A DNA stretch of 64,000 nucleotides, from assembly GCA_965222605.1 (NCBI GenBank), contig OZ244960.1, forward strand, positions 32,001-96,000, read 5' to 3'. Positions 1 to 64,000 of the stretch are shown piece by piece. Both the position numbers and the translations under genes were made by a program. Origin of the DNA: Candidatus Latescibacterota bacterium (GTDB lineage: Bacteria > Latescibacterota > UBA2968). The notes below the pieces were generated by a model, which worked only from the letters and a program-made list of their open reading frames with translations, was not told the origin of the DNA and ran no database searches. Each line of letters opens with the position of its first letter. Position 1 is the first letter of the stretch.

Positions 1-3000
1 AACTACGAGGATGAATTTGTAGAGATACTGAATACCGGATTGGATACTATTCCGATCGGTGGGTGGCAGTTGTCAGACCGAGACTCAGATAATCCTTTCA
101 CTTTTCCCGAAAACACACGGATTGCTCCAGGTGAATACATAGTTCTTTTTGGCGGCGGAACGCCGAACGGCTTTGGAGGCCAAGTCTTCGTCGATGACGG
201 CAAGATAGGTAAGCGAGGATTGAGCAATTCGGGAGATGTGGTATTTTTGATCAATCCCACTTTGAGCGATACCATTGCCAGAGCAGAATGGGGGAAAGAG
301 GGAGGAAAGGATCAATCTCTGGTGCGGTATCCGGAAGGGACTGGCAGGTGGGTATTGCACAGCGATTCACCGGGCAGGGGGCTGTTTTCGCCGGGCAAAC
401 CACGGTCGCTTTTCGATATACTCCAGTCTTTTCCCGAATATCTGGACATGATAGAAGGAGAATCCGTTTCGCTGATACCCGCGATTTATAAAGATGGAGT
501 ACCAATGCAGCTTGAGGATGAGGTTTTATGGGTGTCGTGGGATACCACTATCGTGCGAATTGAACAGGGCAACAAGGTGGTTGCTGTGCGTGCTGGTGAA
601 ACGGAGGTCGGATTTTTCTGGAGAGGTCGGGAGAGTCTTCACACATATCTGCGGGTGTTGGAAAAGGAAAAACCGACATTGGTGATCTCGGAGGTGCATC
701 CCAATCCCGCCTGGGGTGAAGCAGGTGATACCAATCGCGATAGTGTGCGGCACACCTATCAGGATGAGTTTGTCGAGATAGCGAATCTGGGCGAGAATCC
801 CATCGACATTGGCGGCTATTTTCTCGGCGATGACGATGCCTCAGCAGATCGCCTATTTCGATTTCCCGATAACACAGTGCTCGATACGCAAGCGGTCGTA
901 GTGCTCTTTGGTGGCGGAGAAGTGGCAGTTACCGAGCGCGTTTTTGTCGATGATGGTCGCATTGGCGATGGCCTGTCCAATGTGGGCGATACCGTGCAGT
1001 TATTGGCGCCCGACAGCAGCACAGTGGTCGCCTCAATGGTATATGAACGCTCGACCAGAGGCGTATCTTATGCCAGAGATGAAGACGGCAATTATCTGTT
1101 ACACAATCAGATATACGAAGATGAGCCTACCTCAGTCGGACGTTTAAAGCCTGGTGATGATCCGATTGAGTCCGAAGGATTGACCGAGGCATTGACTGTC
1201 CCGGATGGACTGGTATTTTCCGAAATCCTGATGTTGCCCGAACAGGTGGATGCCAATAACGATGGGGTTGTGGATCGGCATGCAGATGCTTTTGTCGAAT
1301 TGACCAATATCAGTGCAGATACGCTCGACTTGAGTGGGTGGCTACTCGGCGATGACGATATCGTTGTCTCTCAGTTTTTCTCTTTTCCCGATAATGTCGT
1401 ACTTCTGCCCGGTGGTTATGTCACCATTTTTGGCGGGGGGACGCCCGTGGGTATCCCCGGCACTGTCTTGTCCGCCGAGGGGCAGATTGGAAATGGACTC
1501 AGTAGCGGTGGCGATGTCGTCCACCTGATCATGCCCGATAGCAAGACCGTGGCGCGGTCTGTGCGCGTACCAAAAGCTACCCCAGACATTTCATGGCTAT
1601 TTTCGCCCGATGATCCTCCAGAGTTACATCCCAAAATCCCCGGCTGGCACGCGATGTCGCCCGGCACATCACCGGATGGACAAGAGGCGGCAAGAGCAGA
1701 TTTCATAGATACAGCTGGCAGAGATACACTTGACATTTTTCAACCTCCCAAAGACCTGGTGATCTCTGAAGTCTATCCCAATCCGGCCACAGGCGACGCA
1801 GGTGATACCAACGGCGATGGGGTGCGGCACACCTATCAGGATGAATTTGTCGAGATAGCAAATTTGGGCGAGCATCCCATCGATATTGGCGGCTATTACC
1901 TCGGTGATGACGATGTACCTATGGAAAAACTTTTCCGATTCCCCGACAATACGATGCTCAATCCTCAAATGGTCGCAGTGCTCTTTGGAGGTGGGGAAGT
2001 AAAAGAATCCGATCAGATCTTTGCAGATGACGGTCGCATTGGCGATGGCCTGTCCAATGGAGGCGATACCGTGCAGCTACTGGCACCCGATGGAAGCACA
2101 GTGATCTCCAGAATGACGTATGAAAACGCGCCTCAAGGCATATCTCTTGCAAGAGACGATAACGGCAATTACCTGTTACACAATCAGATATACGAAGGAA
2201 GATCTATCTCAGTCGGACGTTTAGGGCATAGCGATGATGTGATTGAACGATTAACTGCCCCCAATGGCCTGGTATTTTCCGAAATTCTGATGCTGCCCGA
2301 ACAGGTGGATGCCAATAACGATGGGGTTGTGGATCGACATGCAGATGCTTTTGTCGAATTGACTAATACCGGCGCAGATACGCTCGACCTGAGCGGCTGG
2401 ATGCTCGGCGATGACGATATTGTCGTCTCTCAATTTTTTCCTTTTCCCGATGACGTCGTGCTCGTACCCGGTGGTTATGTCACCATTTTTGGCGGAGGGA
2501 CGCCTGTGAGTATCCCCGGTACTGTCTTGTCTGCTGAGGGTCAGATTGGCAATGGACTCAGTAGCGGTGGAGATGTTGTCCATCTGATCCTGCCCGATGG
2601 TAAGACTGTAGCGCGGTCTGTGCGCTTACCAAAAGCCACACCAGATGTTTCATGGCTGTTGTCGCCTGATGCCCCTCCAGAGTTACATCCCCAAATTCCA
2701 GGCCGGCACGCGATGTCACCCGGCACACCACCTGTTTCGGAAGTGGAACCAGATACCCTGAACGGTGTGAACTATGAAAATGTCGTATCGGGAAAACCCA
2801 TTGTTTTTGATGGTGAAGACCAGACGGTTAATAGTCCTATATCTGACGATTCAAAACCCAGTGATCTGGAAACAGATTGGGGCATTTACCCGTCACCTAA
2901 CCCTTTCAATACTGCAACTGTGTTAGGTTTTTACACTACAGGAGGTCCTGTTTATGTGACTATATATAATATCCTGGGACAACCCATCAGACGGTTGGTT

Positions 3001-3144
3001 CAACAACATTTGCCAGCCGGATATTATCGGCGTATATGGGATGGTAAAAATGACTCGGGAGCATCTGTGGGATCTGGAATCTATATAGTCCTACTAAAAG
3101 ACAAGGAAGCGATATTTACAAATCGCGTTGCGCTCTTAAAGTGA
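1..3144 (+). CDS. Secreted lamin-tail-domain (LTD) repeat protein with an Ig-like (BIG2) domain and C-terminal FlgD-Ig/T9SS-like sorting domain; 5'-truncated by the window edge
   Basis: Frame is open from base 1 (NYEDEFVEILN...). At least five LTD-type motifs (ISEV.PNP...DEFVEI.N....IDIGG..L.D) and a C-terminus PSPNPFN...IYNILGQ.IR.L...WDGKNDSG..VGSGIYIV.L...LLK. Confidence 0.8.
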   Translation, partial: NYEDEFVEILNTGLDTIPIGGWQLSDRDSDNPFTFPENTRIAPGEYIVLFGGGTPNGFGGQVFVDDGKIGKRGLSNSGDVVFLINPTLSDTIARAEWGKEGGKDQSLVRYPEGTGRWVLHSDSPGRGLFSPGKPRSLFDILQSFPEYLDMIEGESVSLIPAIYKDGVPMQLEDEVLWVSWDTTIVRIEQGNKVVAVRAGETEVGFFWRGRESLHTYLRVLEKEKPTLVISEVHPNPAWGEAGDTNRDSVRHTYQDEFVEIANLGENPIDIGGYFLGDDDASADRLFRFPDNTVLDTQAVVVLFGGGEVAVTERVFVDDGRIGDGLSNVGDTVQLLAPDSSTVVASMVYERSTRGVSYARDEDGNYLLHNQIYEDEPTSVGRLKPGDDPIESEGLTEALTVPDGLVFSEILMLPEQVDANNDGVVDRHADAFVELTNISADTLDLSGWLLGDDDIVVSQFFSFPDNVVLLPGGYVTIFGGGTPVGIPGTVLSAEGQIGNGLSSGGDVVHLIMPDSKTVARSVRVPKATPDISWLFSPDDPPELHPKIPGWHAMSPGTSPDGQEAARADFIDTAGRDTLDIFQPPKDLVISEVYPNPATGDAGDTNGDGVRHTYQDEFVEIANLGEHPIDIGGYYLGDDDVPMEKLFRFPDNTMLNPQMVAVLFGGGEVKESDQIFADDGRIGDGLSNGGDTVQLLAPDGSTVISRMTYENAPQGISLARDDNGNYLLHNQIYEGRSISVGRLGHSDDVIERLTAPNGLVFSEILMLPEQVDANNDGVVDRHADAFVELTNTGADTLDLSGWMLGDDDIVVSQFFPFPDDVVLVPGGYVTIFGGGTPVSIPGTVLSAEGQIGNGLSSGGDVVHLILPDGKTVARSVRLPKATPDVSWLLSPDAPPELHPQIPGRHAMSPGTPPVSEVEPDTLNGVNYENVVSGKPIVFDGEDQTVNSPISDDSKPSDLETDWGIYPSPNPFNTATVLGFYTTGGPVYVTIYNILGQPIRRLVQQHLPAGYYRRIWDGKNDSGASVGSGIYIVLLKDKEAIFTNRVALLK
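677..2730 (+). repeat. ~1 kb internal tandem duplication of two-LTD units (~677-1670 and ~1755-2730)
   Basis: Near-identical DNA blocks, e.g. cacacctatcaggatga and gatgccaataacgatggggttgtggatcg, occur in both halves; boundaries are approximate. Confidence 0.85.
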
Positions 3145-3238
3145 AGTAGAGACGGATGGAGATGTGAGAAAGGTGAAAAGCGATGATTAATAGGCTCTTT
3201 TACATTTTACTTACCAAACAGAAGGGAGGTGAAACAGG

Positions 3239-3514
3239 ATGGCACAACCCGAAATTACATTTCGTCATGGTCTGTGTAGCACTTCGATTTTCGAAAATGA
3301 ATACAAGCGAGGTGAAGAATCTTTCACTGTAAGAACAGTCTCATTTCAGCGAAGTTATTTGGACAAAGAGGGGAATTGGCAAAGAACCAATAGCCTGAAG
3401 GTGAACGATATTCCCAAAGCCGTATTGGTGTTAAATAAAGCGTATGAGTTTTTGACATCGAACAGTCAGGCTGAAGCAGAAACAGATGATGCGGCTGCTA
3501 TAGCAGATGAATAG
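3239..3514 (+). CDS. Small conserved hypothetical protein with acidic tail, possibly ssDNA-binding
   Basis: Strong SD (gggaggtg) before ATG; 91 aa; motif TVSFQRSYLDKEGNWQRTNSL..NDIPKA; acidic C-terminus AETDDAAAIADE. Confidence 0.7.
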   Translation: MAQPEITFRHGLCSTSIFENEYKRGEESFTVRTVSFQRSYLDKEGNWQRTNSLKVNDIPKAVLVLNKAYEFLTSNSQAEAETDDAAAIADE

Positions 3515-3630
3515 CAGATGGATGGACTTGAGGAACGGGGGTACAACGGGTCGCTTTCCTGACCTGTTCAAAGGCTCATTGTACCCCATACTCAGCCCCG
3601 TTCAGTTATCAGTTCGATAATTGTTGTATA

Positions 3631-3660
3631 AAAAAGGTCCAACTAATAATTGGACCTTTT
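3631..3660. terminator. Bidirectional intrinsic terminator
   Basis: aaaaggtccaa / ttggacctttt inverted repeat between convergent genes. Confidence 0.7.
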
Positions 3661-3703
3661 AGTGTTATAAACCACTATTTTATGCATGGCTTGCTTCGGG
3701 TAT

Positions 3704-4000
3704 CTACTCGTCCAAAGGCTCGTGCAATGCTTTCTTGATCAAAACACCAGCTTTGAAATAGCTCTTTCGCCGAGCAGGAACATAAACAATCTCGCCTGTG
3801 CGGGGGTTGCGTGCAGCGGGTTTCGGTTTGGTCGGCTTGATACCCAGCACGCCAAATCCCCTGATTTCGATTCGATCACCGGCAACCAAGTTTTCGCGCA
3901 TGGCGTTAAAAAGCGTATTTACAATCTCATAAGCGAGTTGCTTTTTAATTCCCAAACGATCAGAAATTTTTAAGGCGATGTCTTTTTTGGTCATTGTCAT
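3704..4000 (-). CDS. HU/IHF-family DNA-binding protein
   Basis: MTKKDIA...GDRIEIRGFG....ARNPRTGE.V.VPAR....FKAG; SD gggagg precedes the ATG at 4000. Confidence 0.95.
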   Translation of the reverse strand: MTMTKKDIALKISDRLGIKKQLAYEIVNTLFNAMRENLVAGDRIEIRGFGVLGIKPTKPKPAARNPRTGEIVYVPARRKSYFKAGVLIKKALHEPLDE

Positions 4001-4162
4001 TCGGTCCTCCCGTTTCACAGGTATCATCAAGGCATGGAGCTAATATATAGCCCTAAACCTATAAGACGCAAGGCAAAAATGTTTCACAATCGTCACGAAA
4101 TTGAAAAATTGCTTTTGCTTTATATGTTGCTTATTTTGTCATAGTTAACGAGGATAATACCC

Positions 4163-4990
4163 ATGAGAGCAAAACCACAAACCAGTGTAATATATCGCGT
4201 CACGCGGTATGATGGCTCTATCGGCAAATCCGTAGATGATGTGCTGGTCGTAGAGGAGCCTCTTGAAATTCGCGTTGCCGGAGAATCCGTTGCCGTGACC
4301 ATGCGAACACCGGGGGCGGACCGCGCCCTTGCGCTGGGATTTCTGTATGGCGAGGGGATCATCCGTAAAATCGGCGATGTTGGGCGTGCAGAACACTGCG
4401 GTCGCCCGGGGACTCCTGAGTATGGAAATGTCATTGATGTTCTCCCTCGTCCGGGCGAGATACTCGATCCCGAAAGGATTCGAGCGGGACGACGAGGCAC
4501 GCTGACTTCATCGGCGTGTGGGGTATGTGGACGCGAGCAGATAGAAGATATGATACAGCGGTGCCAGCCCATTGACGACGATCGCGCCGTTCAGGCTGCG
4601 ATGATTTTTTTTGCACAGGAGCAGATGCGCCAATCCCAATACGTGTTTGCACAAACAGGGGGCGTTCATGCTGCTGCCGCATTTTCTGAAACAGGGGATA
4701 TGTATTGCTGTTTTGAAGATATTGGCCGGCACAATGCAGTAGATAAGGTTGTGGGGCACTTGCTCGAAACACATAACATAGTAGAAGGGGAGGGAATTCA
4801 GATACTCGCGGTGAGCAGCAGAGCGAGTTTTGAAATCGTGCAAAAGGCCGTTGTTGCGCGCATACCTGTCGTGGTTGCCGTATCTGCAGCGAGTTCATTG
4901 GCAGCGGATCTTGCCCAAGCGATGGGAATAACTCTCATTGGCTTTGCACGGGATAAAAGGATGGTCGTTTATACGGGGGCTGTGCAATAG
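4163..4990 (+). CDS. fdhD: Formate dehydrogenase accessory sulfurtransferase FdhD
   Basis: VVEEPLEI, TMRTPG.D..LA.GFL..EG, SACGVCG, TGGVHAAA, EDIGRHNAVDK, SRASFEIVQKA motifs. Confidence 0.95.
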   Translation: MRAKPQTSVIYRVTRYDGSIGKSVDDVLVVEEPLEIRVAGESVAVTMRTPGADRALALGFLYGEGIIRKIGDVGRAEHCGRPGTPEYGNVIDVLPRPGEILDPERIRAGRRGTLTSSACGVCGREQIEDMIQRCQPIDDDRAVQAAMIFFAQEQMRQSQYVFAQTGGVHAAAAFSETGDMYCCFEDIGRHNAVDKVVGHLLETHNIVEGEGIQILAVSSRASFEIVQKAVVARIPVVVAVSAASSLAADLAQAMGITLIGFARDKRMVVYTGAVQ

Positions 4991-5128
4991 GGTTGGGGAG
5001 GATGTCTCGCATTTCCCCATCGGCGGTTGGGCTGATTGGCCTAACCGCTAAATTTTTGTCGTCTATGGGAACTCCATTTGTAAATTTCAGGTCTAATCGT
5101 TGGCAAAGCACAATGAGGAGCTATACTG

Positions 5129-6022
5129 ATGGTCATTCGCATTTCAAACCTGACAAAAGTATATCGCCGTGGCGCAGTTCCCGCCTTAGACGATGTCACC
5201 TTGAGGATCCCACACGGAACATTTGGTTTGTTGGGGCCCAATGGTGCAGGTAAAACAACGCTGATTAAAATTTTATCAACTCAGATGGACGCATCGAGTG
5301 GTAGCGTGACCATGGATGAGTTCGATCTGGTAAAAGACCGCACAGAGATTCGCCGGCGTCTGGGATATTTGCCCCAGCATTTTGGGACCTATCCCCAATT
5401 GACGGCCTGGGAATTTCTCGATTATATGGCTGTTTTGGGCGGCATACACAATAGAAGAGTGCGTCTGAATCGCGTAGAGCAAGCTCTAAACGAAGTCGGT
5501 TTATACGAAGCGCGCAATCGGCGCTCGGGCACTTTTTCCGGTGGCATGATGCGCCGCCTTGGCATTGCACAGGCCATTCTGGCCGATCCAGAGTTTCTCA
5601 TTGTCGATGAACCCACCGTGGGACTTGACCCGGAAGAACGCATCCGATTCCGGAGTATTTTGGGACGCTTGAGTAGTGATCGCGCAATTTTGATCTCCAC
5701 GCATATAGTGGGCGATATTTCGAGCACCTGTGAAGATCTCGCGGTTTTGGATACAGGACAACTGATCTTTCGCGGTTCTCCCGCAGAACTCATTTCAAAA
5801 GCCGATGGAAAAACGTGGGAAGTACAGGTCAATGATGCTGGCTTTGAAATGCTGTCGCGGGTGTTTCGCGTGGTCACAGTAAATGTTGAAGGCGATCAGA
5901 TGCGTTTGCGTATGGTAGGAGATGGCGAGCCACCCGCTGATGCCGAAGCGATCGCACCTAACCTCGAAGATGCCTATGTCTATTTCGTCGGAGGCGATAC
6001 CACGGGCGAAATCGCAGCGTAA
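5129..6022 (+). CDS. ABC transporter ATP-binding protein (ABC-2 exporter type)
   Basis: Walker A GPNGAGKT, Q-loop YLPQ, signature FSGGM, Walker B LIVDEP, H-loop STH. Confidence 0.95.
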   Translation: MVIRISNLTKVYRRGAVPALDDVTLRIPHGTFGLLGPNGAGKTTLIKILSTQMDASSGSVTMDEFDLVKDRTEIRRRLGYLPQHFGTYPQLTAWEFLDYMAVLGGIHNRRVRLNRVEQALNEVGLYEARNRRSGTFSGGMMRRLGIAQAILADPEFLIVDEPTVGLDPEERIRFRSILGRLSSDRAILISTHIVGDISSTCEDLAVLDTGQLIFRGSPAELISKADGKTWEVQVNDAGFEMLSRVFRVVTVNVEGDQMRLRMVGDGEPPADAEAIAPNLEDAYVYFVGGDTTGEIAA

Positions 6023-6034
6023 AGGATCAATACC

Positions 6035-9000
6035 ATGCTATCTATTTTTTACAATATATGGGGCGTGGCGCGTTATGAGCGCAAAATGCTCTTTCGAACC
6101 ATAAAATTCCGCATTTTGGGCGGCCTGGGCATGAGCATTCCCGTTTTACTCGGCATCGGCTTTGCCATAGCAGAAGCCAACGGTGCTGAACTACCCGTGG
6201 GAATTGATTCTTATGTCCCGTTTTTAGTGTACAGTTTCTTGCAGACCATCGTCATTGCATTTATTGTGGGTGATTTTAGATCAGCGGATGAACAGGCGCA
6301 TATTTACGAAGTTGTGGCCGGGCGTCCCATTTCAACTGCGGAACTGGTTGCGGGTAAATATCTGGGCATTGTTAGTGCGCTTGCCATTTTGAGTCTGGGG
6401 GTTCTGGTTCTGACCCTGGGCATTCAGGCGGCAAAGATCAGCATAACAGGCAATCCATTTACAATAAAACCCTATATCGGATACCTCGTGTTCATGAACC
6501 TGCCCGCCCTGATTTTTATGTCTTCCGTGACCTTTTTTCTGGGTGCTTTGTTGCGGCGGCAAGCGGCAGTTGCGCTAATTGTGATCGGGTATTTGTTGGC
6601 CGTCCTATTATTCCTGGGCAAGCGATATGACGGCATCTACGATTTTGGTGCTTTTTTTATGCCTCTGTATTATTCCGACCTGATCGGTCTGGCAGATATT
6701 ACGCAAGTGGGGCTACAACGCCTGTTTTACATCTTACTCGGCATTGGATTTTTTGGCTTTTCGATTGATCGATATCCCCGTCTCGCGCATTCCATAGTCG
6801 CGCGATGGTTTGGCCGCGGATGCGCGCTGACCGGTTTTGGTCTGGCTGTGGGCCTTTACTTTTATATGGATGCAGATGCGCAAGACGGAAAAGCGTATCG
6901 CAGTTCATTGCTAAAACAACAGGAAGCGGTTGCGAATATTCCCGTCGCGAAAATAACCCATTACAATCTGGCATTGACGCTGTTGGATCAGGAACCGCTT
7001 GCCGCCTCTGGCACGATTACTTTGAAAAATCCCCACGAAGCCCCGCTCGATACGCTGATTCTTTCACTCAATCCCGGATTCAAAATTCAGAGCCTGACGC
7101 GTGCTAATGGCGATGCAATAGTGTGGGAGCGGACGGGAAGCGTGATCCGCGTCGTGCCCGAAAAACCCCTGCAATCGGAGCGAGAACTCGATCTGATGTT
7201 GGCATACGCGGGTGATATTAACACGAATGGTTTTGATCTCAAACGGGAAAAAGCCAGGCCAAAGTTACGCAAACGCGATAGGTTATTTAATAAAGGATCT
7301 TTGACGGCGTGGATTCGCGACAATTCCATCTTTTTGCCCCCGCGCAGCCGATGGTATCCGGTAACGGGCGTTGATTACGGCTATGAGGATACGCGTGCGG
7401 TCTCTTTTTCAACGGCAAATTTGCAAATAACATATCCACAGGGCATCGAAGTCATTACTCAGGGGCAGGTCGGCAAGACCGATACGCTCGGCACACAGGT
7501 AACGCGCCAATGGATCGTTGAAAAACCCGTGCCTGTCCTGTCGCTGAATGCTGGCGAATACCGCGTTTATCGCGCGACCATTCACGACATCGAATGCGCC
7601 CTTTACGCCCACCCATCTCATCTGCGTCCAGTCCGATTTTTTGAAGGTGCCGAAGAAGAGATTTTGCGTGCGCTCGAGCAAATTATGGACGCAATGGAAC
7701 AGGAATCGGGCATGAAATATCCCTATTCCAGCCTTTCTTTAGTGGAAATCCCCTTCCATGTTCAATGGTATTACGAAGGCTGGGAAGAAAAAGGCGGGTT
7801 GACGCAGCCCGGCGTGTTGATGATTGAAGAAGATGTGTTCATGCGGCAGCAATTTACCCGCGATTTTAAACGCTATCAGGATCGCTCGCGCGGCAATCGA
7901 GAACCCAAAGACATTAAAAAAGATCTTTTGGTACGCGCGGTTTTTTCGACCTTTTTTTCCAGAGAAGGAAATTCGGGCAGACAGGGACAGCCTGGCGGAT
8001 TGTTTCGCAGTCCTGTTGTTCAACTCTGGGCTTATGACAAGCAGTTTGTGGGCGAACATTATTCTCTGCTCAAAAAGGGCATGCCCATGTATCTCCAGAA
8101 TGATTTAAGCACCAATATGACCTCCGCTTTTTATTCGAGCCAACGACGCGGTGGCGGTGGCGATAGAGGGCGTGGCGGGCCCGGCGGGCGCGGTAGGCCC
8201 GGCGGGGGATCGGGCGCGGGTTGGGATACGTTGGTCGCTAAAATGCAGCGAAAATCATTTGCCGATTTAAATCCCGAAACGCAGGCCGGTCTCTATCGCC
8301 AGGTTCTCGACGCCAAGGGGCCAGCGCTTTTTCAAATGATGGAATCTTTTTTGGGTGAGGAAACATTTCGCACGGTCTTAGACGATATAGACCACAATCA
8401 CAAATACGAAGACATCGATTTTTCGACCTTTGAACGCGCTGCTGTGGGCGATACCACAGAAAGTGAAGAGAGCCAAAAATTGCAGCGTCTCGTCAACGAC
8501 TGGATTTTTAGTACAGAAATCCCGGGCTATACCCTCACAAGGGTAAAAGCTTTGAAGATGGATGACGGTTTTGGAATGGTGGTCTTTCAATTGATTCTGA
8601 GAATTAAGAACAGCGAACCGGGCAGGGGATATGTGCAAATTACAGCTACGGGGCGAGGCGATGAGGCCGTAAAGGGCGTCGAGATTGAAGGTGGGCAGGA
8701 AATTGAAGTTTCAATGGTTCTGTGGGAGCAGCCCTTCAGGGTGATGGTCGAACCCTTTTTCGCACGCAATCGCCGCCCTCTGATGTCCCCCGTGCGCGTT
8801 CCCGAAAATGTCACAGAGGGATTTCCTACTTCTTATGTCAAAGACGTGACGGGCGAAGATTCTGGTCCTGTTGAGATTATTGTAGATAATGACGACGACG
8901 GATTTTCAATGCCCGTGCGACGCGCAACGCGCTACTTCCGCCCGGGACTCAAAGGCGGCAACTGGCGCGAGCAAGGCATGCCAATGGCCTTTGGGCGATT

Positions 9001-9484
9001 TGAGACAAATTTCCGAATGAAGCCTCCGGGTGATGGCGCACAGCCGGCTGTGTGGACAGCGCAAATCCCCAGAGATGGCGAATTTGATGTGGGCTTCTTT
9101 TTTCTCGATCCCTCAATGGCCAGGCGCATGCGCGTCGGATCGACCTTTACACTGACTATTTTTCACGGGGGCAAGGCCGATACACTCGAAATGGAACGCG
9201 ACCAGATGAAAGCGGGATGGAATTATCTGGGGCGATACAAATTTGCCGAAGGCGAAGAAGCCGTAGTCGAATTGTCTGACCGCGCAGAGGGGCGCCTGTA
9301 TGCCGATGCCGTGCGATGGCGCTTTTTTGATCCGCAAAACCCCGATGCTTACGAAGATGAAATGCCCACCTTTATGTTTGGACGCGGCAGAGGTAGACCT
9401 GATGGCGGGCGTGGGGATCGCGGCGGCGAGAGACGTGGTCCCGGCGGTGATAGACGCGGCGGGGGCGGGGTGTTGGGATTTTAA
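6035..9484 (+). CDS. ABC-2 permease fused to a degenerate M1-aminopeptidase-like domain and a golvesin-like C-terminal domain
   Basis: N-terminal ~7 TM with RPIST.E.V.GK; M1-like segments (ITHYNL.L, WYP, YPYSSLSLVEIP, KGPALF.MM...LGEE.F) but no HEXXH; C-terminal IIVDNDD.GF...GWNYLGRYKF...YADAVRW. Confidence 0.7.
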   Translation: MLSIFYNIWGVARYERKMLFRTIKFRILGGLGMSIPVLLGIGFAIAEANGAELPVGIDSYVPFLVYSFLQTIVIAFIVGDFRSADEQAHIYEVVAGRPISTAELVAGKYLGIVSALAILSLGVLVLTLGIQAAKISITGNPFTIKPYIGYLVFMNLPALIFMSSVTFFLGALLRRQAAVALIVIGYLLAVLLFLGKRYDGIYDFGAFFMPLYYSDLIGLADITQVGLQRLFYILLGIGFFGFSIDRYPRLAHSIVARWFGRGCALTGFGLAVGLYFYMDADAQDGKAYRSSLLKQQEAVANIPVAKITHYNLALTLLDQEPLAASGTITLKNPHEAPLDTLILSLNPGFKIQSLTRANGDAIVWERTGSVIRVVPEKPLQSERELDLMLAYAGDINTNGFDLKREKARPKLRKRDRLFNKGSLTAWIRDNSIFLPPRSRWYPVTGVDYGYEDTRAVSFSTANLQITYPQGIEVITQGQVGKTDTLGTQVTRQWIVEKPVPVLSLNAGEYRVYRATIHDIECALYAHPSHLRPVRFFEGAEEEILRALEQIMDAMEQESGMKYPYSSLSLVEIPFHVQWYYEGWEEKGGLTQPGVLMIEEDVFMRQQFTRDFKRYQDRSRGNREPKDIKKDLLVRAVFSTFFSREGNSGRQGQPGGLFRSPVVQLWAYDKQFVGEHYSLLKKGMPMYLQNDLSTNMTSAFYSSQRRGGGGDRGRGGPGGRGRPGGGSGAGWDTLVAKMQRKSFADLNPETQAGLYRQVLDAKGPALFQMMESFLGEETFRTVLDDIDHNHKYEDIDFSTFERAAVGDTTESEESQKLQRLVNDWIFSTEIPGYTLTRVKALKMDDGFGMVVFQLILRIKNSEPGRGYVQITATGRGDEAVKGVEIEGGQEIEVSMVLWEQPFRVMVEPFFARNRRPLMSPVRVPENVTEGFPTSYVKDVTGEDSGPVEIIVDNDDDGFSMPVRRATRYFRPGLKGGNWREQGMPMAFGRFETNFRMKPPGDGAQPAVWTAQIPRDGEFDVGFFFLDPSMARRMRVGSTFTLTIFHGGKADTLEMERDQMKAGWNYLGRYKFAEGEEAVVELSDRAEGRLYADAVRWRFFDPQNPDAYEDEMPTFMFGRGRGRPDGGRGDRGGERRGPGGDRRGGGGVLGF

Positions 9485-9495
9485 TTTAAGGGAGG

Positions 9496-10569
9496 ATGGA
9501 TGTGAAATTTGATTTTTGTCCAAAAATATTTTTGGTAATGGTCCTTTGTGGGCTGGTCGCCTGTGAGCGGCAAGCGGAACAGCGCACAGTTGATCTGACG
9601 GTTCCCGTTACTGTTCAATCTGTGGAGACGGGAACAATCGAATCCATTGTGACGGCTACCGGAACCCTCAGACCAGTGCGCGTGGCCCAGATCACAACGG
9701 AAATTCGCGGAAGTCTGTACTGGAGCAAAGGGAGCAACAACCGCTTGCTCGCCAAGGGGTCGGAGGTTAAAAAGGGGCAAACCATAGCGAAAGTCGACAG
9801 TGATGAATGGGTTGTCGGCGCGCGGGTGGAAGCGCGTAAACTGGCGGTTGAGACAACCAGGCGAACGCTAGAGGAGCAAGAAACCCTGTTTAGCCGACAA
9901 TTGGCAACGGAAATGAACGTTGAAAATGCGCGCAAAGCATGGGCCGATGCAGAAGCCAACTACCAGGATGCCCTCATCAAGATCGATAAAACCAGGCTTA
10001 TAGCCCCCATTCATGGCGTCATGTCGGAACTTGCGGATATTACGCAGGGAACGCTGGTGACTCCAAATACCACAATCGCAAAAATTATGGATTATTCACA
10101 GTTATATGTCGATCTGAAAATTCCAAATGCCCAGATTATTAACGTGAAATTGGATCAGGGCATCCGCGTGAGCAATTACGCTTTGCCCGAAGAAATTTTT
10201 GAGGGCGAAATAGTCGAGATGGATCCCGCCATCGATCCGGTCACGCGCACGGTTCAGGTCGTTGGGTTGGTCGATAATCCCGACTTGCTTTTGCGAGCGG
10301 GTATGTTTGTCAAAACAGAAATAGTCACGGAATCGCGGCAAAATGTCGTACTTATTGCGCGCAATCTCGTTTTGCGGCGGCGAAATCAGAAGGTCGTTTT
10401 TGTCGAAGAAGAAGGCCGCGCACAACAGCGAGAAGTCGAAACCGGCCTGGAAGACCGAGATCGCGTGGAAATTGTGGTTGGACTTGAACCGGGAGAACAA
10501 TTGATCACGAGCAATTACGAAACACTGAGGCCGCGGACTCGAGTGCGGGTCACGGGAGATAGACGATGA
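9496..10569 (+). CDS. RND efflux periplasmic adaptor (membrane fusion protein), probable lipoprotein
   Basis: LVAC lipobox-like motif; TGTL.P, APIHG, DP.IDPVTRT, L.AGMF, VETG, GL.PGEQLIT motifs; exact start uncertain. Confidence 0.92.
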   Translation: MDVKFDFCPKIFLVMVLCGLVACERQAEQRTVDLTVPVTVQSVETGTIESIVTATGTLRPVRVAQITTEIRGSLYWSKGSNNRLLAKGSEVKKGQTIAKVDSDEWVVGARVEARKLAVETTRRTLEEQETLFSRQLATEMNVENARKAWADAEANYQDALIKIDKTRLIAPIHGVMSELADITQGTLVTPNTTIAKIMDYSQLYVDLKIPNAQIINVKLDQGIRVSNYALPEEIFEGEIVEMDPAIDPVTRTVQVVGLVDNPDLLLRAGMFVKTEIVTESRQNVVLIARNLVLRRRNQKVVFVEEEGRAQQREVETGLEDRDRVEIVVGLEPGEQLITSNYETLRPRTRVRVTGDRR

Positions 10570-13500
10570 ATTTGCCGGAATTTTCAACGCGATATCCCGT
10601 GACAATTGCCATGGCGACCCTCGCGGTGGTATTGCTCGGCTGGATATCACTGGACGGTTTGGGAACCGATCTCTTGCCCGATTTGCAGACGCCTGTCGTC
10701 ACCATAGACCTAACAGCACCGGGCAAATCGCCCATCGAGATCGAAGAAATCTACACGCGCAGACTCGAACGCGATGTGAGCACCATTAAGGGCGTCAAGC
10801 GCGTATATTCGATTACCCGCTCGGGACAAGCCGTGGTCATTGCGGAATTTGCCTGGGATGCGGACATGGATTATGGGTTGCTCGACGTGCAAAAAAAAGT
10901 GGGGCGCTATGCGGCAAATGAAGATGTATCGCAGTTGGATGTGACGCGCGAAGACCCGCTCGCGCTCGCGGTGATGCGAATAGCGATTACGGCAGACAAA
11001 AATACAGAACTCGACGCACTAATGGGTACGGTAGAATTGCTGATCAAACCGAAATTGGAAGCCCTCGAAGGCGTGGCATCTGCCGAGGTGGAAGGGGGGA
11101 CAGAAAAGGAAGTGCGCGTTTCGCTAGATCCCTATTTGCTCGAAGCGTTTGGACTTTCACCCGATGCAGTCATCAACCGCATCGCGCAAGCGAATGCCGA
11201 TGTATCCGGAGGCACACTCAGAGAAAATCAGCAGTCGTATCTGGTCAAAGCCCTCGGTCGCTTAAATGACATAAACGATGTACGAGAAGTCATTGTGGGA
11301 GAAAAGCGTGGGGGAGGGGGCGCGGTTTCTGGAGACCGCGTGCCGGTGCGCGTGCGCGACGTGGGCACGGTTGATCTGGAATATCAAGAGCGAGAAACCA
11401 TTGTACGCCTCAATGGACACGAATGCGTTGGCCTCGCCATTTACAAAGAAGCCGGCAGCAATACAGTCGCTGTGGTCAACACGGTATTGGATGCAATAGA
11501 CGACCTCGAAGCAGATTTGAGCGGCATGCAGTTCACAACTGTCGAAAATCAGGCGCGATTTGTCGAAGATGCCATAGGCGAAGTCGAAACATCTGCTATA
11601 CATGGGGCATTTTTGGCGATTCTCGTGCTTTTGCTCGCGTTGCGGAGTTGGACGGTGACGCTGGTGATTGGGTTGGCGATTCCCATTTCCGTATTGGCGA
11701 CGTTCACGCTCATGTACTTTGAGGACCTGACCCTGAATATTATGACGCTGGGCGGGTTGGCGCTGGGCGCGGGTATGCTCGTTGACAATGCCATTGTAGT
11801 TATTGAGAATATTTATCGGCATCTGGAAAGCGGCGAGGATGCGCGCACAGCATCGAGCCGCGGCGCATCTGAAGTCGGCGTGGCAATTCTGGCCTCAACG
11901 TTGACGACCGTGGCTGTTTTTTTGCCCATTGTCTATTTGCAAGGGCTGGCTGGCAAACTCTTTGTGGATCAGGCGTGGACTGTTGCATTTTCGCTGCTGT
12001 CATCGCTGGTTGTGGCAATGACGACGATTCCGATGCTGACGTCGCGCATTTTTAGGCGGTTGAATACCACGCGCCACATGACCATTCGGTCGGACAAATA
12101 CTATCGGTTTCTCAATAGTATTTTGAATCACAAACCCATCCTGCTCGTCGTCGTGCTGCTGATTCTTGGCGGAACGGGATATATCGCCCGCGAGTTGCAG
12201 ACCGAATTTATCCCGCGCGAAGATCAGGGGCTGTTTCAAATTGACCTCACACTATCCGAAGGCTCGCGTGTAGAACTAAGCGATCGGGTCGCCCTGCACG
12301 CCAAAGAGATCGTCGAAAGCGTTGGGGGGGACGATGTGGCGCATGTGTACGCGCTGGTCGGCCTCAATCCCGCCCGGGTATCGAGCGGAGGCGAACCGAC
12401 GGGTCCCAATCGCGCGACTCTATCGGTGGCTTTAGAGACACAGCGATCGCGCAGTGTCAGCGAATTGGTGCGCGATCTGGATCCCATTTTGAGTGCTATG
12501 CACGATATTGAGGTGAAATACAAGCTGCACGAAACCGCGCTCGAAGGCGTGATGGGGGGGCAAGAAGCACCCATTCAGGTCGAAGTGTCTGGGGAAAATC
12601 TCGATATTTTGGCGCGTATCACAAAAGAACTTCAGGTGAGGATCGAGGACCTGCCTTCGGTGTACAATGTACGCACGAGTTTTCAAGGTGGACAGCCAGA
12701 AGTCGATCTGGCGATTCGCGATGAAGTGGCATCGGCTTTTGGACTGACCACGCAGACCATCAGCCGCACATTGGAAAGACAACTGTCGGGTGAAGTTGCC
12801 GGCGAACTGTCTAAAGACCAGCGCACGAGAGATATCCGCGTGAAATATCGAGATGTCGATCTGCGCGAACTCCGCACCATGCAAATCGAGGGATCAGATG
12901 GCGCAATCCTGACATTGGGGGATATTGCCGATCTCAATATTATTGAAGGTCCCCGCGAAATTTTGAGAGAAAATCAGCGGCGCGTGGGGCGCATTACGGG
13001 ATATCTCACAGAAGGGCGCATTTTAAGTGAATCCATTGCCGACATACGCGCCACCATACAGGCTATGGCCGTGCCGTCGGGGTACCGCATTGAAATTGGC
13101 GGGGAAGAGCGCGAGCGCGCAGCGTCATTTGAAAGTCTCAAATTCGCACTCCTGCTTTCAATTGTGCTGGTCTATATGGTTATGGCATCGCTATTTGAAT
13201 CCACGCTCCATCCGTTCACCGTGATGTTTTCCGTTCCTTTAGCTGGCGTCGGTGTGGTGTTCGGATTCTATCTTTTGGGCGAACCGCTCAGTGTAATGGC
13301 CTATATCGGCATTATTATGCTGGGCGGTATTGCGGTCAACGATGCGATCGTGCTCGTGGATCGCATCAACCAACTCAGGCAAGCTGGCATGGCGTTGCGA
13401 GAAGCGGTCCTCCAGGGCGGGCAGGACCGCTTGCGCCCCATTATGATGACGAGTGCGACGACCATTCTCGCTCTGCTGCCCATGGCAATCGGCTTTGGCG

Positions 13501-13631
13501 AGGGGGCAAAATTGCGCGCGCCTATGGCTATTGCCGTCATTGCCGGTCTGGTGACATCTACATTGATGACCTTACTCGTGATACCTACCCTGTATGAACT
13601 GATTGATCGACTTCGGGGGAAATCCGCGTGA
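10566..13631 (+). CDS. RND efflux permease (AcrB/AcrD/AcrF family)
   Basis: 1021 aa; [50 protein letters not shown] overlap with the MFP gene. Confidence 0.95.
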   Translation: [1021 protein letters not shown]

Positions 13632-16600
13632 CACTTGCTGGTATTGCCGTTCGGCGGCCCGTGACCACGGCCATGTTTTTTATTGGTCTGGCTATTTTGG
13701 GTGCGATTTCACTGGATCGATTGCCCGTTCAGATATTTCCAGAACTCGTTCGCCCAGAAGTCTTTATTACGCTCAATCAGCAGGGCTATTCGCCCGAACA
13801 GGTCGAGCGAGATCTGGTGATGCCCGTCGAGAGGGAAGTGGGTAAACTCGAAGGTATTGAGGCGTATGAGTCCTTTTCGCGCCAGAACAATGGCGGGGTA
13901 CGCATTTCCTACGCACCCAATACGGATATGAAATTCGCATTGCTGCAGCTCGAGAGCCGCATCACGCGCCTGCAACCGCTTTTGCCCGAAAGAACGCGGG
14001 TCAATGTACAGCGCTTTGATTCTTCTGACTTGAGTGCCTCAGTGATGCAAATTCACGTGTTGGGCGAGGGTGATATAAACTGGTTGCGTGAATTTGCCGA
14101 GGAGAAAATCAGGCCGGAATTAGAAGCGGTCGATGGCGTTGTCAACGCGCAAGTCCTGGGCGGACAAAGAACAGCTATTGAAATTATTGTCGATCCATTG
14201 ATGCTACAAGCACACCAGCTTTCGATGTCTGATATTCGCAATCGCATCAATGCGTTTAATACACGGCGACAATATCTCGGGCGGGTGTATGACGGCAATC
14301 AGACCTATGCGGTCAGCATTCAGGGCCAATTTACAGATCTCGTGCAAATCCGCAGGGTCGTAATCAAGCCGGAATTGCCCCTGCACCTTGGCGACATTGC
14401 CGAAATCCGCTACGGTCTTCAGGAGCGCACGGACCTGCAACGCATCAATGGCAAAGCCGCCGTTGGCATTCGCATTCAAAAAGACGACGAAGCCAATCTG
14501 ATCGACATTGCAGAGATACTCGAAGACACCATCGAACGCATAAATCGCGATCTCGTCTATGAAAATATTCAGCTCGTGATCAGCCAGAACCAGGCAGAGA
14601 TTATGAACGAAGCCCTCAATATCCTCAAACGGGCCGCTGTTGTCGGGGGATTGCTCGGGCTTTTTGTTTTGTTCTTGTTTTTGAGAAATCTGCGCTTTGT
14701 CGCTGTTTTGCTCCTCGCCATTCCGTGTTCTTTGCTGCTCACATTTAATCTGATGTATATGTGGAATCTCAGTTTGAATGTGCTCTCGATGTGCGGCCTC
14801 GCGCTTGCAATTGGTATGTTGACGGACAATGGCATTGTGGTCATGGAAAATATCTTCAAGCATTTTGAACAGGGCAAATCCCCCAAAGAAGCCGCAAAAG
14901 CCGGAACCGATGAGGTCGCACGCGCCGTTGTTGCGGCAACAGCGACTACGATTACGGTTTTTTTACCCGTAGTTTTTATTCAAAGCGACTTTCAGGATAT
15001 CCTGCGAGAACTCGCGCTGTCTATGACATTTCCGCTGCTTGCCTCTCTTCTCGTTGCTCTTACACTCGTGCCTGCCCTCGCATCAAAAACCCTCTCCCTC
15101 GCATCCAGGCCGCCAACAGAAACAGGCACGTTGATTGAGATGTACACAGTGTGTCTCAAAGCGGGCTTGCGCCACAGAATCAGCGTGTCGCTGGGTATTG
15201 TCGGCGCGCTTGTCGTCACGTTGATTATTTCTTTTTTCTTTATGCTGCAACAAGATATTCGCCGAGAAGAAAGCCGTTTCACCGTCTATATCAGCATGCC
15301 CGAAGGCACGACCATTGAAGCCCTCGATGCTGTTGTTGGCGAAATTGAAAGTGCTGTGCGAGGACTCAAAGGTGTGGATCGCTTTACGACCAGTATTAGC
15401 GAAATCCAGGCGAGTATAAATGTAGAGCTTTTGCCCTTATCCGAACGCCCCGATCAGATTTCTGTCGATCTCATCAAAGAGAATCTCGAGGAGTCATTCG
15501 CCGATGTCCAAGACGCGATTGTGAGCTATGAGGCCATCGCGCGCACGGGTAGGGGAGGTGGTGGTGGACGCGGAGGTGGGGGGAGGGGGATTCGGGGCGC
15601 CGGTCAGGCCTCTGGCGGATTCAATCTGGAAGGGGGGACACCTTCGGAAATGGCTGTGATTCGCGGCTACGATTTTACAGTGCTTCAAATGCTGGCCGAC
15701 GATCTGGTCTATCGCCTCGAAGAATTGGAGGAAATCGATCCCAATAGCGTGCGAGCCGATGCAGAACGCGGCGCGTCTGAAGTGCATGTTTTGCCCGATG
15801 AAGAAGTGATGTTTGATCGGCGATTGCAGGTTCGTCAGGTGCTCAATGCCGTATCCGACGCCAATCCGCGCGGAGCGCGGTCCAATATTGCATTTCTCAC
15901 ACCCGAAGGCACTGAAATCCCGATTGATATTCGCAATGTTGAAGATCCCGAAGAAGAGGGGGAAGGCATTGCGGGGTTGAGACAGACGCCGATTCTGGGT
16001 GCGGGGGGGACGTACATTCCCCTTGTGGAAGTTTCGCATGTGCGCCGAGATCAGGGCAGAAGCATGATTTTGCGCACCGATCAATCGCGGCGCGTGATTG
16101 TGTCCTATAATTTCGGCGACGAAATTTTGCAATCTCAACCTCTGCTGGAAGCCTCCCGCGCTTATGTGCAAGACGTAGTCTCCGAAATGGTGCTGCCCGA
16201 AGGGTATAGCATCGAAATGATCGAGGCAGAGGAAGAGACGATTTATTACTGGATGATCGGCATTGCCGCGTTGCTCATTTTTATGATTTTGGCCTCTTTG
16301 TTTGAATCGCTTTCCGCGCCTTTGATTATTCTGTGTACGTTGCCCACAGCAATTATTGGATCGTGCTGGGCACTGGTCTTATCGGGTACGGGATTGACCC
16401 AACAAGAAGGGCCAATGGCACTGTTGGGATTTATTATTTTGGGCGGTATTGCCGTCAACAACGGGATCGTGCTGATTGACGCGATTGAAACCCTTCGCCG
16501 CCGCCGCGGGTTCAGGCGAGAACGCGCAGTGCTTGCGGCGAGCCGGTCGCGCGTGCGTCCCATTTTAATGACTTCGGCGACCACCATTTTGGGCGTGTTG

Positions 16601-18352
16601 CCTCTGGCACTCAAGTTTGGCGGCGATTACGAAATTTGGCCGCCCTTTGCGATTACACTACTGGGAGGGCTGGCAGTTTCAATGGTTTCTACTCTCGTAT
16701 TTATCCCCGTGGTGTACATGGGAATTGACCAGACCAAAGCCTGGCTGGCGGATATTGGCTGGTTCGGGATTGTATTGGGGACGGCAGCGGCAGCGGGATT
16801 GACGTATTGGGTTGACGATTATTACCAGAGTTTGTTCTGGACCTGTCTTCTGGCATTGCCGGCGTGGATGGTGTGTATGGGCGCGGTCTGGATTGTGCAG
16901 CGCATTTATCGCTCGCGTATGGCTTCTCGCGTTGAGATCGGCAGGGTCGATCATCTCGAAATTCGCAATCTGACAAAAATTTACGGCGCGCCGGGGCAGT
17001 TTAAGCGAGAATGGGATCGTTTTAAGCGGCGCAATCAGCGCCTTTCAGAGCGCGGACAGGTAATGGTAGATAAAAAGGCGATTCAGGACAGTTTGTGGTG
17101 GAAGTTGCCTCTTCTGGCTCTGCTACTTTATTTGGAAACCTATTTTGAACAGGGAACATGGATCTTTTTAACAGGGCTCGCCCTGTGGGGCCTCGTGCAT
17201 CATCTCGTGCTATGCACGGCTGCTTTGCGCGGTTTCCAGATTGAGAACCGATGGATATTGCAAATCGCCCGATTGATTTTGCCGCTGGTCTTTGTGGCCT
17301 TTGTTCATTGGCGTTTGGAACTTCTGTCTTTGACCATAGCCACTTGTGCAATTTACTTGCTCTATCGCATTATCGGATTTTTGGCAGATCGCGTTGCACG
17401 AGGCCGCGTTGATCCCGAACATATACCGGGGCGGTTAGGACCTGTTAAAGGTATTGTGTATCGCGGTGCTGCAGCCGTTCCCATCATTGGTGTTCCCCGC
17501 CCGCAATTCCAGGCCCTCGGCGGCGTGAGTCTCGATATTCCGCGCGGGATGTTTGGGCTTTTAGGCCCCAATGGCGCGGGCAAAACCACGCTGATGCGGA
17601 TTGTGTGTCGGGTTTTGTCGTCAAATTACGGATCAGTGCTCGCCAATGGCAAAACGCCGCTCACCCATCGGAATATGCAGGGGGTGATTGGATATTTGCC
17701 GCAGCACTTTGGCCTGTATTTGCACATGTCTGCGTATAATTATCTGGAATACCGCGCGCTTTTGGAGGGATTTAAGGACGGGGTAGCACGGCGCAAGCGC
17801 GTTCAGGAATGTCTGGAGCAGGTCAATCTGTGGGACAGGCGCGACGACCCGATTGGTTCGTTCTCTGGCGGTATGAAACAACGCGTGGGCATTGCACAAA
17901 CCCTGTTGCACTTACCACAGATTATTGTGGTGGATGAGCCAACAGCGGGATTGGATCCACTCGAGCGGATCCGGTTTAGAAATTTACTGGCGCGATTTAG
18001 CCAGGAAAAAATCATTATTTTTTCCACGCATATTGTCGAAGATATTGCGGGCAGTTGCAACCGATTGGCCGTGCTGAATCACGGCAAGGTGCTCTATACG
18101 GGAACCCCACTTGAAATGCGCGATTTGGCGCGCGATAAGGTGTGGGAAGCCCTGCTACCAGATCCGCGTTTTGAAGCGTTGGAACGCGACCTGGATATGA
18201 TTACACATGTGCGCGTGCCCGATGGGATTCGGGTGCGATTTCTCGCAACCGATCCCATCCCAGAAGCGCGTGTAGTTGATCCCACCCTCGAAGATGCATA
18301 CCTCTATCTTTTGCGACATGGCGATGAATACAAACAGGCTAACATGGCGTGA
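13628..18352 (+). CDS. RND permease fused to extra TM helices and a complete ABC ATPase domain
   Basis: aa 1-~1035 RND ([34 protein letters not shown]). The C-terminus has [27 protein letters not shown] and STH in the same uninterrupted frame. Confidence 0.9.
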   Translation: [1574 protein letters not shown]

Positions 18353-19052
18353 GTTGTTTTTCTTTGTCGGGAAATTGCACAGCCTGAGCATGAGAATCGT
18401 TTTTCACCGCAAAATGATTTTTATGTTCGGCGGAATTGTGGCGTATTACGCAATTTTGTACGCGATCGCAATCTGGCGTCCCGGTGAGGGGTTTTCAGTC
18501 GAGCAAGCCCTCCATGTATTGGTCGAAGTGCCAGGCACGGTGCTTGCGATCTATCTAACGATGGATCTGGTGTCCGGGGAGAGAGATAAGGATACGCTTG
18601 AAATTTTGTTCAGTACGGCTATCAGCCACTACGCGACATGGTCCGTGAGAATTGTGTCGATCTGTGCTGCGCTATTTGCCACGCTGATGGTGATGAGCAC
18701 GATTTCCTACTATTTTTTTGCAGAGTTTCCCTATCTCCTGGGCGGATTGAATGCCTGTATCCCTGCCTTTTTTATGGTGGGGGCCACATTTCTATTTTCG
18801 GTATTGTGTCGCAGTGGCAATGCGGCCGGCATGCTCGCTGTTGGGCTTTTGATTGCGGTTTTGCTTTCGACCGAGACGTTTGAGGATACATCGTATTACC
18901 TTTTTCTCAAACCATTTGACGCGCCTTCAGATTTAGATACCAGCTTGTGGATAAATCGCGTGGTGTTAAACCGCGCGGGCATTGCCATTCTGGGTATATT
19001 GTTCATTTTTCTGGCTCTGAGACGAATGATAGAGCGCGAAAAGCTGCTGTAA
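18318..19052 (+). CDS. ABC-2 type permease
   Basis: ~6 TM; ERDKDTLEILFS motif typical of ABC-2 permeases; start 18318 or 18324. Confidence 0.8.
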   Translation: MAMNTNRLTWRELFFFVGKLHSLSMRIVFHRKMIFMFGGIVAYYAILYAIAIWRPGEGFSVEQALHVLVEVPGTVLAIYLTMDLVSGERDKDTLEILFSTAISHYATWSVRIVSICAALFATLMVMSTISYYFFAEFPYLLGGLNACIPAFFMVGATFLFSVLCRSGNAAGMLAVGLLIAVLLSTETFEDTSYYLFLKPFDAPSDLDTSLWINRVVLNRAGIAILGILFIFLALRRMIEREKLL

Positions 19053-19180
19053 AAGCAACCACAGAAAAACCGCTCTCTGTGAATGTTTTTGGGTTTATCT
19101 TGCCCAAACTGCGCGATTTATATACTTTGAATACCTTAGCATGTTAAAATCTCATAATAGGGTAGGGGAGGAGAACATTT

Positions 19181-19843
19181 ATGAATCAAACAACACCGCA
19201 ACAAGAAGACATACTGGTCTGGTTTCTCAAGGTGTGGAATCAGATTGAAGCAAATTATATCAGGATCCTCACGGGATTTGGCATTGCCATTGTCGCTGCG
19301 CTGGTTGTCTTATTTTTCTATCGCGGACAAACACAACGCGCAGAGGCGGCTCGTGCAGCTCTCGGCGACGTTTATATCGCACTTTATGAAGGGCGCGCAG
19401 AAGAAGCGATTACCTCATCACAGGACGTAATAGAAACCTATGCGGGCGAAGCCGAAGCGGGCGAAGCATTGATGGCTCTGGCCAATTTGCACTATGAAGA
19501 AGGCCGCATCGCAGAGGCACGCACATATTTTCAACAATATATGAATGACTATCCAGCAGAAGGGCCATTGGGCTATGGTGCCTGGGCGGGGTTGGCATCC
19601 TGTCTTGAAAGCGAAGGAAAATTCGCCGAAGCGGGTCAACAGTTCGCGGCCTTCGCCGAAGCGCAACCCAAATCGCCATTTGCGCCGATAGCCCTGAAGG
19701 AAGCTGGCAGATGTTACGAACTTGGAAAAATGCCTCAGCAAGCAAGTGATGCGTATCAAAAGATCGCCAAAGAATACGATGAGTCATCTGTCGCCAGATT
19801 TGCACGCGGACAATTGAACATGATGGGAGTTGAGATAGATTAG
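19181..19843 (+). CDS. Single-pass membrane TPR protein (YfgM-like)
   Basis: N-terminal TM helix followed by TPR-like repeats; strong SD ggaggag. Confidence 0.8.
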   Translation: MNQTTPQQEDILVWFLKVWNQIEANYIRILTGFGIAIVAALVVLFFYRGQTQRAEAARAALGDVYIALYEGRAEEAITSSQDVIETYAGEAEAGEALMALANLHYEEGRIAEARTYFQQYMNDYPAEGPLGYGAWAGLASCLESEGKFAEAGQQFAAFAEAQPKSPFAPIALKEAGRCYELGKMPQQASDAYQKIAKEYDESSVARFARGQLNMMGVEID

Positions 19844-19887
19844 CGCAAATCCCGAGTTGAATTTGGCGCAATACCATTTTTTCAAAC

Positions 19888-19936
19888 AAATCCCTGAGAA
19901 GTAGAAAAACGCTTCTCAGGGATTTTGTGTTTTTTT
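19888..19936 (+). terminator. Intrinsic terminator
   Basis: aaatccctgagaag / cttctcagggattt stem followed by a T-rich tract. Confidence 0.8.
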
Positions 19937-20018
19937 AAAAAAGTCCCGAAGTTCAAAGATAGACCAAAATTGACCTGACTTACAGATATTATGGATCGCT
20001 AAAAAATTTCAGCAAAAA

Positions 20019-20046
20019 ATACGGTATAAGATACATTATGTAAACT
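20019..20046 (+). other. dif: dif chromosome dimer-resolution site (XerC/XerD)
   Basis: ATACGGTATAA-GATACA-TTATGTAAACT: 11-6-11 layout with inner ATAA/TTAT symmetry; the right arm matches the Bacillus subtilis dif XerD/RipX arm; intergenic and at the strand-bias switch. Confidence 0.85.
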
Positions 20047-20161
20047 CAGTGCAATAATCAGTCCAAATCCTGCCTGAAGCCGCTTCTAACCACTCGAATC
20101 TCAATCCGCATCTGAGAATAATAATTTCCACTATTTTGTGGTCCATTTACTGGCGTTGTGG

Positions 20162-20776
20162 TTATGGCTCCGCCATTTCCTCTGCGCCCGTGTGTGCAAG
20201 TCCAAGAGCCTGTTCATATAACAGATCTGACAGCCGTTGATTCTCTTCACGCATTTTCTGAATCGTTTTTACGCTTCTCTGAGCGCTTATTTCCACTTCT
20301 TTTTGTTGTCTGCGCAGCCAATTTGCGTCTTCTTGCGCTTGATTTCCCCTTTTTTTTGTCTCATGCAGTTCTTCTCGTGTTCTTTCAAGTTCTTCTTTTA
20401 ACGCCCGCGCTTCCGTCCATCCAGACGCAGATGATGCCTCTAATTGTGCATTCCGTTCGTTCAGGTTGCGAATTTCCGTTCTCAGTTCTCTTTCGGCTAT
20501 TTCGATCATCGCCAATTTTCCCAGTTTCTGTTGTTGGACTTCAAATTCGGATTTTTCAACGAGAATTTGATCGGGATTATAGCTCACATCAATATGATTT
20601 TCTCCCAAATTTTTTCCAAATTTTTTCCAAAATAATTCCTCAATTTCTTTTCTAGATATTCGCCATGTTCCATTCCATTTTTCAGGCTTTAAAAAACCTC
20701 TATTAATATAGTTTCTTATTGTTTTATCAGTCACTTGAAGAATTTTAGCGGCTTCGAGAATTCCATAATTTTCCAT
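20162..20776 (-). CDS. Helix-turn-helix (MerR/excisionase-like) plus coiled-coil protein
   Basis: YGILEAAKILQVTDKTIRNYINRG.L.....NG.WRI then ~120 aa E/R/K/Q-rich heptad region; SD aaagga. Confidence 0.8.
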   Translation of the reverse strand: MENYGILEAAKILQVTDKTIRNYINRGFLKPEKWNGTWRISRKEIEELFWKKFGKNLGENHIDVSYNPDQILVEKSEFEVQQQKLGKLAMIEIAERELRTEIRNLNERNAQLEASSASGWTEARALKEELERTREELHETKKRGNQAQEDANWLRRQQKEVEISAQRSVKTIQKMREENQRLSDLLYEQALGLAHTGAEEMAEP

Positions 20777-21018
20777 TTTCTATTCCTTTCTTGAAATTCC
20801 ACTATATTTACAATAAATTTCCGTTATATTAGCACTTTTTTTCCATATTGTCAAGTGGTAAAAAAGAGAAAAAAAACGCGCAGATAATGAATTTTTGTTA
20901 TTTTTGGAAGAGAGACGCATTTTACACTGATAAAAAATAAACGCCCCTAAAAAACAACAGGAGCTGAATATTTCCCAAAAAAACGAGAAATAGAGAACAA
21001 AAAGAGAGGAGAAAATAG

Positions 21019-22110
21019 TTGGAAAACTTAAAAAAAACCCCACTAAATGAAATGCACCGCAAAATCAACGCCCGAATGGTTCCATTTGGCGGCTGGGAAA
21101 TGCCGGTTCAATACGCGGGCATAGTCGCGGAACATCGAGCGGTGCGATCACAAGCCGGGCTTTTTGATGTCTCGCACATGGGCCAATTTGAACTTAAAGA
21201 CAGAGGGGCCAGGGATCTAACCCAATTTCTAACTGCGAATGACATAGACCGCATTGGTGTTGGGCGCGGACAGTATTCTCTATTTCTCAACAAAAATGGT
21301 GGCGCGATTGACGACATCATTGTTTACCGCCTTGGTGAGACAACCTATCTGATCGTCGTAAATGCCGCAAATATCGATAAAGACTGGAAGCATGTCCAAT
21401 CGGTCGCAAAATCATTTGATAATGTTCAGGTAACCAATCGCAGTGAAGAATTTGCCCTTCTCGCGCTTCAAGGACCAAAAGCAGAGGCTGCACTCTCCCC
21501 TATCGCAAACCGGGACCTCTCTGAAATCGGTTTTTTCCGCATTCGCAAAGCAGAACTCGCGGGAATACCCGTTCGCATTGCCCGCACGGGATATACAGGT
21601 GAGGGTATGAATGGTTTTGAGATATTTACACAAGCAGAAGACGCGGAGGTAATATGGAATGCCCTCATCGCATCGCCCGACGTAGTACCTGCAGGATTGG
21701 GCGCGCGGGATACACTCCGCATCGAAGCCTCTCTCCCCCTCTACGGGCAGGAACTCGACGAGGCAACAACACCATTAGAAGCCGGACTGGATATATTCGT
21801 GTCACAGACGGGCGGGTTCTCTGGTGCCGAAGCACTTGAGAAACAACGTGTGAATGGCCTGACCAAAACTCTTGTGATGGTCGAAATGATCGACCGCGGT
21901 ATCCCCCGCCACGGTTACGAAATCCTGGATAGCTCGGGGAATGCTATTGGCGAAGTCACAAGTGGCACAGCCGCGCCCTATCTTAAAAAAAATGTCGCAA
22001 TGGGTTATGTCCCCCCCAACTATTCAGAAATTGGAACAGAACTCGCCATTGCAATCCGAAATCGCGCCCTCAAAGCGCGGGTTGTTCCCAGACCATTTTT
22101 TAAGCGGTAA
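21019..22110 (+). CDS. gcvT: Glycine cleavage system aminomethyltransferase T
   Basis: FGGWEMPVQY, GLFDVSHMG, RTGYTGE.GFE, GLGARDTLRIEA, GEVTSG; TTG start after SD gagga. Confidence 0.97.
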   Translation: MENLKKTPLNEMHRKINARMVPFGGWEMPVQYAGIVAEHRAVRSQAGLFDVSHMGQFELKDRGARDLTQFLTANDIDRIGVGRGQYSLFLNKNGGAIDDIIVYRLGETTYLIVVNAANIDKDWKHVQSVAKSFDNVQVTNRSEEFALLALQGPKAEAALSPIANRDLSEIGFFRIRKAELAGIPVRIARTGYTGEGMNGFEIFTQAEDAEVIWNALIASPDVVPAGLGARDTLRIEASLPLYGQELDEATTPLEAGLDIFVSQTGGFSGAEALEKQRVNGLTKTLVMVEMIDRGIPRHGYEILDSSGNAIGEVTSGTAAPYLKKNVAMGYVPPNYSEIGTELAIAIRNRALKARVVPRPFFKR

Positions 22111-22134
22111 CTCTCTCTAAAATAAAGGTTAAAG

Positions 22135-22168
22135 AAAAAAGAGACAGGTGAAAATCTGTCTCTTTTTT
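22135..22168. terminator. Bidirectional intrinsic terminator (gcvT/leuS)
   Basis: aaaaaagagacag / ctgtctctttttt. Confidence 0.85.
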
Positions 22169-22189
22169 ATCCTTATTGCGTAACGTCAG

Positions 22190-24628
22190 TTAGACCACAA
22201 TATTGACCAGCCGATTGGGAATGACGATTATTTTTTTGGGCGTGTGATCCTGTATATGCGCTTTCACATTCGGCTGTTCCAGCGCCAGGCTTTCTATCTC
22301 CGCCTCCCCGGCATCGACCTCAACTTCCATTCGCGCACGAACTTTGCCATTGACCTGAATAGGCATCTCAATCGTTGCTGGTCGAGCAAGCGTTTCGTCC
22401 CATTCGGGCCAATCTCGTTGATGAACGCTGTAATCTCCCCCAATTCGAGACCACAGTTCTTCAGAAAGATGTGGCGTTACAGGTGACAGGAGCAAGACAA
22501 GCGTCTCAATGGCTTCTCCCCAGGCATCTGTATGCACAACAGGCGTATTTTGGGCCGCCAACAAACCATTGCTAAACGTCATGAGCGCGGCCAATGCTGT
22601 ATTAAATCCAAAGGTCTCAAAATCTTCAGACACCTTGCGGATAGTCTGATGGGTTAAGCGCCGCAGATCATCCTGGGCTTCTTGTGTGGCGTCGCCCTTT
22701 GCTGGAGCACCATTTTCAACAACTATACGCCACACGCGGTTCAAAAATCTCGGAATACCTTCCAGACTCGACGAATTCCACGGGCCGCCCTGTTCCCACC
22801 GCCCCAGAAACATCACATAAGCTCGAATACAATCTGTTCCATGCTGCACAATCAAATCGTCGGGATTGACAACATTGCCCCGCGACTTGCTCATTCTTTC
22901 TTGATCTTCACCCAGAATAACGCCCTGATTAAACAAACGTGCCATCGGTTCATCATCACTGACCAGGTCCATATCGCGCATGGCTTTGGTGAAGAATCGC
23001 GTGTAGAGCAGATGCATAGTCGCGTGTTCTATACCTCCTGTATATTGATCGACAGGCAACCAATAATCACCTTCGTGAGGTTCAAAAGGCCCCGCATCGT
23101 AATGTGGGCTTAAATATCGATATTGATACCAGGAAGAACACATAAACGTATCCATTGTATCAGTCTCTCGCTGGGCTGGCAAGCCACATTTTGGACAGGT
23201 CGTGTTTAGAAATCCTTCGTGATATTTGAGGGGAGATTCACCCGTCGGCAAAAACTCTGCATCATCGGGCAGCATTACGGGTAAATCACGCGCTGGCACG
23301 GGGACAGTTCCGCATGTATCACAGTAAATAATCGGTATGGGACACCCCCAATAACGCTGGCGAGAAATCAGCCAATCGTGAAGGCGATAATTGACTTTTC
23401 GCTCGCCAACACCTCGTGACTCCAGATCATCAGCCACTGCATTTTGTCCATCTTGTGAAGATAAACCATCGAAGTGCCCCGAGTTTACCATGCGTCCTGC
23501 GCCAGTATGCGGATGGACAAGGGCTTCGCCATCCCAATCATCTGGGGCAATCACAACGGGAATGGACAACCCATACTTTTTTGCAAAACCAAAATCGCGT
23601 TCATCGTGTGCAGGCACAGCCATAATGGCCCCTGTACCATATTGAAGCAATACATAGTCGGCGATGTAAATAGGCACATCTGCATTGTTCATAGGGTTAA
23701 TTGCATAAGCACCGGTGAAAACCCCATCTCGTTCTTTATCCATGGAAAGCCGCTCGATCTCAGACTGGCGGTCGGCTTTTGCACAATATGCTTTAACAGC
23801 TTCCCGTTGGTTGGGCGCGGTTATCTCATCAACCAATGGATGTTCGGGTGCTAAAACCGCAAATGACATGCCAAAAATGGTATCTGGGCGCGTTGTGAAC
23901 ACGCGAAATGATGACTCTGAATTTTTGACGCGCATTTCAAATTCAATGCCTTCACTTCGTCCAATCCAATTCTCCTGCATGGCCTGCACGCGGTCGGGCC
24001 ATGCAATTTCTGAAAAATCAAGTAACTCCTCAGCATATCGGGTAATTCGAAACAGCCATTGGTCCAGATCCTTTTTAATCACGGGCGTATCACACCGCTC
24101 GCAGTGCCTGTCCTCTCCCCAAACCTGCTCTCTGGCAAGGGTGGTATTGCACTGTGGACACCAATCAACGGGTGCTTTCTCTCGATAAGCCAGACCATTG
24201 GCGTAAAACTTGAGGAATAACCACTGCGTCCATCTATAGTATTCAGGCAAACAGGTAATCGCTTCGCGCGTCCAGTCAAACATTGCCCCCATTGTTTTTA
24301 GTTGCTCACGCATGTGATGTACATTGTCCAGCGTCCATTTGGTTGGATGAATCCCCCGTTGGATTGCAGCGTTCTCAGCAGGCAATCCAAAAGCGTCAAA
24401 ACCAATTGGAAACAACACATTATACCCCTTCATCCGCATATATCGCGCCCGAACATCGGAGGGAACAATCGCATACCAGTGACCAATGTGGAGATCTCCC
24501 GAAGTGTAGGGCAGCATAGTCAAAGCATAATGCTTGGGGCATTTGGGATCAATCTGGCTGCGGTACAATCCGGTATCTTCCCAGCGTTGCCGCCACCGTT
24601 TTTCAAATTCTGCAAACTCGTAGGCCAT
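22190..24628 (-). CDS. leuS: Leucine--tRNA ligase
   Basis: HIGH, RMSKS, FTTRPDT editing motif, GTGAIMAVPAHD; start trimmed to MAYEFAE after SD aggag. Confidence 0.98.
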   Translation of the reverse strand: MAYEFAEFEKRWRQRWEDTGLYRSQIDPKCPKHYALTMLPYTSGDLHIGHWYAIVPSDVRARYMRMKGYNVLFPIGFDAFGLPAENAAIQRGIHPTKWTLDNVHHMREQLKTMGAMFDWTREAITCLPEYYRWTQWLFLKFYANGLAYREKAPVDWCPQCNTTLAREQVWGEDRHCERCDTPVIKKDLDQWLFRITRYAEELLDFSEIAWPDRVQAMQENWIGRSEGIEFEMRVKNSESSFRVFTTRPDTIFGMSFAVLAPEHPLVDEITAPNQREAVKAYCAKADRQSEIERLSMDKERDGVFTGAYAINPMNNADVPIYIADYVLLQYGTGAIMAVPAHDERDFGFAKKYGLSIPVVIAPDDWDGEALVHPHTGAGRMVNSGHFDGLSSQDGQNAVADDLESRGVGERKVNYRLHDWLISRQRYWGCPIPIIYCDTCGTVPVPARDLPVMLPDDAEFLPTGESPLKYHEGFLNTTCPKCGLPAQRETDTMDTFMCSSWYQYRYLSPHYDAGPFEPHEGDYWLPVDQYTGGIEHATMHLLYTRFFTKAMRDMDLVSDDEPMARLFNQGVILGEDQERMSKSRGNVVNPDDLIVQHGTDCIRAYVMFLGRWEQGGPWNSSSLEGIPRFLNRVWRIVVENGAPAKGDATQEAQDDLRRLTHQTIRKVSEDFETFGFNTALAALMTFSNGLLAAQNTPVVHTDAWGEAIETLVLLLSPVTPHLSEELWSRIGGDYSVHQRDWPEWDETLARPATIEMPIQVNGKVRARMEVEVDAGEAEIESLALEQPNVKAHIQDHTPKKIIVIPNRLVNIVV

Positions 24629-24641
24629 TGAAATACAACTC

Positions 24642-25937
24642 CTAAGGATATAATCTTTGCAAAAGTCGAGGAAATGGAATAGTCTCGCGGACATGGGACA
24701 ATCCGCATATCCACGCGACTGTACGCTCAATACCCAATCCAAAACCGGAATGTGGCACCGATCCATAGTGCCTGAGGTCCAGGTACCACTGGAACGGCGC
24801 CTCGTCAAGACCGTGTTCGGCGAGCTTCTGCCGCAAGACCTCCAGATCGTCTTCGCGCTGTCCCCCACCGACGATTTCGCCATATCCTTCGGGAGCCAGC
24901 ACATCCATACACAATGCCAGTAGGGAATCTTCCGGATCCCCCTTCATATAAAAAGCTTTGCAAGCTGCTGGATACCGATGCACAATCACGGGACGATCGT
25001 GTGCATTGGCCAACACGGTTTCATCCTCAGCACCAAAATCTTCCCCCCATGTATGATCGCAACCCGCATCTTTGAGCAATTCATGTGCATCCGAATAAGA
25101 CATCCGGGGAAATGGTTTTTGCACCCGTTCTAAGGGCGCAAGGTCGCGTTGCAAGGCTACAAGCTCTGAACGACATGTTTTTAGCACGCGCTGAACAACA
25201 CAACAGATAAAGTCTTCGGCCAGGTCCATATTACCCGATAGGTCCATATAGGCCACCTCTGGCTCAATCATCCAAAACTCGGTCAAATGGCGCCGCGTCT
25301 TGGATTTCTCAGCTCGAAAAGTCGGGCCAAAACAGTACACCTTGCCAAATGCCATAGCCGCTGCTTCCATATATAGCTGGCCGCTCTGCGTCAGGTAGGC
25401 CGTCTCATCGAAATAATCGGTTTCAAAAAGCGTGCTGGTGCCTTCGCAGGACGACGGTGTAAATATTGGCGCATCAACGAGTATGAAGCCATTGTTGTCG
25501 TAATAATCTCGGCAGGCTTTGACGATTTCGGCACGCACGCTTAAAATGGCGTGCTGGCGCGATGAGCGCAGCCACAAATGGCGATGATCCATCAGAAATG
25601 CCGTGCCGTGTTCTTTAGGCGTAATCGGATAATCCTCTGCACAATGTACAATTTCGATATAGCTGACGCCAATTTCAAACCCGATGGACGAACGCGCATC
25701 GGCTCGAACCGTGCCCATCACGCGAAGAGATGATTCTTGCCCCAGGTCTGACGTCCTTTCAAAGACATCCGGTGATACATCGCCCTGAAAGACCACGCAC
25801 TGAATCGTACCAGAGCCATCTCTGACCTGAAGAAAGTGCAGTTTGCCACTTGATCGTTTGTTGTACAGCCATCCCTCGATCACAATTTCCTTGCCTTCCC
25901 ATGCACTTACGTCGTTTATCCTGATGATATCTGGCAT
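24642..25937 (-). CDS. asnS: Asparagine--tRNA ligase
   Basis: OB-fold N-terminus, [34 protein letters not shown]. Confidence 0.97.
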
Positions 25938-26029
25938 ATATCGTTCCCTGAGAGTAAAAACACGAAAGACGACCGGGTATTACCTGCTTGCCCACCGATC
26001 GTCTTGTTTTTTTCGTGTGTATGCAAATC

Positions 26030-28147
26030 TCACGATCTTTGGGGGGGGCGTTGCCTACCCTGCTGATTTGAACCACCATCGGGTTTGTCAATAAGTACTT
26101 TGCGACTCAGTCGAATTTTGCCCTGATCGTCGATAGCGATCACTTTGACCTGAACTTTTTCGCCTTCACTGAGCACATCGTTCACCTTACGCACCCGGTG
26201 ATGTTCAAGCTCGGAAATATGGCAAAGCCCGTCCTTGCCAGGCAAAATCTCGACAAATGCGCCAAAGTCAGTGATCCTGCGCACCGTGCCTTCATAGGTT
26301 CGCCCAACTTCTGCCTCTTCTACGAGCGCCTCAACCATGCCCATTGCGGTTTCACCGGCTTGAGCGTCTAAAGAGGTGACAGTAACCAGGCCATCGTCCT
26401 CAACCGAAACCGTTGCGCCTGTCTCTTCAATGCTGCGAATGGTTTTCCCGCCCGGTCCGATAACTGCGCCAATTTTTGATGGATCAATGCGGATGGACAA
26501 AATTCGCGGTGCGTATTCCGATAAGCTCGTTCTCGGCGCGGAAACAGCTTCTTCCATAAGGTCGAGAATGTGGTTTAATGCATCTCGGGCACGGACAAAA
26601 GCCACATTGAGAATTTCAAAACTTATGCCACCGATCTTGATATCCATCTGAATCGCGGTCAGACCCGCCCGCGTTCCCGCAATTTTGAGGTCCATATCGC
26701 CCAAATGGTCTTCTTCGCCCAAAATATCAGTGAGCACCGCCCACTGCTCCCCTTCCATAACCAGCCCCACGCCAGCTCCAGCGACATGGCTTTTAATGGG
26801 CACGCCCGCATCCATCAAAGCGAGAGAACTGCCACACACCGTGGCCATTGAAGACGAACTGTTGGATTCTAAAATTTCAGAAACCAGCCGAATCGTATAT
26901 GGAAAATGGTCTTCACTCGGTACAACAGGCTCGAGTGCCTTTTCGGCCAAAACACCGTGACCGATTTCACGACGGCCGGGCGCTGCGATCCGCCCTGTTT
27001 CACCCACACTGTAGTTGGGAAAGTTGTAATCGAGCATAAAGCTCTTGAACGATTTACCTTCGAGATCGTCTACCATCCGGGTGTCCATCTTGCTGCCCAG
27101 CGTCGCAACGCACAAAGCCTGCGTCTGCCCGCGCGTGAAAATAGCAGACCCGTGTGCGCGAGGCAATATACTCAGATCGATGTCAATGGGTCGAACCTGG
27201 TTGAGGTCGCGTCCATCAATACGCTGATTTTCCGCGAGGATCATCGCGCGCATATCCTTTTTGATCAATTGATCAATTTCACTGCCAATTTCGTCATCTG
27301 CAAAGTGTTCTGCGAGTGCTTCTCGCACCTCGGTGCGAATCGCGGACAACGTCTCTGCACGCGCCATCTTATCCGGCATGCGATTGGCTGCGTGAATCTG
27401 TTCTGAAGCGCGTTCGGCAACGGCAGTAACAAGGGCTTCGTTTTCTTCGGGTTCCTCGTAAGACCGCTTGGCTTTCCCAACATTGGCAATCAGATCATCT
27501 TGTAATTCAATCAGTTGCACAATCCCTTCCTGGGCGACGCGCAGTGCTTCGACAACATCGTCATCGGGTACTTCGTGAAAATCGCCTTCAACTGAAATGA
27601 TCGACTCGCGATTGCCCGACACCATCAGGTGGATATCGCTTTCTTCGAGTTCGGAAAGTGTGGGATTGATCTTATATTCTCCACCAACCCGTCCAATGCA
27701 CACAGCTCCGATGGGGCCGTCAAACGGAATATCAGAAATGCACAGTGCAGCCGAAGCACCCGTCATTGAGAGCACCGCAGGATCGTTTTCACCATCAAAA
27801 GACAACACAGTGACATAAACCTGTATTTCAAATTGATAAGCACTGGGAAACAGGGGCCTGATTTGATGATCAATCAAACGCGCATGCAATTTTTCTGTTG
27901 TTGAAGGTGCGCCTTCTCGCTTAAAAAAACTGCCCGGAATGCGTCCACCTGCATACATTTTTTCGCGATAATCGACTTGAAGCGGAAAAAAATCAAAATC
28001 CGAAGGTCTGTTATCGGAAACGGCAGCCACCAGCACAATGGTTTCACCGTACTGCATCCACACCGCCCCATGTGACTGTTTGGCCACCCGACCCGTTTCA
28101 ATGGACAACGGACGACCAGCATATTCAAGCTCTACTTTTGCTATCAT
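26030..28147 (-). CDS. pnp: Polyribonucleotide nucleotidyltransferase
   Basis: [34 protein letters not shown] and S1 domains. Confidence 0.98.
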
Positions 28148-28239
28148 TCTTTCTCCTCTATTTGCCTTAAAACACATCTATCCCAGCGCTCCGACAAAAA
28201 GGCCAGAGATACGACCGACTGCTGGAATATATAAAAAAC

Positions 28240-28509
28240 TCAACCGCGAATACCCAGTGCCGCAATCAAGCCACGATAACCTTCTAAATCTACGCGCCGC
28301 AAATATCGCAACAGCCGGCGACGACGCCCAACCAGTTTGAGCAACCCGCGACGCGAGTGATGATCTTTCTTATGGGTTTGAAAGTGTTCGATCAATTGTA
28401 CAATACGCTCTGTAAGTTGAGCAACCTGGACTTGTGGCGATCCCGTATCGCCTTCTTTGCGCCCGTATTGTGCAATTAACTCGGCCTTCTTCTCCTTTGT
28501 TAATGCCAA
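28240..28509 (-). CDS. rpsO: 30S ribosomal protein S15
   Basis: [34 protein letters not shown]; TTG start with SD ggagg. Confidence 0.98.
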
Positions 28510-29450
28510 AATTTACCTCCATAGGTATGATGCCGCGAAAGCATATCTTCCGCGGTCTGTATATCTGCTTGAATCTGTTCGATTAACGCTTCTTTGCTGC
28601 CAAATTCACGCTCGCCACGAATGCGATACCAAATCTCAAGGGGTAAAATTTTTCCATAGAGATTTTGTGAAAAATTGAGCAAATGTACTTCACAAAGCGC
28701 TGACTGCCCCCCGAATGTCGGGCGTTTGCCGTAATTGACAACGGCAATATAGGGCTGATCCAGCCTTGCAACACCAGCATAAACACCAGGCGATGGCAAG
28801 AGTTTTCCCTGCGTTTCAAACAGGAGATTGGCCGTGGGAAAACCAAGTGCTCTACCCCGCCTTTCTCCCTCTACCACACGCCCCCACAAGGGGTAAGGGT
28901 GTCCCATAAGCTGAACAACCACATCCAGGTCTCCTTCTAAGAGTGCATTGCGAATACGAGTACTGCTCACAGGTCTTTCGGCAATACACACAGCAGGTGG
29001 AGAAAAAACAGAGAACCCAAACTGTTTTCCCAACCTCTTCATCGTCTCAAACCCACCCTGACGCCCCCTTCCAAAACCGTGATCGTAACCTATAATCACA
29101 GACCTGGCACTGAGTTTATCAACCAGGAAGCATTTGACAAATGCCTCGGGAGACATCTGCCGGAGTGCATCATCGAATCCAACAACAGCCAGAATATCCA
29201 CCCCCAAAGAAGCGAGACAATGCTTTTTCTCCTCAAGCGATGTCAACACCCCGGGGGCATTGTCACCGTCGATAAACTGGCGGGGGTGTGGATCAAAAGT
29301 GACGACGATAGACGTGCCCCTACACGCCCGTGCCATATCGGTCATGGCTTTAATAACAGAGACATGCCCGATGTGAATACCGTCAAATGTTCCAACAGTG
29401 ACCACCGGATGGGCAAGCGCGATCGGTTCTTCAAGCGTTATGGTGCGCAT
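28500..29450 (-). CDS. ribF: Bifunctional riboflavin kinase/FAD synthetase
   Basis: [33 protein letters not shown]. Confidence 0.97.
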
Positions 29451-29452
29451 TA

Positions 29453-30328
29453 TCAATTCTGGATCACGCGAATAGGCTTCAAGACGCCCTCGACGATATG
29501 ACCGAGACCGAGCAAAATACCCCGAGAATTTTGCACCGTTACAATATCCTGGACATCTAATAAAATATCGGTCACGGGATTGCCATTTGAAAAACGCCCT
29601 TGCTGCGCCTCTGTCAAACAAACCGAAGACAGATGGGATAAAACAGCGTGGGGATTGAGCAACATATCAGAAATACATTCTGCACGCTCGAGTTCATAAA
29701 CCGCAACACATTGTCCCAATTCAACACACCCAACCGCGGTTCTGCGAAGCGTTGATAGGTGGGCACCACATCCGAGCCGTTTACCGATGTCGTCTGCAAG
29801 CGACCGAATATAAGTGCCCTTAGAACAATGTACGTCGAGGTGCAAGAGCGGTGGTGCATAAACCGCAATATCGAGCTTATGTATGCGTACATTACGCGCG
29901 GGGCGTTCTACCTCAACACCTTTTCGGGCGAGTTCATAAAGCCTGCGCCCCCCTATGCGTATAGCCGAATACATAGGCGGAACTTGTGCAATTCGCCCCC
30001 TGAATTCGGCAACGGCGGCCTCGACTTGTGCATAATCGGTTGGAATATCCCTCGATCTGCTGGTAATCGCACCATCGGCATCGAGAGAATCGGTCGTCAT
30101 TCCCAAACGCACAACCGCGCGATATTGTTTATCGCTGTCCGTAATATAGGAACTCAGGCGCGTATAGGCCCCCAGACAGAGTAGCAAAACGCCCGTTGCC
30201 ATGGGATCAAGGGTGCCTGTGTGCCCTGCTTTTTTTATCCCAAAGTGCTTACGCACCCAACTGACGACATCTTGAGAAGTCCAGCCAGCGGGTTTGTCTA
30301 TGCCCAGAAAGCCGTTTATTGGCACCAC
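29453..30328 (-). CDS. truB: tRNA pseudouridine(55) synthase
   Basis: DKP.G.TS, GHTGTLDP.ATGVL, QVPPMYSA, CSKGTYIRSL. Confidence 0.97.
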   Translation of the reverse strand: MVPINGFLGIDKPAGWTSQDVVSWVRKHFGIKKAGHTGTLDPMATGVLLLCLGAYTRLSSYITDSDKQYRAVVRLGMTTDSLDADGAITSRSRDIPTDYAQVEAAVAEFRGRIAQVPPMYSAIRIGGRRLYELARKGVEVERPARNVRIHKLDIAVYAPPLLHLDVHCSKGTYIRSLADDIGKRLGCGAHLSTLRRTAVGCVELGQCVAVYELERAECISDMLLNPHAVLSHLSSVCLTEAQQGRFSNGNPVTDILLDVQDIVTVQNSRGILLGLGHIVEGVLKPIRVIQN

Positions 30329-30670
30329 CTATGTGTTGAGACTATTGAGCAACTGCTCGATATGCGACCCATGAGTGATGGAATCATCCCAGACAAAAAC
30401 CAACTCGGGCACATGTCGCAATTGAACGCGCTGAGCGAGCGCACGGCGCAAAAAAGACATCGCCCCCATCAGGCGTTCGAGTACCTGTGTTTGCGCCCCA
30501 GAGTCACTCATCACACTGACGTAAACCCTGGCCGTGCGCAGGTCACGAGACATCTTGACAGCCGTAATGGTGACTTCGGCAAGACCGGGGTCACGGGTTT
30601 CCATGTGCAAAATTTCACTCAGGGCAACCTGAACGGCTTTTCCCACACTTTCCTGTCGATAAGATGGCAT
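30329..30670 (-). CDS. rbfA: 30S ribosome-binding factor A
   Basis: VTIT.V.MS.DL..A.VY, LRHVPEL.F.WD.S; position after infB. Confidence 0.95.
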   Translation of the reverse strand: MPSYRQESVGKAVQVALSEILHMETRDPGLAEVTITAVKMSRDLRTARVYVSVMSDSGAQTQVLERLMGAMSFLRRALAQRVQLRHVPELVFVWDDSITHGSHIEQLLNSLNT

Positions 30671-30671
30671 G

Positions 30672-30953
30672 TCAGAGCAACTCCAGCGAATAGTCAACCA
30701 CAATAAGGCGATCTTCGCGCTCGATTAAATCAACCACCTTTGATAACACCTGATTGGCATACCGAGAGTTGTTGGCGACTGTTGCGACACCCAATTGCGC
30801 CCTTTGCCAGCGATCATTGTCGCCCAGTTCAGAAACAGAGACATTGAATTTGTTGCGCGCGCGCGTCGTGATGCTCTTGAGCACGCTGCGTTTCTGCTTC
30901 AGCGAGGCGCATTCGGGCAAATACAGGTCGAGATGACAAAAACCAATGGTCAT
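30672..30953 (-). CDS. DUF503 (YlxP-like) protein
   Basis: SLKQKRSVLKS.....RNKFNVSVSE....D.WQ; typical infB-ylxP-rbfA synteny. Confidence 0.9.
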   Translation of the reverse strand: MTIGFCHLDLYLPECASLKQKRSVLKSITTRARNKFNVSVSELGDNDRWQRAQLGVATVANNSRYANQVLSKVVDLIEREDRLIVVDYSLELL

Positions 30954-33385
30954 TAGATTGTGCGAGAAGTTTCGACAAGTTCGTAAGTTTCAATGACATC
31001 GCCGACTTTGACATCGTTAAAATTTTCGATACCAATGCCGCATTCAAAACCGTTTTGCACTTCGCTAACATCATCCTTAAAACGCCGCAAGGACCCAATG
31101 CGACCTTCGTAAATAACAACGCCATCGCGCAAAACGCGCGCGTTGGTCGTGCGGTGGATGAGTCCTTGAGAAACCAGACATCCGGCAATCGTGCCGACGC
31201 GCGGCACAGGGAAAAGCTCGCGCACCTGCGCTTCGCCCTGCACATTTTCTTCAATTTTGGGTGCCAGCAATCCAGAAAGCGCAGCGCGAATGTCTTCGAC
31301 GACTTCGTAAATCACGCGATACAAACGAATATCAACGCGTTCTCGTACTGCAACCTCTCTTGCATTTGCATCGGGACGCACATTAAATCCGATGATGATG
31401 GCATCAGAGGCCGATGCGAGCAAAATGTCAGATTCGGAGATGGCACCCACAGCGCGGTGAATCACCGATAGATGCACTTCTTCGTGCTCGATTTGCAAAA
31501 GCGCGTCTTGCAGAGCCTCGACAGACCCATCGACATCGCCTTTGATAATCAGGCGCAGTTCTTCAATATTGCCCGTTTCAATCTGATTGTGAATGTCGGA
31601 CAATGATACGCGACGTATCCGATGAAATTCTTGTTCGCGCCTGAGTTGCTGCCGTTTCTGGCTGATATCGCGGGCCTCGCGCTCATTTTCAACCACATGA
31701 AATGTATCTCCCGCCTGGGGCAACCCGGCCAATCCGAGAACCTGAACCGGACGAGAAGGACCAGCAGTTGCCACAGATAGACCGCGCTCATCGAGCATTG
31801 CGCGGACACGCCCACTGAACATGCCCGTAATAAAAGGATCACCGACTTGGAGCCTGCCTTCTTGCACGAGCACTGTTGCGATATTTCCTCGTCCACGGTC
31901 GAGTTTTGACTCCACGATCGTGCCTTTGGCGCGCTTATCGGGGTTTGCCATAAGTTCGAGCATTTCGGTTTCAAGAGCCAACAGCTCGAGCAAAGCATCG
32001 ACATTATGTCCCGTTTTGGCGGAAATTTCGCAAACTTGAACATTACCGCCATAATCTTCTACGACGACATTGTGCTCAGTCAACTCCCGTTTGATTTTGG
32101 CGGAATCGGCAGTGGGCAAATCAATTTTGTTAATTGCAATGACGAGGGGCACATTGGCCGCTTTGGCATGATCGATGGCTTCTACCGTCTGTGGCATCAC
32201 ACTATCATCTGCCGCCACGACCAGAACGACGACATCGGTTACGCTGGCACCTCTGGCGCGCATTGCCGTGAAGGCCTCGTGCCCAGGCGTATCGAGAAAA
32301 CAGATTTCACGACCGTTACTGAGTTCAACGTGATACGCGCCAATATGCTGTGTAATGCCGCCAGCTTCACCTTCCATCACATTGGTCTCTCGGATATAAT
32401 CCAAAAGAGATGTTTTCCCGTGATCCACATGCCCCATAATTGTCACTACCGGGGGCCTTGGTTTCAGGGTATCTTTAGACGCTTCTACCTCTGCTTCTTC
32501 CAATACCTCTTCACCGTATTCTTCGAGTTGCTCAACGCCAAAACCAAATTCATCGGCAACAAGCGTGATGGTGTCCATATCGAGGCGTTGGTTGATGGTC
32601 ACCACCAGGCCCAGTTTGAGACATTGTGTGATGACTTCTGTGGGGCGCACATCCATTTGAGAAGAGAGTTCGCCAACAGTTGTGAACTCATTGACTTTGA
32701 GAACTTGTCCGTCTGTGGTCTCCTCTTCTGGCTCTTCACTATCCTGACGACGGCGACGGCGCACCCGTGATGATGATGCGCCACTGGACATTTGCGCCAG
32801 TGTTCGACGCACATTTTCTGATACTTCGCGCTCATCAACGACAGGACGCTTGCGCCTGCGACGACGTTTTCGTGGAGACCGCGTGCGGCTTCTCTCTTCC
32901 TGTACGGGTTTTTCTTTGGGCTTAGCCGCATCCTGGACCTTGGGTTTTTCTTTTTTCGTTTCCGGCGCTTTTGTTTCGGGTACCTGAACCGGTGTCTGAC
33001 TGACATCTTCTACGACAACAGGCGGATAATCGGTTCGACGTCTTCTGCGCCGCGGGCGTTGCCTATTCTCGCTGCTGGTCTCGGGTTTTGCATCGGGCCG
33101 AACCGAACGGAGCCGACTCACGCGAGGTTTTTTCTTCTGAATCTCGCGTTCTTTTCTTTTATCATCCTTGCGTCTGAGTTTTCGTCGCGTTGCCTGGCGC
33201 TCTGAATCAAATTTCTCTTGCACCGCTTCGACCATGGCAGTCGTACAGACCGCCATGTGGTTTTTGACTTCAAAACCGAGGCTTCTAATCTGCTCAACCA
33301 TTGCGACGCTCGACAAATTGAACTCGCGCGCAATCTCGTAAACTCGTTTTTTCTTAGCTGCTGTTTTGACTTTTGCCTTCGCCAA
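30953..33385 (-). CDS. infB: Translation initiation factor IF-2
   Basis: [36 protein letters not shown]; TTG start at 33385 fits SD ggaggtg (alternative GTG at 33394). Confidence 0.98.
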
Positions 33386-33400
33386 TAAGCTCACCTCCGA

Positions 33401-34762
33401 TCACTTGTCAGTTTCAGATGTCTCTTCAGTAGATTTTGCTTCCTCTGCCTCTGCTTGTAAACGCGATTGTTCTTCGCGGTAAGCAGATACTTTTGCATTG
33501 ACAATTTCCTGCGCGGTCTCTCGCAATTTCTCAGCCGTCGTTTCGCCTATGCCTGGCACTTTGAGCAATGTATTGAAGGATACACGGACGAGGTCATTGG
33601 CAGAAAAAATACCCGCGGCCTCGAGACGATCTCGCGTCACTTGCCCCGTACCGGCTACTTCGACCAATGGCACTGTTGTAGCCAGCCGTTCGGCTTGTAT
33701 TTCGTTATAACGGGTTTCCGTCATAATATCGACATGCCAGCCAGTCAACTGCGATGCCAAACGGGCGTTCTGCCCCTCTTTGCCAATAGCCAGAGAAAGC
33801 TGATCATCATCGACAATAGCCGACATGCGTTTTTCGCGTCGGTCAATCACCACGCGGCGAACTGTGGCAGGGTTCAAAGCACGCGACAAAAAGATCGCTT
33901 CGTCGTCACTCCAGGGGACAATATCTATGCGTTCACTGCTCAATTCGCGCACCACAGCCTGTACGCGTGAGCCTTTCATGCCCACACAAGCACCCACGGG
34001 ATCAATGCGCGCATCATTGGAATAAACGGCAATTTTGGCCCGCACACCCGGTTCGCGCGAAACGGCTTTTATTTCTATAACGCCTTCATAAATTTCAGGA
34101 ACCTCAAGCTGGAAAAGCCTTTCGAGAAATACGGGATGTGTGCGGCTCAACACCACCTGGGGACCTTTGGCGGTACGCAAAACATCGAGCAAGTAGGCGC
34201 GAATGGGATCCCCCTGTCGATAGCGTTCCTTTCTGATTTGCTCTTTAAGCGGAATAACCGCTTCTGTTCGCCCCAGGTTGACGAGAATATCCCCCCGACT
34301 GATTTGTTGCACAGTTCCCGAAATAATTTCTCCGATGCGTCCCTGATAATCTTCGTAGATTTTCTCGCGCTCGGCTTCCCTGACCCGCTGTACGAGTACC
34401 TGCCTTGTCGTTTGAATCGCATTGCGCCCAAAATCGGTAAAATTGAGGTGGAGTCTCAATTCCCCACCGACCTTCGCATCTGTGTCTGCTTTGCGCGCTT
34501 GTGTCACGCCAATTTGGATTCCCGGGTCTTCAACCGAGCCGTCGGCAACGATTTCTTTTACTGCTTCAACGACGATCTCTCCAGAGTTGTTGTCGAAGTT
34601 GACTTCCACATTATCCCCGGTTCCAAACCGCTTTTTTGCCGCAGAGATTAACCCCATTTCAAGGGTTTCGATAACAAGATCGCGGTTGACATTTTTTTCC
34701 TGGGCAATTTGCCTTAACGCTTCGAGAACTTCGTAATTCAAGTGAGGATCCTCCTCAACCAT
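33401..34762 (-). CDS. nusA: Transcription termination/antitermination factor NusA
   Basis: FGR.A.Q...Q, S1 domain, DPVGACVG.KGSRV, AIGK.GQN.RLA, C-terminal HhH repeats. Confidence 0.98.
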   Translation of the reverse strand: MVEEDPHLNYEVLEALRQIAQEKNVNRDLVIETLEMGLISAAKKRFGTGDNVEVNFDNNSGEIVVEAVKEIVADGSVEDPGIQIGVTQARKADTDAKVGGELRLHLNFTDFGRNAIQTTRQVLVQRVREAEREKIYEDYQGRIGEIISGTVQQISRGDILVNLGRTEAVIPLKEQIRKERYRQGDPIRAYLLDVLRTAKGPQVVLSRTHPVFLERLFQLEVPEIYEGVIEIKAVSREPGVRAKIAVYSNDARIDPVGACVGMKGSRVQAVVRELSSERIDIVPWSDDEAIFLSRALNPATVRRVVIDRREKRMSAIVDDDQLSLAIGKEGQNARLASQLTGWHVDIMTETRYNEIQAERLATTVPLVEVAGTGQVTRDRLEAAGIFSANDLVRVSFNTLLKVPGIGETTAEKLRETAQEIVNAKVSAYREEQSRLQAEAEEAKSTEETSETDK

Positions 34763-35214
34763 TACAACTCAAAATGCACAGTGGCTTTCTGAATTTTTGC
34801 GCGTTCAATAATAGTTCGTTCACCTTGTAACTCGACATCGAGATGATCGGCTTTGACCTGTAAGAGCGTTCCAACTACAACACCGAGGCCATCTACAACA
34901 AGGCGAAGTGATTTGCCGACCACCCGCTCAAAATCTCGGTCTGTCTTTAAGGGCCGCGTCAGGCCCGGGGATGAAACTTCGAGCAGATATGTGCCATCAA
35001 CCGGATCGCGCGTATCCAATATATCTGCAATATCCCGACTGAGCGCAGCACATTCATCAACTGTAATCCCATCGGGACGATCGACAAAGATGCGTACGAT
35101 TTTTCGTCTATGACCGCCAGAAACAGCCAGCTCAACCAACTCGACATCCCGAAGGTTGAGAAGCGGAAGAATCAGATGGGTCAGGGTGTCTTTGATAAGC
35201 ATTGGATAACTCAA
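34762..35214 (-). CDS. rimP: Ribosome maturation factor RimP
   Basis: GITVDECA.LSR, Y.LEVSSPGL.RPL; start uncertain. Confidence 0.95.
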   Translation of the reverse strand: MSYPMLIKDTLTHLILPLLNLRDVELVELAVSGGHRRKIVRIFVDRPDGITVDECAALSRDIADILDTRDPVDGTYLLEVSSPGLTRPLKTDRDFERVVGKSLRLVVDGLGVVVGTLLQVKADHLDVELQGERTIIERAKIQKATVHFEL

Positions 35215-35291
35215 GACTGCCGCTTTACCGCGTCTGGTGGCTATGCCGGGCCTGTGCTTACGCTGGCGGTTCTAATTACACCCCATATACT

Positions 35292-35318
35292 CAAAAGAGT
35301 GGGCAGAAGCCCACTCTG
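35292..35318 (-). promoter_or_regulatory. rimP-leader-like terminator/attenuator hairpin
   Basis: Minus strand AGAGTGGGC-TTCT-GCCCACTCT-TTT upstream of rimP-nusA-infB, resembling the GC-rich rimP leader hairpin. Confidence 0.7.
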
Positions 35319-35385
35319 TAATTAGAAACCAAATATAGAAAATTATATAGTATAACGCAAGTTTTATTTCCCCGCATCCGATGCT

Positions 35386-35742
35386 TTATCCCCCTTCTAT
35401 TAATTGCTTAAGTTCAACTAACATCCGCCGCAATTCAACCAGTGGATTTTCAACATTAGATATCGCGCCTTCAATACTCTGATTTTCCCATAAACTGTGG
35501 TCTATCTTCAGCCTTTCAACCGCTCCTTGAATCGTGTATTTCTGGGCGTAGAGCAAGTCCTTAATTGCCAAAATGACCTTGATATTTCGCTCTGTGTACG
35601 TGCGATTGCCCGACCGACCACGCCTGGGATTCAGTTGAGAAAATTCCTTTTCCCAAAACCGCAGGACATGAGATTCTACACCAGTGAGTTCCGATACCTC
35701 GCGGATCGAATAATAGAGCTTTTTTATGCCCCTTGAACGCAT
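35386..35742 (-). CDS. MerR-family transcriptional regulator
   Basis: KLYYSIREVS...GV..HVLRFWE.EF..L.P....GNR.Y; YTIQGA. Confidence 0.9.
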   Translation of the reverse strand: MRSRGIKKLYYSIREVSELTGVESHVLRFWEKEFSQLNPRRGRSGNRTYTERNIKVILAIKDLLYAQKYTIQGAVERLKIDHSLWENQSIEGAISNVENPLVELRRMLVELKQLIEGG

Positions 35743-35747
35743 AGATA

Positions 35748-37052
35748 TCACTTCTTTTTAAATAAGATACGGATGGGTATGCCGAAAAAGTCAAACGCCT
35801 GTCTGAGCCTGCGCTCTAAAAATCGACGATAGTGCACGGGAACATCCTTGGGGCGCCCGGTAAAAAAGAGAATAGTTGGCGGTGCACTGCGCGGCATAAC
35901 GCAGAAAGACATGCGAAAGACCCGTCCATTTTTTGTAGGCGGAGCCGTTGTTGCATTGAGATGCGTCAAAAAGTCGTTCAAATCGCCCGTTGAAATGCGA
36001 TGCCGACGTTTCAGTGCCACATCCAAAGCCATATCAATAACGCGCCACGCGCGTTGCCCCGTAAGTGCCGAGAGAAAAACAATGGGATAGTTTTTGAGAT
36101 GTACAAAGCGCGAACGGATTTGTTGGGCTATTTTGTCGGCTGTGTGGCCGTCTTTTTCAACCAGATCCCATTTGTTGATGCCCACGATCAGCCCTTTGCC
36201 CAGCGCGACAGCGCGTTCTGAGATTTTGACATCCTGTACTGTACACCCTTCCACTGCATCAACCAGCACAATCGCCACATCGCATCGTTCAAGGCTTTCT
36301 ACGGTACGCAGCGAACTGTAAAAATCGACTTGCTCTTTAACGCGCGTTCGCCGTCTCAAACCCGCTGTGTCAACCAGAATAAATGGCCGTCCATTGCGTT
36401 CCATCGAGAGGTCAATCGCATCGCGTGTTGTTCCTGGAATTTCGCTCACCACTACCCGCTCCCGCCCCAGCAAGCGATTCACAAAGGTGGATTTACCCAT
36501 GTTCGGGCGGCCCAATACCGCGATTCGAGGAGGCAATTCTTCTTGTGAATCGCCTGCTTCTTCTGGCAAACATGTGAGGATGTCATCCAGCAAGTCACCC
36601 GATTGCCGCCCATTAATAGCAGAAACGCACAGCGGATCGCCAAGTGCGAGACCGTAAAAGGCCGTGCCATCGGCTTCGTTCTCATCTTTATCGACTTTGT
36701 TGACAATCAGCCGATAAGGTGCGCCCAAATCCCGGATCTTGCGCGCCATAATTGCGTCGTAATCCGTAGGACCAGTCTGTGCATCAACCACAAAGAGCAA
36801 CAGGTCTGCTTCCCCAAGGACAAGCTCGACCTGTCGGGAAACCAGATCGGTGATTATTTCGTCTGAATTGGGCACATATCCACCCGTATCGACTAATGTA
36901 AAGGTTCTGCCATTCCAGGTACACTGTGCATAGTTGCGATCGCGCGTGACACCGGGAAAGGCATCTACCACAGCTTTGCGCTCGCCAATCAGCCGATTAA
37001 AAAGCGTTGACTTGCCGACATTTGGCCGCCCCACAATCGCCACGACGCCCAT
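35748..37052 (-). CDS. der: Ribosome biogenesis GTPase Der (EngA)
   Basis: Two GTPase domains (GRPNVGKS/GRPNMGKS, DTGG/DTAG, NKVD/NKWD) plus a KH-like tail. Confidence 0.98.
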   Translation of the reverse strand: MGVVAIVGRPNVGKSTLFNRLIGERKAVVDAFPGVTRDRNYAQCTWNGRTFTLVDTGGYVPNSDEIITDLVSRQVELVLGEADLLLFVVDAQTGPTDYDAIMARKIRDLGAPYRLIVNKVDKDENEADGTAFYGLALGDPLCVSAINGRQSGDLLDDILTCLPEEAGDSQEELPPRIAVLGRPNMGKSTFVNRLLGRERVVVSEIPGTTRDAIDLSMERNGRPFILVDTAGLRRRTRVKEQVDFYSSLRTVESLERCDVAIVLVDAVEGCTVQDVKISERAVALGKGLIVGINKWDLVEKDGHTADKIAQQIRSRFVHLKNYPIVFLSALTGQRAWRVIDMALDVALKRRHRISTGDLNDFLTHLNATTAPPTKNGRVFRMSFCVMPRSAPPTILFFTGRPKDVPVHYRRFLERRLRQAFDFFGIPIRILFKKK

Positions 37053-37055
37053 TGC

Positions 37056-38480
37056 CTAATTCTCCATCTGATGTGAGGAAATATACGGGTGCGCCACAAT
37101 CTCACTGCCTGCGCCCACAGAAGCCGACATACCACCAACGGCATTTTGAATGGTCTCCACCAAATCGTAAGTACCCACAATCGCCCGACATCCCACCTGC
37201 TGCTCCAGATCTTTGAGCAAGAGATCATCTAAAAATAGGCCATTGTGATTCAAGCAGTTGGGAGGTAAAAGAACGGTCTCATTGCTTCTGACACAGGCAT
37301 CTACAAGTGCGCGACCAATATCATTGCCCGACAGCAAGCCAGAAACCGTTATGCCCTTGCCAAGAAAACGATTGACGACTGGCACAACGCGAGCATCGAT
37401 CCAAGAAATTTGGTTCAAGCGTTTGACCATTGTATCTAAAAAATGCATCCCCAACATACCCGTTACAAGAACAAAACGCTGCGGCGGCAATGCTAAATTT
37501 TGGAGTTCCTCAATCCGATTCTCAAATCCATCGACAAAACGGCGAACCATGCCGATTCCGTTTTCGACAAGTGGAAACCCATCGTATTCAGATTGCGGCG
37601 GCACAGATTGGCCCGTCAGCAAATACATTTCATCGCCCAAATACACAAAGCGTGTGCCCAGACGTTTTTGGAGCATTTCCTGCCACGCTGTTATCTGGCG
37701 GATTGCCATGGCTGCATCGGCGTGCGTCACGCGGTTCAACCTGGGAAGATTTTTGCGAAATTTGGTCAAGCCCAGTGGCACAACCCCCACGGATTCAACG
37801 CGCGGATGACGCGCCGCAAGATCAAAAACCGTCTGTTTGAGTGCCTGACCATCGTTGATACCCGGGCACAATACCACTTGCGCGTGCATCTGAATTCCCT
37901 GCCTGGCTAAGATATCAATCCGATCCAAAACAGGTGTTGCCTGTCTGCGACCGAGCAACTCGGCTCGCAATTTGGGATCCGTGGCGTGAACCGAGATGTA
38001 CATTGGACTCAATTTTTGGTCAATAATGCGCTGAAATTCATCCTTAGAAAGGTTCGTCAGCGTGACATAAGCCCCATGTAGAAAAGACAATCGATAGTCG
38101 TCATCCTGGTAATACAGCGTTTTACGCAGACCTTTGGGCATCTGATGCAAAAAGCAAAAAACGCACTTGTTATCGCATTTGAGAATGGGCATATCTTCAA
38201 AATCCACGCCCAGATCGTCTTCAATATCTTTTTCAATCTCAAATAAAAATCGATCCTCGCCTCGCCGCACTAAGGCCGACACGTCTTCTTCACCCATGTG
38301 AAAACGGTAATCAATGGGATCGCGCACGGGATGTCCATTGATCGTTTCTACGACATCGCCGCGCTGCAACCCGATTGCTTCTCCAATCCCATCGGGATGT
38401 ACCAAACGGATTTGCAAACCGGTATCAACGCGTTCAACACTGCGTCGCCCCTCAACTTGTGCCCCTCTTATAACATCCAT
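37056..38480 (-). CDS. DUF512-family PDZ/radical-SAM Fe-S protein
   Basis: PDZ-like N-terminus, CDNKCVFC, DDDYRLSFL.G.Y.TLTN, ENGIG; start uncertain (38480-38522). Confidence 0.9.
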   Translation of the reverse strand: MDVIRGAQVEGRRSVERVDTGLQIRLVHPDGIGEAIGLQRGDVVETINGHPVRDPIDYRFHMGEEDVSALVRRGEDRFLFEIEKDIEDDLGVDFEDMPILKCDNKCVFCFLHQMPKGLRKTLYYQDDDYRLSFLHGAYVTLTNLSKDEFQRIIDQKLSPMYISVHATDPKLRAELLGRRQATPVLDRIDILARQGIQMHAQVVLCPGINDGQALKQTVFDLAARHPRVESVGVVPLGLTKFRKNLPRLNRVTHADAAMAIRQITAWQEMLQKRLGTRFVYLGDEMYLLTGQSVPPQSEYDGFPLVENGIGMVRRFVDGFENRIEELQNLALPPQRFVLVTGMLGMHFLDTMVKRLNQISWIDARVVPVVNRFLGKGITVSGLLSGNDIGRALVDACVRSNETVLLPPNCLNHNGLFLDDLLLKDLEQQVGCRAIVGTYDLVETIQNAVGGMSASVGAGSEIVAHPYISSHQMEN

Positions 38481-38750
38481 TTCGATTCCAGTAATTGATT
38501 GTTGGACAATGTAATATCCCAATAACTTATAAGTGTTCCTGAATTATCAAAACTTACGATAAAGCGAAAATAAGGTCAAGAAAAAAGCCGATTCTCCACT
38601 ATGCCCAAAGATTTAATATCTGACAAATTCAGAGCATCTCCTTATCTTGAATATAATCAAAATACAAAAAAAATTCTTCGGTCAACACGGTAGGTTATCC
38701 CCTTTGCGAATATATGAACGGATAACCCACTTTTGAAGAGGACACACCTC

Positions 38751-39443
38751 ATGCCCGATCACACCTGCATCTCAGTTATTATTCCGGTTTTTAACGAGCA
38801 GGATGCCATAGAAAAAGTAATTGGTGACATTCCCAGTGATCTACCTGCTGAAATCATCGTTGTCGATAATGGATCTACTGACCAAACCGCAAAATTAGCC
38901 GCCGCAATGGGCGCACGCATTGTTCGAGAAAATCGCCGGGGATACGGTTCTGCCTGCCTTGCGGGCATAGCAGCAACCAGGGAACCAGACATCGTCGTCT
39001 TTCTCGATGGCGACTACAGCGATCACCCCAACGAAATGTCAGATTTGATAGCGCCCATCCTGGAAAATCGCGCTGACCTCGTGATTGGCTCGCGCGTTTT
39101 GGGCAATAGCGAACCCGGTGCGCTGATGATTCAGGCGCGTTTTGGCAACCGTCTGGCCACCAGCCTTATCAAAATCCTCTTTGGCGTATCCTACACAGAT
39201 CTGGGACCTTTTCGAGCGATTCGCTATGGGACACTCATGGACTTAAATATGCGGGATAAAACTTTTGGATGGACAGTAGAAATGCAGGTCAAAGCAGCAA
39301 AACGGGCATTAAAAATACAAGAAGTGCCAGTAAGTTATAGAAAACGCATTGGCGTTTCCAAAATTACTGGCACTCTAAAAGGCACCCTCAAGGCAGGGTG
39401 GAAAATTTTATTTACAATTTTTAGGTACTGGTTTACAAAGTGA
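38751..39443 (+). CDS. Glycosyltransferase family 2
   Basis: ISVIIPVFNE, VVDNGSTD, GYGSAC, FLDGD.SD.P, TDLGPFRAI. Confidence 0.92.
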   Translation: MPDHTCISVIIPVFNEQDAIEKVIGDIPSDLPAEIIVVDNGSTDQTAKLAAAMGARIVRENRRGYGSACLAGIAATREPDIVVFLDGDYSDHPNEMSDLIAPILENRADLVIGSRVLGNSEPGALMIQARFGNRLATSLIKILFGVSYTDLGPFRAIRYGTLMDLNMRDKTFGWTVEMQVKAAKRALKIQEVPVSYRKRIGVSKITGTLKGTLKAGWKILFTIFRYWFTK

Positions 39444-39470
39444 GACTAAAAGCTCCCCCATCCCCGCTTC

Positions 39471-39767
39471 TCACTTCTTTGTGTCATCTATATGCTGTTC
39501 CAAACGCTTGAGTGCTTCATCTATGCGAATGTGGTCTCCTCTGTGCCGAGTGCGTTGACGCGCAATTTGATCGGCAATATCAAATGCAGCCATCAGTGCA
39601 ATCTGGGTGGTATCACCTATATTTTCGGTCTCGGCAATTTCATGCATTTTTTCATCGACAAAATTTGAAATTTTAGAGGTATATTCCTCCGATTCCTCAC
39701 TGCTGAGTACATATTCAGAGCCAAAGATCATCACCTTGGTCTTATGTAAATCATCAGAATGGGACAT
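39471..39767 (-). CDS. zapA: Cell division protein ZapA
   Basis: KVMIFGSEY.L......Y...I..FVDEKM.EI......IALMAA..IAD. Confidence 0.85.
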   Translation of the reverse strand: MSHSDDLHKTKVMIFGSEYVLSSEESEEYTSKISNFVDEKMHEIAETENIGDTTQIALMAAFDIADQIARQRTRHRGDHIRIDEALKRLEQHIDDTKK

Positions 39768-39839
39768 AGTATAACTTTACTTACGTTGTGCTGCGCGTGC
39801 AGCAGTCAGATTACCCAACTACCCCACCCCGCACTATGA

Positions 39840-40091
39840 TCACGGCTTTGCCACAAGGTCCAGGCGAACTACGCCATCGGTAGCAGGCACTTCCAATTCT
39901 ACAATCCATCCTTTGACGACCTCACTTCTCACAACTATTTCTTTGGCATCTTTTGAAATAACTTTGGCATCTTTTGACACACGCGCCAGCGCGTGACACT
40001 TGTCATCATCCACACAGAAATAACGCTGAATCCGCGCTTCGGGCATTCCCCCAAGTCTGGGACATTCGGCTTCATGTTTTTCTTTGTCCAT
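39840..40091 (-). CDS. Hypothetical protein
   Basis: Co-oriented ORF between nadD and zapA; contains a 21-bp tandem duplication (SKDAK twice). Confidence 0.55.
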   Translation of the reverse strand: MDKEKHEAECPRLGGMPEARIQRYFCVDDDKCHALARVSKDAKVISKDAKEIVVRSEVVKGWIVELEVPATDGVVRLDLVAKP

Positions 40092-40133
40092 AACAAAACC
40101 AGTCAAAAATTTTGGGTCTCTGTCCCACTACTT

Positions 40134-40715
40134 CTAAAGATACAAACCGTGGGTTCTAATATAATCTGCAACAGCGTCGGGAACAAAAAAAGAAATCGGT
40201 CTTTTTTTCCGTACGCGTTCTCTAATCGCCGTTGACGAAATATCCAGCAGAGGCGTTTCAACAAACCGCATCTTGGATTTGAAAGCGGGATCAACGCGCG
40301 CGCGCTCAAAACCTGAGCGTTCAGCCACGAGTACATGAGCCAAATCCAACACGCCTTCGGGGTCGAACCAGTCACCCATTTCAACAGCATTATCGGCACC
40401 AATGATCAAGAATATCTTTGTGTTCTCACCCATATTCCGGCGCAAGTGACGCAAGGTATCAATCGTATAGGATTTTCCGGGGCGCGACAACTCAAATCGA
40501 CTCAGTTCAAATCCCGGATAATCGCGCACGGCCAGGCTGACCATCATCGCGCGATCTTCAGCCGAAGCCATAGTGCGTTTGAGCGGCGGTTCGCCCGACG
40601 GCATAAACACAACCCGATCGAGCGCGCATTGGAGCATGATTTCCTGCCCAATAATTAAATGCCCAATGTGAATGGGATCAAATGTCCCGCCAAAAATGCC
40701 AATGTGCCTTGCCAT
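40134..40715 (-). CDS. nadD: Nicotinate-nucleotide adenylyltransferase
   Basis: GIFGGTFDPIHIGH, SYTIDTL, IIGAD, ISST.IR. Confidence 0.97.
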   Translation of the reverse strand: MARHIGIFGGTFDPIHIGHLIIGQEIMLQCALDRVVFMPSGEPPLKRTMASAEDRAMMVSLAVRDYPGFELSRFELSRPGKSYTIDTLRHLRRNMGENTKIFLIIGADNAVEMGDWFDPEGVLDLAHVLVAERSGFERARVDPAFKSKMRFVETPLLDISSTAIRERVRKKRPISFFVPDAVADYIRTHGLYL

Positions 40716-40716
40716 G

Positions 40717-41481
40717 CTAAGGTTTTTCAACGTGCAATTTGGCTTTTGTTTTTTCCATCTCTTCAATGACTTTTGCCTTCAGCTTCTCTGGCAAATCCTG
40801 CCCCATCAGCAATGTGAGTTCATTGAGAGCCTCATCAAGTGCCCCAGTCTTCAAATTGACCTGTGCAATAATAAAGCGCGCCTCTAAAGCAGCCTCTGTA
40901 TCGGGGTATTCCTTCAATACGCCTTCGGCGTAGAGTTTGGCCGAAGTATAATATTTCCACAGAATATAATCGTATGCAATCATGACTTCCTTACGGGCCA
41001 GTTGATTGCGCAATGCGTTAATTCTTTCCTCTGCCTCAGATACGAAATCGCTTTGGGGATAGTCTTCGATAAACCGCGCAAATTCCCGAATCGCCTTGTG
41101 CGTCTCATCTTGATCGTGGTGAATATCGCGCGCATCCTGATAATAACACTCGCCAATCTGGAAGCGCGCTTCGGCGGCATAAGGACTCACGGGATATTCG
41201 TTGAGCAGACGTTCGTATTCAAAAATAGCTGTCACATAATCTTTTTGACACTGAAAAGCTTTGCCCAACCCAAACTGCGCCTCATCTGACAAATGAGACC
41301 CGGGAAAATCCGATAGCATATTTCTAAACAATAATTCGGCGTCATAGCACTTCTTGTTTTTTAGTGCCTGTTGCGCGTCTTCGTAATAAATCTCTGGACT
41401 CAGTCGCCGATATTTTTGTTGTGCACACCCCAAACTCAACGCGATCAGACACGCACAATAGATATATAAAAACCGTCTCAT
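40717..41481 (-). CDS. bamD: Outer membrane protein assembly factor BamD
   Basis: Lipobox LGC, TPRs, DQDET.KAI..F..FI..YP.S, L...LA.KE..IA..Y. Confidence 0.9.
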   Translation of the reverse strand: MRRFLYIYCACLIALSLGCAQQKYRRLSPEIYYEDAQQALKNKKCYDAELLFRNMLSDFPGSHLSDEAQFGLGKAFQCQKDYVTAIFEYERLLNEYPVSPYAAEARFQIGECYYQDARDIHHDQDETHKAIREFARFIEDYPQSDFVSEAEERINALRNQLARKEVMIAYDYILWKYYTSAKLYAEGVLKEYPDTEAALEARFIIAQVNLKTGALDEALNELTLLMGQDLPEKLKAKVIEEMEKTKAKLHVEKP

Positions 41482-41756
41482 AATCCGCCAATCTGCATGA
41501 TCCAAAGAACTGTTAACATATCGTCCTGTCTGATAAACGATGCAGATTCTGTAATGTTCCCCAGTTTCTTAAACAAAAAAGGGCGCGTTTTTCCCGCGCT
41601 TCATTTCAAAATCTTCAAAAATATAAGACCTTTACAACATAAGCAAACCCACCTATCAAGTCAAGAATACCGACTTGGTAATCATGATCTCTTGACTTGC
41701 ATAAGAGATTTTCGCATGAATGTTAAGTGCCTAAACAAAAACCTAAGAGGTACTCC

Positions 41757-41955
41757 ATGCCCCGCGTCCTTGTCATCGGGAGTTCCAACACCGATCTAAT
41801 TATTCGCGCCAGCAAATTGCCATCGCCGGGCGAAACAGTACTCGGCGGCACATTTTTTATTGCCGGAGGTGGCAAAGGCGCCAACCAGGCCGTTGCCGCA
41901 GCCCGCGATCCCCACCAGAGATCAAATCGACGCGCTGTTGGCGAATCTCCCTTGA
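41757..41955 (+). pseudogene. rbsK: Ribokinase remnant with large internal deletion
   Basis: N-terminus VLVIGSSNTDL...P.PGET.....F....GGKGANQAVAAAR joined out of frame to a ribokinase-type C-terminus QPAIPTRDQIDALLANLP*. Confidence 0.85.
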
Positions 41956-42048
41956 CGACATCCCCACCTTGTCCTATATTTCTATTCCCTTTCCCAGACT
42001 CCCTCCCCCTCTCTCCCTGATGCCATCCCGTATCAGAAAGGAAATCTA

Positions 42049-42225
42049 ATGGGTTTGAGGAAGGCGAACGCGATCAGGCTCGATTTCGATGACCTCGTCA
42101 AAGAACTCGACGATTTCGAGCAAGACATTAGAACCCTTCAGGACCGTATAGACCAACTCATCACCAACGCGCGACAAAAACCAGTCAAAGCCATTACGAG
42201 CGAAGGCGATATGGGCACGACCTGA
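42049..42225 (+). CDS. Small coiled-coil hypothetical protein (58 aa; absent from the ORF track)
   Basis: SD agaaagga; MGLRKANAIRLDFDDLVKELDDFEQDIRTLQDRIDQLITNARQKPVKAITSEGDMGTT; followed by a terminator. Confidence 0.7.
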   Translation: MGLRKANAIRLDFDDLVKELDDFEQDIRTLQDRIDQLITNARQKPVKAITSEGDMGTT

Positions 42226-42236
42226 ACACACAAATA

Positions 42237-42271
42237 AACAGGCGGGTATTCTTCCCGCCTGTTATTTTTTT
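42237..42271 (+). terminator. Intrinsic terminator
   Basis: aacaggcggg / cccgcctgtt plus T tract. Confidence 0.8.
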
Positions 42272-42276
42272 ACACC

Positions 42277-42471
42277 ATGTTCTACACCACTATATTTGCC
42301 ATCGTCCTCATCATTGTCATATCGGTCAAATATTTCTACAAACCCGTTGAACGCTGTCCCGAATGCAATACCCCGCGCGAATCCGATCATCCGATATGCC
42401 CTTGTGGCTATGTTTTTGAATTTCCCGATGATGATGATCCCCTCGAATACGGCGATCCCGAAGATCAGTAA
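42277..42471 (+). CDS. Small membrane-anchored zinc-ribbon protein
   Basis: TM helix, then CPEC-x10-CPCG, acidic tail; ends at the purB SD. Confidence 0.7.
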   Translation: MFYTTIFAIVLIIVISVKYFYKPVERCPECNTPRESDHPICPCGYVFEFPDDDDPLEYGDPEDQ

Positions 42472-42481
42472 AGGAATCCCC

Positions 42482-43840
42482 ATGACCCTCACCGCACTTT
42501 CTCCCCTCGACAATCGCTACACGAGTCGCTTGACAGACCTCGCTCCCTGTCTCTCGCATTTTGCACTAATAGCCTATCGCGTACAGATCGAAATCGAATG
42601 GTTGCGCTTTCAATCAGAGCACCCCGAACTCACACACATCCGCGCATTCACCGACGCTGAACATCAGATGTTGAAATCGTGGATAGACACTTTCGATGAA
42701 CAGCAGGCTCAACGCGTTGTCGCAATCGAAAGAGTCACCAATCACGATGTCAAATCCGTCGAATACTATGTCAGAGAACGCCTCGCGGAAACATCGCTCG
42801 CCGACGTATGCGAAGCCGTGCATTTTTGTTGCACCTCTGAAGACATCAACAATCTCTCTCACGCGCTCATGCTCAAATCCGCTATCAAAGATGTCTTTCT
42901 TCCACTGGCACAGCAAGTTATCCAAATCACTTCAAAACTCGCACAAGACACTAAAAACCTTTCTATACTCGCGCGCACACACGGCCAACCCGCCACCCCG
43001 ACCACGATGGGCAAAGAACTCGCAGTATTTGTCTATCGCTGGCAGCGGCAAATCAAACAGGCGACACAGCTCGAATACCTCGGCAAATTCAATGGCGCCA
43101 CCGGCAATTATAACGCGCACATCGCGGCCTATCCCGAAGTGCTCTGGCATGACCTCACCCGCGATTTCGTCCAGCGTTTCGGTCTCACATTCAATCCCCT
43201 CACCACGCAGATTGAATCGCATGATTATATGGCCGAAGTCTTTCACCTGATCATCCGATTCAACACTATCGCACTCGACTTTGCCCGCGACATGTGGACC
43301 TATATATCCCTATCCTATTTTCGCCAGAAAACAGTCGCTACAGAAGTCGGATCCTCGACTATGCCCCACAAAGTCAATCCCATCGATTTTGAAAATGCCG
43401 AAGCCAATCTGGGTATCAGTACAGCCCTGCTCGAACATCTATCGACCAAATTACCCGTCTCACGCCTTCAGCGCGACCTGTCTGATTCCTCAGCCAGTCG
43501 CAATATTGGCCCGGCTATCGGCCATGCGTGTCTCGCCCTGAAATCCCTCCTGAATGGCATGAGTAAGGTCGCCATCGGCAAACAGGCCATTGCCAGCGAT
43601 CTCGAAAACGCCTGGGAAATCCTCGGCGAAGCCGTACAAACCGTCATGCGAAAAAACGGATATGAAAATGCCTACGAGCTTATGAAAGACCTCACCCGCG
43701 GCACAGAGATTACAAAGGACGATCTCGACAATTTTCTCAACACTCTCAATCTGTCACCAGCAGACCTCAAACACCTGAAAAATCTAACGCCTCAATCTTA
43801 TATAGGACTTGCCCCGCAGCTTGTGGATGATATTTTATAG
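42482..43840 (+). CDS. purB: Adenylosuccinate lyase
   Basis: LTALSPLD.RY, TNHDVKSVEY, RTHGQPATPTT.GKE, GSSTMPHKVNPIDFEN. Confidence 0.98.
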   Translation: MTLTALSPLDNRYTSRLTDLAPCLSHFALIAYRVQIEIEWLRFQSEHPELTHIRAFTDAEHQMLKSWIDTFDEQQAQRVVAIERVTNHDVKSVEYYVRERLAETSLADVCEAVHFCCTSEDINNLSHALMLKSAIKDVFLPLAQQVIQITSKLAQDTKNLSILARTHGQPATPTTMGKELAVFVYRWQRQIKQATQLEYLGKFNGATGNYNAHIAAYPEVLWHDLTRDFVQRFGLTFNPLTTQIESHDYMAEVFHLIIRFNTIALDFARDMWTYISLSYFRQKTVATEVGSSTMPHKVNPIDFENAEANLGISTALLEHLSTKLPVSRLQRDLSDSSASRNIGPAIGHACLALKSLLNGMSKVAIGKQAIASDLENAWEILGEAVQTVMRKNGYENAYELMKDLTRGTEITKDDLDNFLNTLNLSPADLKHLKNLTPQSYIGLAPQLVDDIL

Positions 43841-43878
43841 TGGATAGCAGGTTGAATGCTGATTTCTAACCGCTACAA

Positions 43879-43926
43879 ATGATATATGTTTCCGACCTCG
43901 ACGGCACACTCTTGCGTAACAATTAA
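43879..43926 (+). pseudogene. Remnant N-terminus of a Cof-type HAD hydrolase
   Basis: MIYVSDLDGTLLRNN* contains HAD motif I (DLDGTLL) and stops after 15 codons. Confidence 0.65.
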
Positions 43927-44016
43927 GTTGGAATCTTGTTCTCTGCCCGGTCTGTTCATCGTGAACTGGTCTGGACTTTGACCAGTTGTACACCGCTTTA
44001 CACTTCACACTTCATC

Positions 44017-44571
44017 ATGCCCTTTGAATTTGAGCACCTCGCCATACCCGACGTCATCCTCGTTCGCGCAAAGCGATTTTCCGATGGTCGCGGTTTTTTT
44101 GTTGAAACGTACAAACAGGACGATTTCGAAGCCAACGGCATTTTAGAAATGTTCGTTCAGGATAACCACTCTCGTTCTACCCGCGGCGTGCTACGCGGAT
44201 TGCACTACCAAAAAGCTCCTCGCGCACAGGGCAAACTCATCCAGGTAATCAAAGGCGAAATATACGATGTTGCCGTCGATATTCGTCGGGGATCCCCCAC
44301 TTATGGTCAGTGGACCGGCATTCATCTTTCCGAAGCGCGATTCGAACTCCTGTATGTACCCCCCGGTTTTGCACACGGCTTCTGCGTTCTCAGTGAGGTG
44401 GCGGACTTCACATATAAATGTACGGATATTTACGCACCAGAGACCTATCGCGGTATTTCCTGGGATGATCCCGACTTAGATATTTCCTGGCCCATAAAAA
44501 ACCCAATCCTTTCCAAGCGCGACCAAAATCTCCCCCCGCTCAAAGAGGCAGACAACAATTTCATTTACTGA
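44017..44571 (+). CDS. rfbC: dTDP-4-dehydrorhamnose 3,5-epimerase
   Basis: D.RGFF.E, FVQDNHSRS..GVLRGLHYQ, DVAVDIRRGSPTYG, VPPGFAHGF. Confidence 0.96.
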   Translation: MPFEFEHLAIPDVILVRAKRFSDGRGFFVETYKQDDFEANGILEMFVQDNHSRSTRGVLRGLHYQKAPRAQGKLIQVIKGEIYDVAVDIRRGSPTYGQWTGIHLSEARFELLYVPPGFAHGFCVLSEVADFTYKCTDIYAPETYRGISWDDPDLDISWPIKNPILSKRDQNLPPLKEADNNFIY

Positions 44572-44578
44572 GGATCCC

Positions 44579-47500
44579 ATGAGCCTGAAGCATTTTTTTC
44601 GCACATCCCCCACGCAGCAACACACCTTGCTCCAATTGTCAAAGCAACACGTCTCTGCACACATTCACGATATTGAAACTGAATACTGTTTCAACGTACA
44701 AACGGACAGTCCGCTTTCCGCTGACCAGCAAAGCCGGCTCACCTATCTGTTATCTGAAACCTTTGAAGCAGATCAATTCGCAGAGCAGTCCTTTCTTACG
44801 GGACCTGGCACGATCCTCGAAGTGGGGCCGCGCATGAATTTTTCTACGGCTTGGTCCACAAATGCCACGGCAATATGCCACGCCTGTGGGATCACGCAAA
44901 TTTCGCGTATCGAACGGTCGCGACGTTACCTCATCAAACCCTCCCTGAGCCTGGATCAACAGAATATCTTTTTATCCCTCGTACACGACCGCATGACCGA
45001 ATGCCCGTACCCTCACTCCCTTACCTCCTTTAAATCCGATGCAAAACCAGAGCCCGTATTCGAGATTTCCCTCATAGAAAAAGGTCGCCGCGCCCTCGAA
45101 AAAATCAATCGCACCATGGGCCTGGCATTCGACGAATGGGACCTCAATTATTACACAGACCTATTCCTCGATCAGATCGGGCGCAACCCCACCAATGTCG
45201 AATGCTTTGACATTGCCCAATCCAACAGCGAACACTGCAGGCACTGGTTCTTCAAAGGCCGCCTCATCATTGATAGCGAAGAGATGCCCGATCACCTCAT
45301 CGCCATGATCCAATCGCCGCTCAAAGCCAATCCCAACAACAGCACCATAGCCTTCAAAGACAATTCCAGCGCCATTCGAGGGTATCCGATCCGCACCATT
45401 GTGCCCACCACTATCGGTAGCCCATCCCCATTTGCATTCTCAGACCGCACCTGGGACATCATCTTCACAGCGGAAACGCACAACTTCCCATCGGGCGTTG
45501 CCCCTTTTCCCGGTGCAGAAACAGGTACCGGTGGACGCATCAGAGATGTGCAAGCCACGGGCCGCGGCGCACTTGTGGTCGCGGGCACAGCGGCGTATTG
45601 CGTGGGCAATTTGTATATCCCCGGATACGATCTGCCCTGGGAAAACCCCGCATTTCAGTACCCCGATAACCTCGCCACGCCCTTGCAAATCGCAATTGAA
45701 GCCAGCAATGGGGCCTCAGATTACGGCAACAAATTCGGCGAACCCCTCATACAGGGTTACACGCGATCTTATGGCGCGCGCCTGCCCAATGGAGAACGCA
45801 GAGAATGGATCAAACCCATTATGTTTAGCGGTGGAATCGGTCAAATGGACGCGCGTCATACCAATAAAGAAAAACCCGCGCCCCAAATGCTCGTCACTAA
45901 GATCGGTGGCCCGGCCTATCGTATTGGCATGGGGGGGGGCGCTGCTTCGAGCATGGTACAGGGTGAAAATGAAGCCGAACTCGATTTTAATGCCGTGCAG
46001 CGCGGCGACGCAGAAATGGAACAAAAACTCAATCGCGTGATCCGCGCCTGTGTTGAACTCGGCGATCAAAACCCCATTGTCAGCATCCACGATCAGGGTG
46101 CTGGTGGCAACTGCAATGTCCTCAAAGAAATCGTTGAGCCAGCAGGTGCTCGCATCGATATTCGCGCTGTGCCCATTGGGGATGAAACCCTATCTGTGCT
46201 CGAAATCTGGGGCGCCGAATATCAGGAAAACAATGCCCTGCTTATCCGCCCCGAACACGCCCATCTCTTTGACGCCCTCTGCAAACGAGAAAAGGTCATC
46301 TATGCTTTTGTCGGCGAAGTGACCGGCGATGGACAGGTGGTTGTCTTCGATAGCAAAGACAATACCACACCCGTTGACCTCGACCTGGAAAAATTCCTCG
46401 GCGATATGCCACAAAAACCATTCAAACTCGACCGCTTTCCCATCTGCACAGAACCGCTCATTCTGCCCGAGAACCTGACCGTTGAAAAAGCACTCGACCG
46501 CGTGCTTCGCCTCGTCTCTGTTGGTTCCAAGCGATTTCTCACCAACAAAGTTGACCGCTGCGTGACCGGGCTTGTCGCACAACAGCAATGCGTGGGACCG
46601 ATCCAGCTAACCGCAGCGGATGTCGCCGTCATTGCACAAAGCCATTTTGGCACGACTGGTGCCGCTACAGCCATTGGCGAACAACCCATCAAGGGTCTCA
46701 TCGATCCTGCGGCAATGGGACGCCTGTGCGTGGGCGAAATGCTCACCAACATCGCCTGGGCACGCCTGAGTGCTATCGAAGACATCAAATGCTCTGGCAA
46801 CTGGATGTGGGCAGCCAAATTGCCCGGAGAAGGCGCGGCGCTTTACGATGCAGCCCGCGCACTCACAGATATTCTACACGAATTGGGCATTGCCATAGAT
46901 GGCGGTAAGGACAGTCTATCGATGGCCGCAATCGCGCCGGGAGATGATGGCGATGAAACCGTCAAAGCACCCGGCACACTTGTCATATCGGGCTATGTCA
47001 CCAGCCCGGATATCACGCAGACCGTTACGCCCGACTTAAAATATCCCGACGAAGGTATCATACTTTACGTCGATCTCGGCGCAGACAAACATCGCCTCGG
47101 CGGATCTTCTCTCGCCCATGTGTATGAGCAACTCGGCAATGAGTCGCCAGATGTCGATGATCCCGCCCTGCTCAAACGCGCAATCGGCGCACTTCAATCC
47201 TGCATCGCAAAAAGTTATATTGCCTCGGGACACGACCGCAGCGATGGTGGCCTCCTCACCGCGCTTTTGGAAATGGCTTTTGCCGGCAACTGTGGTATTG
47301 AAATCGATCTTCAAACCCGTGCCAATGCGATCCCCGCGCTCTTTTCCGAAGAGCTCGGCCTCGTCTTTGAAGTGCGTTCAAAAAATCTGATGATCGTGCG
47401 AGAAATTTTTGAAAAAGCTGCCGTGCCTATCCAAACCATTGGAAAAGCGACATCCAGCCCCGACATCCAAATTTCTGTCAACAATCAGTGCGTTCTCAAA

Positions 47501-48484
47501 ACTCCCATGCCCGAATTGCGCGACCTGTGGGAAGCCACGAGTTTCCAGCTCGAACGCCGGCAAACCAATCCATTCTGCGTCGCGCAAGAAGAGGCTTTTC
47601 TACACGCGCGCACAGGTCCCAAATTCACCGTGCCTTTCACCCCAATGCCCACACCGCCCGCCATTCTCAATGCCAGTAGCAAACCCGCAGTCGCCATCGT
47701 GCGAGAAGAGGGCAGCAATGGAGACCGCGAAATGACCTCTGCGTTTTTTGCAGCGGGATTTGAACCCTGGGATGTGACCACCAGCGATCTCCTATCTGGC
47801 ACCATCGCGCTCGACCACCAATTCAGAGGAGTCGTATTTGTGGGCGGATTCAGCTATGCCGATGTACTCGACTCGGCCAAAGGCTGGGCTGGTGTGATTC
47901 GCTTCAACGACGGCCTTCGCACTCAGTTTGATGCCTTCTACAACCGCCCCGATACCTTCAGCCTCGGCGTGTGCAATGGCTGCCAGCTCATGGCCCTGCT
48001 CGGCTGGGTTCCGTTCCCCGGCCTTGCCAATACGGCACAACCCCGGTTTATTCGCAACGAATCCGCGCGTTTTGAATCCCGCTTTTCCACTGTGCAAATT
48101 CAGGACAGTCCAGCGATTATGTTCAGAAACATGGCCGGGGCATCTCTCGGCGTGTGGGTCGCGCACGGCGAAGGCCGCGCATTTTTCCCTCGCGCAGACG
48201 TGCTTGACCGCGTCATAGACGAAAATCTTTGCCCCGTGCGCTATGTCGATGACAATAATACCGCGACCGAAGCCTATCCCTTTAACCCAAATGGTTCGCC
48301 ACACGGTATTGCCAGCCTTTGCTCCCCTGATGGACGCCACCTCGCCATGATGCCCCATCCCGAACGCACCTTTCTCAAGTGGCAATGGGGCTATATGCCA
48401 AACCACTGGAAACGCGATCTTCAGGCTTCTCCGTGGCTTCAACTATTCCAAAACGCCCGCGAGTGGTGCGAGGGTAAAACGTAA
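44579..48484 (+). CDS. purL: Phosphoribosylformylglycinamidine synthase, large single-chain type
   Basis: 1301 aa; QSNSEHCRH, ETHNFP, GAETGTGGRIRD, GGKDSLSM, GVCNGCQ, MMPHPER. Confidence 0.98.
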   Translation: MSLKHFFRTSPTQQHTLLQLSKQHVSAHIHDIETEYCFNVQTDSPLSADQQSRLTYLLSETFEADQFAEQSFLTGPGTILEVGPRMNFSTAWSTNATAICHACGITQISRIERSRRYLIKPSLSLDQQNIFLSLVHDRMTECPYPHSLTSFKSDAKPEPVFEISLIEKGRRALEKINRTMGLAFDEWDLNYYTDLFLDQIGRNPTNVECFDIAQSNSEHCRHWFFKGRLIIDSEEMPDHLIAMIQSPLKANPNNSTIAFKDNSSAIRGYPIRTIVPTTIGSPSPFAFSDRTWDIIFTAETHNFPSGVAPFPGAETGTGGRIRDVQATGRGALVVAGTAAYCVGNLYIPGYDLPWENPAFQYPDNLATPLQIAIEASNGASDYGNKFGEPLIQGYTRSYGARLPNGERREWIKPIMFSGGIGQMDARHTNKEKPAPQMLVTKIGGPAYRIGMGGGAASSMVQGENEAELDFNAVQRGDAEMEQKLNRVIRACVELGDQNPIVSIHDQGAGGNCNVLKEIVEPAGARIDIRAVPIGDETLSVLEIWGAEYQENNALLIRPEHAHLFDALCKREKVIYAFVGEVTGDGQVVVFDSKDNTTPVDLDLEKFLGDMPQKPFKLDRFPICTEPLILPENLTVEKALDRVLRLVSVGSKRFLTNKVDRCVTGLVAQQQCVGPIQLTAADVAVIAQSHFGTTGAATAIGEQPIKGLIDPAAMGRLCVGEMLTNIAWARLSAIEDIKCSGNWMWAAKLPGEGAALYDAARALTDILHELGIAIDGGKDSLSMAAIAPGDDGDETVKAPGTLVISGYVTSPDITQTVTPDLKYPDEGIILYVDLGADKHRLGGSSLAHVYEQLGNESPDVDDPALLKRAIGALQSCIAKSYIASGHDRSDGGLLTALLEMAFAGNCGIEIDLQTRANAIPALFSEELGLVFEVRSKNLMIVREIFEKAAVPIQTIGKATSSPDIQISVNNQCVLKTPMPELRDLWEATSFQLERRQTNPFCVAQEEAFLHARTGPKFTVPFTPMPTPPAILNASSKPAVAIVREEGSNGDREMTSAFFAAGFEPWDVTTSDLLSGTIALDHQFRGVVFVGGFSYADVLDSAKGWAGVIRFNDGLRTQFDAFYNRPDTFSLGVCNGCQLMALLGWVPFPGLANTAQPRFIRNESARFESRFSTVQIQDSPAIMFRNMAGASLGVWVAHGEGRAFFPRADVLDRVIDENLCPVRYVDDNNTATEAYPFNPNGSPHGIASLCSPDGRHLAMMPHPERTFLKWQWGYMPNHWKRDLQASPWLQLFQNAREWCEGKT

Positions 48485-48501
48485 GACGGGAGACGTAAGA
48501 T

Positions 48502-48525
48502 GTAGGGGCGAGGCATGCCTCGCCC
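48502..48525. repeat. GTAG-type REP-like palindrome
   Basis: GTAG followed by the perfect palindrome GGGCGAGGCATGCCTCGCCC. Confidence 0.7.
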
Positions 48526-48576
48526 ATTTTAAGATACAAGAGGGGAATTCAAGCCCTACCTCTGTCGTCATCACTA

Positions 48577-48620
48577 CAAAAAGACACGCCCCGCATTTTC
48601 CTGCTGGGGCGTGTCTTTTG
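48577..48620. terminator. Bidirectional terminator (purL/phytase)
   Basis: aaaagacacgcccc / ggggcgtgtctttt. Confidence 0.85.
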
Positions 48621-48668
48621 CAATTCGATGGACCTCGGGCGGCCGAAAAGATAGGGGGAAAATAGCCG

Positions 48669-49751
48669 TTATCGAGGGCCGCAGTCGAGGCCGAAGGCCG
48701 CGATGATCTCCGCCATGTCGAAGGCGGCGACGTTGCCGTCGTCATGCACGGCGTAGAAGGCACCCCGGGTGAAGGGGCCGAAGCTGCGGCCAGTGAGGGC
48801 GACGCCGTCGGTGTTGATGGTGACGGCTCCTGAGAAGGTGCCCCGGATGGCGAGATTCTCCCGGTCAAAAATCAGGAAGCGGTTTTTCACATAATCCTGG
48901 TCGGTGGCGAACCAGTAGCCGCGGCCTTCCGCGCATTCCAGCAGTGCCACGCCTTCCGGTTGGCGGTAGAAGACCCCGTCTCCGACGAGTTGGCCGGTGA
49001 ACCGCCCCTCGAGGTCATAGACCTTGATCACCCCTTCCGACTCATCGGCAACCAGCATCCTGCCGAGAAGGGGATCCATCGCGACCGACTCAACCTTCCT
49101 CAGGTAACCGTCCTCCGTGGTGTCACCAAAGGCACCGACGTACTCCCCAGTTAGCTGTGTCTCCGACACTTGCAGACGAAATCGGCGCAGACGCTCTCCC
49201 ATCTCCGTAGCTGGCGCCGAGGACGATTTCGGTTCATAGCTGTCGGTGACCCAGACGTCCCAGCCGCCTTCACCATGGGCCGCGGCAATTCCGTACGGCG
49301 CGCGTAGCACTTCGGCTCCGAGAAGGGCGACCGGCTCCAAGTCCGGCAGCGACAGGGCCTGCAGGCGATGATTGTCGCGCTCGACGACGATGACGAAGTC
49401 ACCGATCACGACGATGCCGTTGGGGCGCTGAAACTGACCCGCCTCGGTACCCGGACCGCCGACCCGGCGGATCAGCTTTCCGTTGACCGCGTCGTGAACG
49501 AGCAGTTGGTGCGCCGACTTGGCGGTGGAGAGAAGCCAGTGGCGGCCTCCGGGGCCGTGCCAGACCGCCGGAGAGTCGATGTCGTCCGCTTCCCGGCGCT
49601 CGGTGAGAAAGGTCTCGACGATAGTGACATCCGCATCGGGCGGCGTCCGAAGCAACGACCACGGAATGCCCTGACACTGGACAAGAAGCAGAGCCACCCC
49701 CAGATAGAGGGAGGCCAAGAAGATTCGCCACACAGAATTACAACAGATCAT
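48669..49751 (-). CDS. Beta-propeller phytase-like secreted protein
   Basis: DDIDSPAVW, STAK, PEGVAL.......GYW..TDQ, NTDGVAL......F..G.F.AV.DD; N-terminal signal; markedly GC-richer than the flanks. Confidence 0.8.
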   Translation of the reverse strand: MICCNSVWRIFLASLYLGVALLLVQCQGIPWSLLRTPPDADVTIVETFLTERREADDIDSPAVWHGPGGRHWLLSTAKSAHQLLVHDAVNGKLIRRVGGPGTEAGQFQRPNGIVVIGDFVIVVERDNHRLQALSLPDLEPVALLGAEVLRAPYGIAAAHGEGGWDVWVTDSYEPKSSSAPATEMGERLRRFRLQVSETQLTGEYVGAFGDTTEDGYLRKVESVAMDPLLGRMLVADESEGVIKVYDLEGRFTGQLVGDGVFYRQPEGVALLECAEGRGYWFATDQDYVKNRFLIFDRENLAIRGTFSGAVTINTDGVALTGRSFGPFTRGAFYAVHDDGNVAAFDMAEIIAAFGLDCGPR

Positions 49752-49879
49752 TTCTCTTTTCCTTTGCTATGGGATCGGTGAGATCCGTCGAACATTAAAC
49801 GAAAACCCCGCATAAACTATTTCAATCCTTTGGTATAATATAATTGAGGGATGTGCATAAATCAAGTCCAGACAGCCTT

Positions 49880-50515
49880 TATGCTGCTGTGCTCAACTCG
49901 ACCAAAGGCTGGGCTGGTGTGATTCGCTTCAACGATGGCCTTCGCGCCCAGTTTGATGCCTTCTACAACCGCCCCGATACCTTCAGCCTCGGCGTATGCA
50001 ATGGCTGCCAGCTCATGGCCCTGCTCGGCTGGGTTCCGTTCCCCGGCCTTGCCAATACGGCACAACCCCGGTTTATTCGCAACGAATCCGCGCGTTTTGA
50101 ATCCCGCTTTTCCACTGTGCAAATTCAGGACAGTCCAGCAATTATGTTCAAAAACATGGCTGGCGCATCTCTCGGCGTGTGGGTCGCGCACGGCGAAGGC
50201 CGCGCATTTTTTCCCCGCGCAGACGTACTCGACCGCGTCATAGGCGAAAATCTCTGCCCCGTGCGCTATGTCGATGACAATAATACCGCGACCGAAGCCT
50301 ACCCCTTTAACCCAAATGGTTCGCCACACGGTATTGCTGGCCTTTGCTCCCCCGATGGTCGCCACCTCGCCATGATGCCCCACCCCGAACGCACCTTTCT
50401 CAAGTGGCAATGGGGTTATATGCCAAACCATTGGAAACGCGATCTTCAGGCCTCTCCCTGGCTTCAACTATTCCAAAACGCCCGCGAGTGGTGCGAAAAA
50501 ACGGGTGAGATGTAA
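49880..50515 (+). pseudogene. purL: Duplicated 3' fragment of purL (partial glutaminase domain)
   Basis: Nearly identical to the last ~205 aa of PurL; lacks the start of the glutaminase domain and a convincing start/SD. Confidence 0.8.
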
Positions 50516-50540
50516 AATCCATAACACGCAGGTATAGAAC

Positions 50541-50566
50541 GTAGGGCGATCCCTTGTGATCACCCT
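50541..50566. repeat. Degenerate GTAG-type REP-like palindrome
   Basis: GTAGGGCGATCCCTTGTGATCACCCT imperfect hairpin at a position equivalent to 48502. Confidence 0.55.
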
Positions 50567-50635
50567 TTCGTAAGATACAAGGTAAATTCAAGCCCTGCTG
50601 CTCACAGACAGCTCCACCGCTGGAGTCATCATCAG

Positions 50636-50676
50636 AAAAAGAAAACGCCCCAGCATTGTTGTGCCGGGGCGTTCTT
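50636..50676. terminator. Terminator, diverged homologue of 48577-48620
   Basis: aacgcccc..gca....tgc.ggggcgtt stem. Confidence 0.7.
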
Positions 50677-50712
50677 ATCAGATAGGTAAATTCCACTCTC
50701 GCAACCTCACCA

Positions 50713-53607
50713 CTACGGAACAACATCAATTCGAAAATCGTTGCCGACACGAGTCCCCATGAATCCATTCAAGTTGAAGCTACTGACGCAAATCTGGTCA
50801 CTACCGAAGAGGGGAGTATAAACGAAGCACCCGTCACCAATATTTCTAAACTCCCCACCGCTGACCGTACAGCTCTGGTTGGGACTTACGACCATCCCTG
50901 CCTGGCAGCGGCCAAGGCTCCCACCGCCGCTACTGCCACTGCTGACCGTGACGCGTACGCCGGTTGAGCAGTTGTTATTGGTATCACTCTCACCGCTGAC
51001 ACTCTCGACACACGCACCATAGTAATATGTGCCCGCACTCGATGGCGCATTCAAACTGATTGATTCAGTACTGCTGCCAGAAGCTGAAAGACCATTTACC
51101 GTGTCGGTACCTACTTCCGTATCGCTGGTAGAAATCGTTGCGTCTGGCGAGCGGTAATAGCGCAAGGTCGTAGAAGCAGAAGAACCCCTGCCCTGGTTGC
51201 GAACCGTCGCACTCAGTGTGAACGATTGCCCTGTGGTCAGGGTGCTATTACTTACTGAAGGCGATTCTACAATCAGGTCTGGACTGCTACTACCACCGCC
51301 ATCACCACTTCCTGATTGCCCGGAACTGGTGTACACATAGACCTTCTCATCATCCGGATCAACCACATAGAATCGGTCGTTGGCATACGTGATGCCTTCC
51401 CGATAATTATTATCTCTATGCAGATCGAAGTCTGCACTTGCATCACGCTGCCCGGAACTCGTGTACACATAGACCTTATCATCCCACCAATCAACCACAT
51501 AGAATCGGTCGTTGGCATACGTGATACCTTCCGGATAACCATTGTCTCTATGCAGATGGAAGGCTGCACTTGCATCATGCTGCCCAGAACTCGTGTACGC
51601 ATAGACATCATCACCCGAATCAACCACATAGAATCGGTCGTTGGCATACGTGATGCCTACCGGACGACCATTGTCGCTATGCAGATCGAAGTCTGCACTT
51701 GCATCACGCTGCCCGGAACTCGTGTACACATAGACCTTATCATCGGTCCCATCAACCACATAGAATCGGTCGTTGGCATACGTGATACCATACGCTATAC
51801 TGTTGTTGCTATCCAGATCGAAGTCTGCACTTGCATCATGCTGCCCAGAACTCGTGTACGCATAGACCTTATCATCAACCACATAGAGTCGGTTGTTGGC
51901 ATACGTGATGCCTGCTGCTCTCCTGTTGTTGCTATCCAGATAGAAAGATGTGCTCGGCGGCGTCTCACCACCACTTCCTGATTGCCCGGAACTCGTGTAC
52001 ACATAGACCTTATCAAGCCAATCAACCACATAGAATCGGTTGTTGGCATACGTGATGCCTCCCGCTATAATGTTGTTGCTATCCAGATAGAAGTCTGCAC
52101 TTGCATCATGCTGCCCGGAACTCGTGTACACATAGACCTTCTCATCGGTCCGATCAACCACATAGAGTCGGTCGTTGGCATACGTGATACCACCCGGACG
52201 CTTATTCTCTCTGTGCAGATCGAAGTCTGCACTTGCATCACGCTGCCCGGAACTCGTGTACGCATAGACCTTATCATAAAACCCATCAACCACATAGAAC
52301 CGGTCGTTGGCATACGTGATACCATACGCTATAAAGATGTTGCCCAGATCGAAGTCTGCACTTGCATCACGCTGCCCGGAACTCGTGTACGCATAGACCT
52401 TATCATCATCTACATCAGCCACATAGAATCGGTTGTTGGCATACGTGATACCACCCGGATCACCATTGTCTCTATGCAGATCGAAGTCTGCACTTGCATC
52501 ACGCTGCCCGGAACTCGTGTACGCATAGACCTTATCATCCCCCCCCTCAGTAAACAATTCTCCCTGATCAACCACATAGAATCGGTTGTTGGCATACGTG
52601 ATGCCTTCCGGATAATCATTGCCTCTATGCAAATCGAAAGGGGTGCTCGTTGGCGGCGTCCCACTGCCACCGCTACTACCGCCGTTAGAAGGCGACACTT
52701 GCTGACCAAATCTACTGCTAAATATCAGAAAATCGGAAAATCCAATTGCGCCATCGCTATCCAGGTCATATTTGGCTTCATACCTTCCATCCCCTTGACG
52801 TGATCCAAACTGACCTGCAAACGCCAAAAAGTCAGCAAAGCCAACCGTGCCATCGCCATCAAAATCGGGAGAGATCATGGCATTGAACGAGATCGCATTT
52901 GTTGTTGTGATTACGTCGCTCAATACCGCGCTTTCAGCAAGCGTAACCTCCTTAATACCAAGGGTAAATTCCTTATTCGTAACATCCGCTGCGGTGGAAA
53001 ACTCAGCCCTTGCCAGAAAACCGGAAGATGGCAAAGTAACAGGCGTAGTAGCCGCAAAATTCGCGCCCGTCGCTTCTGGAATAGAAAGGGCAAAAGCACT
53101 ATTCTCGACCTTGTCAAGCGTCAAAACAGACGCATCAAAATCAAATAGGATTTTCACACCACTCAGCGGTGTAGTCACACCCTTTGCGAAAACTTCAACA
53201 GCGATCTTCGTGCCCTGCCCAGAAACAACGCCTGATGTGACGCCATCATCTATCTGATTGCCCGCCTCGCCATCGGTAATCAGGTCAAGTGACAGAACAG
53301 CATTGGCATTGGAGCCAACAGCAATTTTTGCGCGGCGTTCAAGTTCCGCATCCAATGTCGCCCTTTCTTTACGCGCTTTTTTCTCTGCGAGGTGCTCAAG
53401 CCACTGCCTTTCAGCCCGGTCAGCGACAATTTTTGTGCGGCGTGCGGAATCCGTGTCTAAATTGCTGCCATTGACACTCATATCAGGCGATAGTGTTGCA
53501 TTGACATTGGGATCAGGAGCGTCAGCAGCGGCGTGCCGACGACCCACCAGGACCAACAATGCCAGCACAATCATCAGCAAGCTCGCTGACAACATATGTT
53601 TGCCCAT
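50713..53607 (-). CDS. Large secreted protein: cohesin-like domain, EF-hand/dockerin-like pair, 10 beta-propeller repeats, CARDB domain, Cys-rich C-terminus
   Basis: Signal peptide; DFDGDGTVGFADFL and DLDSDGAIGFSDFL; 10x GITYAN.RFYVVD...DKVY.YTSSGQ; PDLIVES...ATVRNQG...YYYGACVESV.GESDTNNNCS. Confidence 0.85.
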   Translation of the reverse strand: MGKHMLSASLLMIVLALLVLVGRRHAAADAPDPNVNATLSPDMSVNGSNLDTDSARRTKIVADRAERQWLEHLAEKKARKERATLDAELERRAKIAVGSNANAVLSLDLITDGEAGNQIDDGVTSGVVSGQGTKIAVEVFAKGVTTPLSGVKILFDFDASVLTLDKVENSAFALSIPEATGANFAATTPVTLPSSGFLARAEFSTAADVTNKEFTLGIKEVTLAESAVLSDVITTTNAISFNAMISPDFDGDGTVGFADFLAFAGQFGSRQGDGRYEAKYDLDSDGAIGFSDFLIFSSRFGQQVSPSNGGSSGGSGTPPTSTPFDLHRGNDYPEGITYANNRFYVVDQGELFTEGGDDKVYAYTSSGQRDASADFDLHRDNGDPGGITYANNRFYVADVDDDKVYAYTSSGQRDASADFDLGNIFIAYGITYANDRFYVVDGFYDKVYAYTSSGQRDASADFDLHRENKRPGGITYANDRLYVVDRTDEKVYVYTSSGQHDASADFYLDSNNIIAGGITYANNRFYVVDWLDKVYVYTSSGQSGSGGETPPSTSFYLDSNNRRAAGITYANNRLYVVDDKVYAYTSSGQHDASADFDLDSNNSIAYGITYANDRFYVVDGTDDKVYVYTSSGQRDASADFDLHSDNGRPVGITYANDRFYVVDSGDDVYAYTSSGQHDASAAFHLHRDNGYPEGITYANDRFYVVDWWDDKVYVYTSSGQRDASADFDLHRDNNYREGITYANDRFYVVDPDDEKVYVYTSSGQSGSGDGGGSSSPDLIVESPSVSNSTLTTGQSFTLSATVRNQGRGSSASTTLRYYRSPDATISTSDTEVGTDTVNGLSASGSSTESISLNAPSSAGTYYYGACVESVSGESDTNNNCSTGVRVTVSSGSSGGGSLGRCQAGMVVSPNQSCTVSGGEFRNIGDGCFVYTPLFGSDQICVSSFNLNGFMGTRVGNDFRIDVVP
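51316..52640 (-). repeat. Ten ~123-156 bp coding tandem repeats in two blocks of five
   Basis: Recurrent gttggcatacgtgat and gaagtctgcacttgcatca units; linker at ~51950-51985. Confidence 0.95.
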
Positions 53608-53723
53608 GGGAAGCCCTCCAAAAAATGTAATTGATTTTAGGGTTGTGAGTTCTACGCGGATTCTTATGATTGTTTTTTAGATAGTGGATTCCACACAGAC
53701 AGTGTAGCCCTGCCTTTTCGCCA

Positions 53724-54530
53724 TTACTTCAGCAACATCATGCGCTGAACCTGAGAAAAATCGGCCACTGACATGCGATAAATATAAATCCCACTGGCTA
53801 CTTGCTTGCCAAATTCATCCGTACCATCCCAAACGACCGAGTGAAAACCCGCATCCATTGACTCTCGGACTAAAGTGCGAACTTCCTGCCCGAGCAGATT
53901 GTAGATCACCAGTTGGACGTCACCGGCTTCTGGCAACCGATAGTCTATCGTTGTGGAGGGGTTAAAAGGATTCGGGACATTTTGCCCAAGAGCGTAATCT
54001 TTGGGCATGGTCTTGAAAGTGCCAATTTCAATATTGGTAATGGCATCAATACCACCAACCAAATCAACCATCACACCGTCGAAAATCTGAAAATCAGAGG
54101 CAAGAGGCGTCTGTGTGGTTTTAAACGTAAACTCGACCAGAGCGCCATCGCCACTGACCGCCTGGCCATCGACCTTCATCGCACCAACAGCCACTTGCCC
54201 GGGCGTCTTGTTAGACGCGAGAAATAGCGCGGGCTGCCCACTGTTCGCATCGAGCAGATTTTGATCGACCTGGCGTGCTTCGACAAACTCATACTTGGAT
54301 TGATCGTACTGCAGCACAAAACCGTAACCCTTCAATTTCTGCGCGTGATTGACAGCAATCTGCAACTTCAGAACACCATCTTCGGCAACAATATTTTGCG
54401 TGCGTTGCGGCACCAGACTTGCCAGGCTATTTTCGCCGCCCGTAAACTCTATACCCTGTGTCAGAAGTCCAGCAATGGCCGATCCAACCAGACCCAGACC
54501 CAAACCTGCAGCAACAATTAAACGCTTCAT
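53724..54530 (-). CDS. Secreted cohesin-like domain protein with FlgD-Ig/T9SS-like C-terminal domain
   Basis: Signal peptide; LKGYGFVLQYD.SKYEFV, SGDG.LV...FK; QNVPNPFNPSTTI.Y.LP...IYNLLGQEVRTLV...WDG.D..G.QVASGIYIYR. Confidence 0.85.
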   Translation of the reverse strand: MKRLIVAAGLGLGLVGSAIAGLLTQGIEFTGGENSLASLVPQRTQNIVAEDGVLKLQIAVNHAQKLKGYGFVLQYDQSKYEFVEARQVDQNLLDANSGQPALFLASNKTPGQVAVGAMKVDGQAVSGDGALVEFTFKTTQTPLASDFQIFDGVMVDLVGGIDAITNIEIGTFKTMPKDYALGQNVPNPFNPSTTIDYRLPEAGDVQLVIYNLLGQEVRTLVRESMDAGFHSVVWDGTDEFGKQVASGIYIYRMSVADFSQVQRMMLLK

Positions 54531-54758
54531 AGCACTTCCTCCTGTTGAAGAATGTTCAGGGAACATTTAAGGAACTTACTGTGTCGCAATAGCTTATGAC
54601 GCCTATTTTTAAGGATAATTACTTGCTAATCAAAGCTTGCTACCACCTACAAGTTCCTTTCATACATAACCCCATGCGGGGTCAGATGCTGATAAGGTAC
54701 CCACCGAAACGGGTCAAGTCCAAGCCTAAATACGCCACCAAAATGGGGAACTCCAATC

Positions 54759-55247
54759 TCATTCAGCTTTTTTTATTTGAATCTGGACAGTTTGAGGCGA
54801 CACAACTTTTAAAAATACATCTTCATCTTCGGTTAGTACCATTTTAACGGGTATATCCAAAGCACCTGTTTGTTTGCTAGTGAGATTGACGGTGATTTCT
54901 TTTGGCTCGAGATTATTCCAGGTGCCCATGGCGGCATCTATAATGAGGGGTACTAAGCCACCGAGAATATCAAGGACAACGATACCTACGTTGACTTTTT
55001 GTCCAATTTTTACCTGCTGCGTCTCGTATCCTTCTTTTGAGATGGTAACAACATAACTATTATTGCGTTGCAGTTCGATCATCGCCGGGGTGAGATCTGT
55101 TGTACCATCGACTTCAATAGTGCTTCCTTGCGGGAATGATTTGATGCTCACGGTTTGAGTAGTACCCATAAAAAGTGCGCCACAACTGAAAAAAGAAAAA
55201 GCACACAGCAGGACTGCTAAAATGTAATTGATGACTCCCTTGTTCAT
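54759..55247 (-). CDS. PEGA-domain lipoprotein
   Basis: FSC lipobox; GTTQ.VSI.S.P.G..I.VDG....TP..I.L.R...Y.V.ISKEGY. Confidence 0.8.
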   Translation of the reverse strand: MNKGVINYILAVLLCAFSFFSCGALFMGTTQTVSIKSFPQGSTIEVDGTTDLTPAMIELQRNNSYVVTISKEGYETQQVKIGQKVNVGIVVLDILGGLVPLIIDAAMGTWNNLEPKEITVNLTSKQTGALDIPVKMVLTEDEDVFLKVVSPQTVQIQIKKAE

Positions 55248-55584
55248 GACAGTGTTCCTTTCAATTGGTTACAGGAATAAACGATGATGATTTACAACTG
55301 GAAGATAGCTATATCGTCGTTCAGTTATCACATTCGCTGTCTCTATAAAACGTTTTCTGCCGTTGCGGTATAAAAAAATCCGCATTTTGTTCCTCCTCTA
55401 CGCAAGACGTAGTGTGATATGGTTGTGGGCTTGATCCGTTTTGGATGCTGTGCTGTTGCCGAATTATATTTTTACCATATCATGTAGGGTTTTTGATTCC
55501 ATATACCTCTCTTATAGCTGACTGAAGGCAATTCAACAACCAGGCTGGCAGAACTGCCGCCGCCCCGCCCCAAATCTACACTGG

Positions 55585-56172
55585 TCAGAACGTGACACGG
55601 GCACCCAGGACCACTTTAGGATTCTCCTTCTGACCGGATACCACATTGATCATGGGACTAACTCGCAAACGTCCACTCGCAGATGGTTTTGAGATGGTCA
55701 TCCATTCTTCACGCCTTATCAATGTACCGATGAGCAGGCCACCCAGCCCCAGTCCACCACCCCATACGACAGAGGACAAAACCATCGCCTCAACACCGAT
55801 CTCATCGCACTCTTCATCGGCGGTGCCGAAGGTCAGGGTCTGGCAAGTGTTATAAATGAGCGAACCGTATATATATCCCGCAATGACACCGGTTCCACCC
55901 CCAATTACGAACCCTTTTTTTCCGTGGTTTCGGGTCCCCAGGCTTCGTTCCAACTTCTGGATATTAGCGTGTATGACGCGTTGAGATCTGCCATCAGACA
56001 GGTTGAGTTCGAAACTACTCTGGCCCTTTGCTGCGACAGTGCCAATCACGGTGCTATTTTCCAAGGTCACGCGGAGACGCTCGCCTAAGTTTTGGCCAAA
56101 AAGAGGGGCTGGCAAACTCAGGGCTAAGGCCATTACACTCATGAGAACGATGAATTTCTGTAGGTGTTTCAT
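55585..56172 (-). CDS. Secreted glycine-zipper hypothetical protein
   Basis: SD gaaggag; signal peptide; GxxxG helices; ends in an amphipathic strand with terminal F. Confidence 0.75.
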   Translation of the reverse strand: MKHLQKFIVLMSVMALALSLPAPLFGQNLGERLRVTLENSTVIGTVAAKGQSSFELNLSDGRSQRVIHANIQKLERSLGTRNHGKKGFVIGGGTGVIAGYIYGSLIYNTCQTLTFGTADEECDEIGVEAMVLSSVVWGGGLGLGGLLIGTLIRREEWMTISKPSASGRLRVSPMINVVSGQKENPKVVLGARVTF

Positions 56173-56438
56173 GTCTGCTACTCCTTCCTTGAAAAAAGGT
56201 AAAACTGAGATCACTCCTCAGTTCGTGAAATTGACTGACCGGGTCTTTTTTTAGACGAGACCGCATGGGTTGTTGTGAGTTCGTCGTTTGCATTGGGACC
56301 CGCAGAAACTTGACCCGCAAACGCCAGAAATGCAAAGGCAACAATACTTTTTTTCAAACATTTGCAACCCCCGATGTCATTGTTGTTTTTCAGATATTTA
56401 CATGGTGGTTCCACACAGGCCGTGTAGCCCTTTCGCCA

Positions 56439-56531
56439 TTACTTCAGCAATATCATGCGCTGAACCCTGGTAAAATCGGCCACTGACATGCGATAAATGT
56501 AAATACCACTGGTGACTTGTTTGCCAAACTC
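56439..56531 (-). pseudogene. Orphan 3' end of a FlgD-Ig gene, paralogous to 53724-53816
   Basis: EFGKQVTSGIYIYRMSVADFTRVQRMILLK* versus EFGKQVASGIYIYRMSVADFSQVQRMMLLK*; downstream UTR also shared. Confidence 0.85.
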
Positions 56532-56807
56532 AAAGGAATGTGGCGCACGCGCCACTTAAAACTGTTCATTGTTTAAGATAAATAAATTTTCTGACGATTT
56601 CTCCACCTAAAGTTTGTCCTGACGTTCAAAATTTGTCTCAGTTTCCATTTTTTTCACATATAGTCGAACTATTGCGAAAAAAATGTAACTGACTTTGTGG
56701 CTGTGGCGTTTTATATTTTGACACAGCCATCAGATTAGCGATAAAGGAGACACCATGGACCTCTCCAAATTTCAAGACGATACTATTCTCGCCGATAGGA
56801 GGTTTTC

Positions 56808-58484
56808 ATGCAGACCAACTACGACGTCAACATGCAATTAGATGTCAAAGTGCCCATGCGAGACGGCATTAACCTCTCCGCCGACATCTACCTGCCCCGA
56901 GCACGGGGCAAATTTCCCACCGTGCTCATGCGAACGCCTTATAGCAACAACGCCGACAACATGGTTGAAAAAGCCCGACGGCTTGCCAACAATAGCTATG
57001 CCTGCCTTATTCAAGACTGCCGAGGACGATGGGACTCAGAAGGGGAATATTACGCCTTTCGGGAAGGCGAAGATGGGTACGATACCCAGGAATGGATTGG
57101 CAAACAAGAATGGTGCAATGGCAAAATCGGCATGGCCGGCAGCTCCTATGGCGGCACGGTCCAGTGGCGTAGCGCGCCGTATCGCAGCCAGTACCTCAAA
57201 TGCATCACACCCCGCGTTATATGCACGGACTATTACTCAGGCCTCGTCCACCCCGGCGGTGCTTTCCAACTCAATGTCATGATGACCTGGGGCATGCGCA
57301 CCAATGCTCGCACCGCGCAAACCATTGAATTCCACAACTGGACCGAAGCATTCCGCGCACTGCCCCTCATAGAAATGGATGAACAGGCAGGCCGCAACCT
57401 GAATTTCTGGAAAGACTGGGTCGAACACGCCGCTTACGACGACTACTGGGAACAATTCAATGACGAAACCAAATGGGGCGAAATCGCCGTCCCCGCGTTC
57501 AACATGGGCGGCTGGTACGATTTGTACGCGGCACAGACCTTCACAAACTTCAACGGCCTGCGCCTGCACGGTCGCACCGAAGAAGCAAAAAAGGGCAAAC
57601 TTATCGTCGGCCCCTGGCCGCATTCCCTTAGCCTATCGCCCAAAACTGGCGATGTTGACTTCGGCGCACCATCAATGGTCGATCTGGAAAGCCTTGAACA
57701 GCGCTGGTTCGACCACTGGCTCAAAGGTATTGATAACGGCATTGCGGATGAACCCCCTTTGCGCCTCTTTATTATGGGCATCAACCAGTGGCGCGACGAA
57801 TGCGAATGGCCGCTTGCGAGAACCCAATGGCAAAAATGGCACCTGCACTCGGGTGGCAGTGCCAATACCCTGCTCGGCAACGGCACGATCTCCACGGCAT
57901 CACCAGAGAACGAATCGCCCGATCACTACACTTACGATCCGCGCTACCCCACCCCGACGATGGGCGGCAACAACTGTTGCTCACCCCACATCGTACCATG
58001 GGGACCTTATGACCAGCGTCCAGTAGAAATGCGCAGCGACGTACTTTGTTACACCAGCGACCCCCTCGAAACAGCCCTGGAAGTCACGGGCCCCATCAAA
58101 GCCGTCATCTACGCCGCCACCGACTGCACAGACACCGATTGGACCGCCAAACTTGTCGATGTATCGCCTACTGGATATGCTATGAACCTCTGTGACGGCA
58201 TCCTGCGTGCGCGCTTTCGGGAAAGCCTCACCAACCCTACCCTGCTCAACCCCGGCAACGTCTATGCCTATGAAATTGACCTCGGCGTAACCGGAAACGT
58301 ATTTAAAAAGGGCCACCGCATCCGCCTTGAAATATCTTCTTCCAATTTCCCCCGGTTTGACCGCAATCTCAATACAGGCGGTTCTCTGGGTCGTGAGACC
58401 GAGATGCGCCAGGCCCATCAAACCGTCTATCACTCAAGAGCATACCCATCCCACATCACACTGCCCGTTATTCCCTCGGCATAG
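56808..58484 (+). CDS. CocE/NonD family serine hydrolase
   Basis: VPMRDG..L.AD.Y.P, RTPY, QDCRGR.DSEG, GSSYGG nucleophile, GGWYD, GPWPH, SSSNFPRFDRN. Confidence 0.95.
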   Translation: MQTNYDVNMQLDVKVPMRDGINLSADIYLPRARGKFPTVLMRTPYSNNADNMVEKARRLANNSYACLIQDCRGRWDSEGEYYAFREGEDGYDTQEWIGKQEWCNGKIGMAGSSYGGTVQWRSAPYRSQYLKCITPRVICTDYYSGLVHPGGAFQLNVMMTWGMRTNARTAQTIEFHNWTEAFRALPLIEMDEQAGRNLNFWKDWVEHAAYDDYWEQFNDETKWGEIAVPAFNMGGWYDLYAAQTFTNFNGLRLHGRTEEAKKGKLIVGPWPHSLSLSPKTGDVDFGAPSMVDLESLEQRWFDHWLKGIDNGIADEPPLRLFIMGINQWRDECEWPLARTQWQKWHLHSGGSANTLLGNGTISTASPENESPDHYTYDPRYPTPTMGGNNCCSPHIVPWGPYDQRPVEMRSDVLCYTSDPLETALEVTGPIKAVIYAATDCTDTDWTAKLVDVSPTGYAMNLCDGILRARFRESLTNPTLLNPGNVYAYEIDLGVTGNVFKKGHRIRLEISSSNFPRFDRNLNTGGSLGRETEMRQAHQTVYHSRAYPSHITLPVIPSA

Positions 58485-58507
58485 CACCCCATCAAGCGGA
58501 GAATGAT

Positions 58508-59953
58508 ATGTCAGATCCTCGACCAAATATCCTGCTCATCACGACCGACCAGCAACGCGGCGACTGCATAGGTCTCGACCCGTGCAGTCCCCCTTGCCTG
58601 CAAACCCCCAACCTGGACTGGATTGCCCGCACTGGCACGCACTTTCACCGCGGATACTCCGAATGCCCCAGTTGCATACCCGCTCGCCGCTGCCTCATGA
58701 CCGGCACAGCACCTGCAGCAAATGGCGTTGTCGGATTCAAAAGCGCTCAGTGGCACCCGCCTCACACCCTGGCCGGCGAATTGTCCAGGGCGGGGTATCA
58801 AACAGAAATGATAGGCAAACTCCACTTAAACCCCAAACGCAAGCGCTATGGCTTCGACCACATGCAACTGGCCGACGCCACCCGGGGCGACCACAACGAC
58901 TATGTTGAATGGCTGCAGCAATACCACAACCGCAATGAAGTACACCCCGGCATGGCCCACGGTATCTCCTCCAACGGATGGATCGGTCGCCCACACCACC
59001 TGCCCGAAGAACAGATGCACACCTTCTGGTGTATCGACAGAGCAATGGACTTTCTCCAAAAACGCGATCCCACAGTCCCGTTTTTTCTCAACATATCCCT
59101 TATCGACCCCCATCCCCCGCTTACCCCCCCTGCTCTCTATTACGATCGCTATATCCAGCGGAACTTACCCGATCCCGTCATCGGAGACTGGGCACCCGAA
59201 TACGACGGTCCCCAAAAGGGTCTCGACCCCAATGCCTGGCAAATTTGCCTCGACGAACACGACATGCGCTGTTCTCGCGCGGCTTATTACGGCATGATCA
59301 ACTTCATAGACGACCAGATCGGCCGCCTCATCCAATATACCGGTGGTCTCAACAACTGTTTGACCATCTTCACATCCGACCACGGCGAAATGCTGGGCGA
59401 CCACAACCTCTTTCGCAAAACCTGGCCATATGAAGCATCTGCCCGAATTCCATTTCTCATACGCGCCCCAAAAAAATGGGGATACCCCGAAGAAATCACC
59501 ACCAAAAGTCCCGTCGGCATTCAGGACATCATGCCCACTATCCTCGATGCGGCCAGCATCGACATCCCCAATACCTGCACGGGCAAAAGCCTCCTGCCCG
59601 TCCTGCGAGGCGACACTGATCGCGTCCGAAAATTTCTACACGGAGAACACGCGGGCTGTTATGCCCCCGATCACGGCAACCACTATGTCACGGATGGCCA
59701 CCACAAATACATCTGGTATTCCCAAACGGGCGAAGAACACCTTTTCGACCTCGATGAAGACCCTCACGAAATGCGCGACATCACGCGCAATCCCAACTCT
59801 GAAAAGGGAATACAACCCTGGCGAAATCGCCTCATCGAAGTCCTCAAAGACCGTCCAGAAGGTTTTACCGATGGCACTCATTTAATCCCCGGCCAACCCC
59901 ACGAAGAACTCCTGCCTGGCTACACTCCCGAAGCGACCTACCCCTATTTATAA
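58508..59953 (+). CDS. Sulfatase (Cys-type)
   Basis: PNILLITTDQQR, CIPAR..LMTG, GKLH, TSDHGEMLGDH. Confidence 0.95.
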   Translation: MSDPRPNILLITTDQQRGDCIGLDPCSPPCLQTPNLDWIARTGTHFHRGYSECPSCIPARRCLMTGTAPAANGVVGFKSAQWHPPHTLAGELSRAGYQTEMIGKLHLNPKRKRYGFDHMQLADATRGDHNDYVEWLQQYHNRNEVHPGMAHGISSNGWIGRPHHLPEEQMHTFWCIDRAMDFLQKRDPTVPFFLNISLIDPHPPLTPPALYYDRYIQRNLPDPVIGDWAPEYDGPQKGLDPNAWQICLDEHDMRCSRAAYYGMINFIDDQIGRLIQYTGGLNNCLTIFTSDHGEMLGDHNLFRKTWPYEASARIPFLIRAPKKWGYPEEITTKSPVGIQDIMPTILDAASIDIPNTCTGKSLLPVLRGDTDRVRKFLHGEHAGCYAPDHGNHYVTDGHHKYIWYSQTGEEHLFDLDEDPHEMRDITRNPNSEKGIQPWRNRLIEVLKDRPEGFTDGTHLIPGQPHEELLPGYTPEATYPYL

Positions 59954-59977
59954 GGAATCATCAATCTGTTCATCCCC

Positions 59978-60007
59978 ACCGCCCGACAACAACGGGCGGT
60001 TTTTTTT
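59978..60007 (+). terminator. Intrinsic terminator
   Basis: accgcccg / cgggcggt plus T7. Confidence 0.85.
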
Positions 60008-60084
60008 GTGTTTTTTAGAGCAACTTATGTGCATTTTAGCAGTTAAAATAAAATACCCCACTTCCCCAACTCCGGAGACGCCAA

Positions 60085-62178
60085 ATGATATTGCGAATGC
60101 TATTCAGTCTTATGCTCGTCGTACCAACAAATGTAGTATGGGCGAATATCGACTCTTTACTCATTGCGGCCACAGATACGACGCGTGCGTTTGAAGATCG
60201 CGAGTCGCTCTTAAAAGCGGCTGCAAAAAGCGATCCGTCGGGACGCGCGGCCCACGCGCTGGGTACATTGTACATGTTGCAGGGCAAAGGGCATGTACAC
60301 GATGCCGAGCGATGGTTAAAAAGGGCGATGCAAAAAAAACCGAATAATGGGAATATTTTGACCTCGCTGGCCGAGTATTACTGGCGCATCGGGAGGCGAA
60401 CAACCGCGATAGTATATGCCAAGCGAGGTATTGAACGCGATCCCGACAATGTGGGACCATTGTATTGGGCGGCGCGCTTTGAAATGTGGAATATGACGCG
60501 GTATCTGGATGGCGAGCGCAAAATTGTGAATTATGGTTCGGATTTCAATAGATACAGGAGAACAGTCAGAACATTGAGTTTGGAAAATTACGGCATTGAA
60601 GCGCGCGATGCGGCCATTGGATATTTGACGCGTGCAATTGACAAACACCCAGACCACTGGCCCTCGCATCACTTATTGGGACTGGTCTATTACGAAGGCC
60701 GAATGGCTCGTGAATTGATTCCCCTATTTGAAAATTATGTGCAACGGCATCCCGACAATGCCCATGCACATTTTTTTGTTGGATTGGGGTATCAAGCTGA
60801 GGACCGGTTGCAGGATGCGTATGCGGCCTATACCAGGGGGCTTGCGCGCATGGCAGAAGAAGAGCAACGCTTCATGATGGGTGTGTTCATACTCGCCGAT
60901 CCCGACTCAACTGCGCCAGATCGCGCGTCCATTCGCAAATTCTGGACGGGGCGAGACCCGTTATTTTTGACCGAATACAACGAGCGATTACTCGAACACT
61001 GTCGGCGCGTGGCTTATGCCAATTTGCGATTTGGCGATCCCTTAAAAGGCATTTCCGGATGGACAACAGATAAAGGCCAGGTTTATATCCGTTATGGTCA
61101 TCCAGTATCTCTGGTCGCGAGACCTGCGGAGTTTCATACAGGTGTGGATTTGCCCGGGTATATGCAGGATTATCTGGCCTGGCAGGCGCGGTGGCAGATG
61201 ATGTCGCATAATTACGAGCATCGGAAAGAATTGTGGCGATACGAAGGCTTTACCATCATTTTTGAAAATACGGACACGCGCGATCACTGGAATTTCCGCC
61301 TGGGCTGGTTGGATTCTGAAATGAATCCCCTGGGCTTTAAGATGTTTGTCGAGCGCAATCCCGACCATTTTCGAGACCCGTACTGGCACGAGCGGTACAA
61401 CGCGCCACATCAGATCGCGCAGTTTCGCGGAGAAGACGACAAAACGCGTGTTGAAGTGTATTATGCTCTGGACGCCGACGAGGTCGAAACAAAAGACCTC
61501 CGCGCAGGCGTAAAAGGCGTCAACTTGCGTCAGGGCCTGTTCCTTTTTGACGCTCAATGGGATACGTTGCGTCGGGATATAGGTCGGGTGCAGCGCATGC
61601 CCATCGTGAAGTACGATGCACTTGGCACGGGCTATTTGCTGGCGGGTGATCGGCTCAATTTGAAAGCCGGGCGTTATTATCTATCGGCAGAAGTCGAGGA
61701 CCTTATAAAAAAATCTGTGGGAACATTTCGCGATACGCTCAATGTGAGACAATTTTTAAAAGAGCAACTGGACATCAGCGACTTGTTGATGGCGCGACGC
61801 GTGGTCGAGCGCGAAGACCGCCCCTTTGGTCGCAATCGCTTTCTCATATTGTCAAATCCCTTGCGACGATATGAACACAACGGTCAAGCCGTGGTGTATT
61901 TTGAAATTTACAACTTACAGCGCGATAATTTTGGCGCGACCCATTACAAGCTCACCTTTCAAGTGCGCGCACTAAGCGATGCCGGCGATGTAGAGCAGGT
62001 GGATTGGGTAACAGCCGTGTCTTACGAACAACGCGGCAATAGCGACTGGGAGCCGTTGTTCTTGGCACTGGCACTGGACAAAACCATGCCAGGTCCCAAA
62101 GCACTGCGCGTGGTGATCGAAGATTTGCAAACTCTGGAAATGGCGCGTTCAACAACGCAGTTTCGCGTGATGTGGTAG
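60085..62178 (+). CDS. GWxTD-domain TPR protein, secreted
   Basis: Signal peptide; TPRs; FW..RDP...TE.NER..EH..RVAYAN..F.......GWTTDKG.VYIRYG.P. Confidence 0.9.
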   Translation: MILRMLFSLMLVVPTNVVWANIDSLLIAATDTTRAFEDRESLLKAAAKSDPSGRAAHALGTLYMLQGKGHVHDAERWLKRAMQKKPNNGNILTSLAEYYWRIGRRTTAIVYAKRGIERDPDNVGPLYWAARFEMWNMTRYLDGERKIVNYGSDFNRYRRTVRTLSLENYGIEARDAAIGYLTRAIDKHPDHWPSHHLLGLVYYEGRMARELIPLFENYVQRHPDNAHAHFFVGLGYQAEDRLQDAYAAYTRGLARMAEEEQRFMMGVFILADPDSTAPDRASIRKFWTGRDPLFLTEYNERLLEHCRRVAYANLRFGDPLKGISGWTTDKGQVYIRYGHPVSLVARPAEFHTGVDLPGYMQDYLAWQARWQMMSHNYEHRKELWRYEGFTIIFENTDTRDHWNFRLGWLDSEMNPLGFKMFVERNPDHFRDPYWHERYNAPHQIAQFRGEDDKTRVEVYYALDADEVETKDLRAGVKGVNLRQGLFLFDAQWDTLRRDIGRVQRMPIVKYDALGTGYLLAGDRLNLKAGRYYLSAEVEDLIKKSVGTFRDTLNVRQFLKEQLDISDLLMARRVVEREDRPFGRNRFLILSNPLRRYEHNGQAVVYFEIYNLQRDNFGATHYKLTFQVRALSDAGDVEQVDWVTAVSYEQRGNSDWEPLFLALALDKTMPGPKALRVVIEDLQTLEMARSTTQFRVMW

Positions 62179-62205
62179 CCTCGCCGTCAAAAAAGGAGAC
62201 GCAAT

Positions 62206-63168
62206 ATGGGCAAAGTTACTGGTATTATTTTGGTATTAGTCGTTTCTGTTGGTGCGGCGGAAAAGCCGCAGATGTTGCGCGCCTGGGCAAAGGACCGCTG
62301 GGCTGTGGTGACGGTGCGCGAAGTTACCGGAACAGTCGTTGTTGTCAGCCCGGCCATAGGGCGAGAAATTGATTTTGATGAGGGCAATCGGTTGGGCGTT
62401 TTTCAAGGCATAACAGAATATACAAAGCGCAGCAACGTGCCCACATTGACACATCCGGTAACGGGATTTCAGTCTGCGGTATTTCTCAAATTGGCAGACG
62501 ATCAATATGGCATCTGTGTAACCTTTCGCGACGAAGCAGGCACGCGCTGTCGGTTGCTACACATTCGAGATGTAGAGGAATTGCATCGCATTCGAGATTA
62601 TATCCATCGAATGACCGATGTAAAGGCTGCACCGGACTATCCATTGGTAACAGACGAAAAAGCGACTTGTGACGTAATATCACCTGTTTATCGCGCCCAT
62701 GAGCGGTTGCAAGTAAAAATGGCGCTGACAGATGGCGAGAAAATAAAAGGTGAACTTTTGCCGATGCTGGAAGATGGGCAAATGCTCATCGACACGCCCC
62801 TGGGATTTCGACGGATCAAAGTGGGCGCAATTGATCAGATTCGCATTGCACCGCGCGGAGGCAAACGGATTGTGACTGAGACAATTCGGAGCGGCATGAA
62901 GTACGGCATTCTGGGCGGGATTACGGGATTACTCGCGGGCTTGTCATTTGGAGGCTTATCTGCCAAAGACGAAATGACTCTTGGCGCTCTATGGGGCGGG
63001 ACGGTTGGAGCTTCAGTCGGATTTTTAGATGGGTTGCTGTCAATTGAACGCGCCCGAACATTTCGATTTGAACATGGTGATGCCAATAAAAAACCGAAGA
63101 TCCGACTTTTACCGCAGCAATTAAAGCCCTCAAGGGCTATCTCTTTTATACTTTCTTTTTCTATTTAA
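62206..63168 (+). CDS. Secreted hypothetical protein with C-terminal glycine zipper
   Basis: SD aaggag; signal peptide; GILGGITGLLAG...GALWGGTVGASVG. Confidence 0.75.
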   Translation: MGKVTGIILVLVVSVGAAEKPQMLRAWAKDRWAVVTVREVTGTVVVVSPAIGREIDFDEGNRLGVFQGITEYTKRSNVPTLTHPVTGFQSAVFLKLADDQYGICVTFRDEAGTRCRLLHIRDVEELHRIRDYIHRMTDVKAAPDYPLVTDEKATCDVISPVYRAHERLQVKMALTDGEKIKGELLPMLEDGQMLIDTPLGFRRIKVGAIDQIRIAPRGGKRIVTETIRSGMKYGILGGITGLLAGLSFGGLSAKDEMTLGALWGGTVGASVGFLDGLLSIERARTFRFEHGDANKKPKIRLLPQQLKPSRAISFILSFSI

Positions 63169-63295
63169 TTGTAACCCAATCTTCACTCGCGCTTAATAAA
63201 GAAAAAGCCCTCCGCAAATTGCGTCACCCTTCTCGAGGCCGCAAACTCATCTCGTATGCAGAAGCTGGCTAACGCATTAATCCCTCCCAAAAGTG

Positions 63296-63334
63296 AAAAA
63301 GCCTCTGAAGCGTGTATTTTCAGAGGCTTTTTTT
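63296..63334. terminator. Bidirectional terminator
   Basis: aaaaagcctctgaa / ttcagaggcttttt. Confidence 0.8.
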
Positions 63335-63370
63335 AATATCTAACACCAAAACTTGATTTGTCTGAGGTTG

Positions 63371-63392
63371 TTATGTACATTGCTGTACATAA
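63371..63392. promoter_or_regulatory. Toxin-antitoxin operator palindrome
   Basis: TTATGTACA-ttgc-TGTACATAA perfect inverted repeat with two TGTACA cores (the YefM-type operator core) just upstream of the antitoxin SD. Confidence 0.75.
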
Positions 63393-63408
63393 TCTGAAAG
63401 GAGGAAAA

Positions 63409-63642
63409 ATGAAAACTGTTACATCCACTGAATTTCGTCAGCATGCGACGGCGTATTTAAATGCTGTTGAACAGGGCGAGACGTTTCGTATATTGCGGCA
63501 CGGTAAACCTGTTGCTGATCTAAAACCCATAAAAACAAGCAACACCGTACCTTCCTGGAAACGGTGTATTGAACCGATCAAGTTAAGAGGTATTTCTGTT
63601 TCGGATATGATAGTAAAAGAAAGAGATGAGTACGGACGATGA
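63409..63642 (+). CDS. Phd/YefM-family antitoxin
   Basis: MKTVTSTEFRQH...YL..VEQGE...ILRHGKPVA.L.P; SD aggagg. Confidence 0.92.
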   Translation: MKTVTSTEFRQHATAYLNAVEQGETFRILRHGKPVADLKPIKTSNTVPSWKRCIEPIKLRGISVSDMIVKERDEYGR

Positions 63643-63700
63643 ATGCTTTTTTTGATTCTTCTGCCCTTGTCAAAAGATAGGTTGAAGATGATGGAGGTCG
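63639..63700 (+). pseudogene. vapC: Truncated VapC/PIN toxin
   Basis: ATGA overlap with the antitoxin; MNAFFDSSALVKR*VEDDG matches the PIN N-terminus (FD.SALVK.Y..E.G) with TAG at the Tyr position; the rest is absent. Confidence 0.8.
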
Positions 63701-63702
63701 TT

Positions 63703-64000
63703 ATGAGATATTCGGGTATGGTATTCGCGGTGATCTCCTCCACGCTATTTTTATCTGGATGTGAGGATTCCGATTTTGGTGTTGCCAATTTTATGCTGCC
63801 GGTTTTTCCCGAAGGCACAGAAGTCGATCCAAATTTGTTCACGGGAACCTGGCACGGCATAGAGGATGATGCAATGGTAAAAATCGAGAAGGAGGGGAAA
63901 AGTGCCATGCGCGTGCATTTTACAAGCGCGTCCGATACCTTGCATTTTACCGGTACTGCGTTTGGCATTGACGGCCAGGTATTTTTCGATCTCTTCCCCG
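63703..64000 (+). CDS. Hypothetical lipoprotein, 3'-truncated by the window edge
   Basis: SD ggagg; MRYSGMVFAVISSTLFLSGC lipobox; frame open to base 64000. Confidence 0.7.
   Translation, partial: MRYSGMVFAVISSTLFLSGCEDSDFGVANFMLPVFPEGTEVDPNLFTGTWHGIEDDAMVKIEKEGKSAMRVHFTSASDTLHFTGTAFGIDGQVFFDLFP

What the first reader, a model, noticed from the sequence alone, without database searches (positions are those of the whole stretch)
16952..17590. ABC ATPase fold split by a ~175-aa, ~4-TM insertion after its first beta-strand
Seen: the free ATPase reads [41 protein letters not shown]. The fused one reads [10 protein letters not shown] (from ~16955), then ~175 aa containing four hydrophobic segments, then [25 protein letters not shown] (from 17513). 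Two further TM helices (~16750-16900) link the RND to the first strand. Established: this loop follows the adenine-stacking aromatic A-loop and is normally a few residues long. Inference: a membrane bundle inserted inside the NBD anchors it and could transmit ATP-driven motion to the RND. An insertion this orderly argues for an evolved architecture rather than a chance read-through.
Basis: partly seen in the sequence, partly recalled or inferred. Interest (0 to 1): 0.78.

Follow-up and report, generated by a model that had tools for sequence, protein, structure and literature searches.

The report
RND pump fused to split ABC ATPase
One conserved 1574-residue membrane protein joins an RND efflux pump to an ABC ATPase whose first beta-strand is separated from the rest of the ATPase by four membrane helices, an arrangement I could not find described in print.

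Summary
ORF 13628-18352 (+) encodes a full RND permease (aa 5-1033), two extra TM helices, the ABC strand beta1 [10 protein letters not shown] (aa 1110-1119, nt 16955-16984), a 176-aa insert, then beta2 and a complete ABC ATPase. All 112 full-length proteins examined (the query and 111 homologues) keep the beta1 motif 195-290 aa upstream of Walker A. The A-loop aromatic is Tyr in 104 and Phe in 2 of 106 aligned sequences. An AlphaFold2 model (pLDDT 91, pTM 0.80) has four insert helices, and VIA-align superposes beta1 on residues 1-2 onward of solved NBDs (Z 26-28).

The same segment occurs in 83 of 168 genomes of this phylum and 42 of 301 sampled genomes of a Bacteroidales-type order, mostly inside ~1550-1600-aa frames (some longer, a few contig-cut). 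It sits in a conserved cassette: free ABC ATPase, giant ABC-2 protein, (OMF), MFP, RND, this fusion, and a small ABC-2 permease.

Most likely the insert is a membrane-embedded enlargement of the beta1-beta2 loop that forms the Wzt gate helix. It would pin an active ATPase beside the RND, where it drives the downstream ABC-2 permease. Direct ATP drive of the RND is untested.

The scan has noted this fusion and split before, on other genomes. I found no paper on it.

The parts
13628..16726 (+). RND (AcrB/MdtB-like) permease domain of the fusion protein, aa 1-1033, 12 TM helices
   Evidence: Pfam ACR_tran aa 5-1033, E 1.4e-178. Best PDB sequence match is MdtB 9lyq_B, E 9.5e-72. The GTG start overlaps the stop of the upstream RND gene.
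16745..16801 (+). Extra TM helix 13 (hydrophobic core aa 1040-1058; model helix aa 1031-1066)
   Evidence: Hydropathy. AF2 helix H2-37, block pLDDT 80-97. Two linker peaks in 109 of 112 sequences.
16829..16897 (+). Extra TM helix 14 (core about aa 1068-1090; model helix aa 1069-1101)
   Evidence: Hydropathy. AF2 helix H40-72.
16952..16984 (+). Beta-strand 1 of the ABC NBD (aa 1109-1119, [11 protein letters not shown]), ending in the A-loop Tyr1119
   Evidence: AF2 strand E80-90. VIA-align starts at model residues 76-81, mostly 77-80, against the first residues of the solved NBDs. Motif present in 112 of 112. Tyr in 104 and Phe in 2 of 106; K1117 in 106 of 106.
16997..17050 (+). Basic amphipathic cytoplasmic helix at the start of the insert (aa 1124-1141, [18 protein letters not shown])
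   Evidence: AF2 H95-112. W1129 in 105, R1134 in 103 and R1135 in 98 of 106.
17072..17143 (+). Insert TM helix a (aa 1149-1172)
   Evidence: AF2 H120-143. Hydrophobic block in the alignment-averaged profile. W1158 invariant.
17153..17227 (+). Insert TM helix b (aa 1176-1200)
   Evidence: AF2 H147-171. Hydropathy. W1178 in 103 of 106.
17249..17317 (+). Insert TM helix c (aa 1208-1230)
   Evidence: AF2 H179-201. Hydropathy.
17324..17398 (+). Insert TM helix d (aa 1233-1257)
   Evidence: AF2 H204-228. Hydropathy.
17438..17473 (+). Short conserved cytoplasmic return helix before beta2 (aa 1271-1282)
   Evidence: AF2 H242-253. G1268 in 103, Y1278 in 101 and P1285 in 106 of 106.
17507..18349 (+). 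Rest of the ABC NBD from beta2 on: Walker A 17564-17587, Q-loop, SGG signature, Walker B with catalytic Glu1437, H-switch and a C-terminal domain
   Evidence: Pfam ABC_tran aa 1299-1440. All five motifs kept in 106 of 106. 43% identical to the free ATPase. Fold Z 26-28 against solved NBDs.
18318..19052 (+). Small 6-TM ABC-2-type permease (244 aa from the Met at 18318), overlapping the end of the fusion gene; the presumed TMD partner of the fused NBD
   Evidence: Six hydropathy peaks. Weak Pfam ABC2_membrane_2 match. Directly downstream in 22 of 22 related loci. Alignment A2. Complex prediction gave weak support.
10566..13631 (+). Partner RND permease (1021 aa), 30% identical to the RND part of the fusion
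   Evidence: Pfam ACR_tran E 3e-231. BLASTP comparison. Upstream of the fusion in 22 of 22 loci.
9496..10569 (+). Periplasmic adaptor (MFP)
   Evidence: Pfam HlyD_D23. NCBIfam RND_mfp 192.7 bits against a cutoff of 94.9. Present in 22 of 22 loci.
6035..9484 (+). Giant ABC-2-type membrane protein (1149 aa): six N-terminal TM segments, an M1-peptidase-like region without HEXXH, and a Golvesin_C domain
   Evidence: Pfam. Hydropathy and motif scan. Found in 20 of 22 loci; the two misses are L002 (no match) and L126 (contig end).
5129..6022 (+). Free ABC ATPase paralogue with an ordinary 6-residue beta1-beta2 connection
   Evidence: Translation. Pfam and NCBIfam. Adjacent in 18 of 22 loci. In G091 its 83%-identical orthologue lies 1.35 Mb away.

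Best explanation
SHOWN. The gene encodes a natural, conserved chimera. In order it holds a complete 12-TM RND permease, a 2-TM hairpin, and an ABC ATPase of the ABC-2/ABCA (DrrA/GldA-like) kind. The connection between beta-strands 1 and 2 of that ATPase has grown from a few residues to about 175. The insert consists of a basic amphipathic helix, four TM helices and a short return helix. The ATPase keeps every catalytic motif and the A-loop tyrosine. In the model, beta1 returns to its normal place in the sheet, so the NBD is whole in three dimensions although split in sequence. INFERRED. The six extra helices hold the NBD flat against the inner face of the membrane, next to the RND. The NBD powers the 6-TM ABC-2 permease encoded just downstream, possibly together with the free paralogous ATPase and the giant ABC-2 protein of the same cassette. 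The result would be an ABC-2 exporter covalently docked on a two-paralogue RND/MFP(/OMF) pump. ATP would be used to extract or flip a probably lipid-like substrate at the inner membrane, and the RND pump would carry it on across the envelope. The insert sits in the loop that forms the Wzt gate helix, which moves about 8 A on ATP binding. It is therefore well placed to act as both anchor and lever between ATP binding and the membrane helices.
For: Architecture. Pfam finds ACR_tran at aa 5-1033 and ABC_tran at aa 1299-1440. The beta1 motif is present in 112 of 112 full-length sequences. Walker A, Q-loop, SGG, Walker B and H-switch are kept in 106 of 106, with Tyr in 104 and Phe in 2 of 106 at the A-loop.

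Model. AF2 gives pLDDT 91.0 and pTM 0.80, with strand 80-90 followed by helices 95-112, 120-143, 147-171, 179-201, 204-228 and 242-253, then strands 265-276 and 278-283. VIA-align matches start at model residues 76-81, mostly 77-80, against the first residues of solved NBDs. Examples: LptB 4p33_A Z 26.8, rmsd 2.2, 229 of 235 aligned; MJ0796 1l2t_A Z 25.9, 216 of 230 aligned over model 80..466. Folded without the NBD, the beta1 segment loses its strand and its blocks drop to pLDDT 54-69.

Topology. K+R counts are 17 and 7 in the two long cytoplasmic stretches and 0, 0 and 1 in the predicted outer loops.

Conservation. One match in the own genome. Found in 83 of 168 genomes of the phylum, 33 of 52 high-quality ones, and all 20 other genomes of the own genus. 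Found in 42 of 301 sampled genomes of the order of L002. No stop codon lies inside any match.

Cassette. The MFP, partner RND, fusion and small ABC-2 permease are present in 22 of 22 loci, the giant ABC-2 protein in 20 of 22 and the free ATPase in 18 of 22. An OMF gene is present in the four distant loci checked: L002, L003, L122 and L118.

NBD class. NCBIfam best matches are GldA and DrrA. The closest solved sequences are the lipid transporters ABCA4, ABCA7, ABCA1 and ABCA3 (E 7e-46 to 3e-39), then TM_1403, TM0544, NosF, OpuCA and LptB.

Partner. Complex prediction of aa 1030-1574 with the small permease gave a verdict of weak support. The score was 0.59 and the best of 3 controls 0.00. That mark was reached by 58 of 80 solved complexes and 2 of 110 mismatched pairs. 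A score of 0.60 or under was seen in only 7 of those 80 and in both mismatches that passed. The runs agree in at least 90% of contacts and the partner pLDDT is at least 75.

Precedent for the site. [quoted passage not shown] It lies at the water-lipid interface and moves about 8 A on ATP binding (PMC6379404, passages).
Against: No coordinates could be inspected. That beta1 pairs with beta2, and that the bundle lies on the membrane-facing side of the NBD, rests on secondary structure, superposition ranges and pTM only. The complex score is weak by the tool's own calibration, and it may reflect likeness to solved NBD-permease complexes. The per-sequence hydropathy count gives four peaks in only 75 of 112 sequences. 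RND pumps are trimers and NBDs act as dimers, so the stoichiometry is unsolved. The role of the free ATPase is open: in G091 it lies 1.35 Mb from the cassette. No substrate is known, and nothing here shows expression or activity.
Confidence: 0.6

Rival explanations
1. ATP-driven RND. The NBDs dimerise, and through the inserted bundle and TM13-14 they drive or gate the conformational cycle of the RND protomer itself. ATP would replace or supplement the proton-motive force.
For: There is a covalent tether and a membrane bundle between the RND TM12 and the NBD. The fused RND has Asp-Asn in TM4 and Val-Asn-Asn in TM10, where MdtB has Asp-Asp and Lys-Lys-Asn. TM10 reads VNN in 23 of 23 fused copies, while the partner RND reads VND in 21 of 23. 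So the fused paralogue lacks a charged TM10 residue that its partner usually keeps.
Against: A dedicated ABC-2 permease follows the fusion gene in 22 of 22 loci and scores as a weak binder. The TM4 Asp is kept in both RNDs. In the two Bacteroidales loci the partner also reads VNN, so the difference is not general. A trimer-dimer mismatch remains. No RND known to me uses ATP (recalled).
Confidence: 0.2
2. Interleaved half-transporter. TM13-14 plus the four insert helices are themselves a 6-TM ABC transmembrane domain, with beta1 placed in its TM2-TM3 loop. The protein would then be RND plus a TMD-NBD half-transporter, not an NBD with an insert.
For: There are six extra helices, the number found in an ABC-2 permease. 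Beta1 and the basic helix lie where the TM2-TM3 cytoplasmic loop would be.
Against: A search of 48,161 PDB representatives with the TM-only model gave a best Z of 8.6 (MrpF, 82 residues). That is within the range the tool calls common for helical bundles, and no ABC permease appeared among the 50 rows shown. hhalign of the fusion alignment against the small ABC-2 permease alignment gave probability 0.3%. The loops between insert helices are only 3-8 residues long. A separate ABC-2 permease is conserved downstream.
Confidence: 0.1
3. Scaffold or regulator only. The NBD and its bundle serve assembly, localisation or ATP-dependent gating of the RND/ABC-2 assembly, without themselves energising transport.
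For: The juxtamembrane cytoplasmic parts of the insert are more conserved than its TM helices, as expected for an interaction surface.
Against: All catalytic motifs are invariant in 106 of 106 sequences. That is unusual for a purely structural or degenerate NBD.
Confidence: 0.08
4. Artefact. A read-through, frameshift or misassembly joins two genes, and the [10 protein letters not shown] match is chance.
For: None found. Shorter database proteins exist.
Against: The same uninterrupted frame, with no stops inside the match, occurs in 83 genomes of the phylum and 42 of the other order, many of them single-contig. The short forms lie on short contigs or start at varied internal points. The clusters of P0152 and P0124 hold members of 1567 and 1570 aa.
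Confidence: 0.02

Closest known systems
Wzt/TarH-type ABC-2 ATPases with a cytosolic gate helix (O-antigen and teichoic-acid exporters)
   Same: The extension lies in the same place, the connection between NBD strands 1 and 2 just after the adenine-stacking Tyr. It reaches the membrane interface, is electropositive, and moves with ATP binding (PMC6379404 passages). Here the insert also begins with a basic amphipathic helix.
   Different: Wzt has one short interfacial helix. Here about 175 residues include four membrane-spanning helices. Wzt was not among the 50 structural rows or the 26 sequence matches listed, so this is a likeness of position, not shown kinship. Wzt is also not fused to an RND.
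CFTR NBD1 regulatory insertion (residues 404-435)
   Same: [quoted passage not shown] This shows that the site tolerates insertions.
   Different: The CFTR insertion is soluble, mobile and phosphorylated. It is not membrane-embedded, is about one sixth of the length, and is eukaryotic.
MdtABC/MuxABC-type tripartite pumps with two RND paralogues
   Same: Two adjacent RND genes (30% identical) sit with one MFP, and with an OMF in distant loci. MdtB is the best solved sequence match. MdtBC heterotrimers are named in PMC8277102 (passage).
   Different: No Mdt protein carries an ABC domain. NCBIfam scores are far below the MdtB and MdtC cutoffs. TM4 reads Asp-Asn and TM10 Asn-Asn instead of Asp-Asp and Lys.
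ABC-2/ABCA (type V) exporters such as DrrAB, GldAFG, NosDFY and ABCA1/4/7
   Same: The NBD sequence class is shared. There is a separate 6-TM ABC-2 permease gene next to the NBD.
   Different: In those systems the NBD is either free or follows its own TMD, and its beta1-beta2 hairpin is continuous.
MacAB-TolC (tripartite ABC pump)
   Same: An ABC ATPase works with an MFP and an OMF across the envelope. The MacB NBD superposes on the model (5lj6, Z 26.3).
   Different: In MacB the ABC protein itself is the inner-membrane pump and there is no RND. Here a full RND pair is present and the ABC part is attached to it.

Membership tests
ABC ATPase (nucleotide-binding domain) superfamily | Walker A, Q-loop, ABC signature, Walker B with catalytic Glu, and H-switch | tested here: met
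   [14 protein letters not shown], VVDEP and STH are each kept in 106 of 106 aligned sequences; only the last Walker A residue varies, Thr in 105 and Ser in 1. Pfam ABC_tran scores 92.7 bits against a cutoff of 25.
ABC ATPase (nucleotide-binding domain) superfamily | A-loop aromatic at the end of beta1 | tested here: met
   Tyr1119 is Tyr in 104 and Phe in 2 of 106, but it lies 193 residues before Walker A in sequence.
ABC ATPase (nucleotide-binding domain) superfamily | NBD fold including the N-terminal antiparallel beta subdomain | tested here: met
   In the AF2 model only. Z is 26-28 against solved NBDs, with the match starting at model residues 76-81 and the first residues of the chains.
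ABC ATPase (nucleotide-binding domain) superfamily | Contiguous domain: beta1 and beta2 joined by a short hairpin | tested here: not met
   176 residues with four TM helices lie between them. The paralogue in the same window has 6.
DrrA / GldA ABC-2 ATPase families (NCBIfam TIGR01188, TIGR03522) | Score above the curated cutoff | tested here: not met
   154.3 bits against 312.45 and 170.6 bits against 402.6. The matches start at aa 1293-1295 and miss beta1. These are the nearest class, not an equivalog.
RND permease, HAE-1-like (Pfam PF00873; NCBIfam NF033617) | Full-length 12-TM AcrB-type domain | tested here: met
   PF00873 matches aa 5-1033 over profile positions 3-1020 of 1021, 596 bits.
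RND permease, HAE-1-like (Pfam PF00873; NCBIfam NF033617) | NCBIfam subfamily cutoff | tested here: not met
   483 bits against a cutoff of 1250.
RND permease, HAE-1-like (Pfam PF00873; NCBIfam NF033617) | Canonical proton-relay residues (TM4 Asp-Asp, TM10 Lys; the AcrB numbering is recalled) | tested here: not met
   Aligned to MdtB, TM4 reads TDN against VDD and TM10 reads VNN against KKN. The same holds in 23 of 23 fused copies for TM10.
Wzt/TarH gate-helix NBDs | Helical extension of the beta1-beta2 connection at the membrane interface | tested here: met
   The position is the same (against PMC6379404 passages).
Wzt/TarH gate-helix NBDs | Sequence or structural kinship with Wzt | tested here: inconclusive
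   Wzt is not among the 50 entries shown by VIA-align or the 26 PDB sequence matches. Absence from those lists does not exclude kinship.
MdtBC-type heteromeric RND pump | Two adjacent RND paralogues with one adaptor | tested here: met
MdtBC-type heteromeric RND pump | The two paralogues form one heterotrimer | not testable with these tools
   The assembly exceeds the size limits of the complex tool.
ABC-2 (type V) transmembrane domain, as a reading of the six extra helices | Fold or profile similarity to an ABC-2 permease | tested here: inconclusive
   Best Z 8.6 to MrpF; no ABC permease in the 50 rows. hhalign probability 0.3% against the small permease alignment.

The most novel reading that the evidence does not exclude
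The cassette builds one covalently tethered, dual-energy envelope exporter. An ABC-2 flippase and an RND heterotrimer would act in series on the same lipid-like substrate, with ATP used at the inner leaflet and proton-motive force for expulsion through MFP/OMF. The four-helix bundle grown out of the NBD's beta1-beta2 loop would be the mechanical link. It would carry the ATP-dependent movement of that loop into the membrane, to the ABC-2 permease and to the neighbouring RND protomer, whose TM10 lacks the Asp that its partner usually keeps. A 2:1 RND stoichiometry with two fusion protomers would supply exactly one NBD dimer per trimer.
Probability: 0.3. Interest if true: 0.85.

Novelty: new variant of a known kind. 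Interest (0 to 1): 0.72.

Why it matters
RND and ABC pumps are usually presented as alternative ways of energising efflux. Here they are built into one polypeptide, in a cassette kept across distant bacterial groups. This offers a natural system for asking how inner-membrane exporters hand substrates to tripartite pumps.

The split NBD also shows that an ABC ATPase can carry a whole membrane bundle inside its first hairpin and still keep every catalytic motif. That widens the known architectures of the superfamily. It also points to the beta1-beta2 loop, the same site as the Wzt gate helix and the CFTR regulatory insertion, as a general output lever of the NBD.

A practical consequence follows for annotation. 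Domain models start at beta2, so the first strand and the A-loop are missed in these proteins. The databases name them only as an RND permease or an ABC protein.

Tried and rejected
1. Genome-contig scan with alignment A1. Only L002 and L003 covered the whole query, with L004 partial. The other 77 loci are ordinary free ATPases, so the scan says little about distribution.

2. ESM Atlas with the insert. The best scores were 0.86, to 28-47-aa hypothetical proteins, below the level the tool treats as more than a lead.

3. Fold search of the TM-only model against 48,161 PDB representatives. The best Z was 8.6 (MrpF, 82 residues) and only one chain reached Z 8. This is within the noise range for helical bundles, so no known fold can be assigned or excluded.

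4. hhalign of the fusion alignment against the small ABC-2 permease alignment. Probability was 0.3%, which gives no support for the insert deriving from an ABC-2 permease.

5. Search for an unfused TM-NBD form. A HMMER search of 1.84 billion representatives with aa 1100-1300 gave 44 hits, either ~1550-1590-aa fusions or short pieces. P0152 (526 aa, starts with Met) looked like a free form, but it lies on a 2433-base contig and its cluster holds a 1567-aa member. The P0124 cluster likewise holds a 1570-aa member. In the 'shorter' search, the 16 proteins I inspected start at varied internal points: inside TM12, inside TM13, before beta1, or within the insert. I therefore take them to be broken or cut gene calls. 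A true split form is not excluded.

6. Per-sequence hydropathy peak counting is too crude to settle the helix number. The query itself scored 5.

7. Literature searches. Searches listed no paper relevant to an RND-ABC fusion or a TM insertion in an NBD. Searches listed general efflux reviews only.

8. Read-through or misassembly was rejected on conservation.
Full report
WHAT IS THERE. The finding lies inside one long ORF, 13628-18352 on the + strand, of 1574 aa. Pfam finds a full-length AcrB-type RND domain at aa 5-1033 (E 1.4e-178) and an ABC_tran domain at aa 1299-1440 (E 4e-26). [10 protein letters not shown] is at aa 1110-1119 (nt 16955-16984). [25 protein letters not shown] starts at aa 1296 (nt 17513), and Walker A is at nt 17564-17587. 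That leaves 176 residues between Tyr1119 and Ala1296. The free ATPase paralogue at 5129-6022, which is 43% identical over the NBD, has six residues in the same place. Hydropathy gives two extra segments after RND TM12 (aa 1040-1058 and 1072-1090) and four within the insert.

IS IT REAL AND CONSERVED. A word-indexed search with aa 1040-1574 scored 7999 candidates of 865-2755 aa and found 4641 with E <= 1e-3. Of the best 120 listed, 111 are longer than 1400 aa and carry both RND and ABC Pfam domains. Source names include Gemmatimonadota, Latescibacterota, Acidobacteriota, KSB1 and Calditrichota. All 112 long sequences (the query plus those 111) have the [ILVM]x[ILVMF]xxL[TV]KxY motif 195-290 aa upstream of Walker A.

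I aligned the query piece with 105 of the 111 homologues. I left out five near-duplicates (P0103, P0104, P0110, P0112, P0113) and the 1455-aa P0111. In this alignment K1117, W1158 and P1285 are invariant. The A-loop position is Tyr in 104 and Phe in 2. Walker A, Q-loop, SGG, Walker B and the H-switch are kept in 106 of 106.

A filter-free HMMER search of 1.84 billion cluster representatives with aa 1100-1300 alone gave only 44 hits. These are ~1550-1590-aa fusions or short pieces.

The own genome, one 6.34-Mb contig, has one match. In the phylum, 83 of 168 genomes match, as do 33 of 52 high-quality ones and all 20 other genomes of the genus. In a 301-genome sample of the order that holds the Bacteroidales MAG L002, 42 match. 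No match holds a stop codon. Most open frames are ~1550-1600 aa, some are longer, and a few are cut by contig ends. Read-through or misassembly is excluded.

DOES BETA1 COMPLETE THE NBD. An AlphaFold2 model of aa 1030-1574, built on the 106-row alignment, has mean pLDDT 91.0 and pTM 0.80. Its elements in order are:
- helices 2-37 and 40-72 (TM13 and TM14);
- strand 80-90 (beta1);
- helix 95-112, a basic amphipathic helix;
- helices 120-143, 147-171, 179-201 and 204-228, the four insert helices;
- helix 242-253;
- strands 265-276 and 278-283 (beta2 and beta3), then the usual NBD.

Foldseek finds ABC NBDs. The VIA-align second look gives ranges, and they start at model residues 76-81, mostly 77-80, against the first residues of the solved chains. 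Examples are LptB 4p33_A (Z 26.8, rmsd 2.2, 229 of 235 residues aligned, model 79..535), MJ0796 1l2t_A (Z 25.9, 216 of 230, model 80..466) and TM_1403 4yer_A (Z 28.0). So the model puts beta1 in its canonical place and skips the insert.

As a control I folded aa 1030-1300 without the NBD (pLDDT 88.4, pTM 0.63). The six helices stay, but residues 80-90 lose their strand and their blocks fall to pLDDT 54-69. I could not inspect coordinates, so strand pairing and the side of the NBD that faces the bundle are inferred.

TOPOLOGY. An RND ends in the cytoplasm (established knowledge of the family). Two helices return the chain to the cytoplasm for beta1, and four more return it again for beta2. K+R counts fit this. 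There are 17 in aa 1091-1155 and 7 in aa 1254-1295. The predicted outer loops have 0, 0 and 1, and the short inner b-c loop has 2. A crude per-sequence peak count gives 4 peaks in 75 of 112, 3 in 16, 5 in 18 (including the query) and 2 in 3, with two linker peaks in 109 of 112. The alignment-averaged profile shows four blocks. The most conserved insert residues lie in the cytoplasmic juxtamembrane parts (YGAPG, W1129, R1134, R1135, G1268, Y1278, P1285) rather than in the TM helices.

CONTEXT. The gene sits in an operon-like run with overlapping or abutting genes:
- free ABC ATPase (5129-6022);
- a 1149-aa ABC-2-type protein (6035-9484) with six N-terminal TM segments, an M1-peptidase-like region without HEXXH, and a Golvesin_C domain;
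- MFP (9496-10569);
- RND (10566-13631);
- the fusion;
- a 6-TM ABC-2-type permease (18318-19052).

I ran tblastn with these proteins against 22 related loci: 20 from the phylum, chosen across families, plus the Bacteroidales MAGs L002 and L003. The MFP, partner RND, fusion and small permease are present in 22 of 22. The giant protein is present in 20 of 22; L002 gave no match and L126 starts at a contig end. The free ATPase is adjacent in 18 of 22; L002, L003 and L126 end or differ upstream, and in L127 it is not adjacent. In that genome, G091, an 83%-identical orthologue lies 1.35 Mb away. In distant loci an OMF gene fills the gap before the MFP.

WHAT KIND OF NBD AND RND. NCBIfam places the NBD nearest GldA and DrrA. 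The scores (171 and 154 bits) are below the cutoffs, and the matches start at aa 1293-1295. The closest solved sequences are the lipid transporters ABCA4, ABCA7, ABCA1 and ABCA3 (E 7e-46 to 3e-39), then TM_1403, TM0544, NosF, OpuCA and LptB. The RND part is nearest MdtB among solved chains and is 30% identical to its neighbour. Aligned to MdtB, TM4 reads Asp-Asn against Asp-Asp, and TM10 reads Val-Asn-Asn against Lys-Lys-Asn. TM10 is VNN in 23 of 23 fused copies. The partner reads VND in 21 of 23 and VNN in the two Bacteroidales loci. Which residues form the relay in this clade is unknown. The AcrB numbering is recalled.

HOW IT MOST LIKELY WORKS. The site of the insert has precedents. [quoted passage not shown] It lies at the water-lipid interface, is electropositive, and moves about 8 A toward the channel on ATP binding, while the preceding Tyr stacks on adenine (PMC6379404, passages).

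I read the present insert as the same loop carried further: first a basic interfacial helix, then four helices through the membrane. With TM13-14 it pins a catalytically intact NBD to the membrane beside the RND.

The NBD's working partner is most likely the ABC-2 permease encoded immediately downstream. A complex prediction of aa 1030-1574 with that permease gave a verdict of weak support. The score was 0.59 and the best of 3 controls 0.00. The mark was reached by 58 of 80 solved complexes and 2 of 110 mismatches, but a score of 0.60 or under was seen in only 7 of those 80 and in both mismatches that passed. The runs agree in at least 90% of contacts and the partner pLDDT is at least 75. The pass may owe something to likeness with solved NBD-permease complexes.

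The whole would then be an ABC-2 exporter docked covalently on a two-paralogue RND tripartite pump. ATP-driven extraction or flipping at the inner membrane would be followed by RND-mediated expulsion. Cooperation between inner-membrane pumps and tripartite pumps is recalled, not checked here. These last steps are inference.

RIVALS. But the conserved permease, the retained TM4 Asp and the trimer-dimer mismatch speak against it.

The six helices could themselves be an ABC transmembrane domain. The TM-only model found nothing above noise among 48,161 PDB representatives: best Z 8.6, MrpF, 82 residues. hhalign against the small permease family gave probability 0.3%. I count this as inconclusive, leaning against.

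Free TM-NBD forms were sought and not found convincingly.

NOVELTY. Databases name these proteins 'efflux RND transporter permease subunit', 'ATP-binding cassette domain-containing protein', or both AcrB and ABC ATPase subunit. Six full-text searches turned up no paper on an RND-ABC fusion or on a membrane insertion inside an NBD. The tripartite-pump review PMC8277102, of which the first 300,000 characters are held, was searched by 'find'. It mentions only MdtBC heterotrimers in the passages seen. Papers outside the held library cannot be excluded.

Earlier notes of this scan describe the same fusion, and in one case the same split, on other genomes. They are AI notes and not independent evidence, but they agree with what I tested.

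I class this as a new variant of known kinds: ABC NBD with a beta1-beta2 extension, and a paired-RND tripartite pump.

Noticed in passing
window 15539-15613 (fusion aa 638-662); window 6035-9484 (giant protein aa ~703-728 and ~1115-1149): Arg/Gly-rich low-complexity stretches ([13 protein letters not shown]-like) lie in the presumed periplasmic part of the fused RND and twice in the giant ABC-2 protein. The poly-Gly stretch is also in the family consensus. RGG-like tracts in periplasmic domains are unusual and unexplained.
   Followed up: no
window 6035-9484: The giant ABC-2-type protein has a weak Peptidase_M1 match (E 2e-3) but no HEXXH or GxMEN motif, so the M1-like part is probably not catalytic. 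It ends in a Golvesin_C domain. It is kept with the cassette in 20 of 22 loci.
   Followed up: partly
window 13326 and 16445 (TM10 motifs); related loci L002, L003, L111-L130: TM10 reads VNN in all 23 fused RND copies. It reads VND in 21 of 23 partner RND copies, and both RNDs have Asp-Asn in TM4 instead of the Asp-Asp of MdtB. The proton relay of this RND clade looks non-canonical.
   Followed up: partly
G091 (same genus), C1:3064330-3065214: In this one genome the orthologue of the free ATPase (83% identity) lies 1.35 Mb from the cassette. A 464-aa ORF takes its place upstream of the giant protein.
   Followed up: partly
window 40-3144: A 1034-aa protein with a C-terminal T9SS type A sorting domain. 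This fits an FCB-group organism with type IX secretion.
   Followed up: no
window 20500-20999: GC falls sharply to 0.30, against about 0.50 around it, between the TPR gene and gcvT.
   Followed up: no
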